Positions 1 to 64,000 of a stretch of 64,000 bases of DNA are shown piece by piece. Made by a program: the position numbers and the translations under genes. Positions within the stretch are counted from its first letter, which is position 1; the number at the start of each line of letters is the position of its first letter. Origin of the DNA: an uncultured Candidatus Saccharibacteria bacterium (GTDB lineage Bacteria; Patescibacteriota; Minisyncoccia; Phycocordibacterales; UBA918); assembly GCA_964601615.1 (NCBI GenBank), contig CAZRNZ010000001.1:7658-71657 (forward strand). The letters are read 5' to 3'. The notes under the pieces are model-generated. The model ran no database searches, was not told the origin of the DNA, and saw nothing but the letters and a program-made list of their open reading frames with translations.

Positions 1-26
1 GGACTTCCGTCACCTACGGTAACGGC

Positions 27-2168
27 ATGTTTGTGGCTGTGGCACAAAGTGGTACGAATCGTGTGATGACTTCACCAGACGGTATCACTTGGACTCCTCG
101 TACTGCAGCAGCAGCAAATGCTTGGTGGACAGTTACTTACGGCAACGGTCTCTTTGTGGCAGTGGGATATAGTTGTACAAGCTGTGTAATGACCTCACCA
201 GATGGCATCACTTGGACCGCTCGCACTATATCAAGTGCTTGGACATCAATAACTTATGGTAACGGCCTGTTTGTGGCAGTGAGTCAGTCTGGCACTGTCA
301 TGACCTCGGGAGACGGTATCACTTGGATTCCTCGTACTGCACCTGAGGCAAATCAGTGGTACTCCGTCACCTACGGCAACGGTCTGTTTGTGGCAGTGGC
401 ATATAGTGGTACTAATCGTGTGATGATATCAACAGATGGTATTACTTGGACTGCTCGTACAGCTTCAGAGGCAAATCAGTGGACTTCAGTTACTTATGCC
501 AACAACAGGTTTGTAGCTGTGTCGGATAATGGTACCAATCGTGTGATGACTGCTGAATTAAGTAGTCCAACCGATCATGGTTTCATCTATGGAACTGAAT
601 CAGATTTAATTGGAGGAGATACGGCAACTTCATCGGCTGGTGCATTCACTTCTGCTGGAGCCATTAGTTCTAATATCGAAGGTTTAACTAGTGGAGTAAC
701 TTACTACTATCGTGCTTACGCCACTACTGGTTACGGTACTGGCTATGGTGAGATAAAGAGTTTTTCTACACTGGGATTGCAGGTAGTGACTAGACCAGAA
801 ACTGGAGTGACTAATAACCGAGCCAGAATACATGGTGAGGTGTTGCTGCAAGGAACTGTAGGGACTGGTAATTTGGGTAATTGGACTCCTCGTACAGCTG
901 CTGAGGAAAACTCTTGGAACTCCGTCACCTACGGTAACGGCATGTTTGTGGCGGTGGCAGGTAGCGGTACTAATCGCGTGATGACCTCTTCCGACGGTAT
1001 CACTTGGACTCCTCGCACTGCGGCGGAGGCAAACACCTGGAACTCCATCACCTATGGCAATGGTAGGTTTGTGGCAGTGGCATCAAATGGCACCAACCGC
1101 GTGATGACCTCACCAGACGGAATCACTTGGACTCCTCGTACTGCGGCGGAGGCAAGTCAATGGTACTCCGTTACCTACGGCAATAGTCAGTTCGTAGCAG
1201 TATCTAATAATAATAGTAACCGCGTCATGACCTCACCAGACGGTATCACTTGGACTGCTCGCACTGCGGCAGAGGCAAACTCTTGGCAATCAGTCACCTA
1301 CGGCAATGGCATGTTTGTAGCAGTGGCTCTAAATGGCACCAACCGCGTGATGACCTCACCAGACGGTATCACTTGGACTCCTCGTACTGTTGTGACATAT
1401 GGCTGGCGTTCCGTCACCTACGGCAACGGTCTGTTTGTGGCATTGGGAAAGCCAGGTGGTCTAGGCGGCTGTACAACTAATTGTGTCATGACCTCACCCG
1501 ACGGAATCACTTGGACCGTACGCACTGCTGTTGAGGTAATCCCTTGGCACTCCATCACCTACGGCAACGGTCTGTTTGTGGCAGTAGCAGGTGGTTTAGT
1601 TGGTCTAGGTGGCGGCTGTACAACTAATTGTGTCATGACCTCATCAGACGGAATCACTTGGACCGCACGCACTGCTGCTGAGGAAAACTTTTGGCAGTCT
1701 GTCACCTACGGTAACGGCATGTTTGTGGCAGTAGGATATAGTGGTACCAACCGTGTGATGATTGCAGCATTAGAACTTACACCTTTGGCGATAATCGACC
1801 ATGGATTTATTTGGGGTACTGAAGAAAGTTTGATTGGAGGCGATACTGCTACTACTTCACTCGGAGCTTTGGCAAGTGCTGGTTCATTTGATTACTTATT
1901 AAACAATCTGAACCCTAATGACATCTATTACTACCGAGCTTACGCTGTAGATGCTAATGGATTGCGGTGGGGAGAAATAAGGTCATTCCAGGTTAGGTTC
2001 TATTATGGAGGAGGAGGTGCCGAAATAGGTGATCCACCACCAGATGGAGATGGAGATGTGGGCGGGGGAGATGGTGGCGGTGGTGGAGAGATTGGTGGAG
2101 GAGAGGGACAACCTGAAACACCTCCGCCAGTTGGTGGTGGTGGTGGAGGAGGAGGAGGAGAGTTGTAA
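27..2168 (+). CDS. 5'-truncated large secreted/surface repeat protein. About 11 tandem ~42-aa Asp-box (BNR-like) repeats in two blocks, each block followed by an Ig/Fn3-like 'YYYRAYA' module, then a Gly/Pro-rich C-terminal tail.
   Basis: ORF runs to the window edge. Repeated 'NRVMTSPDGITWTPRTAAEAN.W.SVTYGNG.FVAV' units (S-x-D-G-x-T-W Asp-box) are visible at ~126-bp DNA periodicity. The tail is GGGGAEIGDPPPDGDGD...GGGGGGGGG. Confidence 0.6.
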   Translation: MFVAVAQSGTNRVMTSPDGITWTPRTAAAANAWWTVTYGNGLFVAVGYSCTSCVMTSPDGITWTARTISSAWTSITYGNGLFVAVSQSGTVMTSGDGITWIPRTAPEANQWYSVTYGNGLFVAVAYSGTNRVMISTDGITWTARTASEANQWTSVTYANNRFVAVSDNGTNRVMTAELSSPTDHGFIYGTESDLIGGDTATSSAGAFTSAGAISSNIEGLTSGVTYYYRAYATTGYGTGYGEIKSFSTLGLQVVTRPETGVTNNRARIHGEVLLQGTVGTGNLGNWTPRTAAEENSWNSVTYGNGMFVAVAGSGTNRVMTSSDGITWTPRTAAEANTWNSITYGNGRFVAVASNGTNRVMTSPDGITWTPRTAAEASQWYSVTYGNSQFVAVSNNNSNRVMTSPDGITWTARTAAEANSWQSVTYGNGMFVAVALNGTNRVMTSPDGITWTPRTVVTYGWRSVTYGNGLFVALGKPGGLGGCTTNCVMTSPDGITWTVRTAVEVIPWHSITYGNGLFVAVAGGLVGLGGGCTTNCVMTSSDGITWTARTAAEENFWQSVTYGNGMFVAVGYSGTNRVMIAALELTPLAIIDHGFIWGTEESLIGGDTATTSLGALASAGSFDYLLNNLNPNDIYYYRAYAVDANGLRWGEIRSFQVRFYYGGGGAEIGDPPPDGDGDVGGGDGGGGGEIGGGEGQPETPPPVGGGGGGGGGEL

Positions 2169-2188
2169 AATTGAATATGGGGAAGATA

Positions 2189-2223
2189 ACAGGGGCGCCG
2201 TAAGGCGCCCCTGTTGTTTTTGT
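2189..2223 (+). terminator. Rho-independent terminator after the repeat-protein gene.
   Basis: aacaggggcgcc-gtaa-ggcgcccctgtt hairpin followed by tgttttt. Confidence 0.7.
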
Positions 2224-2246
2224 AGTGTCTGGTATAATAAATCAAT

Positions 2247-2780
2247 ATGAGTCTAGACCAGCAGATTGAAGCTATTTTATTTTACAAGGCCGCACCAGTG
2301 GAGAAGGATTTTTTACTTAAAACCCTAAATATTTCCAATGATGAATTGCTCGAGTCTCTAACTTTTTTAAAAAGCCGACTGGTCTCTGGTGTGACCAGGT
2401 TGTTGGAGTCTGATACAGCTGTGGAGTTAGTTTTAGATACCTCATTTGATGGTTTGATTGATGGCTTAAGAAAGGAAGAACTTAATCGAGATATTGGCAA
2501 AGCTGGGGCAGAAACTCTAGCTATTGTGATGTATAAATCACCAGTGTCGAGAGCGGAAATAGATAGAATACGAGGAGTAAATTCTTCATATATATTAAGA
2601 GCTTTAGAAACTAGAGGTTTGGTGGAAAGATCGGTAAAAGGGCAGAGAAGTGAATTTCGCCCAACCACCGAATTATTTAAATTCTTGGGGATACCAGAAA
2701 AGACCAATATGCCAGATTATGCTACTGTAATGGACGCATTAGATAATTTTGAAAAACAACAATTAGTAGAAAATGACTGA
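2247..2780 (+). CDS. scpB: Segregation and condensation protein B (ScpB).
   Basis: N-terminal 'IEAILFYKAAPV' and winged-helix repeats typical of ScpB. Confidence 0.75.
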   Translation: MSLDQQIEAILFYKAAPVEKDFLLKTLNISNDELLESLTFLKSRLVSGVTRLLESDTAVELVLDTSFDGLIDGLRKEELNRDIGKAGAETLAIVMYKSPVSRAEIDRIRGVNSSYILRALETRGLVERSVKGQRSEFRPTTELFKFLGIPEKTNMPDYATVMDALDNFEKQQLVEND

Positions 2781-3819
2781 CAATCAATACGAGACAACAG
2801 AAAATAATACGTCTTTATCAGAAGAGTTTTTTTCTGAACCAATTGTAGAAACAGAACGTAGTAATATGCCGGTAGTAAGACAATTAGTGGTCGTGTCATT
2901 TATTCTATTGGGTGTTTTTTCGATAGGAGCCACTTCGGTTATTTTAAGTAAAATTGAAAAGCAATCTGGAGATAATCCTAATATCGCCGCATCATCAGCA
3001 GCAATAAAAGAAGGGGAAGAAAAAAGTAGCGGAGACCCATTTGCAGATTTGAAGGTAAATGCAAAATCTGCCATTGTGATTGATTTACAAACAGACAGAG
3101 TGCTTTACCAGAAAGAGCCTGATTTAAAGTGGCCGTTAGCTAGTATTACTAAGTTGATGACTGCCTTGGTGGCAAGAGAAATTGTAGAGGAGGGAAGTAG
3201 TGTACAGATAACAAAAGAAGCAATCGGACAGGCAGGAGAAAGTGGTTTTACCGAAGGTGAGAGATTTTCTTACCGTAATTTGTCTGACATGATGCTGCTA
3301 ACTTCATCAAACGACGGAGCTTATGCGTTGGCAGCCGCTGCTGGAAGTGCTTTAAATAATGAAAATCCAGCTGATGCCTTCGTGCGAGCCATGAATGTGA
3401 GGGCTAAGGAGATTGGTTTAACCAAAACTTACTTTAGAAACCCAACAGGATTAGATATTACAGAAGATGAGGCTGGTGCATACGGAACTGCTAGGGAAGT
3501 AGCCGTACTGATGGAATATTTGTTAGAAAATTATCCTGAGATTTTAGAAGAAACAAATAAAAAAACTAGTACTGTTAATAATACAGCAGGTGATAGATAC
3601 GAAACTGAAAATACAAATCGCATGATTGATGCTATCGCAACTTCGCTAGGATCTAAAACGGGTTACACTACTTTAGCTGGTGGAAACCTAGTGGTTGCTT
3701 TTGATGCGGGGATAAATAGACCAGTTGTAGTGGTGGTGTTGGGGTCTTCGCACCAAGGTAGATTTTCTGATGTTTTACGTTTAGTTGAAGCATCAAGGCA
3801 GTATTTAGGTAATGAATAA
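2773..3819 (+). CDS. D-alanyl-D-alanine carboxypeptidase (peptidase S11, PBP5-like) with N-terminal TM anchor.
   Basis: SxxK (SITKLMT), SxN (SSNDG) and KTG (SKTGYT) motifs present. Confidence 0.75.
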   Translation: MTDNQYETTENNTSLSEEFFSEPIVETERSNMPVVRQLVVVSFILLGVFSIGATSVILSKIEKQSGDNPNIAASSAAIKEGEEKSSGDPFADLKVNAKSAIVIDLQTDRVLYQKEPDLKWPLASITKLMTALVAREIVEEGSSVQITKEAIGQAGESGFTEGERFSYRNLSDMMLLTSSNDGAYALAAAAGSALNNENPADAFVRAMNVRAKEIGLTKTYFRNPTGLDITEDEAGAYGTAREVAVLMEYLLENYPEILEETNKKTSTVNNTAGDRYETENTNRMIDAIATSLGSKTGYTTLAGGNLVVAFDAGINRPVVVVVLGSSHQGRFSDVLRLVEASRQYLGNE

Positions 3820-3828
3820 TAAAAGTAT

Positions 3829-4902
3829 ATGGAACTTACTCTCATAAAAGTTTTTTTACCAACCGCGATAGCGTTTTTTATTGGAATTGCTATTACACCT
3901 TTGGTTACTCATTATTTGTTTAAATACAAAGCTTGGAAAAAGTCTTCTGGTAAGGGAAATGGTTATGGCGGAGGGGGAACTCCAATATTTGATAAGCTTC
4001 ATAAAGAAAGAGATACAAACACACCTAGATTGGGTGGAATTGTGATTTGGGGAAGTGTTATTTTGACAGTACTCTTTATATTTTTATTGCAAGTATTTTT
4101 GCCAGAGACAATATTCGGCAAGTTAAATTTTTTGTCTCGTTCTCAGACTTGGCTACCGCTTTTGGCCATGATGGTGGGTGCGATTGTTGGACTGGTTGAC
4201 GATATTTTGACAATTAGAGGTGATGGCAAACACTTTGCTGGTGGTCTACCTCTATCGCAGAGAATGTTGGTAGTAGGACTTACGGCAATCTTTGCTGGTT
4301 GGTGGTTTTATGAAAAGTTGGGAGTAGATAGTGTTTCTTTATTTGGTTTTGGTGATTTAGTACTAGGTATTTGGTTTATTCCTTTCTTTGTTTTTGTGGC
4401 TGTCTGTATTTATATGTCTAGCGTGATAGACGGCCTGGATGGATTAGCAGGAGGGGTGTTTATGTTTATCTTTACTGCTTATGCAGGTATTGCTATTTGG
4501 CAACAACAATTTGATATTGCGGCTTTGTCGGCGACTATCGTAGGTGGTATTTTGGCTTTTCTTTGGTTCAATATTCCGCCAGCTCGTTTTTATATGACAG
4601 AGACAGGTGTAATGGCACTCACTATGTGTCTCACTATCATTGCTTTTATGACTGATAGCTTAGGAGAAGGGGAAGGTGTTTCACTTTTGCCGATTGTGGG
4701 ATTTTTGTTGGTGGCTACGGTAGCTGCTAATACAGCGCAGATTTTATCTAAAAAAATATTAAAGAAAAAATTACTTCTAATTGCACCACTACATCATCAT
4801 TTTGAAGCAATTGGTTGGCCTGCTCACAAGGTAGTGATGCGTTATTGGGTGTTAGGATTTGTCTTTGCTGTGATTGGTTTATTGTTAGCTATCGGTCTAT
4901 AA
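3829..4902 (+). CDS. mraY: Phospho-N-acetylmuramoyl-pentapeptide transferase MraY.
   Basis: Polytopic membrane protein with VDDILTIRGD and PLHHHFE motifs. Confidence 0.85.
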   Translation: MELTLIKVFLPTAIAFFIGIAITPLVTHYLFKYKAWKKSSGKGNGYGGGGTPIFDKLHKERDTNTPRLGGIVIWGSVILTVLFIFLLQVFLPETIFGKLNFLSRSQTWLPLLAMMVGAIVGLVDDILTIRGDGKHFAGGLPLSQRMLVVGLTAIFAGWWFYEKLGVDSVSLFGFGDLVLGIWFIPFFVFVAVCIYMSSVIDGLDGLAGGVFMFIFTAYAGIAIWQQQFDIAALSATIVGGILAFLWFNIPPARFYMTETGVMALTMCLTIIAFMTDSLGEGEGVSLLPIVGFLLVATVAANTAQILSKKILKKKLLLIAPLHHHFEAIGWPAHKVVMRYWVLGFVFAVIGLLLAIGL

Positions 4903-4918
4903 TATTTTTAAGACGACC

Positions 4919-6025
4919 ATGAGTAACGCAAAATCAGTAGATAAGATATTACTTTTTATTGTGCTGGTTTTGGTTGGTTGTGGTTTTTTTATTTTCTCTT
5001 CTGCTTCACTCGGCTTACTGGCACGCGGGGGAGCCAGCTTTTCTTCAGTGGCATTTACTCAGGCAGTATTGGGTATTGGTGGTGGATTAACTGCGATGTT
5101 TATTACTAGCAGAATTCATTATCGTGTTTGGCGGAAGTTTGCATTTTATATATTTTTAATTGGCATCGCTTTATCTTTGTTGGTATTTACGCCACTAGGA
5201 TTTGAACATGGTGGTGCTAGAAGATGGTTGGATATTGCTGGTTTTTCATTTCAACCAGCTGAGGCGCTGAAGATTGCTTTTGTGATTTATATGGCAACTT
5301 GGTTCTCTGGTAAAAGAAAAAAAATAGAAGATTTTTGGCACAGCACAGCGCCATTCGTGGCTGGTGTAGTTGTAGTAGGAATAGTAATGCTCTTGCAGAG
5401 AGATACAGATACTTTTTTGATAATGGCAACAGCGGGAGCGGCAATGTTTTTTGTGCAGAGTGGCCGTTGGCGGGATTTGTTGATAATGGGTGTGGCAGCA
5501 ATTCTGCTTGTTGCTACTTTGGCTTTGGTACATGATTACATCAGGCTTCGCATAATGTCTTTTTTTAATGCTGATTTAGATCCGCAAGGTATCAGTTACC
5601 AGGTAAATCAATCTTTGATTGCGGTGGGAAGTGGTGGTTTGCAAGGAAGAGGTTTTGGGCAAAGTATTCAAAAATTTGAATACTTACCAGAACCAATTGG
5701 TGACTCGATATTTGCTGTTTACGCCGAAGAGTTTGGTTTTATTGGTGCATTTATTTTGGTATTACTTTTTTCAGCTTTTGCTTTCAGGGGTTATAGATTA
5801 GCGACACATGCACCAGATGATTTTGGTATGTTGTTGGTAGTTGGTTTTATTACTATGATTATTTTGCAAGCATTTTTGCATATTGCAGCGATGACAAAAT
5901 TTGCTCCAATGCTAGGTCTGCCACTACCGTTTATTAGTCACGGTGGTACTGCTATGTTGATTACATTGGCAGCAATCGGAATAATATTAAATGTGTCTAA
6001 GTATCAGAAAATAAGAATAACTTAG
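4919..6025 (+). CDS. ftsW: SEDS-family cell division protein FtsW/RodA.
   Basis: Ten-TM SEDS-like sequence located between mraY and murG. Confidence 0.75.
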   Translation: MSNAKSVDKILLFIVLVLVGCGFFIFSSASLGLLARGGASFSSVAFTQAVLGIGGGLTAMFITSRIHYRVWRKFAFYIFLIGIALSLLVFTPLGFEHGGARRWLDIAGFSFQPAEALKIAFVIYMATWFSGKRKKIEDFWHSTAPFVAGVVVVGIVMLLQRDTDTFLIMATAGAAMFFVQSGRWRDLLIMGVAAILLVATLALVHDYIRLRIMSFFNADLDPQGISYQVNQSLIAVGSGGLQGRGFGQSIQKFEYLPEPIGDSIFAVYAEEFGFIGAFILVLLFSAFAFRGYRLATHAPDDFGMLLVVGFITMIILQAFLHIAAMTKFAPMLGLPLPFISHGGTAMLITLAAIGIILNVSKYQKIRIT

Positions 6026-6039
6026 CGTATAATTATCTT

Positions 6040-7164
6040 ATGAGAATAGTTTTTGTTGGTGGTGGTACCGGTGGTCATTTTTACCCGCTGATGGCGATTG
6101 CTGAGGCTGTGCGCGGTAGAGATGTACAATTGGGTGAAAATAGCGACTTATTTTTCTTGGGCCCAAATCCTTACAACAAAATATCTTTAGACTCTTTGCA
6201 GATTAAATATCGTTATGTACCAGCTGGTAAGAATAGGGTGGGGTATGGAGGCATAGCAAATTTTTTTGATTTATTTAAAACAGGATTTGGTGTATTCATC
6301 GCTTTTTTTAAGTTGTTACTGCTTTATCCCGATGTAGTGATGAGCAAAGGAGGGTATACAAGTGTGCCAGTGGTATTGGCAGCAAAACTACTCCGTATAC
6401 CTGTCGTGATTCATGAATCTGATGCTGTGCCGGGTAGGGCAAATTTAATTGCTGCCAAGTTTGCTCGATATATTGGTGTGGCATACAACGAGGTGATTCC
6501 TTATTTTAATCAAAATAAGGTGGCACAGGTTGGTATTCCAATTCGGAAAATATTTTTTAAAACCATTAGTGACCCTTATGTTCGCCTTGGTATTCCAAAA
6601 GACAAGCCAGTTATTTTGGTAACAGGAGGTTCTTCTGGTGCGGAAAGACTTAATGATTTTATTTTAGCTTCACTGGGACGTTTGTTAGAAAATTTTACCG
6701 TTGTTCATCAGGTGGGTGAAGCTAACTTTGAAAAAGTAAGTAGTGCAGCCTCGGCACTTTTTACCAGCAAAGAACCTTTAGCTAGTTATTTTGTGTTTGG
6801 TCACCTTGATCAAGATGATTTTGTAGCTGCTTTACAATCAGCCAGTTTGGTTGTTACTAGAGCTGGTTCTACGGCTTTATTTGAAATTGCAGCTAATGGT
6901 AAACCGGCGATTGTTGTACCAATTCCAGAGCAATTGAGTCGTGATCAAAGAAGCAATGCTTACGCTTATGCAAGAGCAACAGGTGCTGTAGTGTTGGAAG
7001 AAAAAAATCTCAGTGATGAAATTTTAGCTTCAGAGATTGAAAGAATTCTTAGTAGTGAAGAAGTTTTAAGAAAAATGAGTGAAGGAGCACTATCTTTGAC
7101 AGTGGGGCAGGCTGCCTATACACTGGCCGATGCATTGCGTAGTATTGCTAGTGAACATCAGTAA
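6040..7164 (+). CDS. murG: Undecaprenyl-PP-MurNAc-pentapeptide UDP-GlcNAc transferase MurG.
   Basis: N-terminal 'IVFVGGGTGGHFYPLMAIAEA' GT28 motif. Confidence 0.85.
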   Translation: MRIVFVGGGTGGHFYPLMAIAEAVRGRDVQLGENSDLFFLGPNPYNKISLDSLQIKYRYVPAGKNRVGYGGIANFFDLFKTGFGVFIAFFKLLLLYPDVVMSKGGYTSVPVVLAAKLLRIPVVIHESDAVPGRANLIAAKFARYIGVAYNEVIPYFNQNKVAQVGIPIRKIFFKTISDPYVRLGIPKDKPVILVTGGSSGAERLNDFILASLGRLLENFTVVHQVGEANFEKVSSAASALFTSKEPLASYFVFGHLDQDDFVAALQSASLVVTRAGSTALFEIAANGKPAIVVPIPEQLSRDQRSNAYAYARATGAVVLEEKNLSDEILASEIERILSSEEVLRKMSEGALSLTVGQAAYTLADALRSIASEHQ

Positions 7165-7170
7165 TTTTTT

Positions 7171-8514
7171 ATGAACGTAGTAACAAGAATCCCGCCGAGT
7201 CCAACAGGACATTTACATATCGGAACAGCTAGAACGGCTTTATTTAATTACTTATTTGCTCGAAATAATAAGGGTAGTTTTGTTTTTCGTAGCGAGGATA
7301 CTGATAAGGCACGCTCTACAAAAGAGTATGAAGAAGAAATAATTTCTGGCTTAAAGAAGTTAGGGATTAATTGGGACAATGATGATCTTGTTCGACAATC
7401 TGAACGCGCTGATATTTATAGAAAGTATCTAGAAAAGGGAATAGAGGATGGACACTTTTATATTTCTAAAGAAGAAAGCAAACAAAATCCTGGTGAGATG
7501 GTTGAGGTGATTCGTCTTAAAAATCCAAATAAGACAATTACTTTTAATGATTTGATACGTGGTGATATTACTTTTGATACAACAGAGTTGGGTGATATTG
7601 TAGTGGCTCGTTCTATTGATGATGCTCTTTATCATCTGACAGTAGTGATTGATGATTATGAAATGGGAGTAACTCATGTACTTCGTGGAGAAGATCATAT
7701 CTCTAATACACCGAGACAGATTTTGATTCAAGAAGCACTTGGTTTTAGTCGTCCAGAGTATGCTCATTTGCCTTTAATTTTGGCACCAGACAGAAGTAAG
7801 ATGTCTAAGAGACATGGTGCGACTGCGATAGAAGATTATTTTGCAGAAGGTTTTTTACCAGAAGCAATTATAAATTATTTAGCATTACTTGGTTGGAACT
7901 CAGGGACTGATAAAGAAATTTACACACTAGAGGAATTGGTAGAGATTTTTAATATTTCTCAAGTACAGAAAAGCGGTGCGGTTTTTGATAAGCAAAAATT
8001 CCGCTGGATTAATCGCCAGCATTTAGACTTACTTTCAGAAGAGGATTATAGAACTAAGGTGTTAGAATTTTTGCCATCGCGCGTTAAAGAGTTGGCTAAC
8101 TTTAACGATGAAAGATTCTCTAAGTTACTACCAGTAATTCGCGAGCGTGCTGAGATTTTTGGTGATGTAACCACTGCTGGTGAGGTAGGGGAGTATGACT
8201 TCGCCTTTGATGCTCCTGATGTACCTGTGGAAATGTTGGCTTGGAAAAAAGATAATAGCATTAAGGATGTTTTGCCAAGACTAGAAAAATTAATTTCTCT
8301 TTTAGATAACGCTGATTTTTCTACGACAGAAAATATTAAATCTGCTGTATGGGATTTTGCCGAAAAAGAGGGGAGAGGAGAAGTGTTGTGGCCAATGAGA
8401 GTTGCCCTAACTGGTCTAGAAAAATCACCAGATCCCTTTACTGTTGCTTATATAATTGGAGCCGTGGATACTAAGGAAAGGCTAAAAGCAGCTTATGATA
8501 AAATAAAAGGGTGA
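7171..8514 (+). CDS. gltX: Glutamyl-tRNA synthetase.
   Basis: HIGH motif (PSPTGHLHIGTART) and KMSKR/KMSKS-type motif. Confidence 0.9.
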   Translation: MNVVTRIPPSPTGHLHIGTARTALFNYLFARNNKGSFVFRSEDTDKARSTKEYEEEIISGLKKLGINWDNDDLVRQSERADIYRKYLEKGIEDGHFYISKEESKQNPGEMVEVIRLKNPNKTITFNDLIRGDITFDTTELGDIVVARSIDDALYHLTVVIDDYEMGVTHVLRGEDHISNTPRQILIQEALGFSRPEYAHLPLILAPDRSKMSKRHGATAIEDYFAEGFLPEAIINYLALLGWNSGTDKEIYTLEELVEIFNISQVQKSGAVFDKQKFRWINRQHLDLLSEEDYRTKVLEFLPSRVKELANFNDERFSKLLPVIRERAEIFGDVTTAGEVGEYDFAFDAPDVPVEMLAWKKDNSIKDVLPRLEKLISLLDNADFSTTENIKSAVWDFAEKEGRGEVLWPMRVALTGLEKSPDPFTVAYIIGAVDTKERLKAAYDKIKG

Positions 8515-9842
8515 AATCTTTTATTTTAGGAAAAACTCGGAATTATAAAAACTTAATTGCTTTTTCTGTAGGTATTTTATTAATACCACTGATATTTTTT
8601 GGTACAGGATTTGTTTTTGCTCAATCTGAAGCTGAGCGTCTGCAAACACAAAAAAATAATTTAAATAGTCAGCTCTCTGACTTAGAAAAGGAAATCGCTG
8701 CTTATGAAGCAGAGCTTGGAAAAGTTGGTGCCGAGAAAAACACTCTGCAAAAAGCCATTAACCAACTGGAGTTAGAAAGAAGGAAGGTGCTCACTGAGGT
8801 GCGTTCAACTGAGAATAAAATATCCACTATTGATTTGCAGTTGGGTCAGCTTTCTACGGAGATAAAAAACACCAGCGAAAGTATTGAAAAGAACAATGCT
8901 GCCGTAGCAGAGATTTTGCGGGTATTAGACCAGACTGATTCTCAATCTTTGATTGAGTTGTTGCTTCGCTATGACAATCTGGCTGATTTTTGGCTGGAAG
9001 TAGAAGACTTGGAAACCATTAGAGAGAAGATGCGAGAGAGAGTACTAAATCTTTCTTCATTAAAAGAAGTCTTGTTTGATAAGGTTAGTGAAGAAACAGA
9101 GAATAAGGAAGACTTATTATCACTTCGTAACCAATATTCTGGACAGCAGCAGGTATTAGATAGTAATAAGAAAGAAAAAGATCAACTTCTTACTGCAACT
9201 AGAAATGAAGAAGCTGAATATCAAAAGATTTTAAATGAAAAGAAAGCAGCTAGAGAAAAATTGGCTGCGCAAGTACAAGATATTGAATCTCAGATTAAAT
9301 TTATTCTTGACCCAAACTCAATTCCAACTAAAGGAACAGCTGTTTTCCGTTGGCCTCTAGAAAAGATAATTATCACTCAATACTTTGGCTATACAACTTT
9401 TGCTTTGCAAAATCCGGGTGTGTATAAAAATAATATGCACAATGGTATGGACTTTGGTGCACCAACTGGAACAAAAATTTATGCTCCATTAGGAGGCACT
9501 GTACGAGCTACTGCCAATACAGATCTTGTGCCAGGTTGTTATTCTTGGGGTCAGTGGGCTTTGGTTGATCATCCAAATGGTTTATCTACACTATATGCGC
9601 ACATGAGTTGGACTGGAGTTACTGCGGGTCAAAAATTGAATACTGGTGATGTGATTGGTTATGTTGGCGCTACTGGTTACGCTACGGGACCGCATTTACA
9701 CTTTACTCTATATGTAAGTCAGGCTGTTCAGGTAAAGAAATTTAATGAATTTAAGTCTGTAACTGGTTGTGGAGCTGCGCTATCACCATTTGCGGCTGTG
9801 GAAGGATATCTAAACCCTGCAGACTATCTTCCAGCAAACTAA
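8511..9842 (+). CDS. M23 family metallopeptidase with N-terminal coiled coil (EnvC-like murein hydrolase/activator).
   Basis: Long coiled-coil N-terminal region. C-terminal M23 motifs HNGMDF...GPHLHF. Overlaps gltX by 4 nt. Confidence 0.75.
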   Translation: MKSFILGKTRNYKNLIAFSVGILLIPLIFFGTGFVFAQSEAERLQTQKNNLNSQLSDLEKEIAAYEAELGKVGAEKNTLQKAINQLELERRKVLTEVRSTENKISTIDLQLGQLSTEIKNTSESIEKNNAAVAEILRVLDQTDSQSLIELLLRYDNLADFWLEVEDLETIREKMRERVLNLSSLKEVLFDKVSEETENKEDLLSLRNQYSGQQQVLDSNKKEKDQLLTATRNEEAEYQKILNEKKAAREKLAAQVQDIESQIKFILDPNSIPTKGTAVFRWPLEKIIITQYFGYTTFALQNPGVYKNNMHNGMDFGAPTGTKIYAPLGGTVRATANTDLVPGCYSWGQWALVDHPNGLSTLYAHMSWTGVTAGQKLNTGDVIGYVGATGYATGPHLHFTLYVSQAVQVKKFNEFKSVTGCGAALSPFAAVEGYLNPADYLPAN

Positions 9843-9932
9843 TGCGGAAATACTTGATATTTTCTAAAGTTTTCTTATACTTACGCTCGAATAGTTCTCC
9901 AGCGTTCTTGGGATAAAGGAAGGGAAAATAAA

Positions 9933-10094
9933 TTGACCGTAAAAGGTAGTAATGAATCGTCTTTGGGCGAAGTTGAGCAAAACAAGCTCAAATCAACAAT
10001 AGCTTTATTTTTAGCTATTTCTTTTACTGCTTTGGCAATCATTGCTGTATTGTATGAGCCTATTACCAGGCTTGTATACCTGACCTCTTTCTAG
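9933..10094 (+). CDS. Possible small single-TM protein (53 aa) with a TTG start.
   Basis: aaggaaggg SD-like box lies 8 nt upstream of the TTG. The hydrophobic core is IALFLAISFTALAIIAVL. The stop sits directly before a strong terminator. It is absent from the ATG-based ORF track. Confidence 0.3.
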   Translation: MTVKGSNESSLGEVEQNKLKSTIALFLAISFTALAIIAVLYEPITRLVYLTSF

Positions 10095-10100
10095 TCGTAA

Positions 10101-10136
10101 AGCCGATTACTCAAAAGTAATCGGCTTTTATTTTAT
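10101..10136 (+). terminator. Rho-independent terminator.
   Basis: agccgattact-caaa-agtaatcggct hairpin followed by tttatttt. Confidence 0.65.
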
Positions 10137-10505
10137 CCTTTTAGGGACAGGGAACAGGGAAGAAGCAATTAACCTCAATTGGATGAGATATTTTTTAAAT
10201 CCGCTACTCCCCTATCCGAAAGTGGGGGAGGAGTCCCTATTGAGGTATTTTAATTATTTTGAATTTAGATCTTACAAAAGAAAATTAAGTGCAGATAAAG
10301 ATGTATAAGTTTATTAAAAATTTTAATAAATAAACTAAAAGGGGGATTTTAAATCCAAAATCAAACTGTGGATAACTTTATCTGTAAACCCCTTTCTTCC
10401 AGTATATAATTGAGTATTAGAGATATTATACTCAGTTACATATCTAACAAATAAGCCCTATTTCCTACCTCATATATAATGTATTGATCACAGCCAAGCT
10501 TTCCT

Positions 10506-11504
10506 ATGACTGATAAAAAAGAAAAAAATAATAACGTTGAGACTTTAAAGACCGCTAATTTTTCTGTCCTCCCCCACATACCGCATTTCCTGACTTCCAT
10601 ACTGGCTAACAATTATTCTAAAAAAACTCACGATTCATATAAGCGTGATTTATTGACCTTCGACCGCTTTTTAGCTTCTGAGATGACTCATATATCGTTT
10701 AATAAGCTTGATAAGCATGTTATTGAGCTATTTAAGGCTCATTTAAATTCAGATGACCGTAAGACCACTTTGGATAAAAAAACAGCGGAAAACAGGCTTT
10801 CTAGCGGTTCAGTTAATCGTATGTTGTCATCCTTGCGTCGGTATTTTGCCTACCTGATTGATATGGATTATGAATCCCCTTTAGCTCCAACGGCAATCAA
10901 GTTGGTGCGAATGGAAAAGAAACATGGTCAAGTTGCTGAGTTGCATGAATTAATTTCCTTAATAGAGTCACCTGCTAAATTTGAAAAAAATAAATTTGTG
11001 GCTTTACGTAATCGTGCCATGCTGGAAACTTTAATGGCTAGTGGTATGCGTATATCCGAACTTCTTAGCCTAAAAACAAGTCAATTAGATAAGTCTGGAC
11101 GTATTTTTATCCAAGGTAAGGGTCGTAAGCAGCGTTTTATCTACCTAACAGAGCGTGCCAAGACTCATATAGATGCTTACCTTAAATTACGTGTTGATGA
11201 AAATACTTTCCTTTTCATTCCTAGGCGTGGCTTAAATGCTGGAGAAAAAAATGCTCGCATCTCCCCCAATTATTTACAAATGAAAATCAAACGCTATCGT
11301 GAATTACTTGGTATAAATGTACCAACATCAGCTCACTCATTGCGTCACGGCTTTGCTACCTATTTGGCCGAACAAGGTGCTAATCCAGCCGCAATTCAGA
11401 TTTTACTTGGTCACGAATCACTCGACACAACGACTCGTTACGTACATGCTTCGGACCGTTATGCTGAAGAAACTCATCGTAAATTTCATCCAGTTAGTGA
11501 GTAA
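10506..11504 (+). CDS. Tyrosine site-specific recombinase, XerC/XerD family.
   Basis: N-terminal SAM-like core-binding domain. C-terminal R...HxxR...Y catalytic motifs (HSLRHGFATYL...TTRYVH). Confidence 0.8.
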   Translation: MTDKKEKNNNVETLKTANFSVLPHIPHFLTSILANNYSKKTHDSYKRDLLTFDRFLASEMTHISFNKLDKHVIELFKAHLNSDDRKTTLDKKTAENRLSSGSVNRMLSSLRRYFAYLIDMDYESPLAPTAIKLVRMEKKHGQVAELHELISLIESPAKFEKNKFVALRNRAMLETLMASGMRISELLSLKTSQLDKSGRIFIQGKGRKQRFIYLTERAKTHIDAYLKLRVDENTFLFIPRRGLNAGEKNARISPNYLQMKIKRYRELLGINVPTSAHSLRHGFATYLAEQGANPAAIQILLGHESLDTTTRYVHASDRYAEETHRKFHPVSE

Positions 11505-11511
11505 ATAATAT

Positions 11512-11541
11512 AAAAAGCGCAACCAAAGGTCGCGCTTTTTA
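11512..11541. terminator. Bidirectional terminator between the recombinase gene (+) and the 11557-12063 gene (-).
   Basis: aaaagcgcaacc-aaa-ggtcgcgcttttt with an A-tract 5' and a T-tract 3'. Confidence 0.6.
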
Positions 11542-11556
11542 TATAAATTCTAAACT

Positions 11557-12063
11557 TTAATCAACTCCGTTGGTGATTGAAAGTATTGTATCGCAAGGAC
11601 ATTCAGATGGTGTATCTTCGTGTTCTACTTTGAAATTTGAATCAAATGCTACAGCAATAAATTGTCCATTTTTAGTGTAGTAAGTAACATTTGAACCAGG
11701 ACCACTTGCTTCACGTGATATATCTTTCTCCCAGCCAGCATCAGTTAATTTTTGTTCGTAGTAATCTGTAAATGGTGTGGCAACTTCATGAATATTAGTC
11801 ACATCAACTAATGAGTCAGAAAATATTACCCAGTATGCTTTTTCTTGCTCATATCTTGGTTCAACCAAGACCGGATCTTGCCAATTAACTCCCGAATACA
11901 AAGGTAATAATTCATTATTTAATGATATTACTTCTTCATTTTGAGAACTAGTTGCTTCATTGGCAACTTCTTTACTTTTTATCACAAAAAGTACTAGTAA
12001 CCCAACAATAATAATTCCTAAGACAGCAATTATTATTAGTAGTTTTTTATTATTTTCTTTCAT
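11557..12063 (-). CDS. Hypothetical membrane-anchored exported protein.
   Basis: N-terminal TM/signal segment (LLIIIAVLGIIIVGLLVLFVI). No recognisable catalytic motifs. Confidence 0.5.
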   Translation of the reverse strand: MKENNKKLLIIIAVLGIIIVGLLVLFVIKSKEVANEATSSQNEEVISLNNELLPLYSGVNWQDPVLVEPRYEQEKAYWVIFSDSLVDVTNIHEVATPFTDYYEQKLTDAGWEKDISREASGPGSNVTYYTKNGQFIAVAFDSNFKVEHEDTPSECPCDTILSITNGVD

Positions 12064-12106
12064 ATTTTGATTATTTATTACCTCTATTTTATCTTGCTAT
12101 AAAACT

Positions 12107-12137
12107 AAAAGCGAGCACACTTTGTGTGCTCGCTTTT
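12107..12137. terminator. Hairpin terminator (bidirectional).
   Basis: aaaagcgagcacac-tttg-tgtgctcgctttt. Confidence 0.6.
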
Positions 12138-12165
12138 AAGGATATTGTGAATATAATTTTGTGAA

Positions 12166-12285
12166 TTAACCTTCACAACTAACACAGACCGATTCACCTA
12201 CATGATGAATACGAGGTTTTGCTGCTGGGGCACCTTCAACTTCTGGTAAATCGAAGTCAAATTCCATGTCTTGTTTCTTTTCCAT
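12166..12285 (-). CDS. Possible 39-aa Cys-containing peptide (MEKKQDMEFDFDLPEVEGAPAAKPRIHHVGESVCVSCEG).
   Basis: ATG start with a weak AGGGA box. It ends 30 nt before the 12107-12137 terminator and is not in the ORF track because it is under 60 aa. Confidence 0.3.
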   Translation of the reverse strand: MEKKQDMEFDFDLPEVEGAPAAKPRIHHVGESVCVSCEG

Positions 12286-12705
12286 ATCCCTAAATTATAT
12301 CACTGCAACAAATTACCTGCTGTGCATAACTGAGTTTTAACTAGGAAAATAAGGATTTTGATCTCGACGTATTTGTAGATTCACTAAGTCCAGAGTAAAT
12401 CTACTAAATTTTACTAATGTATATTTATGTCCAAATTACTTTTATGTATTATCAAAGATACTAATTTAACTACTGCAGATTAAAATAATCACTGACCTAT
12501 ACCCCACCTTACTTGACTTAATTCAAAATCGTGTGATTAATTTATGCCTCACAATGTCTGTATACTCATGTAACCTTTTGTATAGTTTTATGTAGATCTT
12601 CTGATATTTAAGTAGTCCACTTTAGTTGGATTAAGATCGCTTTGGTATCGATATGTAGGGTTATAATTAAACTAGGAAGTTTAATAAATTAATTTAATTA
12701 ACTTT

Positions 12706-13128
12706 ATGAAGGCAATAGATAAAGTTATTCGAGAACACGGTGCGTTGGTAGGGCGTTCACTCATTGGTCTATTATTCTTATTTTCTGGTGTTGGTATTTT
12801 GATGGGAAATATAGACGGTATTACTAGTATGATTGCAGCCAAGGGTATTCCATTGGCAATACTTGTTGCTTGGGCAGCTGTGTTTGTAAAAATTGGTGGT
12901 GGGATTTGTCTTATTCTTGGTTATAAAACTAGAGAGGCTTCACTGGCTTTGCTTGGTTTTGTACTTTTAACAATCTTGCTTTTCCATGGCAATTTACAAG
13001 ATCCAAACTTATTTAAAAACTTAGCTATCATGGGCGGTCTGTTCTATGTGTACATTTATGGACCAGGAAAAGGCTGGAGATTGAAAATAAAAGATAAATC
13101 TTCAAAAGACCCTTCTCCTGCAATGTAG
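12706..13128 (+). CDS. DoxX-family membrane protein.
   Basis: Four-TM small protein with DoxX-like composition. Confidence 0.6.
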   Translation: MKAIDKVIREHGALVGRSLIGLLFLFSGVGILMGNIDGITSMIAAKGIPLAILVAWAAVFVKIGGGICLILGYKTREASLALLGFVLLTILLFHGNLQDPNLFKNLAIMGGLFYVYIYGPGKGWRLKIKDKSSKDPSPAM

Positions 13129-13150
13129 GATTTTGAGATTGAAGAAAATA

Positions 13151-13186
13151 AAAAAGCAGCGTCGCCTTTCGGCGACGCTGCTTTTT
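13151..13186. terminator. Bidirectional Rho-independent terminator.
   Basis: aaaaagcagcgtcgcc-tttc-ggcgacgctgcttttt. Confidence 0.65.
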
Positions 13187-13199
13187 GTATTTTTCCTAA

Positions 13200-13535
13200 T
13201 TAGCCGTTGTATGCCAGGGTTCTTCCCCAACATGCAGATGACGCATTCCAAGGTCGTGTTCCTTCCTTGTCATAAAGGTATTTGGCGTAAGCCAAGTTAC
13301 CTTCCGTCGTTAAAATATCGTACCCAAGTCTCAAAGCAGGTTCTCTGTGAAGAGATTCCATAATCTGGAAGACTCCCTTTGCAGAACTTGTTGGATTCTT
13401 AAGTACTTGTCCGCTCCTATCAAATTGATTGAATTCGGACTCACAACGAGCAATGGTGATCATGACTGGTGTATCTTTGAAATACTCACGAACCACATTC
13501 TCGGTGTTATTTTCGGAAAGGGCTACTTTTTCCAC
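13200..13535 (-). CDS. Lytic transglycosylase (SLT/lysozyme-like) domain protein. It starts at a GTG, and a signal-peptide-like in-frame extension runs upstream to ~13640.
   Basis: Motifs 'ARCESEFNQFD...AKGVFQIM' resemble the SLT catalytic Glu and GLMQIM motifs. The upstream in-frame translation 'DPWLILSGLLTAVISVSAAATIS' is hydrophobic. Confidence 0.5.
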   Translation of the reverse strand: MEKVALSENNTENVVREYFKDTPVMITIARCESEFNQFDRSGQVLKNPTSSAKGVFQIMESLHREPALRLGYDILTTEGNLAYAKYLYDKEGTRPWNASSACWGRTLAYNG

Positions 13536-13847
13536 TTCAGCCGTAGCTAGAGTTATCTGTCCATGTTCGATCGGTGTTGTACTAATCGTTGCGGCAGCAG
13601 ATACTGAGATTACAGCAGTCAGTAAACCGGATAAAATAAGCCAAGGGTCTTATCTTTTAAAAGTCTGTCCTCTAAAATCGTAAGATTTCGTCTAAGTAAC
13701 AGACCTCTGAAGGGAGGCTGAAGCCTCCTAATCAAAAAAACAGCCGTAGCTGTCCTTCATTTATACTAGCATAAAATGGCCTAAAAATCAAATTATGCAA
13801 CAAATATAGTTTTATGTAAATAGTATAAAACCCTTATTTTAAGCCAT

Positions 13848-14699
13848 TTAGTCCTGTTCAGATAATAGCGCCATTGCACCATAAAGTCCTGAATCATCTT
13901 TCAATTTTGCTGATTCTATTTGTGGTAGTGGAATTTCATCTCCCAGTATATCTGCTAGGTAGCTACTCACCTTCTCTACTGGAATAACTGGATTTCCTGT
14001 CATCATAGAGCCTCCTAATACGATTGTGTCCGGTGACCAGTACAAAATTGTATTACGTAAACCATGCGCAAGGTAGTTTGCTAGCTGGTCCCAAATGGCA
14101 TCCTCCTGAGGAATCTCATAAGGTTTCACTCCGGTACGTTCTTCTACTGCTGTGCCAGAAACAAGATTCTCTAGTGTCGGTAAAATATCATCACCTAGAA
14201 TTGTTCGGTCAATATCAAGTACTTGCTTACCCGGTTCAAACCCCAGGTGATAGCTGTCTATCTTCCCTTCTTCTATTTTGGCACCGCCAACACCAGTTGA
14301 GATGGTGTGGTAAACCATAATTTTAGACTCCTTCCCTGCTCCGAAGTGTGCTTCGCCCAAACCAGCTAAAGCAGCATCATTTTCTAAAATAACTTTGGTG
14401 TCTAGTTCTTTAGCTAAAGCGTCTGCTAGTGGTTCCTCTACCCATTTTGCCAGAACGTCATCATTCATTATTGATCGTCTGTCTTCGCTTAGCATTCCAC
14501 GTACTGCACCAGTGGCGCCACGAATCGGTTTACCCTCAGTTAACTCTTTAGCTGCAGTAACTATTTTTTCAATACCTTCTTTGAAGTTTATTGGTGTAGT
14601 AAATTTAATTGGCTTAGAAAAAGTCTTTAGGTCTTCACTCACAGCTACACGAGTTTTTGTGCCACCGATATCAAAAATTATGTAACTCATATTATTCAA
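13848..14699 (-). CDS. ROK-family sugar kinase (glucokinase-like).
   Basis: DIGGTKTRVAV N-terminal ATPase motif and ILENDAALAGLGE motif. Confidence 0.7.
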   Translation of the reverse strand: MNNMSYIIFDIGGTKTRVAVSEDLKTFSKPIKFTTPINFKEGIEKIVTAAKELTEGKPIRGATGAVRGMLSEDRRSIMNDDVLAKWVEEPLADALAKELDTKVILENDAALAGLGEAHFGAGKESKIMVYHTISTGVGGAKIEEGKIDSYHLGFEPGKQVLDIDRTILGDDILPTLENLVSGTAVEERTGVKPYEIPQEDAIWDQLANYLAHGLRNTILYWSPDTIVLGGSMMTGNPVIPVEKVSSYLADILGDEIPLPQIESAKLKDDSGLYGAMALLSEQD

Positions 14700-15621
14700 C
14701 TATTGGTTTTATTTCTTGATTAAAAACTTCACTCATTTCTTTGCAATACTGTACGATATTTTCTTTAAAGTAAGGTGGCTTAGTCGATTGGATTAAACCA
14801 ACTAAGTAATAAGTTAAGGACAGTACTCCACCAAAATTTATATCATCTGCAATATCGATATTAATTAAGTTTTGTATATCTAGCCAAGTAATATCGTTTC
14901 CAATATTTATGAATAACTCATTGTCATTCGGTACCACGGTTTTAGCGTGTTTGAGTTCTTCGGGAGAAAAGAATCTGCCACAAATATGAGAGCCAAATAA
15001 TTCATCAAATTTGGTACGGAGCATTGGTTTTATTTCAGAAAAATCGGCTGGCAAAATAAAACTGTAGGCTGAATACTTGGCTAGTTGTTCCGCTGTAATA
15101 GATTCAGAAGTTTCCTTAATTAATCTCTGGATGGCAGAAACTGACTCGTTAGTGTCAGCTAAAATCATGCTCAGATAAGTAGACGTATTATAGGTATATG
15201 GCTCACGATTCTTAGGAAATACAAAAACCTCATCTAAAGATAGTTGCTTTGCAGCATCAGACTCAGGATTATTTGTTAATAGAATTATTGGTAGATTTTT
15301 ATCTTTTGCCCAAGCTGCAATCTCTACAGAGTGTTTTCCGCCAGATGCAGAAATTAAAAATATGCCATCAATGTTTTCTGTTTTATTAAATATTGATTTA
15401 TAGTCTGATTCATTAGCAAAAACTGCATCGTTCTTGGTAAATAATATGCGACCAGTTGCTTCGGCATTTCCACTACCTATTACAAGAGGTCTTCTAAATG
15501 GTGAGTTTGTGTTTGGTAAAACAATATCTTCAGAAAAAAGTTCCAAGGCACCAAGTACTACGGTGTGTAGGTCAGGCATGTGTTCTGTATTAAATTCGTT
15601 CAGGATTTTTTGGTAGCTCAT
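14692..15621 (-). CDS. SIS-domain sugar-phosphate isomerase (possible bifunctional phosphoglucose/phosphomannose isomerase).
   Basis: SIS-like GSGNA...ISASGGKHS motifs. Overlaps the ROK kinase gene. Confidence 0.55.
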   Translation of the reverse strand: MSYQKILNEFNTEHMPDLHTVVLGALELFSEDIVLPNTNSPFRRPLVIGSGNAEATGRILFTKNDAVFANESDYKSIFNKTENIDGIFLISASGGKHSVEIAAWAKDKNLPIILLTNNPESDAAKQLSLDEVFVFPKNREPYTYNTSTYLSMILADTNESVSAIQRLIKETSESITAEQLAKYSAYSFILPADFSEIKPMLRTKFDELFGSHICGRFFSPEELKHAKTVVPNDNELFINIGNDITWLDIQNLINIDIADDINFGGVLSLTYYLVGLIQSTKPPYFKENIVQYCKEMSEVFNQEIKPIVE

Positions 15622-16394
15622 TATTTTGTTGTTAACTTTTTAGTAGCTGTCTTCTTGCGTGGTTTTAATGTACAAGTCTTGGAAAGTTTTTTAACAATAT
15701 ATTCCTCGGCTTCATCTACTGAATCTACAACATGGAATAAATCCAAGTCTTCCTTGCTGATAGTTTTGTATTTACCTGCCAAGTCTTTGTCCATCCATTC
15801 AATAAGTGGTGTCCAAAAATCTTTACCATAAAGTAGTACTGGTATAGCTGTAATTTTTTTTGTTTGGATAAGAGTGACTATTTCAAAAAATTCATCCAAG
15901 GTACCAAGTCCTCCTGGATAATAAACATAAACTTCTGATGCATAAGCCAACATAACTTTGCGAGCAAAGAAGTGGTCAAAAGGCATTGATTCAGTAGTGT
16001 ATGGATTTAATTGTTGCTCTTCAGGAAGCTTGATGTTTAGACCAACTGAAGTTCCGCCAACCTTAAAAGCACCGACGTTACCAGCTTCCATAATTCCATT
16101 ACCTCCACCAGTAACAATTGCTAGACCCATTTCTGCCAGCCTAGCAGCTAGTTCCTCAGCTTCTTTGTAGTATTTATCGTTTGGCTTTAAACGCGCACTT
16201 CCCCAGAAGGTGGCGGCTGGTCCAAGTCTTTTGAGTAGATTAAAACCATTAACAAACTCTGACATGATGCCAAAAACTCGCCAGCTCTGATCGGCTGGCC
16301 TAAGTAGCTCTGTTGTTAGACGACAAGTAACTTGCTCGTCATTAGTAAGAGGTTGTTCACTTGGTAGAGGCTTGGAAAAGAAATCACGTATCAT
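15621..16394 (-). CDS. LOG-family (TIGR00730) protein, cytokinin riboside 5'-monophosphate phosphoribohydrolase-like, with an N-terminal extension.
   Basis: GGGNGIMEA and PGGLGTLDEFFE motifs. Confidence 0.75.
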   Translation of the reverse strand: MIRDFFSKPLPSEQPLTNDEQVTCRLTTELLRPADQSWRVFGIMSEFVNGFNLLKRLGPAATFWGSARLKPNDKYYKEAEELAARLAEMGLAIVTGGGNGIMEAGNVGAFKVGGTSVGLNIKLPEEQQLNPYTTESMPFDHFFARKVMLAYASEVYVYYPGGLGTLDEFFEIVTLIQTKKITAIPVLLYGKDFWTPLIEWMDKDLAGKYKTISKEDLDLFHVVDSVDEAEEYIVKKLSKTCTLKPRKKTATKKLTTK

Positions 16395-16415
16395 TGTGAT
16401 TTATTTTATCATGAT

Positions 16416-16443
16416 AAAAAGGGTGCAGGCTTCGCCTGCACCC
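16416..16443 (-). terminator. Terminator for the exonuclease gene.
   Basis: gggtgcaggc-ttcg-cctgcaccc with a T-tract on the minus strand. Confidence 0.6.
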
Positions 16444-16459
16444 AATTATGTTAATTACC

Positions 16460-17053
16460 TTATTCCCAAGGAATTTCGTACTGATCAAACTCTGGTAGGA
16501 GTTTTTTGTTGTAAAGCAGACGATAAGCTACTTCAGCGTGAGAAAGTGCACCAGTTAAGGCGTTGTGTGGTGTTGGTTCGTCTGGAATACCGCAGTAGTT
16601 TAGTATTGAATCTAGATTTAGGTCACTGCGTCTCCTTTGTTGGTCGATAGGTGGTGTAACTCCCCTCTTAATCATATGCATAAAGCAAAGTGAGTGAGTA
16701 TCGATAGTTCTGTGTGCAAAGTCCCAAGATAGTTTTTCTCGGTAAGCTGCTTCACGCAAGAAGTCTCGATCAAACGAAGGATTTTGTCCGGTTAAAGTTC
16801 GGTCGCCAACATGTTGGCTCCATTCCATAAATTCCCTAATCAACTCCCCTTCAGTTTTTTTGTTTTCATCTAGAGCCTCTTCTTTACTAAAACCATTTAC
16901 GGCCAGAGCTTCATCAGAAATACCTGCACAATCCCAGACTCGACACTCACCATAAAAACGCCATTCTGGATTGTCGGAGTCCAGTGCGCCAATAGATAGG
17001 ATAGAATTTTTTTCAGCATTCAGTCCTGAAGCCTCAATGTCTACAATTAACAT
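16460..17053 (-). CDS. DEDDh 3'-5' exonuclease domain protein (DnaQ-like).
   Basis: Exo I 'LIVDIEASGL' and the C-terminal H-x4-D motif region. Confidence 0.65.
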   Translation of the reverse strand: MLIVDIEASGLNAEKNSILSIGALDSDNPEWRFYGECRVWDCAGISDEALAVNGFSKEEALDENKKTEGELIREFMEWSQHVGDRTLTGQNPSFDRDFLREAAYREKLSWDFAHRTIDTHSLCFMHMIKRGVTPPIDQQRRRSDLNLDSILNYCGIPDEPTPHNALTGALSHAEVAYRLLYNKKLLPEFDQYEIPWE

Positions 17054-17055
17054 AA

Positions 17056-17808
17056 TTATATTTCACTTACTTCTAGACTAATAGATTTAAAGCGCAAAAC
17101 TCCACCATTGTTCATGTAGATTAATTCTAGTTCTTCAGGATTAAGTTTTGTGATTTTGTAGTAAAACTTTTCTTCTGGTGATTCACTAAAGAAAAGTTCT
17201 AGATAGGTTTCTCCTGTCTCAATTTCAAATGGAGTTTCAACTGCGCTACTCTTATCAAAAATTACCCAATAACCATCAGAGTTTTCATTATTGTAGGAAT
17301 CTACCACAGTCTGACTGGTGTTGTTGCTAAAAGTTCGGGTAAAACTCTCGTCGTCTAGACTTTGCCACCTTCCAATAATGTTTTGACTCAAGATTGATAT
17401 CTCGCTAGTTTGGACATTTTCCGATTCAGTTAAGCCGTCACCAAAATGGTAAGGAGCATTATTGGGATCAAAAGGTTGATTACAAATACTTATTTCACCT
17501 GTTGCTAGATTTAGTACCTGTACGTTTTCGCCTACAAAGATGTAGCTAAAATAATTATCAGCAAATGTCAGAGGTGTGTCAGAAATTTTATTAAGTTCTT
17601 TAGTAACCTCACCTCTTTCAATGATTTTTAATTTATCAAAAGCATCATTAAATTCTGCGATGAAGCCATTATTCTCACTACAGATAAATGAGACTTGATT
17701 ACTTGATGTTGGTTCAGTTATTTTTTGTTCTTGTGATCTCGTGTAGATAATTACTGTTGCAACAGTAATTATTATCAAGAGTGTGATGATTAGGAGTTTG
17801 TTTGCCAT
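17056..17808 (-). CDS. Hypothetical exported or membrane-anchored protein.
   Basis: N-terminal TM segment. No recognisable domains. Confidence 0.45.
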   Translation of the reverse strand: MANKLLIITLLIIITVATVIIYTRSQEQKITEPTSSNQVSFICSENNGFIAEFNDAFDKLKIIERGEVTKELNKISDTPLTFADNYFSYIFVGENVQVLNLATGEISICNQPFDPNNAPYHFGDGLTESENVQTSEISILSQNIIGRWQSLDDESFTRTFSNNTSQTVVDSYNNENSDGYWVIFDKSSAVETPFEIETGETYLELFFSESPEEKFYYKITKLNPEELELIYMNNGGVLRFKSISLEVSEI

Positions 17809-17872
17809 AATAATTTTGGTAACTAATAAATGTATATATATTTTAGCTTTTCAGGCTTTTTATTACCAATAA

Positions 17873-18259
17873 CTAAATGCCTTTGCAGTTGGCGGCGGGG
17901 CGAAGCCCCGCCGCCTCAGCATCTTCCTTAGAAGAGAAAAACCTTTTATTTGCATCACTTATGCGCTTGGCACCTGAACAATGTGGTAAATGGTAAACAG
18001 TGCCATTTTTGGAGGCAACATATCTGACTTCAACATCAGCTACTATTGGACTTGCTATTGGAGCGTGTAAAGTCTTTGTTTCTGGTATTATTTCAACATT
18101 TTCTTCATAAGAAACCGATTGTCTCCCCAGTCCAAATGAAGCAATTGCCACCAAAACTACTACAAAAGCGCTAAAAATAGCCCTATCTTGAACTATGGCC
18201 TTGATTTTTTCCTTCATTTCTTGTAGGATGCTGAGCATTGTATCGATTATTATAACCAA
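17873..18259 (-). CDS. Hypothetical membrane-anchored protein with a C-terminal H/C-rich motif.
   Basis: One TM segment. C-terminal '[12 protein letters not shown]...AANC'. Confidence 0.4.
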
Positions 18260-18261
18260 TT

Positions 18262-18534
18262 ATGGCAACTAAAAAATCAGGAGGTACCAGTAAAAACCTG
18301 CGTGACTCACAACCAAAATATCTAGGTGTAAAGAAGGCTGACGGCTCTAAGGTTGCTGTTGGTGAGGTTATTGTGCGTCAGCGTGGTACTCGTATTGAGG
18401 CTGGCAAGAATGTTGGTATTGGTAAAGACCATACTCTATTTGCTGCTTCTGAAGGACGTGTAACATTCCGCGAAGCTCGTAAAGTTCGTTTTGACGGAAA
18501 GAGAGTTACTAAGAAGACAGTTGACGTTGTTTAA
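18262..18534 (+). CDS. rpmA: 50S ribosomal protein L27.
   Basis: [12 protein letters not shown]...KKADG..V..G.I..RQRGT is a canonical L27 sequence. Confidence 0.9.
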
Positions 18535-18554
18535 TTTTTAAACAATCAAAACAA

Positions 18555-18587
18555 AAAAGCGCGACCTTCGGTCGCGCTTTTTGTTTA
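18555..18587. terminator. Bidirectional terminator between rpmA and the PPIase gene.
   Basis: aaaaaagcgcgacc-ttcg-gtcgcgcttttt. Confidence 0.7.
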
Positions 18588-18601
18588 TTATTTTGTTCCG
18601 T

Positions 18602-19300
18602 CTATCCCCTGTTGATAGTAATTGTTTCAATAATCACAGGATTCACTGGGATGTCTCTTTCTTTAGTCTCGGTAGTACCAATAGCATCAACTACGTCCAT
18701 ACCATTGATTACACGTCCGAATACTGGATGCTTTGATGTAAAAGGTTGTTTATCAAAGTCTAGTGGAGTGTTGTCTGCTAGGTTGATGAACCATTGGCTT
18801 CCACCTGAGTTTGGTTGACCAGTGTTGGCCATAGAAATTGTGCCGCGAATATTTGTAAGAAGTTCTCCTGCTACAAATTCGTCAGCAACATTTTTGTCTG
18901 GACCACCCATGCCATAGATTGCTTCGTTGTCACCCTTAGAATTTGGGTCACCAGATTGAATCATAAAACCTTCAATCACACGGTGGAATTTAACACCATT
19001 ATAAAAACCTGATTCAGCCAAGTCGATAAAGTTTCCAGTAGTTATTGGCATTTGGTTGGCAAAGAGTTCTAGTTCAATGTCTCCCATGTTTGTTTTGATA
19101 ATTGCTGTTGGATTCATAGTATTGATATTTTTTGGATTACTAATTGGTTGTTCTTCTGGTACTAGCGGCCCGTCTATTGTTTCGTTTTGATTCAGACTTG
19201 GACCAGTGGAAGAAATATTTTGCAGATAAATCAGTCCAGCGAGAATTAAGGCTGATCCGATTATTACGGCAAGGATTAATTTAATATTATTTATTTTCAT
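18602..19300 (-). CDS. Cyclophilin-type peptidyl-prolyl cis-trans isomerase with a signal/TM N-terminus.
   Basis: FHRVIEGFMIQSGDP and WFINL cyclophilin motifs. Confidence 0.85.
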   Translation of the reverse strand: MKINNIKLILAVIIGSALILAGLIYLQNISSTGPSLNQNETIDGPLVPEEQPISNPKNINTMNPTAIIKTNMGDIELELFANQMPITTGNFIDLAESGFYNGVKFHRVIEGFMIQSGDPNSKGDNEAIYGMGGPDKNVADEFVAGELLTNIRGTISMANTGQPNSGGSQWFINLADNTPLDFDKQPFTSKHPVFGRVINGMDVVDAIGTTETKERDIPVNPVIIETITINRG

Positions 19301-19303
19301 AAA

Positions 19304-19738
19304 TTATTCGATACTGATAAGTATGATTCCTTTATTTTTCCCGTAAATCAATTCAACCTGATGTTCACCTGTGGTTTTGATTTGGTCCTGGATTTTTAGC
19401 ATCTTTGGATCAATATCGATATCTTGTTTTTGAGCCGCTTCGATAATTATTTCTGGTTTTAGGGCAGCAAACAAATGTCCGTTGTCGTTTTTAAGGCCAC
19501 TGATTTTAATCACTACCTCTTCCAGCTTCTTCTTGGTGGCAAAGAAAAGTTCTTCAGTTGCTTTTTCTTTGTTCTCAGCTTGTTTATGAAAATTTGAAAT
19601 ATTTTTTAAATTTTCTGGTGTCGCTGGTTTAGCAAGACCTTTTGGTATTAATTGGTTCTGGGCGTATCCGTCTGGAACTTCAGTAATCGAATGTCGTTTA
19701 CCTATTTTCGCCACGTCTCTTAAAAGAATTACCTTCAT
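19304..19738 (-). CDS. rplI: 50S ribosomal protein L9.
   Basis: MKVILLRDVAKIGKRHSITEVPDGYAQNQLIP N-terminus. Confidence 0.85.
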   Translation of the reverse strand: MKVILLRDVAKIGKRHSITEVPDGYAQNQLIPKGLAKPATPENLKNISNFHKQAENKEKATEELFFATKKKLEEVVIKISGLKNDNGHLFAALKPEIIIEAAQKQDIDIDPKMLKIQDQIKTTGEHQVELIYGKNKGIILISIE

Positions 19739-19767
19739 AGCAAAATCACTATATCATGAACAGAAAA

Positions 19768-19802
19768 CTCCCGCACGGCCGCCTTTGGCGGCCGTGCGGG
19801 AG
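19768..19802 (-). terminator. Strong hairpin terminator after the S41 protease gene, immediately upstream of rplI.
   Basis: ctcccgcacggccgcc-tttg-gcggccgtgcgggag with a T-tract on the minus strand. Confidence 0.65.
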
Positions 19803-19811
19803 AATTTTCTA

Positions 19812-21101
19812 CTAAAACTGAAACCCTATTTTCTCTGCTAAATCCTTCTCTCCATTTAGCCATTTGATAGCAGATTCTTGCTGCGAATCTTTGCCTTTGG
19901 CTAATTCCTCTGGAGTTCGAATTACCTTTATTTTGGGCTCCAAACCACCTTCTGAGAATGAAACTCCTTCTGGGGTTAACCATCGAGCAATAGTTACTTT
20001 CAATGCAGAAGAATCTGGCAAACTTACTAATTCTTGTACTGAACCCTTTCCAAAAGTATTGTCACCAATAGTAGTTGCAGCTCCGTGTTCAGAGAGTGCC
20101 CCAGCCAAAATTTCAGATGCTGATGCAGAACCGCCATCAATCAAAACTACAAAATTATCAGGATCAATGTTTACTATCTGTACAGTGGATGTGCGATAAA
20201 CTTGTTCTTTATCATCACCAAAACTTTCGCGCACAACAACTTTTCCTTGTGGCATAAAGTAGCCAGCAATATTTACAGCGCTCTCTAGATATCCTCCCGG
20301 ATTACCTCGTAAGTCAAGGATAAGCTTTTCATAATTACTGTTTTTGAATTCTAGAATTGCTTCACGCATCTTAGATTCAGCTAATGCGTTGAAGCTAAAT
20401 AATCTAATGATGAACACATCTCCCTCTTTCTCGATTTCTATAGTTGGAATATTTATTGTGTCACGAGTAATTTTCTTTTCTAAGAACTCACTAGTTGATT
20501 GTCGGTAAATGGTCAGAGTAACTTCGGTGCCACGATCACCACGGATTAGCTTTACAGCCTGATCCACTAGCATTTTTTCTGTAGTCTGGTCATCAATTTT
20601 TGTGATGATGTCACCAGATTGAATTCCTGCTTTTTCAGCCGGAGAATCTGGTAGTGGACTAATAATGGTGATAACACTATTACGCATACCTACTTCCATA
20701 CCAACACCACTGAAGTTTCCAGAAATATCTTCAGCAAAATAAGCAGCATCAGCTGGTGGCATGAAAACTGTATAAGGGTCGCCATAACTTTCTACCAAGC
20801 CAGCAATCGCTCCTTGGATACGAGTGGTTTTATCAGGTCTTTCTGAGCTAGAAACAAACTTATTTTCTAGAATATTCCAAACGCGCCAAAATTCTTTTAA
20901 GTCGGCGTCTTGGTCAGGTTTAGCTGAGGGAGAAAGAAAACTAAACAAACCAGCCTCAAGAGATACTTCATTAGGCATCCCTTTTCCTATTTCTATACCA
21001 GATACAAAAGCTGCACTACTTAATAGAATAGCCAGGGTTACTCCTAGTAGTTTGTTGGTCTTTTTTGATTTATTTTCTTGCTCTTTTTCCATGTGGGTCA
21101 T
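19812..21101 (-). CDS. Carboxyl-terminal processing protease (S41) with a PDZ domain.
   Basis: PDZ region, S41 core 'RGNPGG' and GSASASE motifs. N-terminal TM segment. Confidence 0.8.
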   Translation of the reverse strand: MTHMEKEQENKSKKTNKLLGVTLAILLSSAAFVSGIEIGKGMPNEVSLEAGLFSFLSPSAKPDQDADLKEFWRVWNILENKFVSSSERPDKTTRIQGAIAGLVESYGDPYTVFMPPADAAYFAEDISGNFSGVGMEVGMRNSVITIISPLPDSPAEKAGIQSGDIITKIDDQTTEKMLVDQAVKLIRGDRGTEVTLTIYRQSTSEFLEKKITRDTINIPTIEIEKEGDVFIIRLFSFNALAESKMREAILEFKNSNYEKLILDLRGNPGGYLESAVNIAGYFMPQGKVVVRESFGDDKEQVYRTSTVQIVNIDPDNFVVLIDGGSASASEILAGALSEHGAATTIGDNTFGKGSVQELVSLPDSSALKVTIARWLTPEGVSFSEGGLEPKIKVIRTPEELAKGKDSQQESAIKWLNGEKDLAEKIGFQF

Positions 21102-21164
21102 TATCGCATATAGTCGGAAAACCTAGAAGTGAGAACTTTATGTGCTATAAAACCTCTTAATAAT

Positions 21165-21173
21165 TGTTATAAT
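21165..21173 (+). promoter_or_regulatory. Extended -10 promoter element (TGtTATAAT) upstream of cysS.
   Basis: ttgttataat lies 10-18 nt before the likely ATG at 21183. Confidence 0.35.
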
Positions 21174-21182
21174 ACAGTCTAT

Positions 21183-22628
21183 ATGTTTAGTTTGTTTAGA
21201 TCAGCTCCAGTAAATCAGCCTGTATTTTTGTACAATTCTGCCACTGGAAAGAAAGAAGAATTCAAGCCATTAAAAGCTGGTCATCTAACTATGTATAGCT
21301 GTGGTCCGACTGTTTATGACCATATTCATGTTGGTAATCTACGCTCATATCTCTTGCCAGATTTGCTTACTCGCCTATTTCTCTATAATGGTTACAAAAT
21401 TAAATCAGTAATTAACTTTACTGACTTTGGTCATTTGAGTGACGATGGAGATGATGGTGAAGATAAGATGGTAAAAGGTATGAAGCGTGATGGTTATGAA
21501 ATTACGCTTGAAAATATGCGGACTTTTTCTGAACCATATATTGATTCTTTTAAGTCTGACAATTTAGTTTTTGGAAATCTGCCGCCAACTGTATATACCA
21601 GAGCGAGTGATTATGTGCGTCAGCAGATTGCTCTTATTCGCGCGCTAGAAGAAAAAGGTTACGCTTACAAAATATCAGATGGAATTTATTTTGATATTTC
21701 TCGCTTCCCTTCCTATGGTGTTTTAGGGAATGTTGATATTGAAAAAATGAAAGCTGGCGCTCGCGTAGAAGTAAATCTAGAGAAAAAACATCCAGCTGAC
21801 TTTGCACTGTGGAAGTTTAGTGATTTAGGTTGGGAAAGTCGTTGGGGTAAAGGATTCCCTGGTTGGCATATTGAGTGTACCGCTATGGCTTTTGCTGAAC
21901 TCGGTAAGCAGATCGATATTCATACTGGTGGAGAGGATTTAAAATATACGCACCATAACGGTGAAATAGCGCAGGCAGAATCTGCTACTGGAAAGAAATA
22001 TGTCGGTTATTGGCTGCACAATTCTCACGTTACGATAGATAAAAATAAGATTGCCAAATCTGCTGGAAATGGAATTCGCTTAAAACAATTGGCTGATCGT
22101 GGTTATTCCCCTGCTGATTATCGTTTTTGGTTGCTGCAAAGTCACTATCGCACAACTGCTAATTTTACTTGGGATGCTTTAGAGGCTGCAAAACAAGGAT
22201 TGATTCGTTTACGTCGTTTGGTTTATGAAGAGTTGGGTGGTGAACGGCCATCACAAATTGATGAGAAATATATAAATAAATTTGTAGCTGCCATTTCTGA
22301 TGATCTTGATACTCCAAAGGCTTTGGCGATTTTGGCAGATTTAGCTAAAGATAATTCAGTTTCTCCAGCTAATAAATTGGCTACTATTCATTCATTTGAT
22401 TCTTTGTTGTCCCTTGGTTTATCAAAAAATACTGAAGATGGTTTGGCTGAACTTGGTATTGTGCAGGTACAAGACCTGCCTGATGAAATACTTTTACTTC
22501 TTTCAAAAAGAGAAAATGCTCGCGTGGCAAAAGATTTTGCTGAGTCAGATCGCTTGCGTGATCTGCTAAAAGAAAAAGGTTTTGAAGTAAAAGATACCTC
22601 AAAAGGCCAGGAAATAATTAAGCTATAG
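21183..22628 (+). CDS. cysS: Cysteinyl-tRNA synthetase. The start is taken at the ATG at 21183; the track ORF begins at an upstream GTG at 21129.
   Basis: HIGH-type 'DHIHVGN' and 'GWHIECTAM' motifs, and a KMSKS-type 'KIAKSAGN'. Confidence 0.85.
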   Translation: MFSLFRSAPVNQPVFLYNSATGKKEEFKPLKAGHLTMYSCGPTVYDHIHVGNLRSYLLPDLLTRLFLYNGYKIKSVINFTDFGHLSDDGDDGEDKMVKGMKRDGYEITLENMRTFSEPYIDSFKSDNLVFGNLPPTVYTRASDYVRQQIALIRALEEKGYAYKISDGIYFDISRFPSYGVLGNVDIEKMKAGARVEVNLEKKHPADFALWKFSDLGWESRWGKGFPGWHIECTAMAFAELGKQIDIHTGGEDLKYTHHNGEIAQAESATGKKYVGYWLHNSHVTIDKNKIAKSAGNGIRLKQLADRGYSPADYRFWLLQSHYRTTANFTWDALEAAKQGLIRLRRLVYEELGGERPSQIDEKYINKFVAAISDDLDTPKALAILADLAKDNSVSPANKLATIHSFDSLLSLGLSKNTEDGLAELGIVQVQDLPDEILLLLSKRENARVAKDFAESDRLRDLLKEKGFEVKDTSKGQEIIKL

Positions 22629-22637
22629 ACATATCCA

Positions 22638-22856
22638 TTGTTCGTGTTATTGTTTTGGACGAATAAAACCTTAACAAGGAGAAGTACTTTGGACTGGAAA
22701 CTACTTATTTTGTCATGCGTTCCTCTGATTATTGTTGCAGCTATTTTGGTTATTAAGATTATGGCTGGTAACAAATATGTCGCGAGGAGAGCTATTTCTG
22801 TTTGTGCTCACGAAGGCGTCGGCGATGGTCCTTGTCCGATTTGTGACAAGAATTAA
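22638..22856 (+). CDS. Possible small membrane protein between cysS and its terminator.
   Basis: One TM segment. C-terminal CPICDKN. Confidence 0.3.
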   Translation: MFVLLFWTNKTLTRRSTLDWKLLILSCVPLIIVAAILVIKIMAGNKYVARRAISVCAHEGVGDGPCPICDKN

Positions 22857-22930
22857 TATTAGCACCAGCATGTTTTCATGTTGGTGCTTTGTTTTTTCTA
22901 CTTATCCACTTTGTCCCCAAAGTCCACAGT

Positions 22931-22963
22931 AGGCGGCCGCTTCGCGGCCGCCTTTCTTTTTTG
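22931..22963 (+). terminator. Rho-independent terminator.
   Basis: aggcggccgc-ttcg-cggccgcct followed by ttcttttttg. Confidence 0.7.
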
Positions 22964-22976
22964 TTAAAATACTCTC

Positions 22977-24371
22977 ATGACCAATACTGATCGTCGCCTA
23001 CGCACTCCCCCACATAACGTGGATGCAGAAAAAGCATTGCTTGGAGCTATTATTTTAAAGCCAGAAGTAATGCATGATGTTTCTGCTGATATTCGTCCAG
23101 AAACTTTTTATGCTGATAAACATCGAGAAATCTATCGAGCAATTTTTGAAATATTTACCAAGGGTGACCCAATTGACCTTCTTTCTGTTTCGACAAAATT
23201 AAAGAGTGTCGGACAGCTAGATAGAATTGGTGGCGCTGCTTATTTGGCAGAGTTACTTGAAGCTGTTCCTGCTGCCGGTAACGCTCTTTACTACTCTTCT
23301 GAGGTGCATAACAAATCAATGCTTCGCGGCCTTATTCATGCGGCTGATGACATTGCTGAATTGGGTTATTCTGATCCAGAAAATATCGACGCCGCTCTTG
23401 ATCAGGCTGAGAAAAAGGTTTACGAAGTTACTAATCAAACTACTGCACAAAAGTTCGTTACTATTGGTTCTGCCCTTACTGAAGCTTGGGATCGTTTTGA
23501 ACACTTGAGTGCCAACCAGGAGGATATTAGAGGTGTGCCAACTGGTTTCGCTTCAGTAGATAATATTTTAGCTGGTCTACAAAAATCGGACTTAATTATT
23601 TTGGCTGCTCGTCCTTCTGTGGGTAAGACTACTTTTGCGTTGGATTTGGCTCGTAATGCAGCCGTACAATACAAAAAGTCAGTTGGTATCTTTTCTCTAG
23701 AGATGGGTGCGCAGCAGCTGGTTGACCGTATGTTGGCTTCTGAAGCGGGTGTGGACTCTTGGAAACTTCGTACCGGACGTTTGAAGACAGATCAAGAATT
23801 TGAAGCTGTACAAGCAGCCATGGCACGTTTGTCTGAAGCTTCTATTCATATCGACGATCAGCCTGGAACAAACATCCTTAAGATGCGATCTTCCGCTCGT
23901 CGTCTTCACAACGAGCATGGATTGGATTTGTTGATTGTAGATTATCTTCAATTGATGTCCCCTACCGCTACCAAAGCCAGTGATTCGATGGTACAGCAAG
24001 TTACCGAGATTTCTCGTTCATTAAAGATTCTCGCTCGTGAATTGAACGTACCAGTTTTAGCTCTATCACAGCTTTCTCGTGCAGTAGAACAACGCGGTGG
24101 ACGTCCGCGTCTTTCTGACTTGCGTGACTCTGGTTCTATCGAACAGGACGCCGACGTGGTGATGTTTATTCACCGTGAAGATAAGATAAATAAAGAATCA
24201 GAGAGACCAAATATTGCTGAAATTTTGGTAGAAAAACACCGTAACGGTCCTGTTGGTTCAGCTGAGCTTTACTTCGATGGTAAGCATGTTCGTTTCTTAA
24301 ACCTTGATAACAATCACAACTCTACCGGTGCTGAGGCCGCTTTTTCTGCTGCATCCAACGATGATTTCTAA
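22977..24371 (+). CDS. dnaB: Replicative DNA helicase DnaB.
   Basis: N-terminal DnaB domain. Walker A 'ARPSVGKTTFALD'. RecA-like C-terminus. Confidence 0.9.
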   Translation: MTNTDRRLRTPPHNVDAEKALLGAIILKPEVMHDVSADIRPETFYADKHREIYRAIFEIFTKGDPIDLLSVSTKLKSVGQLDRIGGAAYLAELLEAVPAAGNALYYSSEVHNKSMLRGLIHAADDIAELGYSDPENIDAALDQAEKKVYEVTNQTTAQKFVTIGSALTEAWDRFEHLSANQEDIRGVPTGFASVDNILAGLQKSDLIILAARPSVGKTTFALDLARNAAVQYKKSVGIFSLEMGAQQLVDRMLASEAGVDSWKLRTGRLKTDQEFEAVQAAMARLSEASIHIDDQPGTNILKMRSSARRLHNEHGLDLLIVDYLQLMSPTATKASDSMVQQVTEISRSLKILARELNVPVLALSQLSRAVEQRGGRPRLSDLRDSGSIEQDADVVMFIHREDKINKESERPNIAEILVEKHRNGPVGSAELYFDGKHVRFLNLDNNHNSTGAEAAFSAASNDDF

Positions 24372-24382
24372 TTATTTTTCTC

Positions 24383-25000
24383 ATGAATCCTCTCGATAAA
24401 TTGATAACCTATTTTGAGCAATTTCCTGGAATCGGTGCTCGCCAAGCACGCCGCTTTGCTTTTCATGTTTTGACTATGAGAGAACCAGAAATTGAAGAAT
24501 TTTCTGAGTTAATAAAAAACTTGAAAGGATCAGTTACTGAGTGTGCTTCCTGTCGTCGGTTTTTTGCTAGAAATGCTGGACGTACAGATTTGTGTGATAT
24601 CTGTTCTGATGGTAGTCGTGACCAAGCCAAGCTTCTGGTGGTTGAACGAGATATTGATATTCGTTCTATCGAGCGTAGTGGTGTTTATGATGGTCTTTAT
24701 TTTGTACTTGGCGGAACCGTACCTCTTTTGGAATCAAAAGAAAATTCTAAACTTCGAGGTGGTGGTTTGAAGCAAGTTGTTGAAGTACGTCTCCCTGCTG
24801 GACTCAATGAGGTTATATTAGGATTTTCGGTTAATCCTGATGGTGAAAATACAAGTCGTTTTGTGGAATCAATCATCAAAGGAATTGAAGGTACTGATAA
24901 AATAAAGATATCTCACCTAGGTCGTGGACTCTCAACTGGAAGTGAGCTTGAGTACGCAGACCCAGAGACTCTTAAGAATGCCTTGCAAAATCGGTATTAA
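24383..25000 (+). CDS. recR: Recombination protein RecR.
   Basis: C4 zinc finger 'CASCRRF...CDICSD' plus a Toprim domain. Confidence 0.9.
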   Translation: MNPLDKLITYFEQFPGIGARQARRFAFHVLTMREPEIEEFSELIKNLKGSVTECASCRRFFARNAGRTDLCDICSDGSRDQAKLLVVERDIDIRSIERSGVYDGLYFVLGGTVPLLESKENSKLRGGGLKQVVEVRLPAGLNEVILGFSVNPDGENTSRFVESIIKGIEGTDKIKISHLGRGLSTGSELEYADPETLKNALQNRY

Positions 25001-25061
25001 TGTGTTATTATTGTATAAGTTAACAGGAGGCGTTAGGCAGACCAACTAAAAGGTAGCTCCA

Positions 25062-25361
25062 ATGGTCAATGACTTAACACCAGCAAATGACAATCTCCAA
25101 ATGGTTGTCTATCAAAAGTTCCAAAAAGTAGAATTATTCTACGTTAGTATATATCTATGGCATTGTGTTGGTTTGAGTCGTATAGACATTCCAACATGGT
25201 GCTGGAGAATAGAACCTTTTATATTAAGGCGAAAATATAGTGAGGATTTCGCCTTAGATTTGCTTGTGCGATCTTATGAATGGTTCGGCACCCTGTCTGA
25301 AAATCAAAAAAAATTCTTACGCCAACTTTGGGAAGAAAGTACTCCTCAGTTAGTTGCATAA
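25062..25361 (+). CDS. Hypothetical protein.
   Basis: ORF followed by its own GC hairpin and T-tract at 25371-25399. Confidence 0.4.
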   Translation: MVNDLTPANDNLQMVVYQKFQKVELFYVSIYLWHCVGLSRIDIPTWCWRIEPFILRRKYSEDFALDLLVRSYEWFGTLSENQKKFLRQLWEESTPQLVA

Positions 25362-25370
25362 CAATTATTA

Positions 25371-25399
25371 TCCGGCCGCGCAGCGACCGGATTTTTTAT
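25371..25399 (+). terminator. Terminator-like GC hairpin with T-tract.
   Basis: tccggccgcgcagcgaccgga followed by ttttttata. Confidence 0.5.
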
Positions 25400-25471
25400 A
25401 ATTTATATTGACTTTATCTGTTTTTTATGCTACTATATTGGAAGGATAATCTATTCTAATTCAAGAAGAAC

Positions 25472-25786
25472 TTGTTGGTTAGTATGGAGTCGAAAATGAG
25501 ATCTTTAGAAACTGATGAATCAGACGAACCAAGGGATACTTTGGTACCTGAAGAACACATCTACGCCATTCTTTCTTGGTTTCTTGAAGAAATCTATTAC
25601 GGTGGTGGTATGACTGTGATCGACTTAGATTGTCACATTGGTGACAGTCTTCGCACCACTCTCTATCCGCGCAGTGTGGTGGAGTATTGGTTGCATCGCT
25701 CCGGTGTCGATAAATGGCAACCAAAGCCTAGCTCGATGATTGTCGCGACATATCGTCATGTTACTCAACTTCGTCTGGTTGCTTAA
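25472..25786 (+). CDS. Hypothetical protein.
   Basis: ORF with a downstream terminator. Confidence 0.4.
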   Translation: MLVSMESKMRSLETDESDEPRDTLVPEEHIYAILSWFLEEIYYGGGMTVIDLDCHIGDSLRTTLYPRSVVEYWLHRSGVDKWQPKPSSMIVATYRHVTQLRLVA

Positions 25787-25801
25787 GATGTACAAAAGAA
25801 T

Positions 25802-25837
25802 ACCGCTGAACCTTTTATGGCTCAGCGGTTTTATTTT
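25802..25837 (+). terminator. Rho-independent terminator.
   Basis: accgctgaacc-tttta-tggctcagcggt followed by tttatttt. Confidence 0.55.
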
Positions 25838-25846
25838 GTCTTAAAC

Positions 25847-25875
25847 AAAAATCCTCACTTTTGAGTGAGGATTTT
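25847..25875 (-). terminator. Terminator for rplU (bidirectional hairpin).
   Basis: aaaatcctcac-ttttga-gtgaggatttt. Confidence 0.6.
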
Positions 25876-25877
25876 GA

Positions 25878-26213
25878 TTACTTGATTGAAGTGATTTCAA
25901 CGCGTGAGTATTTTTGACGATGACCTAGTTTACGGTCACGGTTGCTCTTAGCCTTGTAACGGATGATTGTGATCTTTGGACCTTTCTTAAGTCCTAGATA
26001 ATTTCCTGTTACCTTAGCTCCGTCAATGTGTGGAGTGCCGATTGTGGCAGCCTTACCATCATCTGAAAGAAGTACCTTATCAAAAGTTACTTTGTCGCCT
26101 TCTGAGTAATCACCCAAAAGTTCAACATCAATGATGTCTCCAACTGATACTGCGTATTGCTTGCCACCTGTCTCGATAACAGCAAAATCGGTTTGTAGCT
26201 CTTTTTTAGCCAT
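25878..26213 (-). CDS. rplU: 50S ribosomal protein L21. The start is taken at the internal ATG (MAKKELQTDFAVIETGGKQY); the track ORF begins at an upstream TTG.
   Basis: AVIETGGKQY..V..GD...V is a canonical L21 N-terminus. Confidence 0.85.
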   Translation of the reverse strand: MAKKELQTDFAVIETGGKQYAVSVGDIIDVELLGDYSEGDKVTFDKVLLSDDGKAATIGTPHIDGAKVTGNYLGLKKGPKITIIRYKAKSNRDRKLGHRQKYSRVEITSIK

Positions 26214-26322
26214 AATGCCGGCAATACTACCTGAAATATGGATATTTTGCAATAGGCTTCTAAAATATTAATTTTTCTAATTAATATGCTATATTTCACT
26301 AGTTTCGTACCAGGAGAAAATA

Positions 26323-26511
26323 ATGTCTAGTACCAGAAAGCAGAAACTTCGTCAAAGAAATCGTTGGAAGGGGTTGCTCGTGATGACTAATCCCGTAGAG
26401 CGTGCAAAACACAATGGAATTGCCGAGCACGATACGAGCTTTCGCAAGAGACGTTGGTTAAAAAGAGGTGGTGATGCTACTAATTGGATGGCACCTCTCT
26501 ATCGTACTTAA
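26323..26511 (+). CDS. Small arginine/lysine-rich hypothetical protein (62 aa).
   Basis: ORF immediately followed by a strong terminator at 26521-26545. Confidence 0.4.
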   Translation: MSSTRKQKLRQRNRWKGLLVMTNPVERAKHNGIAEHDTSFRKRRWLKRGGDATNWMAPLYRT

Positions 26512-26520
26512 TATCAATAA

Positions 26521-26545
26521 AAAGCGCCCATGGGCGCTTTTTCTT
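26521..26545. terminator. Bidirectional terminator.
   Basis: aaaagcgccca-tgggcgcttttt. Confidence 0.65.
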
Positions 26546-27599
26546 AATCCTCGTCTAGTTTATTAGGTTTTTCGATAGTCAGGATATCTACCCCACCTGC
26601 TTCACCGGTAATACGAGTCACATCCTTATCCATCTTAGCTAGCTCCTTATAGCCGGCATTGTAGTGATTTACTGTTGTAGCTAGCGTATTGCCAAGCTTT
26701 TGGTAGTAATCTTCGTATTTGTTGATGTGGATTCCAAGTTTCTCTACATTCTTGATAATATCCTTGGCTTTTTCTTCAATTTCAAGAGCTTTGAGACCTT
26801 GTAGAACTGTTTGTAGATATGCCAAGAATGAAGTTGGAGAAACAATTATTACCTTGTACTTCCCTGCTGCTCTTTGAATAAGGTTTTCTTCACCACCACC
26901 AACTTTATTTGATAATAGGTCGTAATAAACTCCTTCGGAAGGAATGAACATAAAGGCAAAGTCGGTAGTTCGTTCAGTTGGCTTTATATATTTTGCGGTT
27001 TCAGTAATACGAAGTTTTAGGTCATTTACAAAAGCTTTTTCTAGGGCCGCTCGCTCTCCCGCGTCATTTGCTTCAATTAAACGATTGTAGTTTTCTAGAG
27101 AAAATTTAGAGTCAACTGGAATAACTTTATCTTTCACAAAAACAGCCGCATCAACAATTTCACCATTTTCAAATCCATACTGCATTTGAAAACTTCCTGG
27201 CGGTAAAACATTTTGCAAAACAGTTTCTAGATAATACTCACCAAGAATACCGCGCTGTTTTGGATTTTTGAGAACGTCTTGTAATTGTTTGAGTTGTTCA
27301 GCAAACCCGATTACTTGTTTGTTTGTTTCTCCTAGCTTGGTAAGTCCCTCGGTTACTTCACGAACAATCTTATTTGATTCGCCGAGCTGACTTTGTACTG
27401 ATTCTTGAATGGTGCGATTATTTTCGCTCAATCTGCGGTCCATAGTGTCACGCAGTTTTTCCATTTGTTGTTGCAGAAAAAGTAGACCGTCAGTGTCTTG
27501 TTTTTGTGGCTCCTCTTTCTTTTTTATAAAAGTGGCATAAATCTGGATGGCCAAAATAGTCACCACAGCAACAATAATCAGTATTTGTATTAGTTCCAT
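26544..27599 (-). CDS. rmuC: DNA recombination protein RmuC.
   Basis: N-terminal TM segment, coiled coil, and a C-terminal RmuC nuclease-like domain. Confidence 0.8.
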   Translation of the reverse strand: MELIQILIIVAVVTILAIQIYATFIKKKEEPQKQDTDGLLFLQQQMEKLRDTMDRRLSENNRTIQESVQSQLGESNKIVREVTEGLTKLGETNKQVIGFAEQLKQLQDVLKNPKQRGILGEYYLETVLQNVLPPGSFQMQYGFENGEIVDAAVFVKDKVIPVDSKFSLENYNRLIEANDAGERAALEKAFVNDLKLRITETAKYIKPTERTTDFAFMFIPSEGVYYDLLSNKVGGGEENLIQRAAGKYKVIIVSPTSFLAYLQTVLQGLKALEIEEKAKDIIKNVEKLGIHINKYEDYYQKLGNTLATTVNHYNAGYKELAKMDKDVTRITGEAGGVDILTIEKPNKLDED

Positions 27600-27642
27600 T
27601 TGGCTATTTTAACACGTTAATCTTGGTGGTATAATCGCGGAT

Positions 27643-28101
27643 ATGTCACTACATACAGATATAAAAGCTTCTTTAAAAGAAGCAATGAAGGCTAAGGACG
27701 AGGTAAAGCTCCGAACTGTTCGCGGTATGCTTACCGCTTTTACTAATGAATTAGTTGCTACAGGAAAGACTCCTCAGGATGAGTTGACTGACGACGGAGT
27801 TTTGTCTGTTATTAAGCGTTTGGCAAAGCAAAGAAAAGAATCTATTGTGCAATTCGAGGCTGCTGGTAGAACAGATTTATCTGAACCAGAAAAGGCTGAG
27901 CTTATTGTGCTTGAAGCATATTTACCACAGATGATGTCTCAAGAAGAAATTGAGCCAATTGCTAAGGCAAAGTTGGCTGAGATGGGAGAAGTCGACAAGT
28001 CTAAAATAGGTGTCGTGATTGGTATGCTGATGAAAGAATTTCAAGGAAAAGCCGACGGAGGTGACGTGAAGGCTGTGGTTGAGAAAATATTGCAAAGCTA
28101 G
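27643..28101 (+). CDS. GatB/YqeY domain protein.
   Basis: Typical YqeY sequence (LKEAMKAKD...LRTVRGMLTA). Confidence 0.8.
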   Translation: MSLHTDIKASLKEAMKAKDEVKLRTVRGMLTAFTNELVATGKTPQDELTDDGVLSVIKRLAKQRKESIVQFEAAGRTDLSEPEKAELIVLEAYLPQMMSQEEIEPIAKAKLAEMGEVDKSKIGVVIGMLMKEFQGKADGGDVKAVVEKILQS

Positions 28102-28139
28102 TCTTTTTGCTGTCTAATATAAGAGGTTAGTATTGAATC

Positions 28140-28391
28140 GTGTATCTTTTTCCGGAGGGATTTCCTATGGGAATGCCAGTAAAAGTACAGGAAGCATACG
28201 AGCGTGGTGATTTCGTTGCGATTAGGCGTATGCGGAAGAAATCGACAGACACTAAGCGTATAAAAAAGCAATTGGCTGACAAGCGACGTGACGAGCAAGA
28301 GGCTATTGATGATTTATTTCGGCGAAGAAATGAATTTGATATGTTTTTAAATGCTCGTCAGCGCAACGACCATCTCTTACCAGAAGAATAA
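28140..28391 (+). CDS. Small basic hypothetical protein.
   Basis: ORF with a following hairpin terminator. Confidence 0.35.
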   Translation: MYLFPEGFPMGMPVKVQEAYERGDFVAIRRMRKKSTDTKRIKKQLADKRRDEQEAIDDLFRRRNEFDMFLNARQRNDHLLPEE

Positions 28392-28394
28392 TTA

Positions 28395-28429
28395 AATGCT
28401 CTGCAATTTCAGCAGAGCATTTTCTTTTA
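28395..28429. terminator. Bidirectional terminator between the small ORF and truB.
   Basis: aatgctctgc-aatttca-gcagagcatt followed by ttcttttat. Confidence 0.55.
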
Positions 28430-29233
28430 TAGTTGTTCTGCGTCTTCAACTCTAAAACTAGCAATCTTTGTGCGACGAAGACTTTGTAGTGTAGCAGGAA
28501 ACCCTTTTCCTAATTTCTTATACCGCTTTTGTCGTAGCTGATTAAAATACAAAGCTAATTTATTTAGGCCTAGTTTGGTCATGTTCTCTTCCAATTTTAT
28601 CAGTTGCCTAATGACTAGATTGCTTTGGTTTCCAGTTAATCTATTTCCCAGCTCTTCTCCAAGTGAGCGAATGTAAGTACCACTACCGACTTTGAATCGG
28701 GCTTTTATTATCATTCCCCTATTTTCTCTTTTAATATCTAAAAGCTCAGCTTCATAGATTCTCATTTTTCTAATTGGTAGTTCTGAGTTTGGGATATATT
28801 GTCCGAGAAGCTTTGCTTTGCGGGCTTTTTTGTACATTGGTACACCATTTCTTTTGATGGCAGAAAAAGCTGAAACAGGTAGTGTGAGAATTCCTTGCAT
28901 GGAGTTGATGGTAGCGGAAATTTTTTCAGAGGAAAAAATTTCCGCTACCTCTTCGTCGTTTATTTCCCTTTCTTCTATTACTCTTCCATCTAAATCACCA
29001 CTTTCAGTTTTTTTACCAATCAAAATTTCCGCAACATATTCTTTGTCGAGTTTAATATACTCAGGAAGTTTTTTAGTACCTTTACCAACACCAATTATCA
29101 TCAATCCAGAAGCTAGTGGATCTAGTGTCCCTGCATGCCCCATTTTCTTAATTCCGGTCTTTTTTCTAAGTTGTCTGATTACACCAAAAGAGCTTATTCC
29201 TACTGGTTTATCAATGAAAATAATTTCGTTCAT
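28427..29233 (-). CDS. truB: tRNA pseudouridine(55) synthase TruB.
   Basis: FIDKPVGISSF...GHAGTLDPLASG catalytic Asp motif. Confidence 0.9.
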   Translation of the reverse strand: MNEIIFIDKPVGISSFGVIRQLRKKTGIKKMGHAGTLDPLASGLMIIGVGKGTKKLPEYIKLDKEYVAEILIGKKTESGDLDGRVIEEREINDEEVAEIFSSEKISATINSMQGILTLPVSAFSAIKRNGVPMYKKARKAKLLGQYIPNSELPIRKMRIYEAELLDIKRENRGMIIKARFKVGSGTYIRSLGEELGNRLTGNQSNLVIRQLIKLEENMTKLGLNKLALYFNQLRQKRYKKLGKGFPATLQSLRRTKIASFRVEDAEQL

Positions 29234-31809
29234 ACACTACTTGTTCCTTTCTGATGCGCACCATGAACTATTAGCCATTTTGCCATTTCAACCATTGCCA
29301 CGTTACCTATTACCCAAACAATCAGCCAAACAAACCATTCTAGAGGCAAGGCGGTTGTGCCAAAGAGGTTTTGGAAGAAAGGATGATATATCGTCATCAT
29401 CAGCATTGCAAGACCAAAAACAATTCCAATATTTAATACTTTGTTTTCAAAGATTGGATAAGAAAATAGTGGCTTATTTAGGTTGCGGAAAGAGTAAGCA
29501 ACAAACAAGATGTATGAAGCAAAACAGGCAAATACGAAAGTTCTCTCTACTGCTGATTCTCCACCAATTGTGACGAGTAAGTAATAAAGAACTAGAAGTG
29601 CAATTGAGCTCATGGTACCAATACCAAAACTCAGGGTTATCACTTCTTTACTTAAAATAGCTTGGTCCCGAGCACTACGCTTAGGGTTTTCTCTATCAAA
29701 GGCGTAGGCAATTGCTGGAATGCTGCCAGTAAAAAAGTTTACCCAAATAACCTGTAGTGGTGAAAGTGGCAAGGTTAGACCAATTATTAAAGAGCCTCCA
29801 AGTAATACGATTTCATCAAGTGAGTTCGACATTAGATAAACAAAAGTTTTTCTAATATTAGATAGGATTAATTTTCCTTCATCTATTGCGCCTTTGATTG
29901 TAAAGAAATTGTCGTCGAGCAAAACCAGGTCAGCAACTCCTTTAGCAACATCTGTACCGCTACCAACAGCAACACCAATTGATGCGCGTTTTAGTGATGG
30001 GGCGTCATTTACACCGTCACCCAACATTGCCACAACTTCGCCATTAGACTGCAGCATTTCTACTACGCGATATTTATCTTCTGGTGTCATACGAGCCAAA
30101 ATTCTGATGCGAGAAAGCGAATCAAGTAACTCTGAGTCAGTCATTGTTCGAAGGTCGTCACCAGTTAGCACCTTAGATAACTCTCCTTCCCAACCAAGGT
30201 TTGCAGCAATTGCTGCAGCGGTTCCTGGTAAATCGCCAGTTGCCATAATTACTCGAACTCCTGAATTTTCTATTTCAGAAATAGCCTCTTTCATATTCTC
30301 TCTTAGTGGATCGTAGAAAGAAAAGATTCCTAAAAGACTCAAATTAAAATCTGATTCTGTACTACCTTCTGATAATTCTCCAACTCCAAGTAATCTCTTG
30401 CCAGACTGACTTTGTTCTTCTAATAACGCAGATAACTTTTGTTTATTAATTTCAGATAAATTTGAATTCTTCAAAAGAATATCTGGCGCTCCAAGCACAA
30501 CTCTTTTTTCACCAGATTTATGGACTGAGTATTTGTGAGCAGAGCTAAATAATTTAATTGGTTCTGATTCGGAATAAATATCATGTACAGGCACACCTCT
30601 TTTGGCAGCAGCGCGAGCAATCGCCACATCTAAGTGTCTACCAGATATATTCCATTTGTCGGGAGATTCTTCTGGGTTATCAATAATTACATTGATGTTT
30701 GCAGATGCTAATGAGAGAAGATTTTTGATTGAATCTTCTTCAGTTTTTTCATTAGATAAAATTGAACTAGTTTGAAAAACTTCCACTAATTCCATATTTC
30801 CTGTGGTAAGTGTGCCAGTTTTGTCTGTGATAATTATCGTTGCACTACCAAGGGTCTCCGCTGCTAAAAGTGATTTAACAATTCCTTTTTGTTTAGCAAT
30901 TCTCTCTACTCCAACAGCTAAAATCGCAGTCAGTCCAGGTGGTAGTGCTTCAGGAATTGAGCCAACCGCAATAGCTACTCCAATTAAGAAAATTTCTAAA
31001 TGGTCCATGCCTCTGGCAATACCAATTGCATAAACTCCAACTGACAAAAGTATAATTGCAGCGGCAATTATGTAACCCATACGAGTAACTGCCTTTTGTA
31101 GTGGGGTGCGAGCATTTTCTTGAGTAAGGACCGCCTCAGCAATTTTGCCAAATTCAGTATATGAAGCTGTGGCTGTAATGATTGCCTTACCCTGCCCTTC
31201 AGAAACATAAGTGCCACCAAAGATAAGATTGGTACGGTCTTGAATTGGTGTTACCTCGGCAGTTGATTCTGTAGTTTTAGAGACTGGTAGAGATTCTCCA
31301 GTTAAAACGGATTCATCTACTGATAAGTCATGTACTTCAAACAATCTTCCGTCAGCGGGAATTCTTTCGCCAGAGCGAAGAATTATGATGTCACCCGGAA
31401 CAATATTGCGAGCATCAATTTCCTCTTCTTTTCCATCTCGGATTACTCGTACACGTGCTTCGATATATGACTTAAGTGCTTCAGTAGCTTTCTCTGCTTT
31501 GTATTCCTGAGAAAAACCTAATCCAACTGCTACACCAACTGCTAGAAAAATAAATAGCGCATCCACCCACTCATGAAAAATAATTGTTACAACTGCTGCT
31601 ATTAATAAGATGATTATTAGTGGACTAGCAAGTTGTTGGAAAAGTAACCAGATTGGTGAGCGTGAACGACCTTGCTCAAAGGTATTTATTCCGTAGGATT
31701 TTAATCTTTCTTCAGCTTCTTGCTCAGAAAGACCAGTTTCTTTATTACTATTAAGTTCCTTCGTTACTAGGTCGATATTTTTCGCCCAGACATTTTCAAT
31801 TGGTGGCAT
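29230..31809 (-). CDS. Cation-transporting P-type ATPase (Ca2+/Mg2+-type, P2).
   Basis: DKTGTLT phosphorylation motif, TGES-like motif, GDGVNDAP hinge, and ten TM segments. Confidence 0.85.
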   Translation of the reverse strand: MPPIENVWAKNIDLVTKELNSNKETGLSEQEAEERLKSYGINTFEQGRSRSPIWLLFQQLASPLIIILLIAAVVTIIFHEWVDALFIFLAVGVAVGLGFSQEYKAEKATEALKSYIEARVRVIRDGKEEEIDARNIVPGDIIILRSGERIPADGRLFEVHDLSVDESVLTGESLPVSKTTESTAEVTPIQDRTNLIFGGTYVSEGQGKAIITATASYTEFGKIAEAVLTQENARTPLQKAVTRMGYIIAAAIILLSVGVYAIGIARGMDHLEIFLIGVAIAVGSIPEALPPGLTAILAVGVERIAKQKGIVKSLLAAETLGSATIIITDKTGTLTTGNMELVEVFQTSSILSNEKTEEDSIKNLLSLASANINVIIDNPEESPDKWNISGRHLDVAIARAAAKRGVPVHDIYSESEPIKLFSSAHKYSVHKSGEKRVVLGAPDILLKNSNLSEINKQKLSALLEEQSQSGKRLLGVGELSEGSTESDFNLSLLGIFSFYDPLRENMKEAISEIENSGVRVIMATGDLPGTAAAIAANLGWEGELSKVLTGDDLRTMTDSELLDSLSRIRILARMTPEDKYRVVEMLQSNGEVVAMLGDGVNDAPSLKRASIGVAVGSGTDVAKGVADLVLLDDNFFTIKGAIDEGKLILSNIRKTFVYLMSNSLDEIVLLGGSLIIGLTLPLSPLQVIWVNFFTGSIPAIAYAFDRENPKRSARDQAILSKEVITLSFGIGTMSSIALLVLYYLLVTIGGESAVERTFVFACFASYILFVAYSFRNLNKPLFSYPIFENKVLNIGIVFGLAMLMMTIYHPFFQNLFGTTALPLEWFVWLIVWVIGNVAMVEMAKWLIVHGAHQKGTSSV

Positions 31810-31872
31810 ATGTAATCCTATTGTAACTTGCTCTAGAGACTAAAAAACTCATTTTTTCAACATTTTGATTAT

Positions 31873-32592
31873 GTGTTGATTTTGATCATTTCTCGTGAGA
31901 TAGTTGGTATCGGCATTAAACTAGAGGAGTTTAAAATGTCTGTCGGTATTACTAAAAGTGAACTTGTCGGGCAGTCTGTTCTTTCTTCTCTTGAATCTCG
32001 TGTGCGGCTAACTGGATTACCAGTCTTGCCTGCAGAAAAGGTTTCAACTCACAAGAAGTTGATTACCTCATTGGCTCGTACTGGTGTATGGAAATGGCTT
32101 TATCCAGTTCCTGTGGCAATCGTATGGCTTTTGACAGAATTGTTTCTAAATACTCGTGTTCATATTCAACGCCTTATGTCAGCAGGATTTGCTTTTGGTG
32201 TTTTGGTTAATATCAATCTAGCACCAGACTTTGCAGCAGTTCTCCTAAGTGCCGTTACTTACATGATCCTGTTTCCACTTGCTCTATGTGTGTTTGGAAT
32301 AATTCTTGCATTCTTGGCAGATAATCGCTTTGTTCAAAAATTTAATTGGGCTGGAGAGTATTGGTCCAAGCGCTACTATGGAGTCGGTGAACTCAATAAA
32401 CTTATACAAGAGAATACGGTTCCTACCAATATTTATCACCGACTGGATGCGGTCTTCAAAGAATTTGCTGGCACAGATGCCAAAATATTCGTCGAAGGTT
32501 ATGGGGATGATCCTTTTGTCGGAATAAAATATCAAGGTGAAACTGTTTATTTTGGTGCTTGGAATACAACTGAAGAGTTGGATAATTACTGA
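31873..32592 (+). CDS. Hypothetical membrane protein.
   Basis: Several TM segments. No motifs recognised. Confidence 0.45.
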   Translation: MLILIISREIVGIGIKLEEFKMSVGITKSELVGQSVLSSLESRVRLTGLPVLPAEKVSTHKKLITSLARTGVWKWLYPVPVAIVWLLTELFLNTRVHIQRLMSAGFAFGVLVNINLAPDFAAVLLSAVTYMILFPLALCVFGIILAFLADNRFVQKFNWAGEYWSKRYYGVGELNKLIQENTVPTNIYHRLDAVFKEFAGTDAKIFVEGYGDDPFVGIKYQGETVYFGAWNTTEELDNY

Positions 32593-32598
32593 AGAATT

Positions 32599-32646
32599 AA
32601 AATGGCCGGAAAGGAGCTTCGCTCCTTTCCGGCCATATTTTTTATT
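32599..32646. terminator. Bidirectional terminator.
   Basis: aatggccggaaaggagc-ttcg-ctcctttccggccat followed by atttttt. Confidence 0.65.
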
Positions 32647-34324
32647 TACTCAGATAATAATAAATTCTGCCAAGTCTGATTATTTCGTAATCGTATCTTT
32701 CACCAAGGTGTTCAAAAATTGGTTTTAACTTTTCGTCCCCTACTTCACCAATTGCTTCTTTAATTTCCAACCAAACATCACTCCAGTCTTTTGGTAACAA
32801 ATGATTAATATCATTAAGTTCAATTCTTTTTTCAGTAACCAATTCTTCCAAGTGACTCCAAATAGTCGAGCCAGACATCTTCCTTTCTTTAGCTATTTGG
32901 GCAATATTATTTTTCTCTTGCAAAAGTCTCTTGGTTATTTCGTAAGTACTTTCCTTCTGAATTCTTTCGTGAGGTTCACCAACTTTCACATCCGCAGGAT
33001 TTGGAATCTTCCCTCCTAAAGTCGTCACAAAAGCTTTGTGCATTTTCTCTATCTCAGATTCTTCCATATCAGTGAAAGCACTTTCTGCTTGTTCGCTACT
33101 GTCACGAAAAGCCTCGTCCTGTCTGGCAACTCTCGGATCAACACTAAGAGCATTAGGATTCATTCCTGAAAGTTTTAGTCCCTGTAGGGTTCGTACACGC
33201 GATAGTGCAACGTATCCCTGTCCATAAGCAAAAGCGCGAGAAAGATCTATCTCTGCTGCATCAAGCGACATTCCCTGACTCTTGTGAATTGTAATTGCCC
33301 AAGCTAGACGTAGTGGCACTTGATCAATAGAAGCCTTTATCTTTCCATCTTCTACTACTTCCCAACTCGTCGGCTCCATCTTGATAGTTCTGCCGTCGGC
33401 TAGTTTGATAATTGGCCAGCCTTCACGAGCATCAAAATCTATTACTCGCCCTAGTGTGCCGTTTACATAACCCTTCTCAAAGTTATTTTTAGTACACATC
33501 ACCATCGCTTCTTCTTTAAGGTCGAGCACTTCTGGTGAAAGACAAGTTCTTACTAACCCTTCAATTAATGGTTTGCCACCCATGCCGTGCATTTTAAAAC
33601 TTCTGACAGTACCTTTTAGACTGGCGAGCTTTTGATTATTAAAAGCATCCACATCAGCGTTGTGAGTATATAGTTTGGTTGGTTCAATATTTTCAAAACC
33701 AATATCAGTTTGTTCCTTGAGAAGATTGTAGTGATCTTCTTCAACCTGCATTTTACGCACTGACTGCAAAAGTCCCAGAAATAGTTCGTCTTCTTGACGG
33801 TGTTGTTCTGTCAGATAGCAAACTAAAGGTTTTGCTTCTTTCCAGGCAAGAGAATCAAAAGCATAATGCACAACCTCACCCATCCTAGTGATTGGTGGTA
33901 ACTGAAAAAAGTCACCTACAAAAACTACTTGCAAACCACCAAATGGTTGCTCGCTTTGCTTTACAGCTTTGGCAACTTTATTTACCATGTCGAGCAAGTT
34001 GCCACTCATCATCGAGATTTCATCGATAATAAGTACGTGAGCTTTTTTAATTCTGCGAGCAGTTTTTTCACTTGAAGAAATCTTGTCTAAGTCTTGCGCA
34101 GTCAATGTATCTCGTACACCAATTCCACTCCAAGAGTGAATCGTCATTCCACCAATATGCGTTGCTGCAATTCCAGTAGAAGCAGTAACAGCCACTGATA
34201 AACCAGCTGCTTCAAGCCAAGCTATGTATTGATTGATAACATGGGTTTTTCCAGCTCCAGGTTCTCCAGTTAGAAAAACATTTCCACCAGTTTTTAGAAT
34301 ATCGAGTGCTTGATTTTGAATCAT
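32642..34324 (-). CDS. RecD/PIF1-like ATP-dependent DNA helicase with a C-terminal HTH-like domain.
   Basis: Walker A 'LTGEPGAGKTHV', Walker B 'VLIIDEISM', and a UvrD_C-like region 'TIHKSQGMS'. C-terminal HTH-like 'NIAQIAKERKMSGSTIWSHLEEL'. Confidence 0.7.
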   Translation of the reverse strand: MIQNQALDILKTGGNVFLTGEPGAGKTHVINQYIAWLEAAGLSVAVTASTGIAATHIGGMTIHSWSGIGVRDTLTAQDLDKISSSEKTARRIKKAHVLIIDEISMMSGNLLDMVNKVAKAVKQSEQPFGGLQVVFVGDFFQLPPITRMGEVVHYAFDSLAWKEAKPLVCYLTEQHRQEDELFLGLLQSVRKMQVEEDHYNLLKEQTDIGFENIEPTKLYTHNADVDAFNNQKLASLKGTVRSFKMHGMGGKPLIEGLVRTCLSPEVLDLKEEAMVMCTKNNFEKGYVNGTLGRVIDFDAREGWPIIKLADGRTIKMEPTSWEVVEDGKIKASIDQVPLRLAWAITIHKSQGMSLDAAEIDLSRAFAYGQGYVALSRVRTLQGLKLSGMNPNALSVDPRVARQDEAFRDSSEQAESAFTDMEESEIEKMHKAFVTTLGGKIPNPADVKVGEPHERIQKESTYEITKRLLQEKNNIAQIAKERKMSGSTIWSHLEELVTEKRIELNDINHLLPKDWSDVWLEIKEAIGEVGDEKLKPIFEHLGERYDYEIIRLGRIYYYLSK

Positions 34325-34426
34325 TGGCTATAAGTTTACCACAAGGGCAAAATATTGATTTTTACTTAAAAATGTGCTATAATTAAAGAGGTGATAGTAC
34401 CTTAATAAATATGAAGGAGATAACCC

Positions 34427-35329
34427 GTGAGCGGGATTACTCAAAAAAATACTGCTGCGACCGCCGGTCAAATCAGGATGCTTGGACAAGTGGCCACTGC
34501 CGCTGTTCTCAAATCACTTGAAGAGACTAGCCTCAACAATATTGATGCCCAGCGCATTATTGAACATGGCGATAAATTCTCGATTGGTATTCGTGAGTCT
34601 GTCACTCGCCTGCTTCAGGGGTTGTCGGCTTCCGACACTTTCCAGAATGAGGAGGTACTTTCGGACGAAGGATACTATTCTGGCTATGAGCCTAAGAGTA
34701 TTGCCGAACAAATGAAGATTCTGCGCGGTCTTTTCCCAAAAATTGGTAACGCCGACGAAAGTCTCGCTGAAGGTAAGCTTCCTTTGGGTGCAGAAGGATG
34801 GTTTGCGATTCCGCGGTGGCAAGATTTTGCTGCCACGTATGCTGAAGCAGTCGAAATTGCGCTTGCAAAGATTGAAGAGGTGTATGGTGACAATTTCTAT
34901 AACTGTCACAAAGGTCGGCTTGGTCTCTACAGTCTTCGTCAGTCTGTAGAAACAGCCGATATGTTAGAAAGGATCGGACAAGAGCAAGAATTTTATGATG
35001 TTCTCGTAATTCCTGCCCAGTTTGGTCTCAGACATCGTGGTCGTTCTATTCGTCGCTCTGTTGAGGTTTTTGCTGATGATGAGTTTGGACTTGGTGTCTT
35101 TGCTATATGCATCATGATTCTGACTCATCCAGAACGGATTATGCACCACAGTGACTTGTGGATCGACTGCTTTGGTGACGAATATGATGATCCGAATTCT
35201 GGTGTTCGCATTGACTATTCCATATTCTTCGGTTTCATTAGAGACAGAGTCGAGTGTGATATGGGTTGGTCCGGCTATGTCGACCGTGGATGCGGGTTAG
35301 CTTCTGGGTTCTTTGTTTCTGTTGAATAA
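34427..35329 (+). CDS. Hypothetical protein (300 aa).
   Basis: ORF with its own terminator. No motif recognised. Confidence 0.45.
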   Translation: MSGITQKNTAATAGQIRMLGQVATAAVLKSLEETSLNNIDAQRIIEHGDKFSIGIRESVTRLLQGLSASDTFQNEEVLSDEGYYSGYEPKSIAEQMKILRGLFPKIGNADESLAEGKLPLGAEGWFAIPRWQDFAATYAEAVEIALAKIEEVYGDNFYNCHKGRLGLYSLRQSVETADMLERIGQEQEFYDVLVIPAQFGLRHRGRSIRRSVEVFADDEFGLGVFAICIMILTHPERIMHHSDLWIDCFGDEYDDPNSGVRIDYSIFFGFIRDRVECDMGWSGYVDRGCGLASGFFVSVE

Positions 35330-35352
35330 GATTTAAAACTATAAGACCATCC

Positions 35353-35385
35353 TTCTGGATGGTCTTTTCTTTTTGTGTAGATAAG
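35353..35385 (+). terminator. Rho-independent terminator.
   Basis: aagaccatcc-ttct-ggatggtctt followed by ttctttttg. Confidence 0.6.
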
Positions 35386-35426
35386 TATCACTTAGCACTT
35401 AGTAGTTGATATATAATTGATTAATA

Positions 35427-37172
35427 ATGAGTTCTAAAATACTTTCCAAAGGAAAAGATGAGGAGATTTTTAGAGAGCCACTTGGTCATATATTGGTCGA
35501 AAAACTACTTCGTGAGGCAGGTTTTGAAGGAGATGTTTTAAGTAGTGCTGATGTTCTCGATAAATATTCCAGAGACGAAAGTATTTTTTCTATCAAACCA
35601 CAAATTGTTCTCCAACCTGTAAACGTCAAAGATGTCTGTGTTGCTGTTTCTGTTTTGGGAAAAGAAAAAGAAAAGTTCCCTTCCCTTTCCTTAACTCCAC
35701 GTGCCGCTGGTACAGGACTTGGTGGTGGTTCACTCACTGATTCAATTGTGCTTGATGTAAATACACACATGAATCGTATTTTGCGTGTTGGCCGTCAGGC
35801 TGGCAAAGTTACCTTTACTTGTGAATCTGGTACTTGGTGGCGCGATGTCGAAAAGGAATTAAAAACCTACGATAGTTATTTGCCGCCCTTCCCTGCTTCT
35901 AAACAGATTTGTTCTATTGGTGGTTCTGTTGCTAACAATGCAGCTGGTCCAGATTCTCTTCGCTTTGGTCATGTAGCAGATTGGGTGGAGTCGCTAGAGG
36001 TTGTTTTGCATGACGGAAAAGCTTATGAGGTACGTCCGATAAGCTACAAAGAATATAAAAATATCATCACTAAAAAAGACGCTTTAGCTAAAATAACTAA
36101 AGAAGTTTTTGAACTAATCAAAAAGAATGAATCTTTAATTAAGAAGTCTCGACCTAAGACAGCCAAGAATACTGCGGGTTATTCTTTGTGGGACGCATTA
36201 GATGTTTCAGTTGATGATTTCATGGCTGGCAAAGGCAAGTTTGATTTGACCAGAATTTTTTCTGGCAGTCAGGGCACGATTGGTATTATTACAAAAGTCA
36301 CTATGCGAGCTGAACCAATTGCTCACGATGTAGAACTCGTAGCGGTGCCAGTATTTGACCTAGCTTCAGCAGGCAGAGTTGTATTGGAATCAGTAAAATT
36401 TGATCCAATCAACGTAGAGGTTTTTGATGCCCTTACATACAAAGCAGCAATGGCTAATCCTGGTTTTTTCCGAGCTAGAATAACTGGTCTGCCATATTTA
36501 GGAATGCTTTGGTCCATGTACACAACCTACTTTTTCCGCTGGAAAAGAAAGTTGCCAGAATTTGTTCTCTTGGTGACCTTAGATAAAAAAAGTCTGAAAA
36601 AATCTGGTAAAGAAACTAAAGACTTACTTATCGAACTTAGAAAAGTTGGTGGTGAGACAGCCATGTTGGTAGAGAATAAAAATGACAAGCAGATGTTTTG
36701 GCAGGTACGCGATGCCAGTTTTTTGCTTTCCAAATTACTTGACCCCAAGAAACGACCTGCAGCTTTTCTGGAAGACATGACTGTTCCGTCAGAACATATT
36801 GCTAAGTTTTTTTCTGATATTAAATATCTTTTGAATAAATATAATGTGCAGGCGGCAGTGCATGGACATGGTGGCAATGCTCATTTCCACTTCTATCCCC
36901 TACTTGATTTCACCAACAAGCAAACTCCAGATTTGATAATGAAAATGTCTGATGAGTTTTTCCATACCGCAGTAAAGTACGGTGGCAGTATTTGTGGTGA
37001 ACACAATGACGGAATTATTCGCACTCCGTATTTAGATTTAATGTTTTCTAAAAAGACCTTAGATTTATTTGAAAAACTAGAAAGTATTTTTGATCCTAAA
37101 GACATCTTCAATCCTGGTAAAAAGGTAAATCCAAGATTTGATATAAAGACTTCAATTAGAAAGATTAATTAA
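35427..37172 (+). CDS. FAD-linked oxidase (FAD_binding_4 family, GlcD/D-lactate dehydrogenase-like).
   Basis: FAD-binding 'PRAAGTGLGGGS' motif and a C-terminal FAD-oxidase_C-like region. Confidence 0.7.
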   Translation: MSSKILSKGKDEEIFREPLGHILVEKLLREAGFEGDVLSSADVLDKYSRDESIFSIKPQIVLQPVNVKDVCVAVSVLGKEKEKFPSLSLTPRAAGTGLGGGSLTDSIVLDVNTHMNRILRVGRQAGKVTFTCESGTWWRDVEKELKTYDSYLPPFPASKQICSIGGSVANNAAGPDSLRFGHVADWVESLEVVLHDGKAYEVRPISYKEYKNIITKKDALAKITKEVFELIKKNESLIKKSRPKTAKNTAGYSLWDALDVSVDDFMAGKGKFDLTRIFSGSQGTIGIITKVTMRAEPIAHDVELVAVPVFDLASAGRVVLESVKFDPINVEVFDALTYKAAMANPGFFRARITGLPYLGMLWSMYTTYFFRWKRKLPEFVLLVTLDKKSLKKSGKETKDLLIELRKVGGETAMLVENKNDKQMFWQVRDASFLLSKLLDPKKRPAAFLEDMTVPSEHIAKFFSDIKYLLNKYNVQAAVHGHGGNAHFHFYPLLDFTNKQTPDLIMKMSDEFFHTAVKYGGSICGEHNDGIIRTPYLDLMFSKKTLDLFEKLESIFDPKDIFNPGKKVNPRFDIKTSIRKIN

Positions 37173-37180
37173 AGTAAATA

Positions 37181-37214
37181 ATAAGCTGATTAAATCTAAT
37201 CAGCTTATTTATAA
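37181..37214. terminator. Hairpin terminator at the left flank of the island.
   Basis: ataagctgatta-aatc-taatcagcttat followed by ttat. Confidence 0.55.
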
Positions 37215-37528
37215 CCTCTAGTTTACGTTACATCCTAGGTAAATCATCTGACTATCTAAGTCATAGGTAATCCTGAAGCATTGATATTCTGCCACACTCC
37301 CATTCCATTCCAAGAATTTATCTGATTCTAGCCTACTGGCTATTATTTTTCTTTAATGTTAGAAGTCCTTGTAGATGATTAATGCTAGGATGAAGAACTC
37401 TGCATGTTCTGCCATTACTTATGTAAGTAATTTAACTTTTCGGTTCACTTTAGAAAAGGCGTCTACTTTACCGCTGCTGATATTATCTCCAAGAGCTTCT
37501 GTGTGTGATCTGGGTGACTTCGGTTGAG

Positions 37529-39847
37529 TCAGTCCCTTTTAAATAATTCATTTATTTCCTCCCTGCTTCCTTCAATTATGTCCCTGTGGCTATCTTCATC
37601 AGCAAAATCTTTTGCAGATTCTTCCATCATCTCTAAAGCTCTATCAGCATGGTTATCACTCATTCTGTCTACGATTGTGGCTACATTGAAAGATGTCATG
37701 TCTAATACATACCTGCGTTCGGAATCTATAAAATTTTCGTTGATCGCTTGTTCAATTTCAGAATTGATGGAATATGTGTCAACTTCGTAGTCATCTGGAG
37801 CTATAAAATCAACATATTTAGTGTAATCAATATCTAAATGATCTTCTATATTATAAAGAATATGATCTTCATATAGCAGAGCAAGATGCTCTGCTATATG
37901 TTTATCTTGTATCTGTCTATCATAAAAGTATCTAAATAAATGCTCAAAGTCGAGATTGTCTATATTACTATTTAGATAAGCCCATAAAAAGTCAAATTTT
38001 TCTGGCACAAATTCTGTTTCAAAAAAAGATAATATGTAATAAAGCTTGTAGAAATCAATTAAGTTTAAGCTCTGTGACTCTTCTTTTTCCAGTGTGGTCA
38101 GACTAGATAAAACTTCAATTATTTTTTCACTGGCAAGATTATTTTCATCGCAGTGTATTAAACATACAAGCCAATTCCAATCTTTCTTAGCAAGTTTACT
38201 TTTATATAACGATTCAAATAAATTTTTCTGTAAATATTTAAATTCTAAATCAGTAATATAGTCATTTCTTTTTAAAGATTCTAAATATTGGATGGATTCA
38301 ATATTTGACAAGGCAAACAATAATTTATTTATCTCAGACTCGTTATTTTTAAAATAATTCTCAACTATATAGTCTCCAAGAGATGGATTAAAAAGAATGT
38401 ATTGAAATTCGTTTTTATCAAAAACTTTACTCCTACTTAGAAGTGAATCTAAAGCTACTTTAATAACGTAACTAAAGGAAGCTTCGTTATCAGAAGAAAA
38501 CTTATTGTAGTTACAAAAAATATCAAAAGAATTTCTTAGGTGTGATTCACTTATTTTTCCGTTATTAAATGCGACTAATAAAACCAGGGTTTTTGTACAC
38601 CTGTCTAACTTTTCGAAATAGTCCTCCCAAATATCACTCGGGTTATCAAGTTTTTCTTCTATGTAGGTAAAATAATCATTACTTTTTATTTCAGAAAACT
38701 CGACCCTCTCTTTTTCTAAAATGTATTCGATTATTCTTGGATTGAAATTACTATGATTAATAATCTTCCAATACTTTTTTTCAAGGTAAATTTGATCAAC
38801 ATAGTCAGGGTCTAATTCAGAAAAATACATATGTTTATACAATATGCGTGCTTTGTCTATCGGTCTTAGGTTTTCGATTTGTAGTACATATTCACTACCT
38901 TTAATATTTCCCTTCTCTAGGGAAGGGAATATTCCTCGTGCCTTATTTATGATGGTGGTGCGAGAATTTAATATAAATTTAAGTTTCTTGGATCGCGCTA
39001 CTCTGTCCATAAATAACATAATTTGGGAAGAATCATCTCCTTTGGAAATATCCATAAAATTTTCACCAAGAAAGTCATCAAAATAAAAAACTATGTTACA
39101 TTCTTGATTTGCTGACACAATATCTTCAGCTTCTTTGATGTTCCTGATTGAATAGAAAGAATATCCATTCTTTACATATGTAAATGCAAGCATATTTGAT
39201 AGTGTTGTCTTTCCAATGCCTGCTTCTCCAGTGATTACTACAACATTCTTTTCATCCAAACGTTTTCCAGCTTTATCAAAATCTTCAGTGTAAACAAATC
39301 GAACAGAATTTTTCTTTATATTCTCAAGTAGAAAATCACTTTGTCCTTGCAGTCCGCCAGTAAGCGCATTTGCAATTGTCTGCCCTAAAATCTTTTTCAG
39401 AAGAATCTCTGAATATATGTATAGCTGTGTATATTTTTTAACAATGTCAAAATTCTCTTCTTTTGAGAGAAAACTCTGTATATCATCGAACCCCCAAATA
39501 TCTTCCACGCCTTTAATGAAGCCGTTCATAATAGATAGCATCTCAGCTTTTTTTAGTGGAGTGACTTTACCAGAAGTCATAAAGATATACCTTTCAGGGT
39601 TCAGGGCTTTGACTTTGTTCGTTTCTAATTTTAATGCAGATATAATACGAACAGATGTCGCGTCAGGATAATGCTTCGCCTGTATTATTACACTTTGATT
39701 TTCACCCACCCAAAATCTTCCATCGATACCGCTGTCTTTTCCAACGGTAAAACGTTCAACTCGTTTACCATTCTCTTTCTCAATGATGTCAGCACACAAG
39801 TTTTCAAATTCTCTTGAATCAAGTCTTTTAAGATCGTATTCGGTCAT
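37529..39847 (-). CDS. Mrr-type PD-(D/E)xK nuclease domain fused to a NACHT-like STAND P-loop NTPase, with a C-terminal alpha-helical region (Avs/bNACHT-like antiviral protein).
   Basis: N-terminal 'GKDSGIDGRF...VIIQAKHY' Mrr_cat-like motifs. Walker A 'ITGEAGIGKTT'. Walker B 'IVFYFDDFLGE'. NACHT 'TSR'-like 'ILNSRTT'. Long helical C-terminus. Confidence 0.65.
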   Translation of the reverse strand: MTEYDLKRLDSREFENLCADIIEKENGKRVERFTVGKDSGIDGRFWVGENQSVIIQAKHYPDATSVRIISALKLETNKVKALNPERYIFMTSGKVTPLKKAEMLSIMNGFIKGVEDIWGFDDIQSFLSKEENFDIVKKYTQLYIYSEILLKKILGQTIANALTGGLQGQSDFLLENIKKNSVRFVYTEDFDKAGKRLDEKNVVVITGEAGIGKTTLSNMLAFTYVKNGYSFYSIRNIKEAEDIVSANQECNIVFYFDDFLGENFMDISKGDDSSQIMLFMDRVARSKKLKFILNSRTTIINKARGIFPSLEKGNIKGSEYVLQIENLRPIDKARILYKHMYFSELDPDYVDQIYLEKKYWKIINHSNFNPRIIEYILEKERVEFSEIKSNDYFTYIEEKLDNPSDIWEDYFEKLDRCTKTLVLLVAFNNGKISESHLRNSFDIFCNYNKFSSDNEASFSYVIKVALDSLLSRSKVFDKNEFQYILFNPSLGDYIVENYFKNNESEINKLLFALSNIESIQYLESLKRNDYITDLEFKYLQKNLFESLYKSKLAKKDWNWLVCLIHCDENNLASEKIIEVLSSLTTLEKEESQSLNLIDFYKLYYILSFFETEFVPEKFDFLWAYLNSNIDNLDFEHLFRYFYDRQIQDKHIAEHLALLYEDHILYNIEDHLDIDYTKYVDFIAPDDYEVDTYSINSEIEQAINENFIDSERRYVLDMTSFNVATIVDRMSDNHADRALEMMEESAKDFADEDSHRDIIEGSREEINELFKRD

Positions 39848-39878
39848 ATGTAATATGTTTTACAATTTGCCAATTTTA

Positions 39879-42092
39879 TTATGGCAATAATCCACAAACA
39901 TCAGTATATAATTTTTTTAACTCATCAATGCTCATATCAAGTATTGGTTCATACATAAAAGAATTGAGATGAATGTTCTCTGGAGTCATAATATTTACTC
40001 TTTCTAGAATAATAAGGGCATTTTTCAGACTATCATCTCTCACAGAATCATCTTTATATCTTTCAAATAATTCTCGCGTTTGGTTAACTGAAATTCGACT
40101 TCTATCCGTAATTTTAGCCAACATGTACTCCTCAGCTTTCTGTCGTATTGCTATAGCAAGAATAATTTTATTTTCCAGATTAAACTCCTCATCTCGTATC
40201 GTAGATGCTACTGTCAATAAATGCTGATAGACAATATCTGTATCAGCAATAGTTGCATCAAAGTCATCCCTGTCTATATGCTCTTTAAAGATAAGTTTCA
40301 AATCAGAAAATGTAATATTGCCTGTGTTTGTTTTAGAGTGTAGTAAACATGTTAAAGTGCTGAAATCATCACCGTGAGCAGTTGAGCTGAGAGATCTTCT
40401 GCTGTATTCGATTAGATTTCTGACAAAAGGAATCAAGGCCAAAATATGCTTTTTTGCATCGTCAGCTGTGAAATCTTTATCTTTATACTGTCCACTTTTT
40501 AGACAGTTCATCCAAGTTATAAAGGGTGGATTTTGATACACTTCTTTGATGAGACTTATCCCGTCAAGAGTTTTAATTGCGTGTTTCTTACAATCTCTTG
40601 AAAGACCTAGTCTGCTAGTTATTGTCCTGTAGAAGTCAAAATTGTGAGTAAGGATTATTGAGTAGAAATTACTACCTTTATTGAGGTCATTTAGATATTC
40701 AACAATTGCATATTTGTTTTTATAATCAAACGAATCAGCAATGTCATCAATAATAAAAACAGTTTCTTGATTTTGTAATTGTCTCGATTTAATTTCAAAA
40801 ATAACATTAAGTAAGTAAAAAGCCCGTCTCTCTCCCTGACTTAGGATATTATCTACCATTGTCTTACGTTCGACCGGCTTCCCTTGGAATGAAAAATCAA
40901 TAGCAGGTGTTTGATTGTTTAAAACAGCATCTGCTTTATTATTGATTGCTATCTTAAAAGGTACATTTGCAAATCGGTTTTCAAACTCACCAATAGCTGC
41001 TTCCCATGCTGATTGACCATCTTTAGCCTTTTGGATTATTTCCTCTAAATCTTTTTCTTTGCTCTTGTATAAATCGACCAATACCTCAATACTGGGTGAG
41101 ATCTGTTTCAAGAACCCAAACCATACCTCTCTTTTAAAATCATCGTAATTTACTAACTTTGCAAGAATCTGTTGATTCTTCTTTTGAGTGATAACTTTTT
41201 TAAAGGCCCTTAATGTTTTTGTTTTATCTAGCTTTTTCTCAATTTCTTGAAATAACTCGCGTAATTTTTCATCATTAAATATCTTTTCAACCTCTTCATT
41301 TAAAATTATTGAAAAATCTTCAGACTTTTGAATTTCACCATGTTTTTTCAGTAATAATTTATGTCCCGTGTTGAAATACTCATCTCCCTCTAGGGATGAA
41401 TTTAAAGATTTTGCCTCAGTGGTACCAAAGATGTTTTGGGCATTTTTACCAAAAAACTCAGAATCACTCACGAGTTCCTCATATTTCTCTATGTAGTTTT
41501 GTAATAGCTGAAAGTTCTCACTCAAAAAATCCCGTACCTCATTTTTTGGATCAAACACATCGTTGTATTTAAAATCAAAAAATTCTTTTGCAGATTTAAT
41601 CTCTGGCAGAGTTGTCTCAAAAATCTCAAATATGTTTTTCTTTTTTAGATATGAAAAAGCATCATTGATTTCTGCCTCGTAGTTACCACTACCAGTTATT
41701 TTTTTAAGTCCTGATAGTGTAGCTTTTTTTTGGGAGTCAATTTCTTTGTATATTGTTAGATATTCTTTTCGGGTTTCTTCATCTGCTAGAAGTGTAAGAA
41801 CCTCTTCAGAATTAAATGCTTTGTCGTTATAGGGTTCAATGACACAAATATTTTCTGGCTGCACAGGTATTCCGTCTTCTCGAAACACATCAAAGGTAGG
41901 CATTAACGAGGTATCCATTTGGTCGCATGGTTTACTTTTTGACGAAATATCTTTGAATGTTTTGGCAAAGGAGGTCTTCATTACTCCGTTGGCTGCATAA
42001 ATAGCGATAGTTTTACATTTTGAAAAATCAAACTCACCTTCAAGCTTTTTTATACCGTAACAGTTTTCAAATTTAATGGCTAATTTATTCAT
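39879..42092 (-). CDS. PrrC/RloC/AAA_13-like ABC-type ATPase with a degenerate Walker A, a long coiled-coil insert, and an uncharacterised C-terminal domain.
   Basis: N-terminal 'IAIYAANGVMKTSFAKTF' resembles the AAA_13 'IYGRNGSGKST' P-loop, with the second Gly replaced. Walker B/D-loop 'VFIIDDIADSFD' lies about 410 aa downstream. The intervening region is Lys/Glu-rich and helical. Confidence 0.55.
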   Translation of the reverse strand: MNKLAIKFENCYGIKKLEGEFDFSKCKTIAIYAANGVMKTSFAKTFKDISSKSKPCDQMDTSLMPTFDVFREDGIPVQPENICVIEPYNDKAFNSEEVLTLLADEETRKEYLTIYKEIDSQKKATLSGLKKITGSGNYEAEINDAFSYLKKKNIFEIFETTLPEIKSAKEFFDFKYNDVFDPKNEVRDFLSENFQLLQNYIEKYEELVSDSEFFGKNAQNIFGTTEAKSLNSSLEGDEYFNTGHKLLLKKHGEIQKSEDFSIILNEEVEKIFNDEKLRELFQEIEKKLDKTKTLRAFKKVITQKKNQQILAKLVNYDDFKREVWFGFLKQISPSIEVLVDLYKSKEKDLEEIIQKAKDGQSAWEAAIGEFENRFANVPFKIAINNKADAVLNNQTPAIDFSFQGKPVERKTMVDNILSQGERRAFYLLNVIFEIKSRQLQNQETVFIIDDIADSFDYKNKYAIVEYLNDLNKGSNFYSIILTHNFDFYRTITSRLGLSRDCKKHAIKTLDGISLIKEVYQNPPFITWMNCLKSGQYKDKDFTADDAKKHILALIPFVRNLIEYSRRSLSSTAHGDDFSTLTCLLHSKTNTGNITFSDLKLIFKEHIDRDDFDATIADTDIVYQHLLTVASTIRDEEFNLENKIILAIAIRQKAEEYMLAKITDRSRISVNQTRELFERYKDDSVRDDSLKNALIILERVNIMTPENIHLNSFMYEPILDMSIDELKKLYTDVCGLLP

Positions 42093-42098
42093 ACATTC

Positions 42099-43190
42099 TT
42101 ACCGCAAAAATCTAATCTGCAAATTTAGTTTCATTCGCTGTTCGCGGTTTTCTTCATAGATTTTTCCAAACCTATGACGAATAGTACTTGGTGTATCTAG
42201 TTTTGTATTGTGAAAGAGATAGTCCTCAAATTTGTCGCGGTTATAAAGATGGTAACAGACAATATCACCGTCTTCTTTCACAACAATGTAACCACCGTGC
42301 GCTTCAGTGTATCCATCCCAATCTTTACTCGGCATCATTCCCAGGGCGATACTTGATAGAAAACTTTTTATGTTCATCACTAACATTTCTTTAGTGAAAT
42401 CAATCTGCTCCATAAAGGTAGTATCGTTGGCAATCTTATCCATCAAATCCTTGATGGTAGTTGCTTCTCCCATGTAGTAGTGTTTCAGCATCTGAGCGAC
42501 AATCTTGGGGAATATCGAATCAATTTTTCGAAGGTTACGCCTAAAAATGTCGTTATCCATTCCTATATACTCAAGCTTTGCGCCCACATCATAGGTTAAT
42601 TTTGCAGCATCTCTAACAGACAAGTTGTTGCTACTTTCCACGGGTTTATTATCTTCAGTAGCAATTCTATATAAAAAATTAGTTGCTCCAGATGCATTAA
42701 GGAGAGTTGCGGGCGAACCGAGCATTGATTTGATACTAAAACCTAGCTCTGGAAATTCAGGAGACTTCTTATCATGTAAAACAATTGTTAAGTCGGCCTT
42801 TTTGGCACTCGACGCACGCATTTGGGTACAATAGAGATCGTTCATTGATTCTGTCGCACTTGCAACCTCAAATGTTGTTCCTTCTGAGTTTTTAATCTGT
42901 TCAAAAACTTTAGCAACGCCACCCTTGATTTTTTCCAAATTTACCACACCTATCTCCTCATTTTCACTTGAAATAACAACCAGTCCATCGTTTTTGGAAA
43001 TGTCGTACTCCCTCTTTCCAACTGCCTCCTGACGAATAATTTTCAAAACAATATGAAAATTATCTTCAAGTATTTTTAGATTTTTATCTGCTGTAAAAAC
43101 TTTTCCATCAGTCAAGATTTTAATAAAGGCATAGAATTCAGACCATTCTCCTTTATTGCCTTTGAGAGTTGTAGTAATTTTATTTGTCAT
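42099..43190 (-). CDS. Type II restriction endonuclease, HpaII-like (predicted CCGG specificity).
   Basis: N-terminal 'KGNKGEWSEFYAFIKIL' recalls the RE_HpaII family. Size is about 360 aa. It overlaps by 11 nt the upstream M.HpaII-like methyltransferase gene. Confidence 0.5.
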   Translation of the reverse strand: MTNKITTTLKGNKGEWSEFYAFIKILTDGKVFTADKNLKILEDNFHIVLKIIRQEAVGKREYDISKNDGLVVISSENEEIGVVNLEKIKGGVAKVFEQIKNSEGTTFEVASATESMNDLYCTQMRASSAKKADLTIVLHDKKSPEFPELGFSIKSMLGSPATLLNASGATNFLYRIATEDNKPVESSNNLSVRDAAKLTYDVGAKLEYIGMDNDIFRRNLRKIDSIFPKIVAQMLKHYYMGEATTIKDLMDKIANDTTFMEQIDFTKEMLVMNIKSFLSSIALGMMPSKDWDGYTEAHGGYIVVKEDGDIVCYHLYNRDKFEDYLFHNTKLDTPSTIRHRFGKIYEENREQRMKLNLQIRFLR

Positions 43191-44847
43191 ATTTTTCTAG
43201 GGTTTCAATTATTCTTTCCGCAACTGCTTGAATTGCTGGGACAGCAACAGAGTTACCAAGCTGTTTCATCGATTGAACACTTGATACCTCTTCTGGAAAC
43301 TCAAACCATTTGGGGAATCCTTGCATCTTCAAGCCTTCTTTAGGTCCAATCTGCACAACTTTTCCGTCCACACGATACGCGTCCCAATTTCTGCGGTCAT
43401 TAATACTACTGCCACGACCCCCAACACGAAGGGTAAAACCAACATCTCTATCGCATTTACCGCCAAATATATCTGACATGGTGTACTTCAACTCTTTTAC
43501 TGGTTCTGGAAATTCAAAAGGAATTGTATTATCACGAAAACCAACCATAAACAAACGCGGCCGATGTTGTGGAACTCCAAAATCTGAAGCTTTTACAATT
43601 TTCGCGTGGAATGAATACCCAAGATCTTCTTCGATAATTCGTTTAATTGTTTCAAAAGTTTTTCCGCCATCGTGAGCATATAATCCACGTACATTTTCAA
43701 GAAAAAACGCTTTTGGCTGCTTTTCTTTCATTATGCGAACTACATCAAAAAACAACGTGCCGCGCGCTTCTGCAAAACCTTTTTTGAAACCTGCTTGTGA
43801 GAATGGCTGACAAGGAAATCCGCCTGTGATTATGTCAAAATCAGGCATTTCTTTTTCGTTGACCTTTGTTATATCTCCGACAAAATTACCACTTCTGAAC
43901 ACGTCGGGTGAAACTTTGTAAAAATTATGTCTATATGTACTTCGTGCTGGTTCATCCCACTCCGAAACAAAAACGCATTCAGCGCCGACATTATGAAATG
44001 CAACATGAAAACCACCGATACCTGCAAAAAGGTCGATGAATTTATGCTTTGTTTTTGTCAGTGGTTCTGGTGCTTTATCGTTGACTCCTAGAAAATACAT
44101 ATGACGTGAATCGACAAGAAGGCCAAATAGTGACCCTTGATTACCTTCAGCAACATAATCAGTCGCTTTCGGTTCCATTTTTTGTAATTCGGCAAGAATA
44201 CTATGTACACCTTGTTCAGCAATAATAAGAAAATCTATGACGTTTATACCGATAATCTTACCTGCTTCAATAATTCGGGCAGCAACCTGTTTGTCTTCGT
44301 TACTCGGTGAAGGGTCACCAGATGGGTGATTGTGAATAACAATGACACTAGCAGCATGTTTCTCAAGTCCAGGAGCAAATACTTCTCGCGGATGGATAAT
44401 ACTTTTGTCCAAAGTGCCGATAGATACAATTTCTTTATGTACTAAAACACTTCGAGCGTTGAGGTAAAGACAAACCAAGTGTTCCTTTTTTGCTGTTTTG
44501 AGTTCAGGAACCAATATCGCAGCATCAATGGCAGACAACACCATATGTTCCTCTTCGCCGTTATGTTTGTCATACATACGTCGCGCCAGGGCAAACATTG
44601 AAGCAATTTGCAATGCTTTGACATCTCCTATTCCAGAAATTTGTTTCAAATCTTCCACGGTTGCGTCCATTAGATTATTACCAAATTTTCTGGATATTTT
44701 TTGAGCAAGTAACTTGACGTTTGTGCCTTTGATACCACTTCCAAGTAAAATAGCGAGTAGTTCACTGTCGGTGAGAGCATCGCTACCTTTTCCAAGAAAT
44801 TTCTCGCGTGGTCTGTCGTATTTTGGTGTATCTTTGAGTTTAGCCAT
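43180..44847 (-). CDS. Fusion protein: an N-terminal RadC-like JAB/MPN domain joined to a C-terminal DNA (cytosine-5)-methyltransferase (M.HpaII/Dcm-like).
   Basis: Residues 1-250 carry the HhH 'LSDSELLAILLGSG' and JAB motif 'IVIHNHPSGDPSPSNED'. Residues ~270-555 carry motif I 'FIDLFAGIGGF', motif IV 'GGFPCQPFSQAG', motif VI 'FFLENVRGL', and 'GNSVAVPAIQA'. The reading frame is continuous across both parts. Confidence 0.8.
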   Translation of the reverse strand: MAKLKDTPKYDRPREKFLGKGSDALTDSELLAILLGSGIKGTNVKLLAQKISRKFGNNLMDATVEDLKQISGIGDVKALQIASMFALARRMYDKHNGEEEHMVLSAIDAAILVPELKTAKKEHLVCLYLNARSVLVHKEIVSIGTLDKSIIHPREVFAPGLEKHAASVIVIHNHPSGDPSPSNEDKQVAARIIEAGKIIGINVIDFLIIAEQGVHSILAELQKMEPKATDYVAEGNQGSLFGLLVDSRHMYFLGVNDKAPEPLTKTKHKFIDLFAGIGGFHVAFHNVGAECVFVSEWDEPARSTYRHNFYKVSPDVFRSGNFVGDITKVNEKEMPDFDIITGGFPCQPFSQAGFKKGFAEARGTLFFDVVRIMKEKQPKAFFLENVRGLYAHDGGKTFETIKRIIEEDLGYSFHAKIVKASDFGVPQHRPRLFMVGFRDNTIPFEFPEPVKELKYTMSDIFGGKCDRDVGFTLRVGGRGSSINDRRNWDAYRVDGKVVQIGPKEGLKMQGFPKWFEFPEEVSSVQSMKQLGNSVAVPAIQAVAERIIETLEKYDK

Positions 44848-44854
44848 ACATTGA

Positions 44855-45079
44855 TTACTTCAAAAGTTTGTCACTTGTGACTCCAAGCGCTATAGCAATG
44901 CGTTCGATGGTAGCAAGTGTCGGATTGCCTTTTCCAGCTTCAAGATTGCTAATGAAAGCTCTGTCGCACTTCAACGCTCTGCATATATCGCCTTGAGACA
45001 TACGCTTATCCTCTCGAACACGTTTCATATTTTTCGCTAGTCGTTTTGGTGCTTGTTGCATATCATTTCCACAGTGCAA
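44855..45079 (-). CDS. XRE-family HTH transcriptional regulator (controller-protein-like). The start is probably the ATG at 45061 rather than the TTG at 45079.
   Basis: HTH_3 motif 'RMSQGDICRALKCDRAFISNLEAGKGNPTLATIERIAIALGV'. It ends 7 nt before the methyltransferase gene. Confidence 0.7.
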   Translation of the reverse strand: MHCGNDMQQAPKRLAKNMKRVREDKRMSQGDICRALKCDRAFISNLEAGKGNPTLATIERIAIALGVTSDKLLK

Positions 45080-45081
45080 TC

Positions 45082-45093
45082 ATTATACAAGAA
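45082..45093 (-). promoter_or_regulatory. Extended -10 promoter (TGTATAAT) of the defence operon.
   Basis: The minus-strand sequence reads cttgTATAATgattgcactgtggaaATGatATG, about 20 nt upstream of the regulator's ATG. Confidence 0.4.
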
Positions 45094-45315
45094 TATTGTA
45101 TTGTGTGCTAATGATTTATAATACAACAGTGGTACAGAATTGGATATTTCTTTGGTTGTGGGGCGAGCGATAGCGAAGCACATCAAACCCCATGAGTATA
45201 CAGAAGTACAAAGCCACCACGCGCCTGGCGCGCCCTGCTTCGGTGCAGAATAGCGATTTATTTATGAGCCTTCTCGTGATAGAACCAAATGATTTCATTG
45301 CCTCGTAAGGTCATT

Positions 45316-45927
45316 TTAGTTGGTCGGACTGATTTGCTCCGACCCTTCTCCAGAGATATATTTTAGATCAGAAAACACATCCTCAAACCCTGTGGCTTTT
45401 AAAATTTGCTTCGCTTCAATTTTAGTATCTCTTTTATCATCTAGATCAACACTTACTCTACATGCTTCTATCATTCCAGATATGTAAGCATTATCTAATT
45501 TGTGTTGTTTAGCTCCCGCAACCATAAGTGCCAAATACCAATCGTATACTGGTAAGCCACTTATATATTTTTCAGTTGGAGCAATGTATGTCCTTACATT
45601 ATTCAGTACTTTACCCTCAAAAATTACCGTAAAATCTTCTTTTACGATGTAACCACCGTTACCCCTACCTTCAGCACTGTCTAGTTTTATTATTTCGTCA
45701 CCACTATCGTCAATTTCAAATAGAACTCCATAAACAATATCAGACTCGTTGCACGTTTTTAGTAAGGTCGCTTTGGCTGAATCATCTTTACTTTCTTTGA
45801 TAAGTATTACCTTATAGCCCATAACAATTGCTTTGCCGAGAGGTTCCGCACTTGTACACCGTTTTGGTGCCTTGAGCCGTTCTGTCAGCATGTTTGAACC
45901 GTATGCGAAGTATTTCATATAGGCCAT
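45316..45927 (-). CDS. Gamma-glutamyl cyclotransferase / AIG2-like (GGCT fold) protein.
   Basis: N-terminal 'YFAYGSNM' hallmark of the GGCT/AIG2 fold, plus a downstream acidic catalytic-region candidate. Confidence 0.55.
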   Translation of the reverse strand: MAYMKYFAYGSNMLTERLKAPKRCTSAEPLGKAIVMGYKVILIKESKDDSAKATLLKTCNESDIVYGVLFEIDDSGDEIIKLDSAEGRGNGGYIVKEDFTVIFEGKVLNNVRTYIAPTEKYISGLPVYDWYLALMVAGAKQHKLDNAYISGMIEACRVSVDLDDKRDTKIEAKQILKATGFEDVFSDLKYISGEGSEQISPTN

Positions 45928-45954
45928 TATCTCTCAAAAGTGACAAAAATGACA

Positions 45955-47010
45955 CTAATTTGCAACATCACCAAATAACGAGCCTTGGTTTTTGTTCTTC
46001 TCATCGAATTTCTTTTTTTCTTTTTTTAGTTCCAAATCCTTTTTGTGTTGAACTAAATTATCATTATGGGATGTGACTCTCTTTACATACAACCTTGGTT
46101 TGCCAAATTTACCATTTACATAGTCGTAGAAGCGACTAATGTCAAAAACTACACCTATATTGTCTCCACTAGTAAATGAGATTTCTTGATTCAAGATTTG
46201 ATTTTTATATTCATCATCTTGCATATAAAAAAATATATTTTCACCATCTTCGATAATGATTTGATTGTCTTCATCGAAGACATCAGAGCCATAATAGACA
46301 CCCTTCCACGGCACACCCCTGCCATATTGCTGTTGTTTTTCGATAAATGGTTGTGATAATTGTATATTTCCAGATAAATCAATCTTTAGAAACTCTTTTT
46401 CTTTCGGAATTTCTTCTATATAGTTCTTAAAATCATCTCTTTTTATTTCAGTTTGAAATATCCTTTGTTTTTCTTCAGATATTGTCGGTTTAATACTAAG
46501 AATATCTCTGTCTGCCATTACAGACTGATAAAAAATATTTTTCTGTTTTTTAGGATAATACGAATCGCATATCTCTTCTACCTTTTGTATCTGTTCATCG
46601 CTGAGATTAAAACTTTTACATTTTTCTACTATTCCTAAAGTATTAAGGTCTGATGTAGTGTCGTTCAGTCTTATCTGACTACTAAACAATAATGCTGCCA
46701 ACAAGGTAGTAACTGCCAAAGCTACACCCTGATTATCATTTAAAAATTTAACTACTGTATGCTCTTTAAAAGAACCTTCTTCTGGAGGTAACGTTAAAAT
46801 CTCAAAATGCTCGTCTGGACACAATGTCTTTATCAAATACGATATGATCTCCACTTGTGCCAAGGCACAAGTGTTTCTGACGTGAAAATTTATTGCATGA
46901 ACATCATCACTGGTGAAGTTATAGTGTAGTTCAAGGGTTATTTCTTTTTTAGTCAAATCCGTTCCCATTTTTAACTTTTTGTATTGATATGAATCATTTC
47001 GTTTCTGCAC
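45955..47010 (-). CDS. Hypothetical soluble protein (351 aa). Start is uncertain: GTG at 47010, or ATG at 46968.
   Basis: No recognisable motifs. It is AT-rich and overlaps or abuts the upstream membrane-protein gene. Confidence 0.45.
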   Translation of the reverse strand: MQKRNDSYQYKKLKMGTDLTKKEITLELHYNFTSDDVHAINFHVRNTCALAQVEIISYLIKTLCPDEHFEILTLPPEEGSFKEHTVVKFLNDNQGVALAVTTLLAALLFSSQIRLNDTTSDLNTLGIVEKCKSFNLSDEQIQKVEEICDSYYPKKQKNIFYQSVMADRDILSIKPTISEEKQRIFQTEIKRDDFKNYIEEIPKEKEFLKIDLSGNIQLSQPFIEKQQQYGRGVPWKGVYYGSDVFDEDNQIIIEDGENIFFYMQDDEYKNQILNQEISFTSGDNIGVVFDISRFYDYVNGKFGKPRLYVKRVTSHNDNLVQHKKDLELKKEKKKFDEKNKNQGSLFGDVAN

Positions 47011-47443
47011 TAGAAATCATAAATAACCAATTCATCACTATTATTAACAAACTGACCGCTGGCAAATACGCAAAGCCACCTAATAAGAATGGGTATAAGT
47101 ACGCGCTTATGCTACCAATCCACTGATTATTCTCATCCGTAGCCAGGGCAAGAAAGAACACAACATAGGTGAAGCAGATAATTGTGGACACCAATATCCA
47201 GGTTAAATAATCTAACTGTCGACTAGATAATTTGTATTTTTGCCACTCAAAAACCAAATAGTTGGTAACGGCAAAAAATATAATCATGCCGGACTGCAAA
47301 ATAATCCCACTAGTCTCCTTAGGCTCAGTTCCAGCAAAACTAAATATTGCTTCAATTACTACTGGGAAAAACACAGCCAGCATTACCACTAATTGTATTT
47401 TCTTTTCGACGCTCTTTATCTTTTCCTTGACTGTTAATTCCAT
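46994..47443 (-). CDS. Small four-TM membrane protein (149 aa).
   Basis: Four hydrophobic helices (LVVMLAVFFPVVIEAIF, IIFFAVTNYLVF, ILVSTIICFTYVVFFLAL, LLGGFAYLPAVSLLIIVMNWLF). Confidence 0.5.
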   Translation of the reverse strand: MELTVKEKIKSVEKKIQLVVMLAVFFPVVIEAIFSFAGTEPKETSGIILQSGMIIFFAVTNYLVFEWQKYKLSSRQLDYLTWILVSTIICFTYVVFFLALATDENNQWIGSISAYLYPFLLGGFAYLPAVSLLIIVMNWLFMISSAETK

Positions 47444-47907
47444 ACATCACTTCTGTTTATCTATCAGCTTCAATAAATCCTCCTCTTTCTCATAGGCTCT
47501 CAATCTACCCTTCCAGCACACCCAGTCGATAACTCACACCATCGGTGGTTAAACGCCAATTGGCATCGGACAAGGGCCGAACGAATTAGTTTCTCTAGAG
47601 ACTTCTTGCTGTCGTACTCTTCTCGTTCTCCCTTTTGTCATACACGACGAAGGGAACAACAACCTAATGGGTCTTTGAGCTGAAGCTGTACGTAGTCAAC
47701 TTCGCTAGCGATGGGAGTCAAAAGCTCCTCTAGCTCCATAATACGTATTTTTCAGGTTTTTGCTACAACTCCTTCTATATACTTCTAACTATTTCCGTAT
47801 ACATAATCTCCTTTTGTGGCACAGAATAACGTTTTCGAAAAACGTCATTTTTGGGTACATAATTGAAATTATCAAGAGGAAAATCCAACTCCTTTTTATG
47901 ACAGTAA

Positions 47908-47936
47908 AACAGTCTCAAATTGAGACTGTTTTTGTA
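47908..47936. terminator. Hairpin terminator, usable in both orientations, downstream of tRNA-Glu on the minus strand.
   Basis: aacagtctcaa-att-gagactgtt followed by tttgt (plus strand) or tttact (minus strand). Confidence 0.5.
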
Positions 47937-47980
47937 TGCTAGTTCTGATCCTTCTCGAGTGCTCGAACTTGCACTCTACT

Positions 47981-48055
47981 TGGTGACCCCACGGGAAATC
48001 GAATCCCGATTTCTGCCGTGAGAGGGCAGCGTCCTAACCGTTAGACGATGGGGCC
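47981..48055 (-). tRNA. tRNA-Glu (anticodon CUC), with an encoded CCA end.
   Basis: The minus-strand sequence GGCCCCATCGTCTAACGGTTAGGACGCTGCCCTCTCACGGCAGAAATCGGGATTCGATTTCCCGTGGGGTCACCA folds into a cloverleaf (7-bp acceptor stem, anticodon loop CUCUCAC, T-loop TTCGATT). Confidence 0.8.
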
Positions 48056-48060
48056 AAAAT

Positions 48061-48137
48061 GTACAAGACCATTTCGTCGTTAGAGGGATGGTTGATTTGG
48101 GAAATCAACCATCCGACACCTTATAGACGATAGGGCC
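48061..48137 (-). pseudogene. Degenerate copy of the tRNA-Glu 5' half, followed by a perfect 13-bp-stem palindrome. It is not a foldable tRNA.
   Basis: The minus-strand sequence GGCCCTATCGTCTATAAGG matches tRNA-Glu GGCCCCATCGTCTAACGG at 14 of the first 15 positions and then diverges. A perfect 13-bp-stem palindrome (ggatggttgattt-ggg-aaatcaaccatcc) sits at 48086-48114. No T-loop or acceptor pairing is present. Confidence 0.3.
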
Positions 48138-48195
48138 AGTGGGCATATTTATAACAAATATTCTTGGTTTCGGGAAGAGATAGGGATTTAAAATA

Positions 48196-48226
48196 AACAG
48201 GCCGGAGCGAAGCTCCGGCCTGTTTT
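48196..48226. terminator. Bidirectional terminator.
   Basis: aaacaggccggagc-gaag-ctccggcctgtttt. Confidence 0.6.
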
Positions 48227-48240
48227 AAATCTAATCCAGA

Positions 48241-48993
48241 TTATCTGTTTGTAGAAAATTCTTCTACATCACCACAAGTGATAACATTTCTGTTGTTGTC
48301 ATTTATGAATCCAACACAGATGCTGAAGAAATAATCTTCATTTCTCTCCAGGTTGCTTACAGTTGCTGTGAAGTTATTGTTTCCATTAACTTGTCCGCTA
48401 ATTCTCACTTTCTCTAGACGATCAGTACGAGTACGAACATTGCTGTAGCTTGTGAAGTCATCTTCTACTTCTTCAACAAGATATTCGTCTGTTCCGTAAA
48501 CGAAGAATACTTCCCCGTTTCTGAAATCGTTCATATCTACTCTACCGCGTAGTTGAGCAGAATTACGACTGATACTGGTGGCATTATTTGTGAAAGCTTC
48601 CGGTTCATCATCACGGTAATCTCTGTCGTTGTAGCGATCGTTGTTTCTACTGTTTCTACCACTTCTTGGTTCACCTACAACCTGATTGTATTTTGTATTG
48701 TAGTTGTAATCGTAATTTGATTGGTAGTAATTTGAATTTCTTCTTTGGTCATTAATTTGAGCCTGAAGTTGAATAATCAGTTGTCTCAAATATGATTCCA
48801 ATTGAGCATTGCTCATTACAGTTGTGTTGCTCTGGTAGGTATTGAAGCTACTTGGAACATAGTAATAATTTGTTTGTGCACTCACATTATCCGTTGGCAC
48901 AGCTACTAAAGTAGCTGCAAAAACAACGAAAAATATAGCAATAAAACTCTTTTTCATATAAAGGTAAAGTACACCGAAATATGAAAAAGTCAA
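48241..48993 (-). CDS. Secreted low-complexity (Asn/Tyr/Arg-rich) hypothetical protein.
   Basis: Signal peptide KKSFIAIFFVVFAATLVAV. Region rich in N, Y, Q, R and D. Confidence 0.45.
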   Translation of the reverse strand: MTFSYFGVLYLYMKKSFIAIFFVVFAATLVAVPTDNVSAQTNYYYVPSSFNTYQSNTTVMSNAQLESYLRQLIIQLQAQINDQRRNSNYYQSNYDYNYNTKYNQVVGEPRSGRNSRNNDRYNDRDYRDDEPEAFTNNATSISRNSAQLRGRVDMNDFRNGEVFFVYGTDEYLVEEVEDDFTSYSNVRTRTDRLEKVRISGQVNGNNNFTATVSNLERNEDYFFSICVGFINDNNRNVITCGDVEEFSTNR

Positions 48994-49066
48994 TGTCTGC
49001 TATAAGGTATTTTCTCTTAAAATATATTCTCAGGAAACCGGTCCTCGCTACGCTGCGGGGCTTCCT

Positions 49067-50356
49067 TTAAATATCTTGCCAAGCGCGACTTTGTCTAACT
49101 AGTAGCTTTTCAGCATTTTCTGGCTCACGCATTATGTCCAAAACTATCTTTTCCATGCGCATTCCTTGAGAACCTTTGATTAGGAGGAGGTCTCCTGGTT
49201 GAATAAAGTTTTGCAATTCCCTGCCTGCACGCTCAGATTCGTCGTATTGAATGATATTCTTTTCGCTCATTCCTGCCTTTAGAGCACCATCTGCAACTCT
49301 TTGTGAACGAACTCCTACAGTTACCAAGATATCAGCACATTCTGCCACTTGTTCACCAGCTTCCTCATGTTCTTTTACAGAAAATCTTCCTAGTTCCAAC
49401 ATGTCACCGATTACGGCAATCTTGCGTTGGAATCCGGTCATTTCGTGCATAGTTGATAGGGCTCTATCGAGAGCTGTTGGTGAAGAGTTGTAGGTGTCAT
49501 CAATTATGACGGTATTTTTTATTCCCTCGATAACTCTCATTCGGCCAGGAGCTGGTGTGAAGTCGGTTAATTTTTCTGCCACTTTAGATAATGGGATTTC
49601 CAGTAAGTGCGCTACTGCGCAAGCAGCAGCAAAGTTGTAGATATGACCAACACCTACTACACCTTCAAGATAAAAATCGGCTGAGTCCTCATTGTGTGTG
49701 ATTGTGAAGCTGGTTCCTGTTGGGATTCCATTTGCATAAACAATTTTGTCAGCTGTCGCCATAAAATCGGCAGAAGAATAACGACTGAAAGAGTAAGACT
49801 TTTGTCTTACTGTACCAGCAACTTGGCAAACTTTTTCGTCATCGTTGTTATAGATAAAAACTCCTTCAGTAGCTAAAGCTTCAACCAAGGTAACTTTTTC
49901 TTTGATTACATCATCTGGTGAAGCGAAGTACTCTACATGTACTGGTACATCAGGTAGACGGGTCAAAATAACTGCGTCAGGCTTTATCCAAGAAGTTAAT
50001 CTTGCCATATCTCCTGGTCTGTCTACTCCCATTTCCAAAACTAATACCTCAGGATATTTCCCTGGGAACAAAACCAAGAACAATCCTTCAATAATATTTT
50101 TGAGCCAAAGAATTGGATTTTGCCACGCATTATCTAAGCCAAGAATTGTTAAAGCGACACCAATGTCGGAGTTGTAGCTCTTCTCACTTTTACGTGCACT
50201 AACAGAATCTTTGATGGCATGAAAAACCGCATCTTTGGTTGTGGTTTTTCCGACACTACCTGTGATAGCAATTATTTTTGGTTGAGTACGTTTAAGTAAA
50301 TATTTTGCCTCAGCGGTCAAAATATTTACTACTACAGATTTAAAAAATGTTTTCAT
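49067..50356 (-). CDS. murF: UDP-N-acetylmuramoyl-tripeptide--D-alanyl-D-alanine ligase MurF.
   Basis: ITGSVGKTTTKD P-loop and Mur ligase middle and C-terminal domains. Confidence 0.85.
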   Translation of the reverse strand: MKTFFKSVVVNILTAEAKYLLKRTQPKIIAITGSVGKTTTKDAVFHAIKDSVSARKSEKSYNSDIGVALTILGLDNAWQNPILWLKNIIEGLFLVLFPGKYPEVLVLEMGVDRPGDMARLTSWIKPDAVILTRLPDVPVHVEYFASPDDVIKEKVTLVEALATEGVFIYNNDDEKVCQVAGTVRQKSYSFSRYSSADFMATADKIVYANGIPTGTSFTITHNEDSADFYLEGVVGVGHIYNFAAACAVAHLLEIPLSKVAEKLTDFTPAPGRMRVIEGIKNTVIIDDTYNSSPTALDRALSTMHEMTGFQRKIAVIGDMLELGRFSVKEHEEAGEQVAECADILVTVGVRSQRVADGALKAGMSEKNIIQYDESERAGRELQNFIQPGDLLLIKGSQGMRMEKIVLDIMREPENAEKLLVRQSRAWQDI

Positions 50357-50360
50357 AAGT

Positions 50361-52100
50361 TTATCTATCAGGAGGAATACTGTAATAGTTTATCAAGAAT
50401 TTCGCGATGTCCATAAAGGAATCAGTCAAAGTCTCTGAAGCGTAAGTTACACCTTTAGGATCTTCGGTGTACAAAAATACAAGAAATTCCGGATCATAAG
50501 ATGGGAAATAGCCAAAAAACGAGTGTAAATAACGGTCATCGTAGTATCCACCCTCAGGTCTGGTCATTTGAGCGGTCCCTGTCTTGGCAGCAATTGTGTG
50601 ATCTTTTAGTTTTACTTCACCATTTTTTAGCGCTTCGTCCACTACCCTGGTAAGCATTCTTGAGACATCTTCGCTAGTTTTTTCACTCCAAACTCGCTCA
50701 CCTACTTTTGGTGTAAGAACTTTTTTTGTACCATCTTCATATTCAATTGCACTTACTATATGTGGTGAAATTAACACTCCACCATTACCTAAAGCTGAAA
50801 GAGCTTTTACTGCAGCAATTGGAGTTGTAGCAATACCTTGTCCGTAAGAAGCGGTAGCGTATTCAATATCTCGTGGTGAGTTTAAGTTCTCTACATCACC
50901 TTTAATTTCACCCGGCAAATCAATGCCAGTAACATCACCTAATCCTAGCTTTAAGAAATAATCTCTAAACAAATTTTTCCCCATTGTTTTTACAATAAAG
51001 GCCACACCAGTGTTGAGAGATTTACTGAGAACAACTTGCATATCAACTACTCCACGACCCATCTTGTCGTAGTTGCTAATAGTCCAAGTATCCATCTTGA
51101 GTGAACCTGTATCGTTGTAGGTTGTGGATGGAGAAATTCTGCCACTATCTAAACCAGCTGCAACAGTAAGTGCTTTTATAATACTTCCTAGCTCATACCG
51201 TTCTTCCACAAGCGGATTGCTGAAGTGATCTATCGGACTGCCTGTACGGTTGTTGGGATCAAAAGTCGGTACAGCATCAATTGCATAAATCGCACCAGTT
51301 TTTGGATTGATAATAATTCCACCAGTTAAGCGACTTCCCCATTTGTCTTGAATCTCAAGTAATTCATTTTGAAGTAAACGAGATACTGTTGGCTCAATGG
51401 TAGTAACAACATCACCTTTTTTGTGAGTATTCTCTTCGAGAACATTTTGACCAAGATTAGTAAAAAGTTCAGCAAAAAAGTTTACTGAAAGTCGGTTACT
51501 GTCACGACTTAAAGTTTCTTCATGGAAGCGCTCCAAACCGTATCTTCCAACAGGTTGTTCACCTTCTTCTTTTCCAGCAAAGCCAACAAAACCAACAGTT
51601 CTGGCTGCTAATGAACCAGCTGGATAATAACGCCATCTTTGGCGGTTTAGTTGTACGCCACGCAAGTCCATAGCCTTAATAGTCATGGCTTCTTCTTCAG
51701 TGAGTTCAGATCTGATTTCTACGTAAATACGGTTTGGTAACTTTGCTCGATATAAAAATATGTCACGTTCAATTAGTAGGTATGGAGAAAGAGATTTATA
51801 TAACTCTTCAGGATTTTCAATCCTGCTTGGATCTATAGCTAAAACATATCCACTCTGTACAGTAGCAGCACTCACCTTTTCTCCATCACGAGTAGTGAAA
51901 TAAACTGTCCCGCGGTCGTATAAATCCCTTACTGTATGTATATATTGATTTTCACCACGAGCTATATAAGAATCGTGACTAATTATCTGAAGGTAATACA
52001 GACGACCGACCAAAACCAAACCAACCGCCATAACAATGCCAGTAATAATTCTGATTCGTTTGACTGATTGGTTTCTGGAACTCATTTCTGTTGCGGCCAA
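50361..52100 (-). CDS. ftsI: Penicillin-binding protein (FtsI/PBP3-like transpeptidase).
   Basis: N-terminal TM segment. SxxK (SIIKAL), SxN and KTGT motifs. It sits in the mraZ-rsmH-ftsL context. Confidence 0.8.
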   Translation of the reverse strand: MAATEMSSRNQSVKRIRIITGIVMAVGLVLVGRLYYLQIISHDSYIARGENQYIHTVRDLYDRGTVYFTTRDGEKVSAATVQSGYVLAIDPSRIENPEELYKSLSPYLLIERDIFLYRAKLPNRIYVEIRSELTEEEAMTIKAMDLRGVQLNRQRWRYYPAGSLAARTVGFVGFAGKEEGEQPVGRYGLERFHEETLSRDSNRLSVNFFAELFTNLGQNVLEENTHKKGDVVTTIEPTVSRLLQNELLEIQDKWGSRLTGGIIINPKTGAIYAIDAVPTFDPNNRTGSPIDHFSNPLVEERYELGSIIKALTVAAGLDSGRISPSTTYNDTGSLKMDTWTISNYDKMGRGVVDMQVVLSKSLNTGVAFIVKTMGKNLFRDYFLKLGLGDVTGIDLPGEIKGDVENLNSPRDIEYATASYGQGIATTPIAAVKALSALGNGGVLISPHIVSAIEYEDGTKKVLTPKVGERVWSEKTSEDVSRMLTRVVDEALKNGEVKLKDHTIAAKTGTAQMTRPEGGYYDDRYLHSFFGYFPSYDPEFLVFLYTEDPKGVTYASETLTDSFMDIAKFLINYYSIPPDR

Positions 52101-52106
52101 CCTTAA

Positions 52107-52424
52107 TTATCTTTGAGTAAATAGACTTGTGTTTGAACGATCAATGAAGATTTTTTTACTAGCAGAAATGTAGCCACTTTGTTCTACAACTTCACGAGAA
52201 AGAGAGTTTTGAATTTCCATATACTCGGCCTCTAAGGCAGCTATATCGGAATTAACTTTATGAATATTTGTTTCAGCTTCCTTACTGATTACTACATGAA
52301 CCACACTAGTAGATAAAAAATACATATACAAAACGCATAAAGCAGAGAAGGCAACAAAGGCAATTGCCAATATTAGTTGCTCGAATCTGTATTGCATTGT
52401 GCTTACTAGTGCAAAGTTGTTCAT
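52107..52424 (-). CDS. FtsL-like small bitopic cell-division protein.
   Basis: 105-aa protein with a single TM segment and a coiled coil, located between rsmH and ftsI. Confidence 0.5.
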   Translation of the reverse strand: MNNFALVSTMQYRFEQLILAIAFVAFSALCVLYMYFLSTSVVHVVISKEAETNIHKVNSDIAALEAEYMEIQNSLSREVVEQSGYISASKKIFIDRSNTSLFTQR

Positions 52425-53320
52425 AATTTTTCTATAACTCTTAGTTTTGCGCTTCTTGAGCGTGGGTTTTCATCTCTTTCTGCTTCTCCAGCTACAATTG
52501 GCTTCTTGATAAGTTTGAGGGCTTTGTCATCTTGTATCAATTGATTGAAGAATTGCTTAACTATCCTATCTTCCAAGCTGTGGAAGGATATTATTGCTAG
52601 TCGGCCGCCAGAATCTAGAGATTCAAATCCGTCACTGAGTAGTGTTTTTAAAACACCAAGCTCGTCATTGACGGTGATTCTGATTGCTTGAAAAGTTTTG
52701 GTTGCCGGATGGATTTTTAGTCGGCGATAAAAAGCTGGGACAGCTTCGGTTACTATGTCTGCTAATTGTTTGGAAGTTTTTATTCTTCCCTTTTTTCTAG
52801 CTTCTACAATAAACTTGGCTATACGACGCGCTTGGCGTTCTTCACCGTATCCATAAATGATATCGGCGATAGAATTTTCTTCCCAATCATTGACGATTTC
52901 TTCAGCGGTAAATAATCGTGTTTCTGGATCGCCAAAGGTCATGAGTAGAGGTTCATCTTTCATAAAAGAAAAACCTTTGCCACCGTCTTCAAATTGGTCT
53001 GTACGCCAACCTAGGTCTGCCAGAATAGCAGTTGGTTTTATTTCTAGGTCAGAAACAATATTTTTTAGGTTAGAAAAATTATCGTTTACCAAGTGAATTT
53101 CAGCGTCAGTATTTTCTTTTAAGTCAGAAGCTTTTTCGATAGCTACTCTATCAGCATCTATGCCAACATACTTCCCTCCTCTTCCAAGTAGTTTAATTAT
53201 TTCTCTACCGTGACCGCCACCACCTAAGGTGCAGTCCACAACAATACTGTCTGGCTTAATTGCCAGTACAGATACTGAATCTTCGAGTAATACGGGAATA
53301 TGTTTTGGACCAAGACTCAT
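52421..53320 (-). CDS. rsmH: 16S rRNA (cytosine1402-N4)-methyltransferase RsmH (MraW).
   Basis: HIPVLL...VDCTLGGGGH SAM-binding motif. Confidence 0.9.
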   Translation of the reverse strand: MSLGPKHIPVLLEDSVSVLAIKPDSIVVDCTLGGGGHGREIIKLLGRGGKYVGIDADRVAIEKASDLKENTDAEIHLVNDNFSNLKNIVSDLEIKPTAILADLGWRTDQFEDGGKGFSFMKDEPLLMTFGDPETRLFTAEEIVNDWEENSIADIIYGYGEERQARRIAKFIVEARKKGRIKTSKQLADIVTEAVPAFYRRLKIHPATKTFQAIRITVNDELGVLKTLLSDGFESLDSGGRLAIISFHSLEDRIVKQFFNQLIQDDKALKLIKKPIVAGEAERDENPRSRSAKLRVIEKL

Positions 53321-53751
53321 AGCACACCAATGGAACCTAACTTTTCTGCCAAACTGTCAGCTTGTTCTTCAATCTTCTTTTTATAGTCATTCCACTTTTC
53401 TTCATCCCAGATTTCGATGCGGTCATGAATACCAGCGAGTACAACTTTGCTATTTAGTTTGGCAAAGTCTTTTAGGAAATCCGGAACAAGAATTCTTCCG
53501 TTTTTATCAACCTCCACTTCAACAGCTCCTGATAAGAAGAAGCGATTGAAGTCCCTAGTATCCGCTGCCCCGAATGGCAAAGATGAAATCTTGTCGGTAA
53601 TCTTTTGCCAAGCTTCGAGCGGATAAACGAATAGACAGTTATCTAGACCTTTTGTTACAACCAGTTCTTTTCCTAGCTTTGCACGCCATTTAGAAGGCAG
53701 TGAGAGCCTTTTCTTGGTGTCTAAGCTGTGGATGTATTCACCGATTAACAT
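53317..53751 (-). CDS. mraZ: Transcriptional regulator MraZ.
   Basis: Duplicated DxxxR-containing MraZ halves (LDTKKRLSLP / VDKNGRILVP). Confidence 0.85.
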   Translation of the reverse strand: MLIGEYIHSLDTKKRLSLPSKWRAKLGKELVVTKGLDNCLFVYPLEAWQKITDKISSLPFGAADTRDFNRFFLSGAVEVEVDKNGRILVPDFLKDFAKLNSKVVLAGIHDRIEIWDEEKWNDYKKKIEEQADSLAEKLGSIGVL

Positions 53752-53971
53752 AAGAGTACTAAAAACCGAGTTATGACTCTGTTTCCAGAATTATAACCCA
53801 CTATTTCCCACCACACCACTACTATACACCACTTTGACCCACACAAGTACTAAAAAGGTGCTTTATTGTGGACAAGTACTAAAATTTAATAATTTACTTT
53901 GACATTTACATCTAAATATGCTATAATAAAAAGAGTAAAGGTTTAACTTCATTCTCTAAAGGAGAGATGAA

Positions 53972-54325
53972 ATGTTCAAAGTTATTTCACGTTTTGTAGT
54001 CGCTGTCCTTGTTTCACTCGCCATCATTGTGCCGGCTTCAGCTGGTGAATACGGCAATCGTGGACAGAACAACAGTTCAATCTGGTTTGGCTTCAACAAC
54101 GGTGGATTTTCCGTTCAGTTGAATTCGACGCCACGTGTGGCACGCCCCTCGTATGACTATTACGAGTACAGCAACCATTCGCCGTCGGACAACTACTACA
54201 ATCAGCGTCAGGCCAAGCCCCACACCCCTTCCCGTCTCTCGGGCAGTGGTGAACGAATCTTGTCCGGCGACTATTGCCCTTACCGCCTGGCTTACCAGAA
54301 CGGTTACTATTATTGCGTTCGTTGA
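53972..54325 (+). CDS. Small secreted hypothetical protein.
   Basis: Signal peptide VVAVLVSLAIIVPASA, a Tyr/Asn-rich region, and C-terminal Cys residues. Confidence 0.45.
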   Translation: MFKVISRFVVAVLVSLAIIVPASAGEYGNRGQNNSSIWFGFNNGGFSVQLNSTPRVARPSYDYYEYSNHSPSDNYYNQRQAKPHTPSRLSGSGERILSGDYCPYRLAYQNGYYYCVR

Positions 54326-54335
54326 ATGCAATAAT

Positions 54336-54372
54336 AAAAAGCCTGGAATCTTTGATTCCAGGCTTTCTTTTA
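54336..54372. terminator. Bidirectional terminator.
   Basis: aaaaagcctggaatc-tttg-attccaggcttt followed by cttttatt. Confidence 0.6.
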
Positions 54373-55827
54373 TTTATGCTTCGGTTTCATTAATGGGAAG
54401 GTTTGAACTTCACGCAATGGTTTGTCTATTAAGAAAGCAAATAATCTTTCACCAAAACCAAATCCACAAGTTGGTGGCATGCCGTATTCAAGCATCTCCA
54501 CAAACTCATGATCAGGCATCATTGCTTCGTCATCGCCAGATTCTAGAAGTCTTTGTTGTTCAGCAAAACGATTAGCTTGATCTTCAGGGTCATTTAGCTC
54601 ACTGTAGCCATTACCAATTTCACTACCAGCAAGTAATGGTTGAAAACGCTCTACCACGTCCCTACCTTCGATTTTCTTTGCTAGGGGTGCAATCAATAGT
54701 GGATGGTTGATAACAAATGCTGGGCCACTGATTTTCTTACGGCAGTATTTCCAAAGAGTGTCAGTTAGTCGTTCTTTGTTTTCACCATCGTATTTTACTC
54801 CTAGTTCTTGAAGCTTTGCTTCCATCTCAGCTTTTGAAGCTTTTAGAACATCAATACCAGTTTGTTTCTTGATCTCATCAACGTAGTCGATTTCATCCCA
54901 CTCATCTGCTAGATCAAAACTGTGTCCACGAGTGGTGAATTTTGTGGTATCAAAAACCGAAGTAGCAATTTCACGGTAGAGTTCTTTTACCAGATTCATA
55001 CCGTCTTTGTAGTTGGCATAAGCCCAATACAATTCCAGGTTAGTAAACTCTTGTAGGTGCTCAGGACTGGTGCCTTCGTTGCGGTATGCTCTACCGATTT
55101 CAAAGGTTTTTGGATAACCAGCTGCCATCAATCTTTTTTGCCAAAGTTCTCCGATTGAGATACGAAGGAATACATCAATATCAAAATCATTGTGATGAGT
55201 TTTGAATGGACGAGCTTCTGCTCCACCAGTAGTAATCTCTAAAGTAGGAGTTTCAACTTCAGCAAAACCATGCTTCTTCATAAAGTTCCTAGTTGTGTCC
55301 CAGAATTTATTTTTCTTTTCGAAGATGTCTCTAAGTTCTGGATTTAGTAGGATATCTAGATATCGTTTGCGGTAACGCTCGTCTTCATCTTTGATGCCAA
55401 AGTGTTCGCTAGGAATTGCTTGTAGAGCTTTGGTTAGTACTCGCCAGCCACTTACTGATAATGCCTGAGTACCACGTTTGGTATAGAAAAGAGTTCCAGT
55501 TGCTTCAATGAAGTCTCCTGGATCAATAGTGTCATTTAAAAGATCAAACAACATCTTCCCGATATTGTCGCGAGAAAAGAAAAGTTGAATACGATTACTT
55601 CCGTCGTCGATGTCAGCAAAGGCTGATCCGCCATGTCGACGAATTGAGAATACTCTACCGGCCAATATAATCTCAGTCTCCTCTTCTGATAGATCATCAA
55701 AATTATCTAGAGCAGTTTTAAGATCGTGAGTACGTTTTGTTTCCGCTGCATACGGATTCATTCCGGCTGATCGAAGTAGCTCACGCTTTTTAATTCTATC
55801 TTGTCTTATTTCTTCCAGTGATGACAT
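54370..55827 (-). CDS. lysS: Lysyl-tRNA synthetase (class II).
   Basis: N-terminal anticodon-binding OB fold and class II motifs 1-3. Confidence 0.9.
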   Translation of the reverse strand: MSSLEEIRQDRIKKRELLRSAGMNPYAAETKRTHDLKTALDNFDDLSEEETEIILAGRVFSIRRHGGSAFADIDDGSNRIQLFFSRDNIGKMLFDLLNDTIDPGDFIEATGTLFYTKRGTQALSVSGWRVLTKALQAIPSEHFGIKDEDERYRKRYLDILLNPELRDIFEKKNKFWDTTRNFMKKHGFAEVETPTLEITTGGAEARPFKTHHNDFDIDVFLRISIGELWQKRLMAAGYPKTFEIGRAYRNEGTSPEHLQEFTNLELYWAYANYKDGMNLVKELYREIATSVFDTTKFTTRGHSFDLADEWDEIDYVDEIKKQTGIDVLKASKAEMEAKLQELGVKYDGENKERLTDTLWKYCRKKISGPAFVINHPLLIAPLAKKIEGRDVVERFQPLLAGSEIGNGYSELNDPEDQANRFAEQQRLLESGDDEAMMPDHEFVEMLEYGMPPTCGFGFGERLFAFLIDKPLREVQTFPLMKPKHK

Positions 55828-55880
55828 ATAGATTAAATTTAAAATGGAATTGAAAAAAAGTAAATGTTTAGGGATACAGA

Positions 55881-55910
55881 TTAAGGCGCGGGCGAAGCCC
55901 GCGCCTTAAT
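55881..55910 (-). terminator. Terminator for greA (palindromic, bidirectional).
   Basis: ttaaggcgcgggc-gaag-cccgcgccttaa. Confidence 0.7.
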
Positions 55911-55924
55911 TTAAAAGTTTAGAA

Positions 55925-56395
55925 TTACTGAACTTTAATAACTTTGTAAGCCTGATTTCCAGCTGGTGTGTCGAAACTAAAGTCGTCACCCTTCCCTTTG
56001 CCCATCAGAGCTTCTCCTAGTGGAGAGAGGTAAGAAAGCTTATGTTCATGAATATTAGCCTCTTCTGTTCCAACTATTGTGTAAGTACGTTCTTCCTTGC
56101 TTCCCTTTTTCTGAATTGTTACAGCACTACCAAGACCTACGATGTCGCCCTTTTTGTCGTGAGCAACAATCTTGGCTTCTTTGATAACTTGTTCAAGATG
56201 AGTGATGCGCTCCTCGATAGTAGCTTGCATATCGCGAGCTTCTTGGTATTCAGCATTTTCTGACAAGTCTCCTAGTGAACGGGCATATTCTAGAGCCTCT
56301 GCTACTTCTCTACGACGGACGGTCTTTAGATGTTCTAATTCCTTCTTGAGTTCTTCAAACTTCTCAGGTGTTAGATATGCTCGAGTATCATTCAT
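55925..56395 (-). CDS. greA: Transcription elongation factor GreA.
   Basis: Coiled-coil N-terminal domain and FKBP-like C-terminal domain; typical GreA sequence. Confidence 0.9.
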   Translation of the reverse strand: MNDTRAYLTPEKFEELKKELEHLKTVRRREVAEALEYARSLGDLSENAEYQEARDMQATIEERITHLEQVIKEAKIVAHDKKGDIVGLGSAVTIQKKGSKEERTYTIVGTEEANIHEHKLSYLSPLGEALMGKGKGDDFSFDTPAGNQAYKVIKVQ

Positions 56396-56457
56396 AATAA
56401 GTACAATATAATTTTTGCCAATTATACGTGTATTACAGTCAAAGTCAAAAACTTTGG

Positions 56458-58182
56458 TTAAGCTTCAGGATTTAGATAATTTGGACGATGTTCATTCATC
56501 CATTCAAACACTTCTCTCATTACCCATCCTGCACCGAGTGAGTTGTCTCTCGGTGCTCTCTCCATTAGTAAAATGAAAGAATATTTAGGTTCTTTATAAG
56601 GCCAGTAGCCAGCTACCCAAGAGTTTACGTGAGCATTATCGTTACCTAATTCAGCTGTTCCAGATTTTCCGGCAATTTCTACATAAGGCAAATCAAGTCC
56701 TCGTACTGTTCCTCCATCTTTGTTTACTGCCATTCTCATTCCTTCTTGAACCACTCTTAAGTAACCTTCATCTAAATCTATCTCATAATAATCAGGTTCT
56801 TTATCTTTTATGAAAGTTGGCTTTATAACTTTTCCACCATTGGCCAAAATTGCATAAGCACGCATCATTTGTAATGGAGTTGTTAAAAATCCAAACTGAC
56901 CAATTGAGGTATGGTAAGTATTTCCTAGTCGCCATTCTTCATCAAAAGTTTCTACTTTCCATTCTGGGGTCGGAATTAATCCAGCTTGTTCTCCTGGGAA
57001 GTTTATTCCAGTTAATTCTCCTAAGCCAAAAAGTTCCATATATCTATCAATTCGAGCGATACCAAGTCCGGTAAATTCGCTACTTACTCCAGCTTGTGGT
57101 GCAGCGATTGCTGGAAGACCACCGCCAATTATGTAGAAATAAACATCAGAAGAATATGCAATAGCAGTTTTTGCATCAGTTGCGCCGTGAGCACGCCAGT
57201 CTCCAAATCTAGTTGGTTGACTCGGGTTGTATGGATTAGGGATTATTAGTTGTCCGTTAGAAGTTATCTCCCTCTGTGGACTAATAACTCCTTCTTTTAG
57301 AGCAGCATATGCTATGAATGGTTTTACAATGGAACCTGGTGTGTAAACTCCACCAATTAGTTTATTTAGGAAAGGAAAACGGGTGTCATTGTTGTAACTA
57401 TCAATTAATTCACTATCACTACCATTTGCCATTACTTCAGGGTCAAATGATGGGAAGCTTGTCATGGCAATAATTTCGCCAGTCTCTACGTCCATAATTG
57501 CACCAGCTCCACTTCGGAAACCAGCTTTTTCAACAGCTTCATTGATTATGTTATACATTGATTCAGATAGTTCAGCATCAACAGAAGTTTCAAGGGATTC
57601 CCCGGCTCGACTTTGGTCATATGTAAGTGAGGAAATAATATTTCCCGATACGTTTACTTCAATAATTTGTTTGCCATTTCTACCATGCAGTATATGTTCG
57701 TAGGCACTCTCTAGCCCAGTCCTGCCTATGTAGTCGGTACGATAATAGAACCCGTTTTTATCTTTTTGAGGATAACTTACATAACCGAGAAGTTGTCCAA
57801 GACCAGACCTGTCGGTGTATGCTCTAAGAGAAAAACCGCGCTCGTCATTGTAGTCAGCACTATTCCATGCGAGCATTTCTCCGTTTCTATCATAAATAAC
57901 TCCACGTTCAGCAATTACGATACCTTGATCAATTCTATTGTTATCACTTCGCTCGCGATAGTTGGCGCCATCAGTAACTTGGAGATTAAAAAGTTTGAAG
58001 AAAAATATTATTGCAATAAGAGCAAAACATCCTCCTACCAAAAAAATACTTCTCCTCGAAATCGGTAATTCCAAACGACCTTCCATACGTCCTTTATTAA
58101 AAGAAGGAAGGTTTGAAGAATCCATAAAGATCTCATCAAATTCTAGATTGTCTTTTGGTTTTTTCGGCCAAATAGGAAGCAT
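56458..58182 (-). CDS. mrdA: Penicillin-binding protein 2 (elongasome transpeptidase).
   Basis: SxxK (GSIVKPF), SxD/N and KSGTA motifs. Adjacent to mreBCD. Confidence 0.8.
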   Translation of the reverse strand: MLPIWPKKPKDNLEFDEIFMDSSNLPSFNKGRMEGRLELPISRRSIFLVGGCFALIAIIFFFKLFNLQVTDGANYRERSDNNRIDQGIVIAERGVIYDRNGEMLAWNSADYNDERGFSLRAYTDRSGLGQLLGYVSYPQKDKNGFYYRTDYIGRTGLESAYEHILHGRNGKQIIEVNVSGNIISSLTYDQSRAGESLETSVDAELSESMYNIINEAVEKAGFRSGAGAIMDVETGEIIAMTSFPSFDPEVMANGSDSELIDSYNNDTRFPFLNKLIGGVYTPGSIVKPFIAYAALKEGVISPQREITSNGQLIIPNPYNPSQPTRFGDWRAHGATDAKTAIAYSSDVYFYIIGGGLPAIAAPQAGVSSEFTGLGIARIDRYMELFGLGELTGINFPGEQAGLIPTPEWKVETFDEEWRLGNTYHTSIGQFGFLTTPLQMMRAYAILANGGKVIKPTFIKDKEPDYYEIDLDEGYLRVVQEGMRMAVNKDGGTVRGLDLPYVEIAGKSGTAELGNDNAHVNSWVAGYWPYKEPKYSFILLMERAPRDNSLGAGWVMREVFEWMNEHRPNYLNPEA

Positions 58183-58186
58183 TACC

Positions 58187-58441
58187 CTATTTTAGCATTA
58201 AAAAGTTTTTGGCAGTTTGTACCAAAATTATGATAGAAAAAGCAGCTATTGTATAGGTTGGAGCAACACTGGTTGGACCAAAATAAATATCAAAAAAAAC
58301 TCCAACAACTATTAGTTCAATTCCTAACCAACGATATGAATACCAAATAGCAAAAGGCAAAGAAACAAGAGGTGTGATGAAAATACTTAAGATTATTAAA
58401 AAAGCGAGAGAGAGAATCCTGGTAATCATTTTATTCTTCAT
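58187..58441 (-). CDS. mreD: Rod shape-determining protein MreD-like small membrane protein.
   Basis: 84-aa polytopic membrane protein immediately downstream of mreC. Confidence 0.5.
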   Translation of the reverse strand: MKNKMITRILSLAFLIILSIFITPLVSLPFAIWYSYRWLGIELIVVGVFFDIYFGPTSVAPTYTIAAFSIIILVQTAKNFLMLK

Positions 58442-59342
58442 TAGTTACCTCTGATTCCTCGGTTGATGTTGCTGTGGAGGTAGAAACGACTCCCTCTTCT
58501 GTTGAACTAGCAATTTCTGTATCAATATCAACCAAAACTCCTTCAGGAACATCTATATTAAGAATGTCTCGTTTTGCTTGCTCTACAACTATTCTGGCTT
58601 CTTCAAAACTAATATTAGTAACTGGATTTTTTCCAACACTTACATAACGAAGTGAGTTTATTGGAGTGTCGATTGTTACGTAACCATATTGTTCTGGTTT
58701 GGAAGGGATCGAATCAATTGCAGTGATTGATCCATAAATACCAGCTGACAATGAAGGAACTACAACTATATTTCCGACATTAAGGTTGATTCCCTGAGGA
58801 ACATGAATACGCATTACACCTCCGCCCATTCCGTTGGCAGTTGTGTAAATATTAGGGCCGTAAATAAAAACAGTTGAAGTGAAATTCGGTGTGGTGACTA
58901 GATTTACAATAGCGCTATTTTTGTAAACTGCAGCAATAAAACCAATTACTCTATTTTCTTCAGCAAAAACCGGAGCGTTTTGTATTACTCCGTCTTCTTC
59001 GCCTTGGTCGATAACTAACACGTCATAGGGTAAAGCGGTTGGTCGACCAATAACACCAGCCAATATCTTATCTTTATTTGATTGTCCGATTTGTAAGCGA
59101 AGAGATTCATTCTCTGAACGTAAATAATCTACCTCTTCTTTGAGAGAAAGATTTTGTGATTCTTCTGGAGAGTTTGTTTTTGAATAAAGATAAGTTTCAG
59201 TCTTTAATATTGGACTAAAGAATTTTTCGCTAAGATCTTGGATTGGAGTCGGAAAAAAACGCCAAAACAAAATAGCAATCACAAATACAATTACTGCGAC
59301 AATGAGTTTGGTTTTAGTGTTTGAGGTTTGGTGTGAGCTCAT
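58431..59342 (-). CDS. mreC: Rod shape-determining protein MreC.
   Basis: N-terminal TM segment, coiled coil, and beta-rich MreC domain. Located between mreB and mreD. Confidence 0.75.
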   Translation of the reverse strand: MSSHQTSNTKTKLIVAVIVFVIAILFWRFFPTPIQDLSEKFFSPILKTETYLYSKTNSPEESQNLSLKEEVDYLRSENESLRLQIGQSNKDKILAGVIGRPTALPYDVLVIDQGEEDGVIQNAPVFAEENRVIGFIAAVYKNSAIVNLVTTPNFTSTVFIYGPNIYTTANGMGGGVMRIHVPQGINLNVGNIVVVPSLSAGIYGSITAIDSIPSKPEQYGYVTIDTPINSLRYVSVGKNPVTNISFEEARIVVEQAKRDILNIDVPEGVLVDIDTEIASSTEEGVVSTSTATSTEESEVTNEE

Positions 59343-60387
59343 CGTTTTGATCGATTAAAAGTCCTTCATATTGAGGAAGGTTTTCTAGTGTTGTGCCAAT
59401 TCCTCGTACGACAGCACGAAGAGGGTCAGCGACGACAATCACTGGTACACGGATAATTGATTCAAGTAATTCTGCAAACCCAGGAATTAGTGCACCTCCG
59501 CCAGAAAGATAAATTCCCTTTTGCATAATGTCAGAAAGAACTTCTGGTGGAGTTTTTTCTAGTACAGAACGTACTGCCTCTACAACAGAGTCTACTGAAG
59601 GATTAATTGCTTCTCTAATATCACTATCAGTAATAACTACTTCTTTTGGTAATCCAGTTACAACATCCCGACCACGAACAATGAGTTCTTTTTCCTCACT
59701 CTCACCTTCTACTGCCGCCAGTTTAATTTTTGCTTCTTCAGCAGTTCTTTCTCCAACTAATACTTTGAACTGATCTCGAATATAAGAAACTATTGCATCG
59801 TTTAGATGGTCACCAGCAATTTTTAAGTTTTTAGAGGTAACCATACCGCCATAGGAAATAACAGCGATGTTAGCAGTTCCTCCACCAATATCTATTATCA
59901 TACTTCCAATAGATTTTATGATTGGCAGCTTTGCTCCAATAGCCGCGGCCATTGGTTCTTCAATGAGAAGTACTTCACGTGCACCAGCGTTTTTAGCAGC
60001 ATCACGAGCAGCGCGCATTTCTACGTTGGTAATTCCACAAGGTACACCTATTAGAACTCTTGGAGCAAAAATTGGTTTGGTGGTCTCGCGCACTTTACTG
60101 ATTAGATAAGTAAGCATCTCTTCTGTTACTTCAAAGTCAGAAATAACTCCTTCCACCAATGGACGAACAACTTCAATATGAACAGGAGTTCTACCATGCA
60201 TTGATTTGGCAGCTTCACCAATTGCTACGAGTTGGCCAGTTTTTTTATTAATAGCAACAATTGTTGGTTCGTTTATAACAATACCTTTGCCTTTAACATA
60301 AACGATTGTACTTGCGGTACCTAAGTCAATACCAATATCAGTAGAGAAATTGGATATTACATTTTTGAATAAGTCAGGAATTCCCAT
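59314..60387 (-). CDS. mreB: Rod shape-determining protein MreB.
   Basis: Actin-fold motifs DIGIDLGTASTIVYVKGKGIVINEPT. Confidence 0.9.
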   Translation of the reverse strand: MGIPDLFKNVISNFSTDIGIDLGTASTIVYVKGKGIVINEPTIVAINKKTGQLVAIGEAAKSMHGRTPVHIEVVRPLVEGVISDFEVTEEMLTYLISKVRETTKPIFAPRVLIGVPCGITNVEMRAARDAAKNAGAREVLLIEEPMAAAIGAKLPIIKSIGSMIIDIGGGTANIAVISYGGMVTSKNLKIAGDHLNDAIVSYIRDQFKVLVGERTAEEAKIKLAAVEGESEEKELIVRGRDVVTGLPKEVVITDSDIREAINPSVDSVVEAVRSVLEKTPPEVLSDIMQKGIYLSGGGALIPGFAELLESIIRVPVIVVADPLRAVVRGIGTTLENLPQYEGLLIDQNDELTPNLKH

Positions 60388-60456
60388 GTCGTGACAATAA
60401 TACTATGTTAAGAGGTCAAAGCAAAACTGGTGGGAATGGGTGGGTTTTTGGTTTTA

Positions 60457-60488
60457 AAAGGGCGCAGGCAAAGCCTGTGCCCTTTTAA
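60457..60488 (-). terminator. Terminator for proS (bidirectional).
   Basis: aaagggcgcaggc-aaag-cctgtgcccttt. Confidence 0.55.
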
Positions 60489-60505
60489 AACCAATTCCCT
60501 AAACT

Positions 60506-61771
60506 CTAAGTCTCAGGATTGTTATCAAAATCTGCGTATAATTCTTCTTCTGAAAGAGATCTTACTTCGCCTGTTGCTCTAGTTACTACCTCAAATTTAC
60601 CTTCTTCTTTTGTCTTTCGACTCACAACAACACGATAAGGAATCCCAATTAAATCACTATCAGCAAATTTCTCTCCTGCTCTAGCATCTCGATCATCGTA
60701 AAGCACTTCGACACCGTTCTCTTTCAAAGATAGATAGATTCCATCAGCAAAATCTTTTATTTCGGCATCGTCTGTGTTTAAAGCAACTAGGTGAACTTTA
60801 AACGGCGCAATACTTTCTGGCCAAACAATTCCCTTATCGTCAGAGAATTTTTCTACCACTACTCCAACTAAACGGGTGATTCCAATTCCATAAGAACCCA
60901 TCCAGACTGGAATATCTACGCCTTCTTGGTTCTTAACCATTAAGTTCAAGTCTTCAGCTTTCTGCTGCCCAAAATTAAAGATGTTTCCAATTTCAGCAGT
61001 TTTGTATTTTGTTAATTCTTCCTTCTTAACACCAAGATTTTCTAGGGTTTCGTCATTTAGAACTTCTTCATTAATGGCAATTCCCTTTTCTTTATTTATA
61101 TACGCAATATCTTCTCCTGCTTCACAAATAGTTTGGAATTCATGACTGAACTTAGTAAACGCTCCACCAGCTGCAAAAGTTATGAAAGTATCTTCTCCTA
61201 TACCGATGCGATTAAAAACACGCATGTAAGCCGGCTTTGAAGACTCGTAGTATTTAAGGTGAGTTTCTTCATCAGCTGCAAAAGAATACATATCCTTCAT
61301 TACAAACTCGCGTCCACGCATCACACCGCTCTTGGCGCGAAGTTCATTACGGAGTTTTGTTTGGAATTGGTAAACAGAGATTGGTAAATCCTTGTAGCTG
61401 GAAATGTAATTCTTCATCATTTCACCAATTGGTTCTTCATGGCTCCAACCAAAACCAACTTCCCCACCAGCTTTAAGTTCAGACTTAAACCATACATCGA
61501 CAGTTTCATCATCCCATCTTCCGGTACTTTCCCAGAGTTCCTTTTTTTGCAATGAAGTCATTATTAGTTCCTGGCTATCGATTGCGTTCATTTCTACTCG
61601 AACAATTTCTTTTATTTTTTCTACAACACGTAGACCAAGAGGTAAGTATGAGTACACACCAGCCATTTCTTTAGCAATAAATCCAGCTCGGATTAACAGC
61701 TGGGCATTTTTAGCTGCTTCATCACTTGGTGCTTCTTTGCGCGTTTTTGTAAAAAGTTGTGATTGTCTCAT
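60506..61771 (-). CDS. proS: Prolyl-tRNA synthetase, short form lacking the editing (INS) domain.
   Basis: The bacterial ProRS N-terminus (MRQSQLF..T.KE.P.....NAQLLIRAGFI) and class II core are present. The protein is only 421 aa. Confidence 0.85.
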   Translation of the reverse strand: MRQSQLFTKTRKEAPSDEAAKNAQLLIRAGFIAKEMAGVYSYLPLGLRVVEKIKEIVRVEMNAIDSQELIMTSLQKKELWESTGRWDDETVDVWFKSELKAGGEVGFGWSHEEPIGEMMKNYISSYKDLPISVYQFQTKLRNELRAKSGVMRGREFVMKDMYSFAADEETHLKYYESSKPAYMRVFNRIGIGEDTFITFAAGGAFTKFSHEFQTICEAGEDIAYINKEKGIAINEEVLNDETLENLGVKKEELTKYKTAEIGNIFNFGQQKAEDLNLMVKNQEGVDIPVWMGSYGIGITRLVGVVVEKFSDDKGIVWPESIAPFKVHLVALNTDDAEIKDFADGIYLSLKENGVEVLYDDRDARAGEKFADSDLIGIPYRVVVSRKTKEEGKFEVVTRATGEVRSLSEEELYADFDNNPET

Positions 61772-61841
61772 GGGAATAAAAGCTATGATAAATATCGTTT
61801 TCTTGAATCTTTATTATATTACCTGTAAAAGACAAAAAGAA

Positions 61842-61868
61842 AACCCCGCTTTTGGCGGGGTTTATTTA
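61842..61868. terminator. Bidirectional terminator.
   Basis: aaaccccgc-ttttg-gcggggttt. Confidence 0.6.
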
Positions 61869-62066
61869 TATTTGGACAACAATTGACACAAATATGATTC
61901 CAGAAAGCATCATTACAGAGCCAAGCAAGAATGACGATATGGTACTGTAACGATTTTTTTTTGTTTCCAGATATTTGATATTTAGAAATCCGCCAAGTAC
62001 TAAGGATAAAAGAACCATAAATCCAAATGTTGGATGAGTTACAAAAGAAATGAAGGTTAACAACAT
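61866..62066 (-). CDS. Possible small two-TM membrane protein.
   Basis: 66-aa hydrophobic ORF. Confidence 0.3.
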   Translation of the reverse strand: MLLTFISFVTHPTFGFMVLLSLVLGGFLNIKYLETKKNRYSTISSFLLGSVMMLSGIIFVSIVVQI

Positions 62067-62130
62067 TTTCTTTCTCCTTTAGGGATCAAGTCTGCGCCAA
62101 TATAAACAAATTAATCTTTAGTTAGCAATA

Positions 62131-63219
62131 CTAGAATAATTTGGCGATGTCACTGTAAGTTACAACGACCATCAAAAGAAGTAATAACAAGAATCCGATT
62201 AAGTTAATTCTACCAACCCATTCTGGATTAATTGGACGGCGAATGATTGCTTCAATAGCGACAAAAACTAAACGTCCACCATCAAGGGCTGGGATTGGTA
62301 GTAAGTTTATTACTGCCAGGTTAAGAGAGATGAAAGCCACGAATATCAGAAGAGAAACAATTCCAACTTCTGCAGCCTCACCGACCATGCCAGCTATTCC
62401 AATAGGACCAGCAACTTGGGAAAGATCGGCGCTCATTGTAAAGAATGAACCAAAGAAAGTCAGAATGCCAATCGTGATTGCGTAAAGATATTTTCCAGTT
62501 AATTGGGCTGAACTTGTGATTGCTTCAAATGGATTTTGTTGTTTTGTTTCAACTAAAACAGTAGAAAGTCCAACAATTTTTCTTTCAGGTTCTTCTAAAA
62601 TAACTCCCTCTCTTGAAATTAGCTGCGTCTCAAATCCTTCTCCTTTGTGGGTATAGCTAATGCTTACACCTTCAGGATTTTCATTGATAGCATTTGATAG
62701 ATTACTAGGAGTAAGTAAGACAGGTGTTGCTCCAGCTGTCTCGATAGATGTAATAACTGAGCCTAGTGGAATTTCTGCTTCAGATGCTGGAGAGTTTGGT
62801 AAAACCGAAACGACTGTAAGTTCAGCCTTATCTGTTGCAATACTTTCTTCTACTGCAGTTGGTGTACCCATTAAAGCAATTGCAAAAAATATTATCCAAG
62901 CTGTCAAAATATTCATGGCAACTCCAGCAATGAGAACAATTGCTTGCTGGATGCGTGGACGTGCACCAAAGGCGCGCGCTTTATCTTGGTAGCTCACTTC
63001 ATCTTCACCATTTTCACCAAATATTTTTACATAACCTCCAATTGGTAGAAGGTTGATTGAGTACTCTGTTTCTCCTTTTTTCCAAGCAAATAACCTTGGT
63101 GGAAAACCAATGGCAAATTCGTCCACACGCATCTTCGCCCATTTAGCTGCAATGAAATGTCCAAATTCATGAACAAGTATTAGAAAAACTAATACTGCTA
63201 AAAATATAACTACACTCAT
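62131..63219 (-). CDS. rseP: RIP metalloprotease RseP (site-2 protease).
   Basis: HEFGHF zinc motif, a PDZ domain, and the LDGG motif. Confidence 0.8.
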   Translation of the reverse strand: MSVVIFLAVLVFLILVHEFGHFIAAKWAKMRVDEFAIGFPPRLFAWKKGETEYSINLLPIGGYVKIFGENGEDEVSYQDKARAFGARPRIQQAIVLIAGVAMNILTAWIIFFAIALMGTPTAVEESIATDKAELTVVSVLPNSPASEAEIPLGSVITSIETAGATPVLLTPSNLSNAINENPEGVSISYTHKGEGFETQLISREGVILEEPERKIVGLSTVLVETKQQNPFEAITSSAQLTGKYLYAITIGILTFFGSFFTMSADLSQVAGPIGIAGMVGEAAEVGIVSLLIFVAFISLNLAVINLLPIPALDGGRLVFVAIEAIIRRPINPEWVGRINLIGFLLLLLLMVVVTYSDIAKLF

Positions 63220-63226
63220 ATTAGTA

Positions 63227-63766
63227 TTAGATGGTTATTTCTTTCTCTTTTTGGTCGTATAAAGATTCTAGTTTCTTGTTCATTTCATCAATTTGTTTTT
63301 GCACCTTTTCTTTTTCACGATGAGCTTCGTCGTCACCAATTTCCTTGGCTTTATTACGAGAGTCAATTTCTTTCATCTTTTCGTCACGAGCACTACGAAC
63401 ACGTACGCGCGCATCTTCCATTTTTTGTTTAGCCAATTTTAGTAGTTGTTCGCGTCTTTCGCTAGTTAATTCTGGAAAACTAACACGTAAACCTTGTGAA
63501 TCAGCCACAACACCAACACCAAGATCAGCATCAATCAAAGCTTTTTCGATAGAATGGATTGCATTTGAGTCCCAGGGTGAAATACGTAAAGTACGTGCAT
63601 CTTCAATGCCGACGGAGCCAACTTGATTAATAGGCATTTTTGCACCGTAGCTCTCAACTTTTACACCATCAAGTAGTCCTGGATTTGCTTGTCCAGTTCT
63701 GATTGTTACATATTCGCCGCGAAGCCACTCCTGGGCTCCATCTAGTTTCTTTTGAAATTCTTCCAT
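63227..63766 (-). CDS. frr: Ribosome recycling factor.
   Basis: Canonical RRF sequence (VKVESYGA.MPINQVG...LTSERREQL). Confidence 0.9.
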   Translation of the reverse strand: MEEFQKKLDGAQEWLRGEYVTIRTGQANPGLLDGVKVESYGAKMPINQVGSVGIEDARTLRISPWDSNAIHSIEKALIDADLGVGVVADSQGLRVSFPELTSERREQLLKLAKQKMEDARVRVRSARDEKMKEIDSRNKAKEIGDDEAHREKEKVQKQIDEMNKKLESLYDQKEKEITI

Positions 63767-63810
63767 AAAATATTTATTTTCTTATTTTCGATAATATCAC
63801 AAAATGCTAT

Positions 63811-64000
63811 CTAAGGTAGAGATAAGGCAACTTCTTCTGCTAACATTTTTTTTGAAGCACCTTTGTTATTTATGTATTTAACTGCAGTTAGTAAAGATTT
63901 TTTTAATTCCTCATTTTTGATATCAGATTTGCTAACATCAATAATTATTTCACTAAGTGATTCTGGACTTTTCTTAGCCAAATCTGCTATTAGATCTAAT
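63811..64000 (-). CDS. 3' end of a minus-strand CDS truncated by the window edge (product not identified).
   Basis: Open minus-strand frame '...KYINNKGASKKMLAEEVALSLP*' with a stop at 63811-63813. Confidence 0.3.
   Translation of the reverse strand, partial: LDLIADLAKKSPESLSEIIIDVSKSDIKNEELKKSLLTAVKYINNKGASKKMLAEEVALSLP

What the first reader, a model, noticed from the sequence alone, without database searches (positions are those of the whole stretch)
37529..45079. Five-gene defence operon: controller-like HTH, RadC::C5-MTase, HpaII-like REase, PrrC/RloC-like ABC ATPase, Mrr-NACHT STAND
What the sequence shows. Five minus-strand genes are packed tightly: a 7-nt gap between the HTH and the methyltransferase (MTase); an 11-nt overlap between the MTase and the restriction endonuclease (REase); a 6-nt gap between the REase and the ATPase; and a 31-nt gap between the ATPase and the STAND gene. 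An extended -10 element (TGTATAAT) sits upstream of the HTH gene. I saw no internal terminator. The first strong terminator lies at 37181-37214, so the five genes look like one transcript.

Established knowledge. E. coli PrrC, the founding AAA_13-type ABC-ATPase anticodon nuclease, is encoded inside the Type I R-M locus EcoprrI and is kept latent by it. Avs/bNACHT proteins pair a STAND NTPase with Mrr-like PD-(D/E)xK effectors.

Inference. This looks like a layered system. A Type II CCGG R-M pair forms the first line of defence. A degenerate-P-loop PrrC/RloC-like ATPase and a nuclease-STAND protein are co-transcribed as backup or retaliation effectors. This looks like PrrC's arrangement with a Type I system. 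I do not know this exact five-gene combination, and in particular the RadC-fused MTase, as a described system. A reduced genome carries roughly 7.5 kb of such genes, which is also striking.
Basis: partly seen in the sequence, partly recalled or inferred. Interest (0 to 1): 0.85.

Follow-up and report, generated by a model that had tools for sequence, protein, structure and literature searches.

The report
Mosaic restriction-modification defence island
The five tightly packed genes are real, but they are three independently mobile anti-phage modules joined end to end (a CCGG restriction-modification cassette, an uncharacterised ATPase that habitually rides behind restriction systems, and a stand-alone nuclease-STAND sensor), not one dedicated five-gene machine.

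Summary
The five minus-strand genes, their spacing (7, -11, 6 and 31 nt) and most domain calls are confirmed. Comparative data show three modules with sharp DNA-homology breakpoints at the intergenic junctions.

1. HTH controller, RadC::C5-MTase and HpaII REase. This cassette recurs at 90% identity or more in many metagenomes without the other two genes.

2. A 737-aa SMC/Rad50-like ABC ATPase. PADLOC lists it as PDC-S46, an untested "guilt-by-embedding" candidate. It has a family-wide deviant P-loop (NGxMKTS) and a conserved all-alpha C-terminal domain. All six nearest relatives with known context (65-100% identity) lie immediately 3' of restriction-modification (R-M) genes of four kinds. About a quarter of 79 distant relatives are embedded in type I, II or III R-M loci. 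The genomic analogy to PrrC therefore holds. Membership of AAA_13/PrrC is not met, and the HEPN-like fold is only tentative.

3. An Mrr-nSTAND3 protein (not NACHT; PADLOC PDC-S73). It is normally solitary, although it follows this ATPase in at least three independent lineages.

A PDC-S42-like gene and tRNA-Glu lie upstream, so this is a defence island of about 10.7 kb, probably in a Patescibacteria genome. Interest is moderate: the components are catalogued but uncharacterised, and the combination is not a conserved system.

The parts
45082..45126 (-). Promoter/operator region of the controller gene. It holds the conserved box TTGTATTATAA (45126-45116), a -35-like TTAGCA (45111-45106) and a -10 TATAAT (45087-45082).
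   Evidence: This is the best promoter-like hit of the region and can be read directly in the sequence. The box TTGTATTATA is also present upstream of the homologous HTH genes in L149/L150 and L083, where the flanking DNA is otherwise diverged. Its role as an operator is inferred.
44855..45061 (-). Controller (C) protein, Cro/CI-type HTH, about 68 aa starting at ATG 45061. The mechanical ORF starts at TTG 45079.
   Evidence: Pfam HTH_3 6.8e-11. PADLOC Control_protein 1.6e-12. Homologous HTH genes head the same cassette in L149/L150 and head type III and EcoRI-MTase cassettes in L083 and L157.
43180..44847 (-). Fusion protein: a full-length RadC (HhH + JAB, aa 1-245) joined to a C5 cytosine DNA methyltransferase (aa 258-555). 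It is the modification subunit of the R-M cassette.
   Evidence: Pfam UPF0758_N 8.6e-22, RadC 5.2e-35, DNA_methylase 4.2e-78. NCBIfam RadC equivalog 209.5 bits, above its 180-bit cut-off, and dcm 2.5e-80. The motifs HNHPSGDPSPS, GGFPCQPFS and FLENVRGL are readable in the translation. The 90%-identity cluster has 84 members.
42099..43190 (-). HpaII-family type II restriction endonuclease (CCGG specificity inferred). It overlaps the MTase gene by 11 nt.
   Evidence: Pfam RE_HpaII 1.4e-106, profile positions 1-359 of 359. PADLOC REase_II 4.9e-91.
39879..42092 (-). R-M-linked ABC ATPase (PADLOC PDC-S46 family). It has an SMC/Rad50-like head with a helical insert (aa 1-515) and a conserved all-alpha C-terminal domain (aa 515-737, nt 40550-39879).
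37529..39847 (-). Mrr-like PD-(D/E)xK nuclease (aa 1-165), nSTAND3 NTPase (aa 184-342) and a C-terminal helical region that is presumably a sensor. This is the PADLOC PDC-S73 family.
   Evidence: Pfam Mrr_cat 5.7e-10 and nSTAND3 3.3e-43. PADLOC PDC-S73 6.2e-184. Walker A GEAGIGKTT and Walker B FYFDDF are conserved, as are E15, D38, D42, Q56 and K58.
37180..37209 (-). Hairpin between the island and the convergent FAD-oxidase gene; a candidate bidirectional terminator.
   Evidence: The terminator scan finds a 13-bp stem; sequence.
45316..47443 (-). Upstream part of the same island: a GGACT/AIG2-like gene (45316-45927), a PDC-S42-like gene (45955-47010) and an overlapping 149-aa gene (46994-47443).
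   Evidence: Pfam AIG2_2 2.1e-7 and GGACT 8.9e-6. PADLOC PDC-S42 7.9e-24.
47981..48055 (-). tRNA-Glu(CTC), the upstream border of the island.
   Evidence: ARAGORN and Rfam tRNA at 59 bits. No tRNA-derived direct repeat was found.

Best explanation
Window 37.2-48.0 kb is a defence island, and the five genes are three separable modules placed head to tail. They are probably read from the controller's promoter.

Module 1 is a controller-regulated type II R-M system. An HpaII-family endonuclease cuts unmethylated CCGG. A C5-methyltransferase protects host DNA and carries a complete RadC at its N-terminus.

Module 2 is a member of a large family of SMC/Rad50-like ABC ATPases (PADLOC PDC-S46). The family has a conserved non-canonical P-loop and an invariant-motif helical C-terminal domain. 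It travels as the 3' passenger of R-M operons of types I, II and III. I infer that it is a self-contained second-line (abortive-infection type) sensor-effector that profits from, and perhaps monitors, the neighbouring R-M, as PrrC and RloC do. Its C-terminal domain would be the effector, possibly a HEPN-like RNase.

Module 3 is an autonomous STAND sensor. It would oligomerise on recognising a phage cue and release its N-terminal Mrr-like DNase.

Shown: gene content, domain identities, module boundaries and the R-M linkage of the ATPase family. Inferred: CCGG specificity, co-transcription, every activity of the ATPase, and the trigger and target of the STAND protein.
For: Domains.

Module boundaries from DNA homology:
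- C-M-R: 45003-42105, against L149 and L146.
- ATPase: 42093-39887, against L083.
- ATPase + STAND: 42097-37529, against L082.
- STAND: 39905-37584, against L141.

The C-M-R cassette occurs alone in L146-151.

All six nearest ATPase relatives with known context follow R-M genes:
- HpaII (the window itself).
- EcoRI_methylase + GmrSD/HNH, with or without DUF2130.
- Type III Mod-Res.
- HsdM.

Among 79 species-level relatives:
- The order hsdM-[RhuM]-ATPase-hsdS-hsdR is seen in 10 loci, with further type I, II and III contexts.
- About 19 of 42 close same-strand upstream neighbours are R-M genes.
- HsdS is the commonest downstream neighbour, at 9 of 39.

ATPase structure and motifs:
- ABC head fold.
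- hhalign of the N-lobe against a PrrC profile gives E = 8.7e-5.
- Conserved motifs.

The STAND protein is solitary in L144, L145 and L086 and in 54 metagenome loci.

PDCs were defined by embedding in R-M, BREX and DISARM systems. ABC-HEPN proteins in R-M operons are an established theme (PMC3710099).
Against: No experiment exists for PDC-S46 or PDC-S73; they are listed as untested candidates.

The effector nature of the ATPase C-terminal domain is not established:
- Foldseek finds nothing significant.
- hhalign against the PrrC nuclease domain is non-significant.
- No Rx4-6H motif is present.

The Met in place of the last Walker A glycine may mean that the protein does not hydrolyse ATP.

Many family members are not next to R-M, including those on plasmids. 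Linkage could therefore reflect shared mobility rather than function.

The STAND gene follows this ATPase in at least three independent lineages, twice without any R-M. This hints at a functional ATPase-STAND pairing that my model treats as optional.
Confidence: 0.6

Rival explanations
1. One reading: the five genes form one co-evolved, obligately cooperating layered system, with the R-M as first line and the ATPase plus Mrr-STAND as dedicated retaliation effectors wired to it.
For: Spacing is tight and no convincing internal terminator is present. The same order, R-M then ATPase then STAND, recurs in L082 with a different R-M. L141 keeps a 27-nt remnant of the ATPase gene upstream of its STAND gene.
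Against: Outside the window's own genome (L001) no other locus has all five genes. The RadC::MTase-HpaII cassette is found at 90% identity or more without either downstream gene. L021 has the same cassette (MTase 90%, REase 77%) followed by an ATPase that is only 41% identical. The STAND protein is solitary nearly everywhere. GC content drops from 0.37-0.40 in the R-M part to 0.29-0.33 in the ATPase and STAND genes.
Confidence: 0.1
2. The ATPase and the STAND protein form a two-gene unit. The ABC ATPase acts as sensor or regulator and the Mrr-STAND protein as nuclease effector, and the R-M is only a neighbour.
For: Direct same-strand adjacency is seen in the window, L082, L141 (as a remnant), L032 and L080. 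The STAND proteins of the window clade, L032 and L080 are only 25-29% identical to one another, so the pairing arose at least three times. In L032 and L080 no R-M lies upstream. The ATPase lacks a proven effector domain of its own.
Against: Only 2 of 79 distant ATPase loci carry a STAND gene. None of 54 STAND loci carries the ATPase. The closest ATPase relatives, at 83-86% identity, have no STAND gene. STAND proteins with nuclease heads are self-sufficient in the known Avs systems (my own knowledge of the field).
Confidence: 0.15
3. The ATPase is not a defence effector but an accessory or selfish passenger of mobile R-M cassettes. For example, it could be a DNA-binding SMC-like factor that helps the cassette establish, stabilise or move.
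For: It has a deviant P-loop and no demonstrable nuclease motif. It is found in conjugative-plasmid transfer and leading regions. Its module boundaries are sharp, as expected of a mobile cassette.
Against: It co-occurs with RhuM, DUF2130 and PrrC homologues, which are typical R-M-embedded defence genes. The C-terminal motifs are invariant in 82 of 82 sequences, which suggests catalysis or specific binding. The family was selected as a defence candidate after mobility genes had been filtered out.
Confidence: 0.15

Closest known systems
PrrC / EcoprrI and RloC (ABC ATPase-HEPN anticodon nucleases; Pfam AAA_13)
   Same: It has an N-terminal Rad50/SMC-type ABC head followed by a helical C-terminal domain. 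The gene is embedded in or appended to R-M operons, often alongside RhuM (PMC3710099). In L003, L012 and L013 it sits in the same type I locus as a genuine PrrC homologue.
   Different: It is about twice the size of PrrC, with a roughly 375-aa helical insert. There is no AAA_13 hit. Walker A is NGxMKTS rather than GxGKT. The C-terminal domain shows no significant sequence match to the PrrC nuclease domain and has no Rx4-6H motif. It is linked to type II and III R-M as well as type I, whereas PrrC is almost exclusively found in type I. It also occurs alone.
PADLOC phage defence candidates PDC-S46, PDC-S73 and PDC-S42 (Payne et al. 2024, bioRxiv 10.1101/2024.01.29.577857)
   Same: Full-length HMM matches: 9e-228 for PDC-S46, 6e-184 for PDC-S73 and 8e-24 for PDC-S42. 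The family context found here agrees with how these candidates were defined, namely by embedding in type I R-M, BREX or DISARM systems.
   Different: These are names for untested candidates, not characterised systems. The paper's text and the supplements held give no description of these three.
HpaII-type C-regulated type II R-M systems
   Same: A full-length RE_HpaII endonuclease, an overlapping C5-MTase gene and an upstream Cro/CI-type controller.
   Different: The MTase carries an N-terminal full-length RadC. The controller precedes the MTase, not the REase.
Avs/AVAST and other nuclease-STAND antiviral sensors
   Same: Tripartite layout: an N-terminal nuclease effector (Mrr-like PD-(D/E)xK), a central STAND NTPase and a C-terminal helical region. 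It acts as a single-gene unit.
   Different: The NTPase belongs to the nSTAND3 clade, not NACHT. No Avs model in PADLOC matched. The trigger is unknown.

Membership tests
Type II R-M, HpaII family | Endonuclease with a full-length RE_HpaII domain | tested here: met
   PF09561 1.4e-106, profile positions 1-359 of 359.
Type II R-M, HpaII family | Adjacent cognate C5-MTase with catalytic motifs | tested here: met
   PF00145 4.2e-78 and TIGR00675 2.5e-80. The PCQ and ENV motifs are readable in the translation. The two genes overlap by 11 nt.
Type II R-M, HpaII family | CCGG methylation and cleavage | not testable with these tools
   The only indirect evidence is a CCGG observed/expected ratio of 0.71 in the window, which is not striking.
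C-protein controlled R-M | Small HTH controller with operator boxes at its own promoter | tested here: inconclusive
   The HTH matches PADLOC Control_protein at 1.6e-12. A conserved TTGTATTATA box lies upstream in three divergent cassettes. No binding data exist.
PrrC/RloC (Pfam AAA_13 ABC-HEPN anticodon nucleases) | Match to the AAA_13 profile | tested here: not met
   No hit at E <= 0.01. Only 1 of 25 family members matches AAA_13, whereas 24 of 25 match SMC_N weakly.
PrrC/RloC (Pfam AAA_13 ABC-HEPN anticodon nucleases) | Rad50/SMC-like ABC ATPase head | tested here: met
   Foldseek hits to SMC, Rad50 and PtuA at E of 2e-6 to 1e-4. The signature motif, Walker B and H-loop are conserved. hhalign against a PrrC profile gives E = 8.7e-5 for the N-lobe.
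PrrC/RloC (Pfam AAA_13 ABC-HEPN anticodon nucleases) | C-terminal HEPN RNase domain with an Rx4-6H motif | tested here: not met
PrrC/RloC (Pfam AAA_13 ABC-HEPN anticodon nucleases) | Embedding in an R-M operon | tested here: met
PrrC/RloC (Pfam AAA_13 ABC-HEPN anticodon nucleases) | tRNA anticodon-loop cleavage, latent until the R-M is inhibited | not testable with these tools
   Needs biochemistry or phage assays.
PADLOC PDC-S46 / PDC-S73 | Full-length match to the family HMM | tested here: met
   756.5 bits over positions 1-717 of 719, and 611.8 bits over positions 1-751 of 752.
NACHT-type STAND (bNACHT/Avs) | NACHT NTPase domain above the Pfam threshold, or an Avs HMM match | tested here: not met
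   NACHT scores 16.4 bits against a 26.7-bit cut-off, covering the P-loop only. nSTAND3 scores 147.5 bits. No Avs model appears among the PADLOC hits.
Mrr-like PD-(D/E)xK nucleases | Mrr_cat domain with conserved catalytic residues | tested here: met
   PF04471 5.7e-10. E15, D38, D42, Q56 and K58 are invariant in 22 homologues.
RadC (UPF0758, HhH + JAB) | Full-length match above the equivalog cut-off, with an intact JAMM motif | tested here: met
   NF000642 scores 209.5 bits against a 180-bit cut-off. The motif HNHPSGDPSPSNED is readable in the translation.
A conserved five-gene system | Synteny of all five genes in other genomes | tested here: not met
   All five genes occur together only on the window's own contig (L001). 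Every other locus carries a subset.

The most novel reading that the evidence does not exclude
PDC-S46 would be a general 'restriction-system guardian'. This means an ABC ATPase with a non-hydrolysing or atypical P-loop and a new RNase- or HEPN-like effector domain that docks onto R-M enzymes of any type (I, II or III). It would trigger abortive infection when a phage anti-restriction factor disables them. That extends the PrrC principle, so far known only for one type I system, to type II and III R-M. Where present, the Mrr-STAND nuclease would act as a further partner.
Probability: 0.25. Interest if true: 0.7.

Novelty: new variant of a known kind. Interest (0 to 1): 0.42.

Why it matters
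The PrrC-EcoprrI pair is the textbook case of one defence system guarding another, but it is a single type I example. This locus and its relatives show a large, uncharacterised ABC-ATPase family with more than 6,700 homologues. It is inserted with cassette-like precision behind type I, II and III R-M operons.

If the family does sense R-M failure, it would make 'guarded' restriction a general, testable principle. A compact type II model (HpaII + ATPase) would be far easier to reconstitute than a type I complex.

The RadC::C5-MTase fusion also gives a rare functional handle on RadC, whose biochemical role is still disputed. Finally, the locus shows a small-genome (probably Patescibacteria) organism devoting about 10 kb to stacked defences.

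Tried and rejected
- A sequence search of the PDB with the ATPase family profile returned 0 hits.
- hhalign of the whole ATPase family, and of its C-terminal part, against PrrC profiles aligned only the ABC head weakly. It found nothing for the nuclease domain. My by-eye alignment of R558-x3-E562...H585 with the PrrC R-x3-E...H triad therefore remains a lead, not a result.
- Foldseek of the C-terminal model against the PDB was non-significant. The AFDB library was unavailable.
- I looked for a tRNA-derived direct repeat or an integrase that would delimit the island. No tRNA-derived direct repeat was found and no integrase was identified (only part of the island's ORFs were profile-scanned).
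- I searched the Payne et al. text and supplements for descriptions of PDC-S46, S73 and S42. None is held.
- Exact-sequence look-ups did not name the organism. The only pointer is synteny of PIF1 and FAD oxidase with a Paceibacteria MAG.
- CCGG avoidance as a proxy for R-M activity was weak: observed/expected 0.71, while GATC is lower at 0.50.
- The 42-nt repeat shared by the STAND gene and the PDC-S42-like gene corresponds only to a short peptide similarity (E = 0.009 for the single comparison). I did not take it further.
Full report
OBSERVATION

The ORF list shows five minus-strand ORFs at exactly the stated coordinates:
- HTH, 44855-45079.
- RadC::MTase, 43180-44847.
- HpaII-like REase, 42099-43190.
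- ATPase, 39879-42092.
- STAND, 37529-39847.

The spacings are +7, -11, +6 and +31 nt.

Pfam confirms HTH_3 (6.8e-11), UPF0758_N + RadC (5.2e-35) + DNA_methylase (4.2e-78), RE_HpaII (1.4e-106, full length), and Mrr_cat (5.7e-10) + nSTAND3 (3.3e-43). NCBIfam places the N-terminal half of the MTase protein above the RadC equivalog cut-off (209.5 against 180 bits).

NACHT scores only 16.4 bits, below its cut-off, so the STAND core is nSTAND3. The ATPase has no Pfam hit at E <= 0.01, and AAA_13 is absent.

The string TGTATAAT exists at 45089-45082, but the TG abuts the hexamer, so it is a consensus -10 and not a canonical extended -10. It belongs to the best promoter-like site of the region, TTAGCA-18-TATAAT at 45111-45082. 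Promoter-like hits as a whole are not enriched over shuffles.

The -10 ends 3 nt before the TTG, so the controller protein most likely starts at ATG 45061 (MQQAPKRL...). This matches the N-termini of its homologues. A box, TTGTATTATA (45126-45117), is conserved upstream of three otherwise diverged controller genes and is a candidate operator.

Only weak 5-bp terminator-like hits lie inside the block. A 13-bp hairpin at 37209-37180 lies between the block and the convergent FAD-oxidase gene. Co-transcription is plausible but not shown.

THE LOCUS IS A MOSAIC OF THREE MODULES

PADLOC recognises the ATPase as PDC-S46 (9.1e-228, full length) and the STAND protein as PDC-S73 (6.2e-184). A gene just upstream (45955-47010) matches PDC-S42 (7.9e-24). 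tRNA-Glu lies at 47981-48055. The block is therefore part of an island of about 10.7 kb between tRNA-Glu and the FAD-oxidase gene.

GC content falls from 0.37-0.40 over the R-M genes to 0.29-0.33 over the ATPase and STAND genes.

DNA comparison with related loci gives sharp homology breakpoints:
- The C-M-R cassette matches L149 and L146 over 45003/44866-42105, ending at the REase stop codon.
- The ATPase matches L083 over 42093-39887.
- ATPase + STAND match L082 over 42097-37529, ending at the STAND stop codon.
- STAND alone matches L141 over 39905-37584.

MODULE 1: THE R-M CASSETTE

The RadC::MTase belongs to a 90%-identity cluster of 84 members.

In L146-148 and L149-151 the same cassette, [HTH]-RadC::MTase-HpaII, is followed by unrelated genes. 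In L149 it is flanked by a serine recombinase and an integrase.

In L021 (Saccharibacteria) the cassette (MTase 90%, REase 77%) is followed by an ATPase of the same family that is only 41% identical. In L074 an HpaII system without RadC is followed by another one, 38% identical.

RadC::C5-MTase fusions occur in at least five further 50%-identity clusters, with similarity ending before the target-recognition region. The RadC literature I could read lists fusions to HhH, ArdC, primase and DinG, but not to an MTase.

CCGG specificity is inferred from the REase family. CCGG is only mildly depleted in the window (observed/expected 0.71).

MODULE 2: THE ATPASE

The family is large, with more than 6,783 hits. 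The closest named relatives are in Patescibacteria.

An AlphaFold model (pLDDT 83) matches SMC, Rad50, RecF and retron/Septu PtuA heads (Foldseek E of 2e-6 to 1e-4).

Across 82 sequences (35-86% identity) these motifs are essentially invariant:
- YA(P)NGxMKTS.
- LSxGE.
- hhhDDIADSFDY.
- THN.

GENOMIC CONTEXT OF THE ATPASE

I fetched 80 species-level loci and analysed neighbours in 79 of them.

The ATPase sits in the order hsdM-[RhuM]-ATPase-hsdS-[PrrC homologue]-hsdR in ten loci, and next to other type I, II or III components in about a dozen more.
- Of 42 close same-strand upstream neighbours, about 19 are R-M genes: HsdM, RhuM within type I loci, HpaII, DpnII, N6_N4 and C5 MTases, ResIII and HsdS.
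- HsdS is the commonest downstream neighbour, at 9 of 39.
- L026 adds an NgoPII system.

All six nearest relatives with recoverable context are the 3' gene of an R-M operon:

| ATPase | Identity | Upstream operon |
|---|---|---|
| window | 100% | HTH - RadC::C5-MTase - HpaII |
| P0002 | 86% | EcoRI_methylase - GmrSD_N/HNH - DUF2130 |
| P0004 | 84% | HTH - EcoRI_methylase - GmrSD_N/HNH - DUF2130 |
| P0006 | 83% | HTH - N6_N4 MTase - ResIII |
| P0007 | 75% | EcoRI_methylase - GmrSD_N/HNH (a STAND gene follows the ATPase) |
| P0008 | 65% | HsdM |

The family also occurs alone, for example on conjugative plasmids, where it is annotated 'hypothetical protein'. It also occurs next to the FAD-oxidase orthologue of a Paceibacteria MAG.

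This matches how PDCs were defined. They are 145 untested candidates found by 'guilt-by-embedding' in type I R-M, BREX and DISARM systems (Payne et al. 2024). It also matches the older observation that ABC-HEPN proteins such as PrrC and RloC are often in R-M operons with RhuM (PMC3710099).

Membership of the PrrC/AAA_13 family is not.

MODULE 3: THE STAND PROTEIN

The search returned 831 homologues. Nearly all of the 120 best listed carry nSTAND3, most of them with Mrr_cat as well. Walker A, Walker B and the Mrr catalytic residues are conserved.

Homologues stand alone in several settings:
- Among housekeeping genes (L144, L145).
- In a prophage-like context (L086).
- In all 54 metagenome loci retrieved, none of which carries the ATPase.

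Even so, the STAND gene lies directly downstream of this ATPase in five loci:
- The window.
- L082.
- L141, where an IS has replaced the ATPase and left its last 27 nt.
- L032 and L080, where no R-M lies upstream.

The STAND proteins of the window clade, L032 and L080 are only 25-29% identical to one another, and the corresponding ATPases are 36-52% identical. The pairing therefore arose at least three times. This is more than I would expect by chance. It does not distinguish functional pairing from defence-island clustering.

MECHANISM

Shown:
- Domain content.
- Modularity.
- R-M linkage of the ATPase family.

Inferred:
- The controller sets the timing of MTase and REase expression.
- The REase cuts unmethylated CCGG.
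- The ATPase is a self-contained second-line sensor-effector. It benefits from, and may monitor, the adjacent R-M by the PrrC/RloC principle.
- The STAND protein is an autonomous sensor that unleashes its Mrr-like DNase on oligomerisation.

The role of RadC on the MTase is unknown.

VERDICT

The finding is a genuine defence island made of catalogued but uncharacterised parts, not a new five-gene system.

The most valuable lead is the PDC-S46 family as a possible general R-M-associated guardian. The RadC::MTase fusion is second.

Novelty: a new variant of a known kind (an R-M-embedded ABC-ATPase defence gene). Interest is moderate.

Noticed in passing
window 45316-47443 (-): Three more minus-strand genes lie between the controller gene and tRNA-Glu: a GGACT/AIG2-like gene (gamma-glutamyl cyclotransferase fold), a PDC-S42-like gene, and a 149-aa gene that overlaps it by 17 nt. 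They extend the defence island to about 10.7 kb.
   Followed up: partly
window 37870-37900: A perfect 14+14-nt inverted repeat with a 3-nt loop lies inside the STAND coding region. On the + strand it is followed by a T-rich tract, so it could stop antisense read-through from the convergent FAD-oxidase gene. It is not conserved in the 67-69% identical homologues L082 and L141.
   Followed up: partly
window 38653-38694 and 46410-46451: A 42-nt direct repeat (81% identity) is shared by the STAND gene and the PDC-S42-like gene. It encodes a short common peptide (EIK.xD(Y)FxxYIEE). BLASTP gives E = 0.009 for the single comparison. It remains unexplained.
   Followed up: partly
L003, L012, L013 (Patescibacteria/Saccharibacteria MAGs): A single type I R-M locus carries three embedded passengers: RhuM (in L012 and L013), the PDC-S46 ATPase between hsdM and hsdS, and a genuine PrrC homologue (AAA_13; relatives named 'anticodon nuclease') between hsdS and hsdR. 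A stand-alone radC lies upstream of hsdM in all three loci, directly adjacent in L012 and L013.
   Followed up: partly
L146:11918-14513 (also L147): In other genomes the same RadC::MTase-HpaII cassette is followed by two co-directional genes with no Pfam match (474 and 394 aa). They may be another R-M-linked candidate pair.
   Followed up: no
L141:491-1389: An rve-family transposase sits where the ATPase gene would be, upstream of a 69%-identical STAND gene. Only the last 27 nt of the ATPase ORF remain. This looks like IS-mediated loss of one module.
   Followed up: yes
L154-L157, L006, L009, L016, L017, L056: DUF2130 proteins repeatedly lie next to the PDC-S46 ATPase inside R-M operons. DUF2130 may be another R-M-linked passenger family.
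   Followed up: no
L008:4157-10727 compared with window 32642-37172: A Paceibacteria MAG has PIF1-like helicase (59%) and FAD-oxidase (58%) orthologues adjacent to a solitary PDC-S46 homologue. This suggests the same chromosomal hotspot, and that the window comes from a Patescibacteria genome.
   Followed up: partly
whole window: GATC is the most depleted 4-bp palindrome (observed/expected 0.50), more so than CCGG (0.71). This hints at another GATC-specific R-M system or a Dam-related constraint elsewhere in the genome.
   Followed up: no
window 37529-39847, aa 3-163: The Mrr-like N-terminal domain of the STAND protein also matches the PADLOC models 'Aga_TIR-PNTD1-PNTD2' and 'Aga_REase-TIR-PNTD1-PNTD2' (3.6e-33 and 1.4e-24). 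The same effector head therefore seems to be shared with another class of defence proteins.
   Followed up: no

What the first reader, a model, noticed from the sequence alone, without database searches (positions are those of the whole stretch)
37529..39847. Mrr-type nuclease fused to a NACHT-like STAND NTPase (compact Avs/bNACHT-like protein)
What the sequence shows. The N-terminus has the Mrr_cat pattern: 'FENLCADII...GKDSGIDGRF...VIIQAKHY' (D ... E/Q-x-K). Then come Walker A 'GEAGIGKTT', Walker B 'NIVFYFDDFLGE', and a TSR-like 'ILNSRTT'. About 400 residues of helical, repeat-like sequence follow.

Established knowledge. STAND NTPases fused to PD-(D/E)xK/Mrr effectors are antiviral pattern-recognition proteins (Avs/bNACHT). 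They oligomerise when they bind phage proteins.

At 772 aa this protein is small for an Avs. It is co-operonic with an R-M pair and an ABC ATPase, not stand-alone.
Basis: partly seen in the sequence, partly recalled or inferred. Interest (0 to 1): 0.6.

Follow-up and report, generated by a model that had tools for sequence, protein, structure and literature searches.

The report
Mrr-nuclease STAND defence candidate (PDC-S73)
This gene encodes a one-protein candidate antiviral sensor: a DNA-cutting Mrr domain, a STAND molecular switch and a short, fast-evolving sensor tail. It belongs to a large family that is already catalogued but apparently untested, so the finding is correct but fairly ordinary.

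Summary
The ORF is real: 37529..39847 on the minus strand, 772 aa. Every quoted motif is present.

**Domains**
- Residues 6-97 match Mrr_cat. E15, D42, Q56 and K58 are invariant in 41 homologues.
- Residues 184-342 match Pfam nSTAND3 (E 3e-43). The Pfam NACHT model is below threshold.
- Residues 346-500 form the helical and winged-helix domains.
- Residues 501-772 are a short, hypervariable, strongly acidic helical domain ending in a conserved "IDDLFER"-type tail.

**Family.** The whole protein matches PADLOC PDC-S73 (E 6e-184), one of 145 untested "guilt-by-embedding" defence candidates. The family is large: 1,875 clusters at E<=1e-30, almost all 740-790 aa.

**Structure.** The best solved-structure matches are Avs4, human SAMD9 and the AVAST5 filament. 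Avs5 has the same size class and, by the literature, the same nSTAND3 clade. This protein is therefore best read as an Avs5-like chassis carrying an Avs4/Avs8-type Mrr effector.

**Context.** No partner gene is conserved across 26 loci. The neighbouring ATPase (PDC-S46) belongs to restriction-modification operons, not to this gene. The host is probably a CPR (Paceibacteria-like) bacterium.

**Likely mechanism (inferred).** A trigger drives oligomerisation, which activates the nuclease and aborts infection.

**Verdict.** This is a new member of a known kind.

The parts
37529..39847 (-). Complete gene for the 772-aa Mrr_cat-nSTAND3 protein (PADLOC PDC-S73 family), stop codon included
   Evidence: ORF list and translation. 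PADLOC PDC-S73 matches residues 1-771 against profile 1-751/752, E 6.2e-184. The N-terminus aligns from residue 1 with homologues.
39428..39847 (-). Residues 1-140: Mrr-type PD-(D/E)xK nuclease effector domain. Catalytic E15 (39803-39805), D42 (39722-39724) and Q56-x-K58 (39674-39682)
   Evidence: Pfam Mrr_cat covers residues 6-97, E 5.7e-10. E15, D38, D42, Q56, K58 and H59 are invariant in 41 sequences. The model's alpha-beta-beta-beta-alpha-beta order places them canonically. Coordinates checked.
39293..39427 (-). Residues 141-185: long helical linker between effector and NTPase. Residues 149-159 have low confidence
   Evidence: AF2 secondary structure shows helix H147-183 with pLDDT < 50 at 149-159. 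The PADLOC pAgo-associated Mrr module match extends to residue 163.
38813..39292 (-). Residues 186-345: nucleotide-binding domain of the STAND module. Walker A G207-T214 (39206-39229), Walker B 253-258 VFYFDD (39074-39091), sensor-1 N/T-S-R 294-296 (38960-38968)
   Evidence: Pfam nSTAND3 covers residues 184-342, E 3.3e-43, profile 1-155/155. G207, G210, G212, K213, T214, D258, S295 and R296 are invariant; D257 is conserved in 40 of 41.
38348..38812 (-). Residues 346-500: helical domain (NFNPR motif at 367-371, 38735-38749) and winged-helix domain with a beta-hairpin (strands 470-475 and 480-485)
   Evidence: AF2 model. H365, P370, R371, N487, P488 and D492 are invariant. Mean pairwise identity is 47%. 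Foldseek matches to NLR/Avs NOD modules.
37613..38347 (-). Residues 501-745: short, hypervariable, strongly acidic all-helical C-terminal domain with one beta-hairpin. Presumed sensor
   Evidence: Mean pairwise identity is 23%, against 47-57% for the upstream domains. Net charge is -20 to -50 in all 41 members. The C-terminal model has pLDDT 87.9. No significant PDB fold match.
37532..37612 (-). Residues 746-772: acidic disordered linker plus a conserved C-terminal tail motif. The family consensus is (I/V)D(D/E)LF(E/Q/S)R; here it reads INELFKRD
   Evidence: F769 is invariant and the tail is conserved in all 41 sequences although the domain before it is hypervariable. The tail helix is confident in the full-length model (pLDDT ~86) but not in the C-terminal-only model (~50).
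39879..42092 (-). Context, not part of the system: PDC-S46 ABC/SMC-like ATPase, 31 bp upstream on the same strand
   Evidence: PADLOC PDC-S46 E 9e-228. phrog_38705 matches full length. Homologues sit inside type I, II and III R-M operons without any PDC-S73 gene.
42099..45079 (-). Context: controller HTH (44855-45079), RadC/JAB-Dcm C5-methyltransferase fusion (43180-44847) and HpaII-family endonuclease (42099-43190)
   Evidence: Pfam and PADLOC matches. Called genes in L001.

Best explanation
The gene encodes an autonomous, single-polypeptide antiviral STAND (Avs-like) protein of the nSTAND3 clade, a member of the PADLOC candidate family PDC-S73.

Proposed mechanism:
1. In the resting state the nucleotide-bound NBD-HD-WHD module holds the protein as an inactive monomer or dimer. 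The conserved C-terminal tail may act as a latch.
2. During infection the short, acidic, fast-evolving C-terminal domain binds a phage-derived cue, most likely a protein.
3. This releases the NTPase module to oligomerise, either as tetramers (Avs3/4/8) or as filaments (Avs5).
4. Oligomerisation brings the N-terminal Mrr PD-QxK domains together into active nuclease units.
5. These units cut DNA indiscriminately and abort the infection.

Shown here: domain identity, conserved catalytic, Walker and sensor-1 residues, the NOD architecture, the hypervariable acidic C-terminus, the absence of a conserved partner gene, and a mobile-element or defence-island context. Inferred: antiviral role, the trigger, the oligomeric state, the substrate and the latch.
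For: **Domains.** Mrr_cat plus nSTAND3, and a full-length PDC-S73 match.

**Conserved functional residues.** Purifying selection acts on E15, D42, Q56 and K58; on Walker A K213/T214; on Walker B D257/D258; and on S295/R296. This holds across 41 homologues at 29-69% identity.

**Fast-evolving C-terminus.** Identity is 47-57% over residues 1-500 but 23% over 501-772. HMMER alignments of most representatives stop near residue 530. This is the pattern of a rapidly evolving sensor.

**Structure.** The AF2 model (pLDDT 85) shows NBD-HD-WHD. Foldseek gives Avs4 8dgf at E 4e-9, SAMD9 at 1e-7, the AVAST5 filament 9nc9 (768 aa) at 1.7e-7 over 722-782 columns, then NOD2, RPP1, Roq1 and Dark.

**Literature.**
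- Avs5 carries nSTAND3 and an unusually short sensor, and is activated by filamentation.
- The Mrr-STAND proteins Avs4 and Avs8 degrade DNA after binding portal or capsid protein.

**Autonomy.** No S46 or HpaII homologue lies in 32 other loci. No neighbour family recurs in more than 3 of 26 loci. The gene is solitary among housekeeping genes in Malaciobacter, Flavobacterium and Pseudomonas.

**Mobility and defence context.**
- 12 IMG/VR viral contigs and 49 plasmids carry relatives.
- One homologue sits at a prophage end, beside a recombinase and a terminase.
- Other homologues neighbour PIN/Fic, or SinI R-M plus an AAA_15 ATPase.
- In the window the gene sits in a low-GC island next to a tRNA-Glu, with an R-M system, PDC-S46 and a PDC-S42-like gene.
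Against: - No experiment on this family was found. 'PDC-S73' occurs in no searchable paper, and PADLOC's PDCs are explicitly untested.
- No PADLOC Avs-type model matches, and the family profile finds only P-loops in PDB sequences. The link to Avs4, Avs5 and SAMD9 therefore rests on fold similarity with low global TM-scores (0.25-0.32) and on shared Pfam membership reported in the literature.
- The isolated C-terminal domain resembles no known Avs sensor. At 272 aa it is much smaller than the target-wrapping sensors described for Avs families.
- Several homologues sit among housekeeping genes with no defence neighbours.
Confidence: 0.7

Rival explanations
1. It is the effector or second component of a multi-gene system together with the upstream PDC-S46 ATPase, and possibly the HpaII-type R-M pair. 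It would be co-transcribed with them and activated through them rather than sensing by itself.
For: - Same strand, a 31-bp gap and no predicted terminator between S46 and S73.
- Both genes have about 31-33% GC against 38% for the window.
- The S46-S73 pair recurs in the P0003 lineage (L036 and L037): S46 at 75% identity, S73 at 67%. There it sits behind a different R-M-like pair, EcoRI_methylase plus GmrSD_N/HNH.
Against: - 32 other S73 loci lack any S46 homologue.
- The 69%-identical P0002 lineage has no S46 upstream.
- S46 homologues at 83-84% identity, and more distant ones, sit in type I, II or III R-M operons with no S73 gene.
- No neighbour family is conserved in more than 3 of 26 loci.
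- STAND proteins with their own effector and sensor are self-contained in all characterised cases.
Confidence: 0.1
2. It is an NTP-dependent type IV-like restriction enzyme, as its NCBI name 'restriction endonuclease' suggests. It would recognise modified or foreign DNA directly, with the NTPase acting as a switch for DNA cleavage rather than as a receptor for phage proteins.
For: - The Mrr_cat catalytic core is intact.
- NCBI names homologues 'restriction endonuclease'.
- A C5-methyltransferase is the most frequent neighbour, in 3 of 26 loci.
- Lee et al. leave open that some STANDs sense non-protein molecules.
Against: - No Mrr_N or other DNA-reader domain was detected by Pfam.
- The C-terminal domain is strongly acidic, with net charge -20 to -50 in all 41 members, which is unfavourable for DNA binding.
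- The NTPase is a STAND switch, not a translocase or McrB-type GTPase.
- Hypervariability of the C-terminus fits an arms race with proteins.
Confidence: 0.12
3. It has a non-defence role: an addiction or stabilisation module of mobile elements, or a regulatory STAND whose nuclease acts in element competition rather than phage defence.
For: Frequent carriage on plasmids (49 records, 27 of them conjugative) and on viral or prophage contigs. A position beside serine recombinases.
Against: - Defence genes show the same distribution.
- There is no antitoxin-like partner.
- The architecture is identical to validated Avs proteins.
- The PDC family was defined from genes embedded in BREX, DISARM or type I R-M loci.
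Confidence: 0.05

Closest known systems
PADLOC PDC-S73 (phage defence candidate, single gene; Payne et al. 2024 'guilt-by-embedding' set)
   Same: End-to-end HMM match: residues 1-771 against profile 1-751/752, 611.8 bits. The single-gene nature was confirmed by the neighbourhood analysis.
   Different: Nothing distinguishes the protein from the family. The family itself is one of 145 untested candidates, and no paper naming it was found.
Avs5 / AVAST type 5 (SIR2-STAND; EfAvs5, PaAvs5; PDB 9nc9)
   Same: - Same size class: 768-839 aa against 772 aa.
- NTPase assigned to Pfam nSTAND3 in the literature.
[quoted passage not shown]
- TT/SR-type sensor-1 arginine.
- Whole-chain Foldseek match at E 1.7e-7, TM 0.30-0.32.
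   Different: - The effector is an Mrr nuclease, not a SIR2 NADase.
- No PADLOC Avs model matches.
- tblastn and profile searches do not connect the sequences.
- The isolated sensor shows no fold match to the Avs5 sensor.
Avs4 (EcAvs4, PDB 8dgf) and Avs8 (PD-lambda-4A): Mrr-nuclease STAND proteins
   Same: N-terminal Mrr-type PD-(D/E)xK effector followed by a STAND NTPase. Avs4 is the best Foldseek hit overall, E 4.3e-9. For these proteins, DNA degradation after oligomerisation has been shown experimentally.
   Different: - Avs4 is about 1,540 aa, with a large sensor that binds portal protein.
- Avs8 works with a second gene, Avs8B, and senses HK97 capsid protein.
- Here the sensor is 272 aa, acidic and unrelated in fold. 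The NTPase clade is nSTAND3, and there is no second gene.
Human SAMD9/SAMD9L and bacterial Avs6/Avs9 (SAMD9-like STANDs)
   Same: Foldseek match to SAMD9 structures at E 1e-7 to 1e-6. The literature groups Avs5, Avs6 and Avs9 with SAMD9 as one chassis carrying swapped effectors: SIR2, PNP and AlbA_2.
   Different: No AlbA_2, SIR2, SAM or OB domains are present. TM-scores are only 0.17-0.18 because SAMD9 is much larger. Homology as opposed to convergence is not resolved.
Mrr-TIR-APAZ partners of short prokaryotic Argonautes
   Same: Residues 3-163 match the PADLOC pAgo-associated models at E 3.6e-33 and 1.4e-24. They share about 30% identity with the N-termini of Sinorhizobium TIR proteins. One of these, on pNGR234a, has TIR_2 at residues 190-311 and is followed by an overlapping 517-aa gene.
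   Different: Only the N-terminal effector cassette is shared. The rest of those proteins is TIR plus APAZ, not a STAND NTPase.
E. coli Mrr (type IV restriction endonuclease)
   Same: Mrr_cat catalytic core with the D...QxK signature.
   Different: In Mrr the catalytic domain is C-terminal, behind a DNA-reader domain (my own knowledge). Here it is N-terminal and fused to a STAND switch, and no DNA-reader domain was detected.

Membership tests
STAND NTPase superfamily | P-loop NBD with Walker A GxxxxGK[ST] and Walker B hhhhDD | tested here: met
   GEAGIGKT at residues 207-214 and VFYFDD at 253-258. G207, G210, G212, K213, T214 and D258 are invariant; D257 is conserved in 40 of 41.
STAND NTPase superfamily | Sensor-1 arginine in a T(T/S)R-type motif after strand beta4 | tested here: met
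   (T/N)294-S295-R296, with S and R invariant in 41 sequences. EfAvs5, ZAR1 and Apaf-1 use the equivalent TT/SR arginine.
STAND NTPase superfamily | NBD followed by a helical domain and a winged-helix domain (NOD module) | tested here: met
   The AF2 model (pLDDT 85.2) has helices at 347-427 and a winged helix with a hairpin at 470-485. Foldseek probability is 1.00 to Avs4, SAMD9, AVAST5, NOD2, RPP1, Roq1 and Dark.
Pfam nSTAND3 (PF20720) | Score above the curated gathering threshold over the whole model | tested here: met
   147.5 bits against 27.2; profile 1-155/155; E 3.3e-43.
NACHT clade / bNACHT | Match to the NACHT model (PF05729) above the gathering threshold | tested here: not met
   16.4 bits against a cut-off of 26.7. 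Only residues 202-224 (the P-loop) align. In PADLOC, apart from PDC-S73 itself, the only matches in the NTPase region are weak, short ones around the Walker A region: PbeC, mad8 and VakA, E 7e-4 to 3.5e-3.
PADLOC PDC-S73 | Full-length match to the family HMM | tested here: met
   E 6.2e-184; residues 1-771 against profile 1-751/752.
PADLOC PDC-S73 | Single-gene system (no obligatory partner) | tested here: met
   No gene family occurs within +-5 kb in more than 3 of 26 loci. Solitary genes in L014, L016 and L019.
Avs (antiviral STAND) in general | Tripartite layout: N-terminal effector, central STAND NTPase, C-terminal sensor | tested here: met
   Mrr_cat at 6-97, nSTAND3 NOD at 184-500, divergent C-terminal domain at 501-772.
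Avs (antiviral STAND) in general | Protection against phage, and activation by a phage-encoded protein | not testable with these tools
   Needs plaque assays and co-expression screens. No publication on this family was found.
Avs5 (AVAST type 5) | N-terminal SIR2 NADase effector | tested here: not met
   The N-terminus is Mrr_cat, with no SIR2 match.
Avs5 (AVAST type 5) | nSTAND3-type NOD and overall fold like the EfAvs5/AVAST5 structures | tested here: inconclusive
   Our NOD is nSTAND3, and Avs5 is reported as nSTAND3. Foldseek to 9nc9 gives E 1.7e-7 but TM only 0.30-0.32. No direct sequence link was found. No Avs5 sequence was available for a profile-profile test.
Avs5 (AVAST type 5) | Shared C-terminal sensor fold (SAMD9-like cluster) | tested here: not met
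   The isolated C-terminal model (pLDDT 87.9) has no PDB hit below E 0.3. AVAST5 and SAMD9 are not among its hits.
Avs4 / Avs8 (Mrr-STAND) | Mrr-type nuclease effector with intact catalytic residues | tested here: met
   E15, D42, Q56 and K58 are invariant. Avs4 is the top Foldseek hit.
Avs4 / Avs8 (Mrr-STAND) | Large family-specific sensor (portal- or capsid-binding) and sequence membership | tested here: not met
   The sensor is only 272 aa with an unrelated fold. No PADLOC model other than PDC-S73 covers the protein.
Mrr-family type IV restriction endonuclease | Mrr_cat core plus a dedicated DNA-reader domain, with modification-dependent cleavage | tested here: inconclusive
   The catalytic core is met. 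No reader domain was detected, and the C-terminus is acidic. Cleavage specificity cannot be tested here.

The most novel reading that the evidence does not exclude
PDC-S73 may be a distinct, still unnamed Avs type with its own activation logic. It combines four features:
- an nSTAND3 (Avs5/SAMD9-like) chassis;
- an Mrr effector cassette also used by short-Argonaute partner proteins;
- a 272-aa sensor with no known fold relative, hypervariable in sequence yet uniformly very acidic (net charge -20 to -50);
- an invariant C-terminal '(I/V)D(D/E)LF(E/Q)R' tail.

The acidic domain and tail could act as a DNA-mimicking autoinhibitor of the nuclease. A basic, DNA-binding phage protein would then displace it. 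That would be a decoy-type sensing mode, different from the target-wrapping sensors of Avs1-21. Its presence in a probable CPR (Paceibacteria-like) genome would also place NLR-like immunity in ultra-small episymbiotic bacteria.
Probability: 0.2. Interest if true: 0.55.

Novelty: new member of a known kind. Interest (0 to 1): 0.3.

Why it matters
If the family is active, it adds another Avs type: an Mrr nuclease on the Avs5/SAMD9-like nSTAND3 chassis. That would illustrate effector swapping between STAND and Argonaute-linked systems.

The family is abundant, with about 1,900 clusters at 50% identity across many phyla, plasmids and prophages. It has no published trigger or phenotype. Its compact size (about 770 aa, single gene) makes it an easy target for trigger screens and structural work.

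For this window specifically, nothing here is surprising. The gene is correctly recognised, sits in a typical defence island and belongs to a family that annotation tools already flag.

Tried and rejected
1. **Sequence searches against PDB chains.** Searches with the protein and with the 41-sequence profile found only P-loop matches. No sequence-level link to solved Avs or SAMD9 structures could be made.
3. **Attempts to obtain an Avs5 sequence for a direct profile comparison.**
   - The Avs5 supplement lists only accessions.
   - tblastn of the NOD against plasmids found no SIR2-linked relatives.
   - The SIR2 protein next to the pNGR234a Argonaute locus has no nSTAND3 domain.
4. **Lee et al. 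seed table.** I searched it for this family's motifs and found none, but the stored file is truncated. Whether their 589 clades or Avs11-24 include this family is unknown.
5. **L013.** This distant hit proved to be a fragmentary ORF in a high-GC genome and was dropped.
6. **Host guess.** I first guessed a Bacteroidota host, from the lack of a Shine-Dalgarno sequence and the nearest named S73 homologues. I rejected this after the flanking P-type ATPase matched Candidatus Paceibacterota, Kaiserbacteria and Yanofskybacteria proteins at 61-72% identity.
7. **Promoter scan.** The sigma-70 scan gave fewer sites than shuffled controls (25 against 32). It says nothing about an internal promoter for the gene.
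8. **PHROGs.** There is no PHROGs family for the S73 protein.
Full report
**Observation.** The window contains an ATG-initiated ORF of 772 codons at exactly 37529..39847, on the minus strand. The plus-strand reading is full of stops.
- E15 in FENL
- D42 in GKDSGIDGRF
- Q56-A-K58 in VIIQAKHY
- Walker A GEAGIGKT (207-214)
- Walker B VFYFDD (253-258)
- N294-S295-R296 in ILNSRTT

The start codon is right, because homologues align from residue 1.

**Domain identity.**
- Pfam gives nSTAND3 (PF20720) over residues 184-342 at E 3.3e-43, 147.5 bits against a cut-off of 27.2, with the whole profile matched.
- Pfam gives Mrr_cat over residues 6-97 at E 5.7e-10.
- The NACHT model reaches only 16.4 bits (cut-off 26.7), on the P-loop alone.
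- PADLOC matches the entire protein (1-771) to PDC-S73 at E 6.2e-184.
- PADLOC also matches residues 3-163 to two models of Argonaute-associated proteins, at E 3.6e-33 and 1.4e-24. No Avs-type model hits, even at a permissive threshold.

According to Payne et al., PDCs are 145 untested 'phage defence candidates'. They were derived from genes found embedded in BREX, DISARM or type I R-M loci. No searchable paper mentions PDC-S73.

**Family.** The word-indexed search found 831 homologues among 8,000 candidates. Nearly all are 740-790 aa and annotated Mrr_cat plus nSTAND3. NCBI names them 'restriction endonuclease' and UniRef 'nSTAND3 domain-containing NTPase'. Named examples come from Flavobacterium, Malaciobacter, Arcobacter, Sulfurimonas, Pseudomonas and Rheinheimera. 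The exhaustive HMMER search of 1.84 billion 50%-identity representatives gave 1,875 proteins at E<=1e-30 and 3,351 at E<=1e-3. Most of these alignments stop near residue 530. Relatives occur on 49 plasmids and 12 IMG/VR viral contigs.

**Conservation pattern.** I aligned 41 homologues of 29-69% identity (A1).
- Invariant residues: E15, D38, D42, Q56, K58, H59, G207, G210, G212, K213, T214, D258, S295, R296, H365, P370, R371, N487, P488, D492 and F769. D257 is conserved in 40 of 41.
- Mean pairwise identity by region: 53% (Mrr), 57% (NBD), 47% (HD/WHD) and 23% (residues 501-772).
- The divergent C-terminal domain is nevertheless acidic in every member. Its net charge is -20 to -50 (mean -32), against about -1 for residues 1-500.
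- Every member ends in a conserved tail, (I/V)D(D/E)LF(E/Q/S)R, after an acidic linker.

**Structure.** The AF2 model built with A1 has mean pLDDT 85.2. It shows:
- a canonical alpha-beta-beta-beta-alpha-beta nuclease core, with E15 on alpha1, D42 at the start of beta2 and Q56/K58 on beta3;
- a long linker helix;
- a P-loop NBD, a helical domain and a winged helix with a hairpin at 470-485;
- an all-helical C-terminal domain.

Foldseek against the PDB ranks Avs4 bound to portal (8dgf, E 4.3e-9) first. Human SAMD9 follows (E 1e-7), then the AVAST5 filament (9nc9, a 768-residue chain, E 1.7e-7, 722-782 aligned columns, TM 0.30-0.32), then NOD2, plant TIR-NLRs, Dark and AAA+/ORC proteins. A separate model of residues 495-772 (pLDDT 87.9) has no PDB match better than E 0.3; its hits are generic TOG, Puf and TPR repeats. 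The tail helix is confident in the full-length model (about 86) but not in the isolated domain (about 50). This suggests, without proving, that the tail docks on the N-terminal half.

**Comparison with known systems.**
[quoted passage not shown] It is activated by filamentation and uses a TTR sensor-1 arginine. Its homologues are 787-839 aa.
- Avs5, Avs6 and Avs9 are grouped with SAMD9 as one chassis carrying different effectors.
- Mrr-STAND architectures are experimentally validated in Avs4 and in Avs8/PD-lambda-4A. There, binding of portal or capsid protein triggers DNA degradation.

The protein is thus best described as an Avs5-like nSTAND3 chassis with an Avs4/Avs8-type effector and a sensor of its own. 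I could not test the Avs5 link by direct profile comparison, because no Avs5 sequence was obtainable. BLAST-level and HMM-level searches do not connect the two.

**The effector cassette.** The N-terminal effector cassette (residues 1 to about 190) is shared with Mrr-TIR-APAZ partners of short Argonautes.

**Genomic context.** In the window the gene is the last of a same-strand run:
- HTH controller (44855-45079)
- RadC/JAB-Dcm fusion (43180-44847)
- HpaII endonuclease (42099-43190)
- PDC-S46 ATPase (39879-42092)
- PDC-S73 (this gene)

The gaps are -11, 6 and 31 bp. A PDC-S42-like gene (45955-47010) and a tRNA-Glu (47981-48055) lie just beyond. S73, S46 and the S42-like gene have 31-33% GC, against 38% for the window.

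The arrangement is not conserved.
- tblastn finds no S46 or HpaII homologue in 32 other S73 loci.
- Clustering all ORFs within +-5 kb of 26 loci finds no family in more than three loci. The top family is C5-methyltransferase.
- Neighbourhoods vary widely. Some are pure housekeeping. Others hold PIN plus Fic, a recombinase with an AAA_15 ATPase and SinI R-M, or a prophage end with a terminase.

Only the 67%-identical P0003 lineage repeats the S46-S73 pair, and it does so behind a different R-M-like pair. The 69%-identical P0002 lineage lacks it.

S46 homologues are consistently embedded in R-M operons of types I, II and III without S73. This is the property by which PADLOC's PDCs were defined. 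I therefore assign S46 to the R-M cassette and treat S73 as an independent module appended downstream. Local co-transcription is plausible but unproven.

**Host.** The flanking P-type ATPase is 72% identical to a Candidatus Paceibacterota protein and 61% identical to a Kaiserbacteria protein. Close S46 homologues are also named from Magasanikbacteria, Nomurabacteria and Paceibacteria. The window therefore probably comes from a CPR/Patescibacteria genome. This rests on named best hits only.

**Mechanism and verdict.** The most likely function is an autonomous abortive-infection sensor. A phage cue binds or displaces the acidic C-terminal domain, nucleotide-dependent oligomerisation of the NOD follows, the Mrr domains come together, and DNA is degraded. 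Every step after domain identity is inferred by analogy with Avs3, Avs4, Avs5 and Avs8. The rivals are less supported, for the reasons listed under each: a two-gene system with S46, a DNA-sensing type IV-like restriction enzyme, and a mobile-element maintenance function.

The finding is a correctly recognised member of a large, already catalogued but untested family. It is a new member of a known kind, of modest interest.

Noticed in passing
window 39879-42092 (-); loci L036, L040-L045, L048, L054: The neighbour PDC-S46 is a 737-aa ABC/SMC-like ATPase with about 380 residues between Walker A and the signature/Walker B motifs. Its homologues sit inside or at the 3' end of R-M operons of different types:
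- type II (the window);
- EcoRI_methylase plus GmrSD_N/HNH (L036, L042);
- type III (L040, L041, L048);
- type I, between HsdM and HsdS, once beside an AAA_13/PrrC-like gene (L043, L054).

The family is very large and well conserved: 6,783 hits at E<=1e-10, 48-86% identity among the 120 listed, and it matches phrog_38705. This is a PrrC/RloC-like 'restriction-linked' pattern and deserves its own study.
   Followed up: partly
window ~37500-48055: A defence island of about 10 kb lies next to tRNA-Glu(ctc) at 47981-48055. It holds a PDC-S42-like gene (45955-47010), an AIG2/GGACT-like gene (45316-45927), the HTH-M-R cassette, PDC-S46 and PDC-S73. S73, S46 and the S42-like gene have 31-33% GC against 38% for the window. 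No integrase was seen.
   Followed up: partly
window 43180-44847 (-): The methyltransferase of the HpaII-type R-M pair is fused at its N-terminus to a complete RadC/JAB domain: UPF0758_N plus RadC at residues 5-217, Dcm at 269-555. This is an unusual fusion. A free-standing RadC also lies upstream of the type I R-M/S46 locus in L043.
   Followed up: no
window 37532-37612 (-), residues 746-772; alignment A1: All 41 family members end in a conserved tail, (I/V)D(D/E)LF(E/Q/S)R, after an acidic linker, with F769 invariant. The 270 residues before it are hypervariable. The tail is confidently modelled only in the full-length prediction, which suggests it docks on the Mrr/NOD half as a possible latch.
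   Followed up: partly
window 37532-38347 (-), residues 501-772: The C-terminal domain is strongly acidic in every family member (net charge -20 to -50, mean -32), despite about 23% sequence identity. Residues 1-500 are near neutral. The conserved charge with unconserved sequence hints at DNA mimicry or recognition of basic proteins.
   Followed up: partly
window 39355-39847 (-), residues 1-~165; L034 3998-5920: The Mrr-plus-linker cassette is homologous to the N-terminus of TIR-domain proteins encoded just upstream of an overlapping 517-aa gene with no Pfam match on rhizobial plasmids (for example pNGR234a NGR_RS29725). These are presumably Mrr-TIR-APAZ partners of short Argonautes. The cassette is shared between STAND and Argonaute-linked systems.
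   Followed up: partly
whole window (host identity); window 29230-31809: The flanking P-type ATPase has its best named relatives in Candidatus Paceibacterota (72%), Kaiserbacteria (61%) and Yanofskybacteria. The window therefore probably comes from a CPR/Patescibacteria genome. A four-system defence island would be notable for such a small genome.
   Followed up: partly
window 37870-37900 (+), inside the S73 coding region: A perfect 14-bp-stem palindrome (CATATAGCAGAGCA AGA TGCTCTGCTATATG) followed by a T-rich stretch was flagged as terminator-like on the strand opposite to the gene. It may be chance.
   Followed up: no
window 32642-34324 (-): A 560-aa PIF1/AAA_30 helicase-like protein gives partial PADLOC matches to PDC-S68, RecD-like and PDC-M16A models (E 1e-12 to 7e-18). 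It lies about 3 kb outside the island on the other side of the FAD-oxidase gene.
   Followed up: no
loci L021-L033 (IMG/VR and metagenome contigs): S73 homologues occur on 12 viral contigs, several near a contig end. One lies beside a serine recombinase and a terminase. This fits carriage as a prophage accessory gene.
   Followed up: partly

What the first reader, a model, noticed from the sequence alone, without database searches (positions are those of the whole stretch)
39879..42092. PrrC/RloC-like ABC ATPase with a degenerate Walker A, next to an R-M pair and 5.9 kb from tRNA-Glu
What the sequence shows. The N-terminus reads 'IAIYAANGVMKTSFAKTF'. It aligns to the AAA_13/PrrC P-loop 'IYGRNGSGKST', but the first Gly is Ala and the second Gly is Met; the Lys-Thr pair is kept. 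A canonical Walker B/D-loop, 'VFIIDDIADSFD', lies about 410 residues downstream. The region between them is Lys/Glu-rich and helical, which fits a Rad50/RloC-like coiled-coil insertion. I found no CxxC zinc hook. About 230 C-terminal residues are uncharacterised and contain an 'R-x3-E ... N ... H' arrangement ('FVRNLIEYSRR...HSKTN').

Established knowledge. PrrC and RloC are R-M-linked suicide tRNases. As I recall, RloC cleaves tRNA-Glu when expressed in E. coli. The only tRNA gene in this window is tRNA-Glu(CUC), immediately flanking the island.

Inference. A degenerate P-loop suggests a regulatory, nucleotide-sensing role rather than a hydrolytic one. This is a candidate latent anticodon-nuclease-like effector. 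It might instead be a non-catalytic partner of the adjacent STAND protein.
Basis: partly seen in the sequence, partly recalled or inferred. Interest (0 to 1): 0.6.

Follow-up and report, generated by a model that had tools for sequence, protein, structure and literature searches.

The report
Restriction-linked ABC ATPase, function unknown
This gene encodes a member of a widespread, uncharacterised protein family (PADLOC candidate PDC-S46) that combines a Rad50/SMC-like ATPase carrying an unusual but strictly conserved ATP-binding loop with a C-terminal domain that matches nothing known; close relatives sit at the end of, or inside, many unrelated restriction-modification operons, so it is probably a back-up anti-phage module rather than a true PrrC/RloC anticodon nuclease.

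Summary
The protein matches PADLOC's untested candidate PDC-S46 over its full length (E = 9e-228). It has no significant Pfam, PrrC or RloC match.

An AlphaFold model places the N-terminal 515 residues as an SMC/Rad50-class ABC head, split by a 280-residue Lys/Glu-rich helical insert. The odd Walker A (A-x-N-G-x-M-K-T/S) is not decay. It is conserved in 78-79 of 79 homologues from many phyla, alongside intact signature, Walker B (DD), D-loop and H-loop motifs.

The C-terminal 220 residues form a confident all-alpha domain with about 20 invariant polar residues, including R558-x3-E562 and H585-x-K587. The domain has no Pfam, PDB or viral-structure match, and profile comparison with genuine PrrC nuclease domains finds nothing.

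Relatives at 47-86% identity follow or sit inside unrelated R-M operons (HpaII, DpnII, EcoRI-methylase/HNH, ResIII, type I) in 13 of 16 contexts. One of these operons also carries a true PrrC.

tRNA-Glu marks an island insertion hot spot and says nothing about substrate.

Verdict: a real, R-M-linked ABC-ATPase effector that follows PrrC/RloC logic but is not a member of that family. Its biochemical activity is unknown.

The parts
39879..42092 (-). PDC-S46 family gene, 737 aa: ABC ATPase head + helical insert + C-terminal domain with no detected relative
   Evidence: ORF. PADLOC PDC-S46, E = 9.1e-228, residues 1-734 against profile positions 1-717 of 719. More than 6,783 homologues.
41970..41999 (-). 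Deviant Walker A, Y32-A-A-N-G-V-M-K-T-S41 (family consensus YAPNGxMK[TS]S)
   Evidence: Coordinates verified. N35, G36, K39 and S41 in 79/79 sequences; M38 in 78/79; A33 in 75/79. Aligns to the PrrC P-loop 'YAFNxTGKT' with M38 opposite the conserved Gly.
40968..41807 (-). Helical insert of about 280 residues (96-375) between the two halves of the ABC head; Lys/Glu-rich; contains the conserved FGTT(Q/N/E)A motif, possibly a Q-loop
   Evidence: AlphaFold secondary structure. K+E = 27%. Position 226 is Q in 44, N in 20 and E in 12 of 79 sequences. Only 15 of 280 positions are at least 97% conserved.
40824..40844 (-). ABC signature motif L417-S-Q-G-E-R-R423
   Evidence: S418, G420 and E421 in 79/79; R423 in 78/79. 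NCBIfam RecF C-terminal region, residues 412-471, E = 2.7e-6.
40725..40760 (-). Walker B (hhhhDD) and D-loop: V445-F-I-I-D-D-I-A-D-S-F-D456
   Evidence: D449, D450 and D456 in 79/79; D453 in 78/79.
40641..40649 (-). H-loop / switch histidine, T482-H483-N484
   Evidence: H483 and N484 in 79/79.
39882..40541 (-). C-terminal all-alpha domain (residues 518-737), specific to this family; putative effector
   Evidence: AlphaFold pLDDT 87, pTM 0.87. No Pfam hit. No PDB sequence hit. Best Foldseek E = 0.48 against PDB and 0.31 against BFVD. A profile search of 1.84 billion representatives gave 1,176 hits, and the top 150 all share this architecture or are fragments of it.
40407..40421 (-). R558-N-L-I-E562 motif (R-x3-E, reminiscent of the PrrC/RloC triad; also RNxxE[Y/F], which resembles a HEPN RNxxxH motif with the His replaced)
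   Evidence: R558 in 79/79, N559 in 77/79, E562 in 69/79 plus 5 Asp, position 563 Y or F in 79/79.
40332..40340 (-). H585-S-K587 motif at the end of the following helix
   Evidence: H585 in 79/79, K587 in 76/79. The spacing from E562 is 14-24 residues across the family.
40131..40145 (-). Second R-x3-E motif, R650-Q-K-A-E654
   Evidence: R650 and E654 in 79/79. No internal-repeat signal between the two halves of the domain.
39936..39986 (-). Most conserved stretch of the protein, T703-P-E-N-I-H708-L-N710-S-F-M-Y-E715-P-I-L-D719; predicted to be a loop
   Evidence: P704, H708, N710, E715, P716 and D719 in 79/79. pLDDT is below 50 at residues 709-712 despite this conservation.
42099..43190 (-). 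HpaII-type restriction endonuclease; its stop codon lies 6 nt before the PDC-S46 start
   Evidence: Pfam RE_HpaII, E = 1.4e-106. Junction sequence.
43180..44847 (-). RadC-JAB domain fused to a C5 cytosine DNA methyltransferase (the cognate methylase)
   Evidence: Pfam UPF0758_N, RadC and DNA_methylase.
44855..45079 (-). HTH controller (C) protein at the head of the operon
   Evidence: PADLOC Control_protein, E = 1.6e-12. Promoter-like site at 45111-45082 on the minus strand, 10 of 12 matches.
37529..39847 (-). Mrr nuclease + nSTAND3 NTPase (PADLOC candidate PDC-S73), 31 nt downstream on the same strand; probably the last gene of the operon
   Evidence: Pfam and PADLOC. Terminator-like hairpin at 37209-37180 on the minus strand. 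The same order is seen in L041 and L100.
47981..48055 (-). tRNA-Glu(CUC), a chromosomal landmark at the island boundary
   Evidence: ARAGORN. The same tRNA follows the Mur ligase gene in L006 and L007, and a different R-M + PDC-S46 island follows it there.

Best explanation
The gene encodes an intact member of the PDC-S46 family. This is a mobile, single-gene module made of three parts: (i) an SMC/Rad50-class ABC ATPase head with a family-specific P-loop (A-x-N-G-x-M-K-T/S) and a DD Walker B; (ii) a helical insert of about 280 residues; (iii) a family-specific all-alpha C-terminal domain of about 220 residues, whose roughly 20 invariant polar residues look like an enzyme or ligand site.

In this window it is the fourth gene of a five-gene operon: C protein, RadC/M.HpaII, R.HpaII, PDC-S46, Mrr-nSTAND3. 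The operon lies in a defence island next to tRNA-Glu.

The most likely function is second-line anti-phage defence coupled to restriction-modification, following the logic of PrrC and RloC. The ABC head would act as a nucleotide-dependent switch or sensor. It would keep the C-terminal effector silent until infection, DNA damage or interference with restriction is detected. The effector would then damage a host or phage macromolecule and abort the infection. The best guess for the target is RNA, attacked by metal-independent Arg/Glu/His chemistry.

Because nearly identical copies follow unrelated R-M enzymes, the trigger is more likely generic than a specific contact with one restriction enzyme. 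Candidates are DNA ends, restriction products or a broad anti-restriction factor.

Shown here: the anatomy, fold and motif conservation, the operon position and the R-M linkage. Inferred: ATP-driven dimerisation, the effector role of the C-terminal domain, the RNA target and the trigger.
For: Family identity: PADLOC PDC-S46, E = 9e-228, full length. PDCs are candidates defined by embedding in type I R-M, BREX or DISARM systems (Payne et al., bioRxiv 10.1101/2024.01.29.577857).

Fold: Foldseek matches to SMC, Rad50 and cohesin heads, AriA and the 4-component retron Ec83 entry 9e8z_F.

Motifs: Walker A Lys/Thr, signature, Walker B, D-loop and H-loop are invariant in 79 sequences from Patescibacteria, Bacteroidota, Pseudomonadota, Cyanobacteria, Bacillota and other phyla.

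C-terminal domain: confidently folded, and 27 of its 222 positions are at least 97% conserved at a median 40% overall identity.

R-M linkage: in the clade at 47% identity or more, 13 of 16 distinct contexts are R-M operons of unrelated kinds, with the gene 1-16 nt from, or overlapping, its neighbour. Among 120 immediate neighbours in 75 genome loci, the commonest Pfam families are N6_Mtase, Methylase_S, HsdM_N, DUF2130, ResIII and Eco57I. In some type I operons the gene occupies the PrrC slot between hsdS and hsdR (L079). In one operon it coexists with a genuine PrrC (L002/L015). Fic or RhuM-Fic genes accompany it, as described for PrrC/RloC-like proteins (L029, L107; PMC3710099).

Operon signals in the window: 6-nt and 31-nt gaps, a promoter-like site upstream of the C gene and a terminator-like site after the STAND gene.
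Against: There is no experimental evidence that PDC-S46 defends against phage; no paper in the library mentions it.

The C-terminal domain shows no detectable similarity to any nuclease, HEPN or PrrC domain by sequence profile or by Foldseek. The R-x3-E...H resemblance is therefore only a pattern, and its spacing differs from PrrC and RloC.

A Met in place of the Gly that precedes the P-loop Lys may impair nucleotide binding.

In the more distant clade (37-43% identity), most copies stand alone with gaps of 100-500 nt and no adjacent R-M gene.

Co-location with defence genes could reflect shared mobility rather than shared function.
Confidence: 0.5

Rival explanations
1. It is a true, highly diverged anticodon nuclease of the PrrC/RloC lineage. 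On this reading the C-terminal domain is a diverged HEPN-type ACNase whose R558/E562/H585 correspond to PrrC R320/E324/H356, and the protein cleaves tRNA anticodon loops.
For: The overall architecture is the same (ABC head, then a C-terminal helical domain) and so is the genomic niche inside type I R-M operons. R-x3-E followed by H-x-K at the end of the next helix is conserved: R558 and H585 in 79/79. PrrC shows 'FRxLLEK...YSHSK' with R314, E318 and H351 invariant, and RloC was originally linked to PrrC by 'manual adjustment' of just such a motif (PMC2610378). The P-loop regions align, and both begin 'YA.N'.
Against: No AAA_13, PrrC or RloC model matches the window protein. In the one family member that does hit AAA_13 (P0119), the match covers only the ATPase C-lobe. 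hhalign of the C-terminal profile against the PrrC profile gives E = 0.28-0.43, and the motifs are not aligned even in a permissive run. E...H spacing is 14-24 residues against 31 and 36-52. The domain is twice the size of the PrrC nuclease domain and carries a further invariant block (TPENIHxN...E..D) that PrrC lacks. It coexists with a real PrrC in one operon, which argues against redundancy.
Confidence: 0.2
2. The effector acts on DNA or on nucleotides rather than RNA. The C-terminal domain would be a metal-dependent phosphohydrolase or nuclease of an unrecognised helical fold. The Rad50-like head would sense DNA ends made by the neighbouring restriction enzyme, and the protein would degrade phage or host DNA or deplete nucleotides.
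For: The invariant residues include several potential metal ligands: H585, H708, E654, E705, E715, D719 and N710. The only recurring, though non-significant, fold hits are HD-domain phosphohydrolases: 3mzo at E = 0.48, and two BFVD HD-like proteins at E = 1.8-3.6. The gene very often sits directly after a DNA endonuclease gene: HpaII, DpnII, AlwI, ResIII, GmrSD_N/HNH, DUF2130, RmuC or RE_endonuc. The head resembles the DNA-binding Rad50/SMC ATPases.
Against: No fold hit is significant. There is no conserved 'HD' doublet. No nuclease family profile matches.
Confidence: 0.15
3. It is a non-toxic accessory or regulator of restriction systems, or of the mobile cassette that carries them. Examples would be an SMC-like DNA-binding ATPase that assists or modulates restriction, or one that stabilises the cassette, with the C-terminal domain serving as a binding module rather than an enzyme.
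For: The position at the operon tail is consistent, and translational coupling to R-M genes is tight. The deviant P-loop could mean slow or absent hydrolysis. No catalytic fold is recognised in the C-terminal domain.
Against: The partners are unrelated in fold and mechanism (type I, II and III-like enzymes, HNH, PD-(D/E)xK), so a specific physical accessory role is hard to picture. More than half of the distant homologues have no R-M neighbour and look autonomous. Copies occur alone on conjugative plasmids. About 20 invariant polar residues, including two His, two Arg and several acidic side chains, are more typical of an active site than of a binding surface.
Confidence: 0.12
4. It is the non-catalytic sensor partner of the adjacent Mrr-nSTAND3 protein, forming a two-gene system.
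For: The two genes are 31 nt apart on the same strand and share a low G+C content (0.31-0.33, against about 0.39 in the flanks). The same gene order recurs in a Flavobacterium MAG (L041) and in a 75%-identical relative (L100). The STAND proteins are 34% identical and the PDC-S46 proteins 39%, so the two have diverged to a similar degree.
Against: Only 3 of roughly 90 contexts show the pair. PADLOC treats both as single-gene candidates. The STAND protein already carries its own Mrr nuclease effector.
Confidence: 0.03

Closest known systems
PADLOC phage defence candidate PDC-S46 (Payne, Hughes, Fineran & Jackson 2024, 'guilt-by-embedding')
   Same: Full-length HMM match, E = 9e-228. The window protein is a member of this family. 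The family was defined because members are embedded in type I R-M, BREX or DISARM loci, which I re-observed independently.
   Different: Nothing differs; this is the family. It is only a catalogued candidate, with no domain description, test or mechanism in the papers I could read.
PrrC anticodon nuclease (Pfam AAA_13 / PADLOC PrrC)
   Same: ABC-type NTPase head followed by a helical C-terminal effector. The Walker B is DD and the first P-loop Gly is replaced by Ala in the PrrC clade I aligned. The gene is embedded in type I R-M operons. An R-x3-E...H-x-K-like pattern is present.
   Different: The protein is twice as long, because of a 280-residue insert and a larger C-terminal domain. Met replaces the Gly before the P-loop Lys. 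No HMM or profile match covers the nuclease domain. E...H spacing is 14-24 residues, not 31. The gene is linked to R-M systems of any type, not only type Ic, and can coexist with PrrC in one operon.
RloC (Rad50-like, zinc-hook anticodon nuclease)
   Same: A Rad50/SMC-like head with a helical insertion between the Walker A and signature motifs. It works as a single-gene module that is only sometimes R-M-linked. It is plausibly autoregulated by its own ATPase and by DNA signals.
   Different: There is no CxxC zinc hook (4 of 79 sequences). The insert is a bundle of short helices rather than a long coiled coil. There is no AAA_13 or RloC match. The motif spacing falls outside RloC's X36-52 range.
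ABC-ATPase defence sensors with separate nuclease partners (PARIS AriA/AriB, Septu and retron PtuA/PtuB, Gabija GajA, AbiLi/AbiLii)
   Same: Structural similarity of the head to AriA (8v45_D, E = 1.7e-3) and to the 4-component retron Ec83 entry 9e8z_F (E = 2e-3). Weak AbiLi HMM hits, E = 1.6e-4 to 1.7e-7. The concept of an ABC head acting as an infection sensor.
   Different: Those systems use a separate or fused Toprim or HNH nuclease. PDC-S46 has no conserved partner gene and carries its own unrelated C-terminal domain.

Membership tests
PDC-S46 (PADLOC-DB v2 candidate family) | Full-length match to the family HMM PDLC05023 | tested here: met
   E = 9.1e-228, residues 1-734 against profile positions 1-717 of 719. 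Homologues from L002, L009 and L012 score equally well.
PDC-S46 (PADLOC-DB v2 candidate family) | Occurrence embedded in, or adjacent to, multi-gene defence systems (the basis for the family's definition) | tested here: met
   Window: last but one gene of an HpaII R-M operon. Relatives lie inside type I R-M operons and after DpnII, ResIII and HNH R-M systems. In E. coli the gene sits next to a DEAD/DEAH helicase cluster and a pglX remnant.
ABC ATPase superfamily, SMC/Rad50/RecF class | ABC head fold with signature (LSGG-like), Walker B, D-loop and H-loop, split by an insertion after Walker A | tested here: met
   Foldseek probability 1.0, E = 2e-6 to 1e-3, to SMC, Rad50 and cohesin heads. Weak SMC_N hits in 35 of 36 members. 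RecF signature region, E = 2.7e-6. Motifs invariant.
ABC ATPase superfamily, SMC/Rad50/RecF class | Canonical Walker A, GxxGxGK[ST] | tested here: not met
   The sequence is A33-A-N-G-V-M38-K-T. Gly1 is replaced by Ala and Gly3 by Met, family-wide. Whether nucleotide is still bound cannot be tested here.
PrrC (anticodon nuclease; Pfam PF13166 AAA_13; PADLOC PrrC) | Match to the family profile | tested here: not met
   No AAA_13 or PrrC hit at E up to 10 (Pfam) or up to 1 (PADLOC). A true PrrC from L002 scores 2.6e-100 with the same tool.
PrrC (anticodon nuclease; Pfam PF13166 AAA_13; PADLOC PrrC) | C-terminal ACNase domain with the Arg320-Glu324-His356 triad (R-x3-E-x31-H) | tested here: inconclusive
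   An R558-x3-E562-x22-H585 pattern is conserved. However, profile-profile alignment to 27 PrrC sequences finds no similarity in this domain.
PrrC (anticodon nuclease; Pfam PF13166 AAA_13; PADLOC PrrC) | Gene embedded in a type I R-M locus that silences it | tested here: inconclusive
   Many relatives are embedded in type I loci. The window copy follows a type II system, and silencing cannot be tested in silico.
PrrC (anticodon nuclease; Pfam PF13166 AAA_13; PADLOC PrrC) | tRNA anticodon-loop cleavage activity | not testable with these tools
   Needs expression followed by tRNA analysis.
RloC | Long Rad50-like coiled coil with a CxxC zinc hook | tested here: not met
   CxxC occurs in 4 of 79 sequences and is not conserved. 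The insert is made of 11 helices, of which 10 are short to medium and the longest has 42 residues.
RloC | Arg-X3-Glu-X36-52-His motif (PMC2610378) | tested here: not met
   The spacing is 14-24 residues across the family and 22 in the window protein.
HEPN superfamily | Rx4-6H motif on a four-helix bundle | tested here: not met
   The sequence is R558-N-L-I-E-Y/F563, so the position where His is expected holds Tyr or Phe in 79/79. No HEPN Pfam model matches. No HEPN structure appears among significant Foldseek hits; Roquin ROQ/HEPN 4qil scores only E = 0.7. Foldseek is weak on small helical bundles, so this does not exclude a diverged HEPN.

The most novel reading that the evidence does not exclude
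PDC-S46 is a new class of restriction-coupled abortive-infection enzyme. On this reading, a Rad50-like ABC head uses a non-canonical, Met-containing P-loop to sense a generic signal of ongoing or failing restriction, such as DNA ends or an anti-restriction factor, whichever R-M system it rides behind. The head then switches on a nuclease domain with no detected relative (most likely an RNase using Arg/Glu/His chemistry).
Probability: 0.25. Interest if true: 0.75.

Novelty: new variant of a known kind. Interest (0 to 1): 0.5.

Why it matters
If the reading holds, this family would be a common second layer of immunity that bolts onto any restriction-modification system. It has more than 6,700 clusters at 90% identity, occurs in at least 567 species-level genomes across many phyla, and includes 6 intact copies among 5,426 complete E. 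coli genomes. It is especially visible in the tiny genomes of Patescibacteria/Saccharibacteria-like organisms, where every gene is costly.

Three open points would become testable:
- How back-up defences are coupled to restriction without a specific protein contact.
- Whether an ABC ATPase can work with Met in place of the near-universal Gly before the P-loop Lys.
- What the conserved C-terminal domain, which matches no known fold, does.

Practically, the family's HMM already flags these genes in PADLOC output. A mechanism would turn a label into an annotation.

Tried and rejected
1. Pfam, NCBIfam and PHROGs scans of the protein and of 36 relatives gave only weak SMC_N and RecF hits to the ATPase, plus phrog_38705 of unknown function. 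Nothing matched the C-terminal domain.
2. PDB sequence searches with the protein and with the C-terminal profile found nothing.
4. hhalign of the full-length and C-terminal profiles against a 27-sequence PrrC alignment, including a permissive run restricted to the PrrC C-terminus, aligned only the P-loop region.
5. A test for an internal repeat in the C-terminal domain, prompted by its two R-x3-E motifs, was negative.
6. An exhaustive profile search with the C-terminal domain, looking for other architectures, returned only this architecture or fragments among the top 150. Weaker hits are not listed, so other fusions cannot be excluded.
7. A search for an att-like direct repeat of the tRNA-Glu 3' end at the far island boundary found none.
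8. I tried to check whether the family equals the 'APECO1_4465' ABC-HEPN group of Anantharaman et al. 2013. The supplement is not held and I could not locate the gene. Rarity in phages (1 of 50,697 records; 11 of 2.9 million viral contigs) argues against that prophage-borne group.
9. The Krishnan et al. 2020 ABC-ATPase classification is not in the library.
10. The V. cholerae type I-embedded genes (TgvAB) are GmrSD-like and unrelated.


Full report
**1. The observation**

The ORF 39879-42092 (minus strand) is intact and encodes 737 aa.
- the P-loop-like 'YAANGVMKTS' at residues 32-41
- 'VFIIDDIADSFD' at 445-456
- 'FVRNLIEYSRR' at 556
- 'HSKTN' at 585

The stretch between the Walker motifs is 27% Lys+Glu and is predicted helical. 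tRNA-Glu(CUC) at 47981-48055 is the only tRNA in the window. Upstream lie an HpaII-type endonuclease (42099-43190) and a RadC-JAB/C5-methyltransferase fusion (43180-44847). Downstream lies an Mrr + nSTAND3 protein (37529-39847).

**2. What the protein is**

Pfam gives no hit below E = 0.01; the best is SMC_N at 0.046. PADLOC-DB matches its candidate family PDC-S46 over the full length (E = 9.1e-228) and matches the neighbour to PDC-S73 (E = 6e-184).

PDCs are 145 untested 'phage defence candidates' that Payne et al. derived from genes embedded in type I R-M, BREX and DISARM loci (bioRxiv 10.1101/2024.01.29.577857). I found no paper that mentions PDC-S46 itself or tests it.

The family is large. 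More than 6,783 clusters at 90% identity match. At least 567 species-level genomes carry it, spanning Patescibacteria/Saccharibacteria, Bacteroidota, Pseudomonadota, Cyanobacteria, Bacillota, Verrucomicrobiota and one Micrarchaeota MAG. It occurs on 27 plasmids, annotated 'hypothetical', 'AAA family ATPase' or 'phage infection protein'. Six of 5,426 complete E. coli genomes hold an intact copy, and 40 more hold only the first 369 nt; in the one such locus I inspected (APEC O2-211) an IS1 element lies directly after the remnant. It is rare in viruses: 1 of 50,697 phage records and 11 of 2.9 million viral contigs.

**3. Anatomy**

An AlphaFold2 model built on 36 homologues has mean pLDDT 82. Its best PDB matches are SMC, Rad50 and cohesin heads, followed by AriA of PARIS and the 4-component retron Ec83 entry 9e8z_F (Foldseek probability 1.0, E = 2e-6 to 2e-3). 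Residues 1-95 and 376-515 therefore form an SMC/Rad50-class ABC head, split by a helical insert of about 280 residues.

I aligned 79 sequences: the window protein plus 78 genomic homologues, at 38-85% identity (median 40%). The ATPase motifs are essentially invariant:
- N35, G36, K39 and S41 in 79/79
- M38 in 78/79, A33 in 75/79, and T40 in 69 with Ser in the other 10
- signature S418, G420 and E421 in 79/79
- Walker B D449 and D450 in 79/79
- D-loop D453 and D456
- H-loop H483 and N484 in 79/79

The unusual Walker A (Ala for the first Gly, Met for the Gly before Lys) is thus a selected family signature and not a sign of decay. Profile alignment to PrrC places M38 opposite PrrC's conserved Gly. 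Whether nucleotide is bound or hydrolysed cannot be decided in silico. Conservation of the signature and D-loop, which act only in the ATP-sandwiched dimer, suggests that a nucleotide-dependent cycle persists (inference). CxxC occurs in only 4 of 79 sequences, so there is no zinc hook.

**4. The C-terminal domain**

Modelled alone, residues 518-737 fold confidently (pLDDT 87, pTM 0.87) into an all-alpha domain. It has 27 positions that are at least 97% conserved, including R558, N559, T581, H585, K642, R650, E654, Q671, T672 and the block T703-P-E-N-I-H708-x-N710...E715-P...D719. That is a density of invariant polar residues typical of an active or ligand-binding site (inference).

Nothing known matches it:
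- Pfam: no hit.
- PDB by sequence: no hit.
- Foldseek against PDB: best E = 0.48, an HD-domain protein.
- Foldseek against BFVD: best E = 0.31.

**5. The PrrC/RloC question**

A genuine PrrC lies in the same operon as a PDC-S46 homologue in locus L002 (PADLOC PrrC, E = 2.6e-100). I used it to build a 27-sequence PrrC alignment in which R314, E318 and H351 are invariant. These correspond to EcoPrrC R320, E324 and H356, the triad confirmed in PMC2610378.

hhalign of PDC-S46 against PrrC aligns only the P-loop region (E = 3e-4, probability 39%). The C-terminal domains do not align (E = 0.28-0.43), even with permissive settings, and the motifs are not brought into register.

PDC-S46 does conserve R558-x3-E562 and H585-x-K587 at the end of the next helix. 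The E...H spacing is 14-24 residues, against 31 in PrrC and 36-52 in RloC. The HEPN 'Rx4-6H' histidine position holds Tyr or Phe. No PrrC structure is in the PDB, so a fold comparison could not be made.

Conclusion: the architecture and genomic niche resemble PrrC and RloC, but membership is not supported, and the catalytic resemblance is only a pattern.

**6. Genomic context: the strongest result**

In the window, the endonuclease stop codon is 6 nt from the PDC-S46 start, and the STAND gene starts 31 nt after its stop. A promoter-like site lies upstream of the C-protein gene (45111-45082), and a strong terminator-like hairpin follows the STAND gene (37209-37180). A five-gene operon is likely (inference).

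Close relatives sit in the same tail position behind quite different R-M systems:

| Identity to window protein | Gene order |
|---|---|
| 84-86% | EcoRI_methylase, GmrSD_N/HNH, DUF2130, [S46] |
| 83-85% | C, N6_N4 methylase, ResIII, [S46] |
| 75% | EcoRI_methylase, GmrSD_N/HNH, [S46], Mrr-nSTAND3 |
| 58% | C, Dam, DpnII, methylase, [S46] |
| 47-65% | hsdM, [S46], hsdS, (PrrC or Fic), hsdR |

In total, 13 of 16 distinct contexts in this clade are R-M operons. A gammaproteobacterial homologue of only 38% identity again follows a C5-methylase/R.HpaII pair with a 1-nt gap (L085).

Among 120 immediate neighbours in 75 genome loci, the commonest Pfam families are N6_Mtase (7), Methylase_S (7), HsdM_N (6), DUF2130 (4), ResIII (3) and Eco57I (3). 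About one third of loci have an R-M or nuclease gene adjacent, and no single partner is conserved. In the distant clade, most copies stand alone behind gaps of 100-500 nt or sit on conjugative plasmids.

The module therefore works, or at least travels, on its own, but it is recruited again and again to the 3' end or the interior of R-M operons whatever their enzymology.

**7. tRNA-Glu and the STAND neighbour**

A related genome (L006/L007) has the same order of transpeptidase, Mur ligase and tRNA-Glu(CUC). There the tRNA is followed by a serine recombinase and a different R-M + PDC-S46 island. The tRNAs are about 90% identical, but the flanks cannot be aligned. The tRNA is thus an island insertion landmark and gives no hint about substrate.

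The Mrr-nSTAND3 gene follows PDC-S46 in only three contexts (window, L041, L100). That is an occasional pairing, not an obligate system.

**8. Most likely mechanism**

The following steps are inferred unless marked otherwise.
- The ABC head dimerises on nucleotide and acts as a switch.
- The insert or the head senses an infection-linked signal.
- The C-terminal domain is the effector.

Because near-identical proteins follow unrelated R-M enzymes (shown), a specific masking contact such as PrrC-EcoprrI is unlikely. A generic signal fits better, which is closer to the RloC or PARIS logic. Candidates are DNA ends or restriction products, or a broad anti-restriction factor.

An RNA target with Arg/Glu/His chemistry is the best single guess, at roughly one chance in four. 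A metal-dependent activity on DNA or nucleotides and a non-catalytic accessory role remain open.

**9. Novelty and score**

The family is already catalogued as PDC-S46, but nothing is known about it. Three points appear to be new:
- the P-loop variant is conserved across the whole family;
- the C-terminal domain has no detectable relatives;
- the gene behaves as a tail module that is indifferent to R-M type and can coexist with PrrC.

I class it as a new variant of a known kind (R-M-linked ABC-ATPase effectors) and give it an interest score of 0.5.

Noticed in passing
window 43180-44847 (-): The cognate methylase of the HpaII-type system is a fusion. A UPF0758_N + RadC-like JAB domain (residues 5-217) precedes the C5 cytosine methyltransferase (residues 269-555). 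In other loci (L002, L012) RadC is a separate gene near methylases.
   Followed up: no
window 37529-39847 (-); L041:10316-12637; L100:4798-7116: An Mrr_cat + nSTAND3 protein (PADLOC candidate PDC-S73, E = 6e-184) lies directly downstream of PDC-S46. The same gene order recurs in a Flavobacterium MAG (proteins 34% identical) and in a 75%-identical relative's contig. This is an occasional two-gene tail.
   Followed up: partly
window 45316-47443 (-): Three further island genes lie between tRNA-Glu and the R-M operon. They are a 149-aa protein with hydrophobic stretches (46994-47443), which overlaps by 17 nt a 351-aa protein matching PADLOC candidate PDC-S42 (45955-47010, E = 8e-24), and a 203-aa GGACT/AIG2-like protein (45316-45927). 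Together with PDC-S46 and PDC-S73, this gives three untested defence candidates in about 10 kb.
   Followed up: no
L002 (= L015) 6420-15538: One type I R-M operon carries both a PDC-S46 homologue (between hsdM and hsdS) and a genuine PrrC (between hsdS and hsdR). L107 has hsdM, S46, hsdS, a 147-aa gene, Fic and hsdR.
   Followed up: partly
L013:4594-6018, L024:10169-11605, L027:6700-7986, L076:6722-8008, L101:2842-4293, L102:2492-3910; L069:1541-2992: A DUF2130 protein (420-480 aa) is the commonest single tight neighbour of PDC-S46, with gaps ranging from a 38-nt overlap to 14 nt. It lies upstream in five of the six loci and downstream in L024. An RmuC-family protein takes the same place in L069, and an RE_endonuc protein does so on a Providencia plasmid (L094).
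   Followed up: partly
L095 (E. coli E8, NZ_CP104526.1) and L096 (APEC O2-211): In E. coli the homologue (WP_096983205.1, 'AAA family ATPase') follows a cluster of large hypothetical proteins and a DEAD/DEAH helicase, and precedes a pglX remnant. Forty of the 46 E. coli genomes with a match retain only the first 369 nt; in APEC O2-211, the one such locus inspected, an IS1 element lies directly after the remnant.
   Followed up: partly
window 38000-42000: G+C content drops to 0.31-0.33 across PDC-S46 and the STAND gene. The adjacent R-M genes are at 0.38-0.40 and the window overall is at about 0.39. This suggests the two tail genes were acquired separately from the R-M pair.
   Followed up: no
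window 47981-50356 and L006:746-3712: The junction of the Mur ligase gene and tRNA-Glu(CUC) is conserved in a related genome. There the tRNA is followed by a serine recombinase and a different defence island, so this is a likely integration hot spot. No att-like repeat was found in the window.
   Followed up: partly
L017 (OZ245768.1, Patescibacteria chromosome): Around an intact PDC-S46 gene, the type I R-M genes appear only as short ORF fragments (HsdM 72 and 100 aa; HsdR 93 and 135 aa). The system may be decayed, or the organism may use a different genetic code or the sequence may be masked.
   Followed up: no
window 32642-34324 (-): A Pif1-like helicase with a C-terminal HTH_40 domain lies just outside the island. 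It gives weak PADLOC hits to PDC-S68 and RecD-like components.
   Followed up: no
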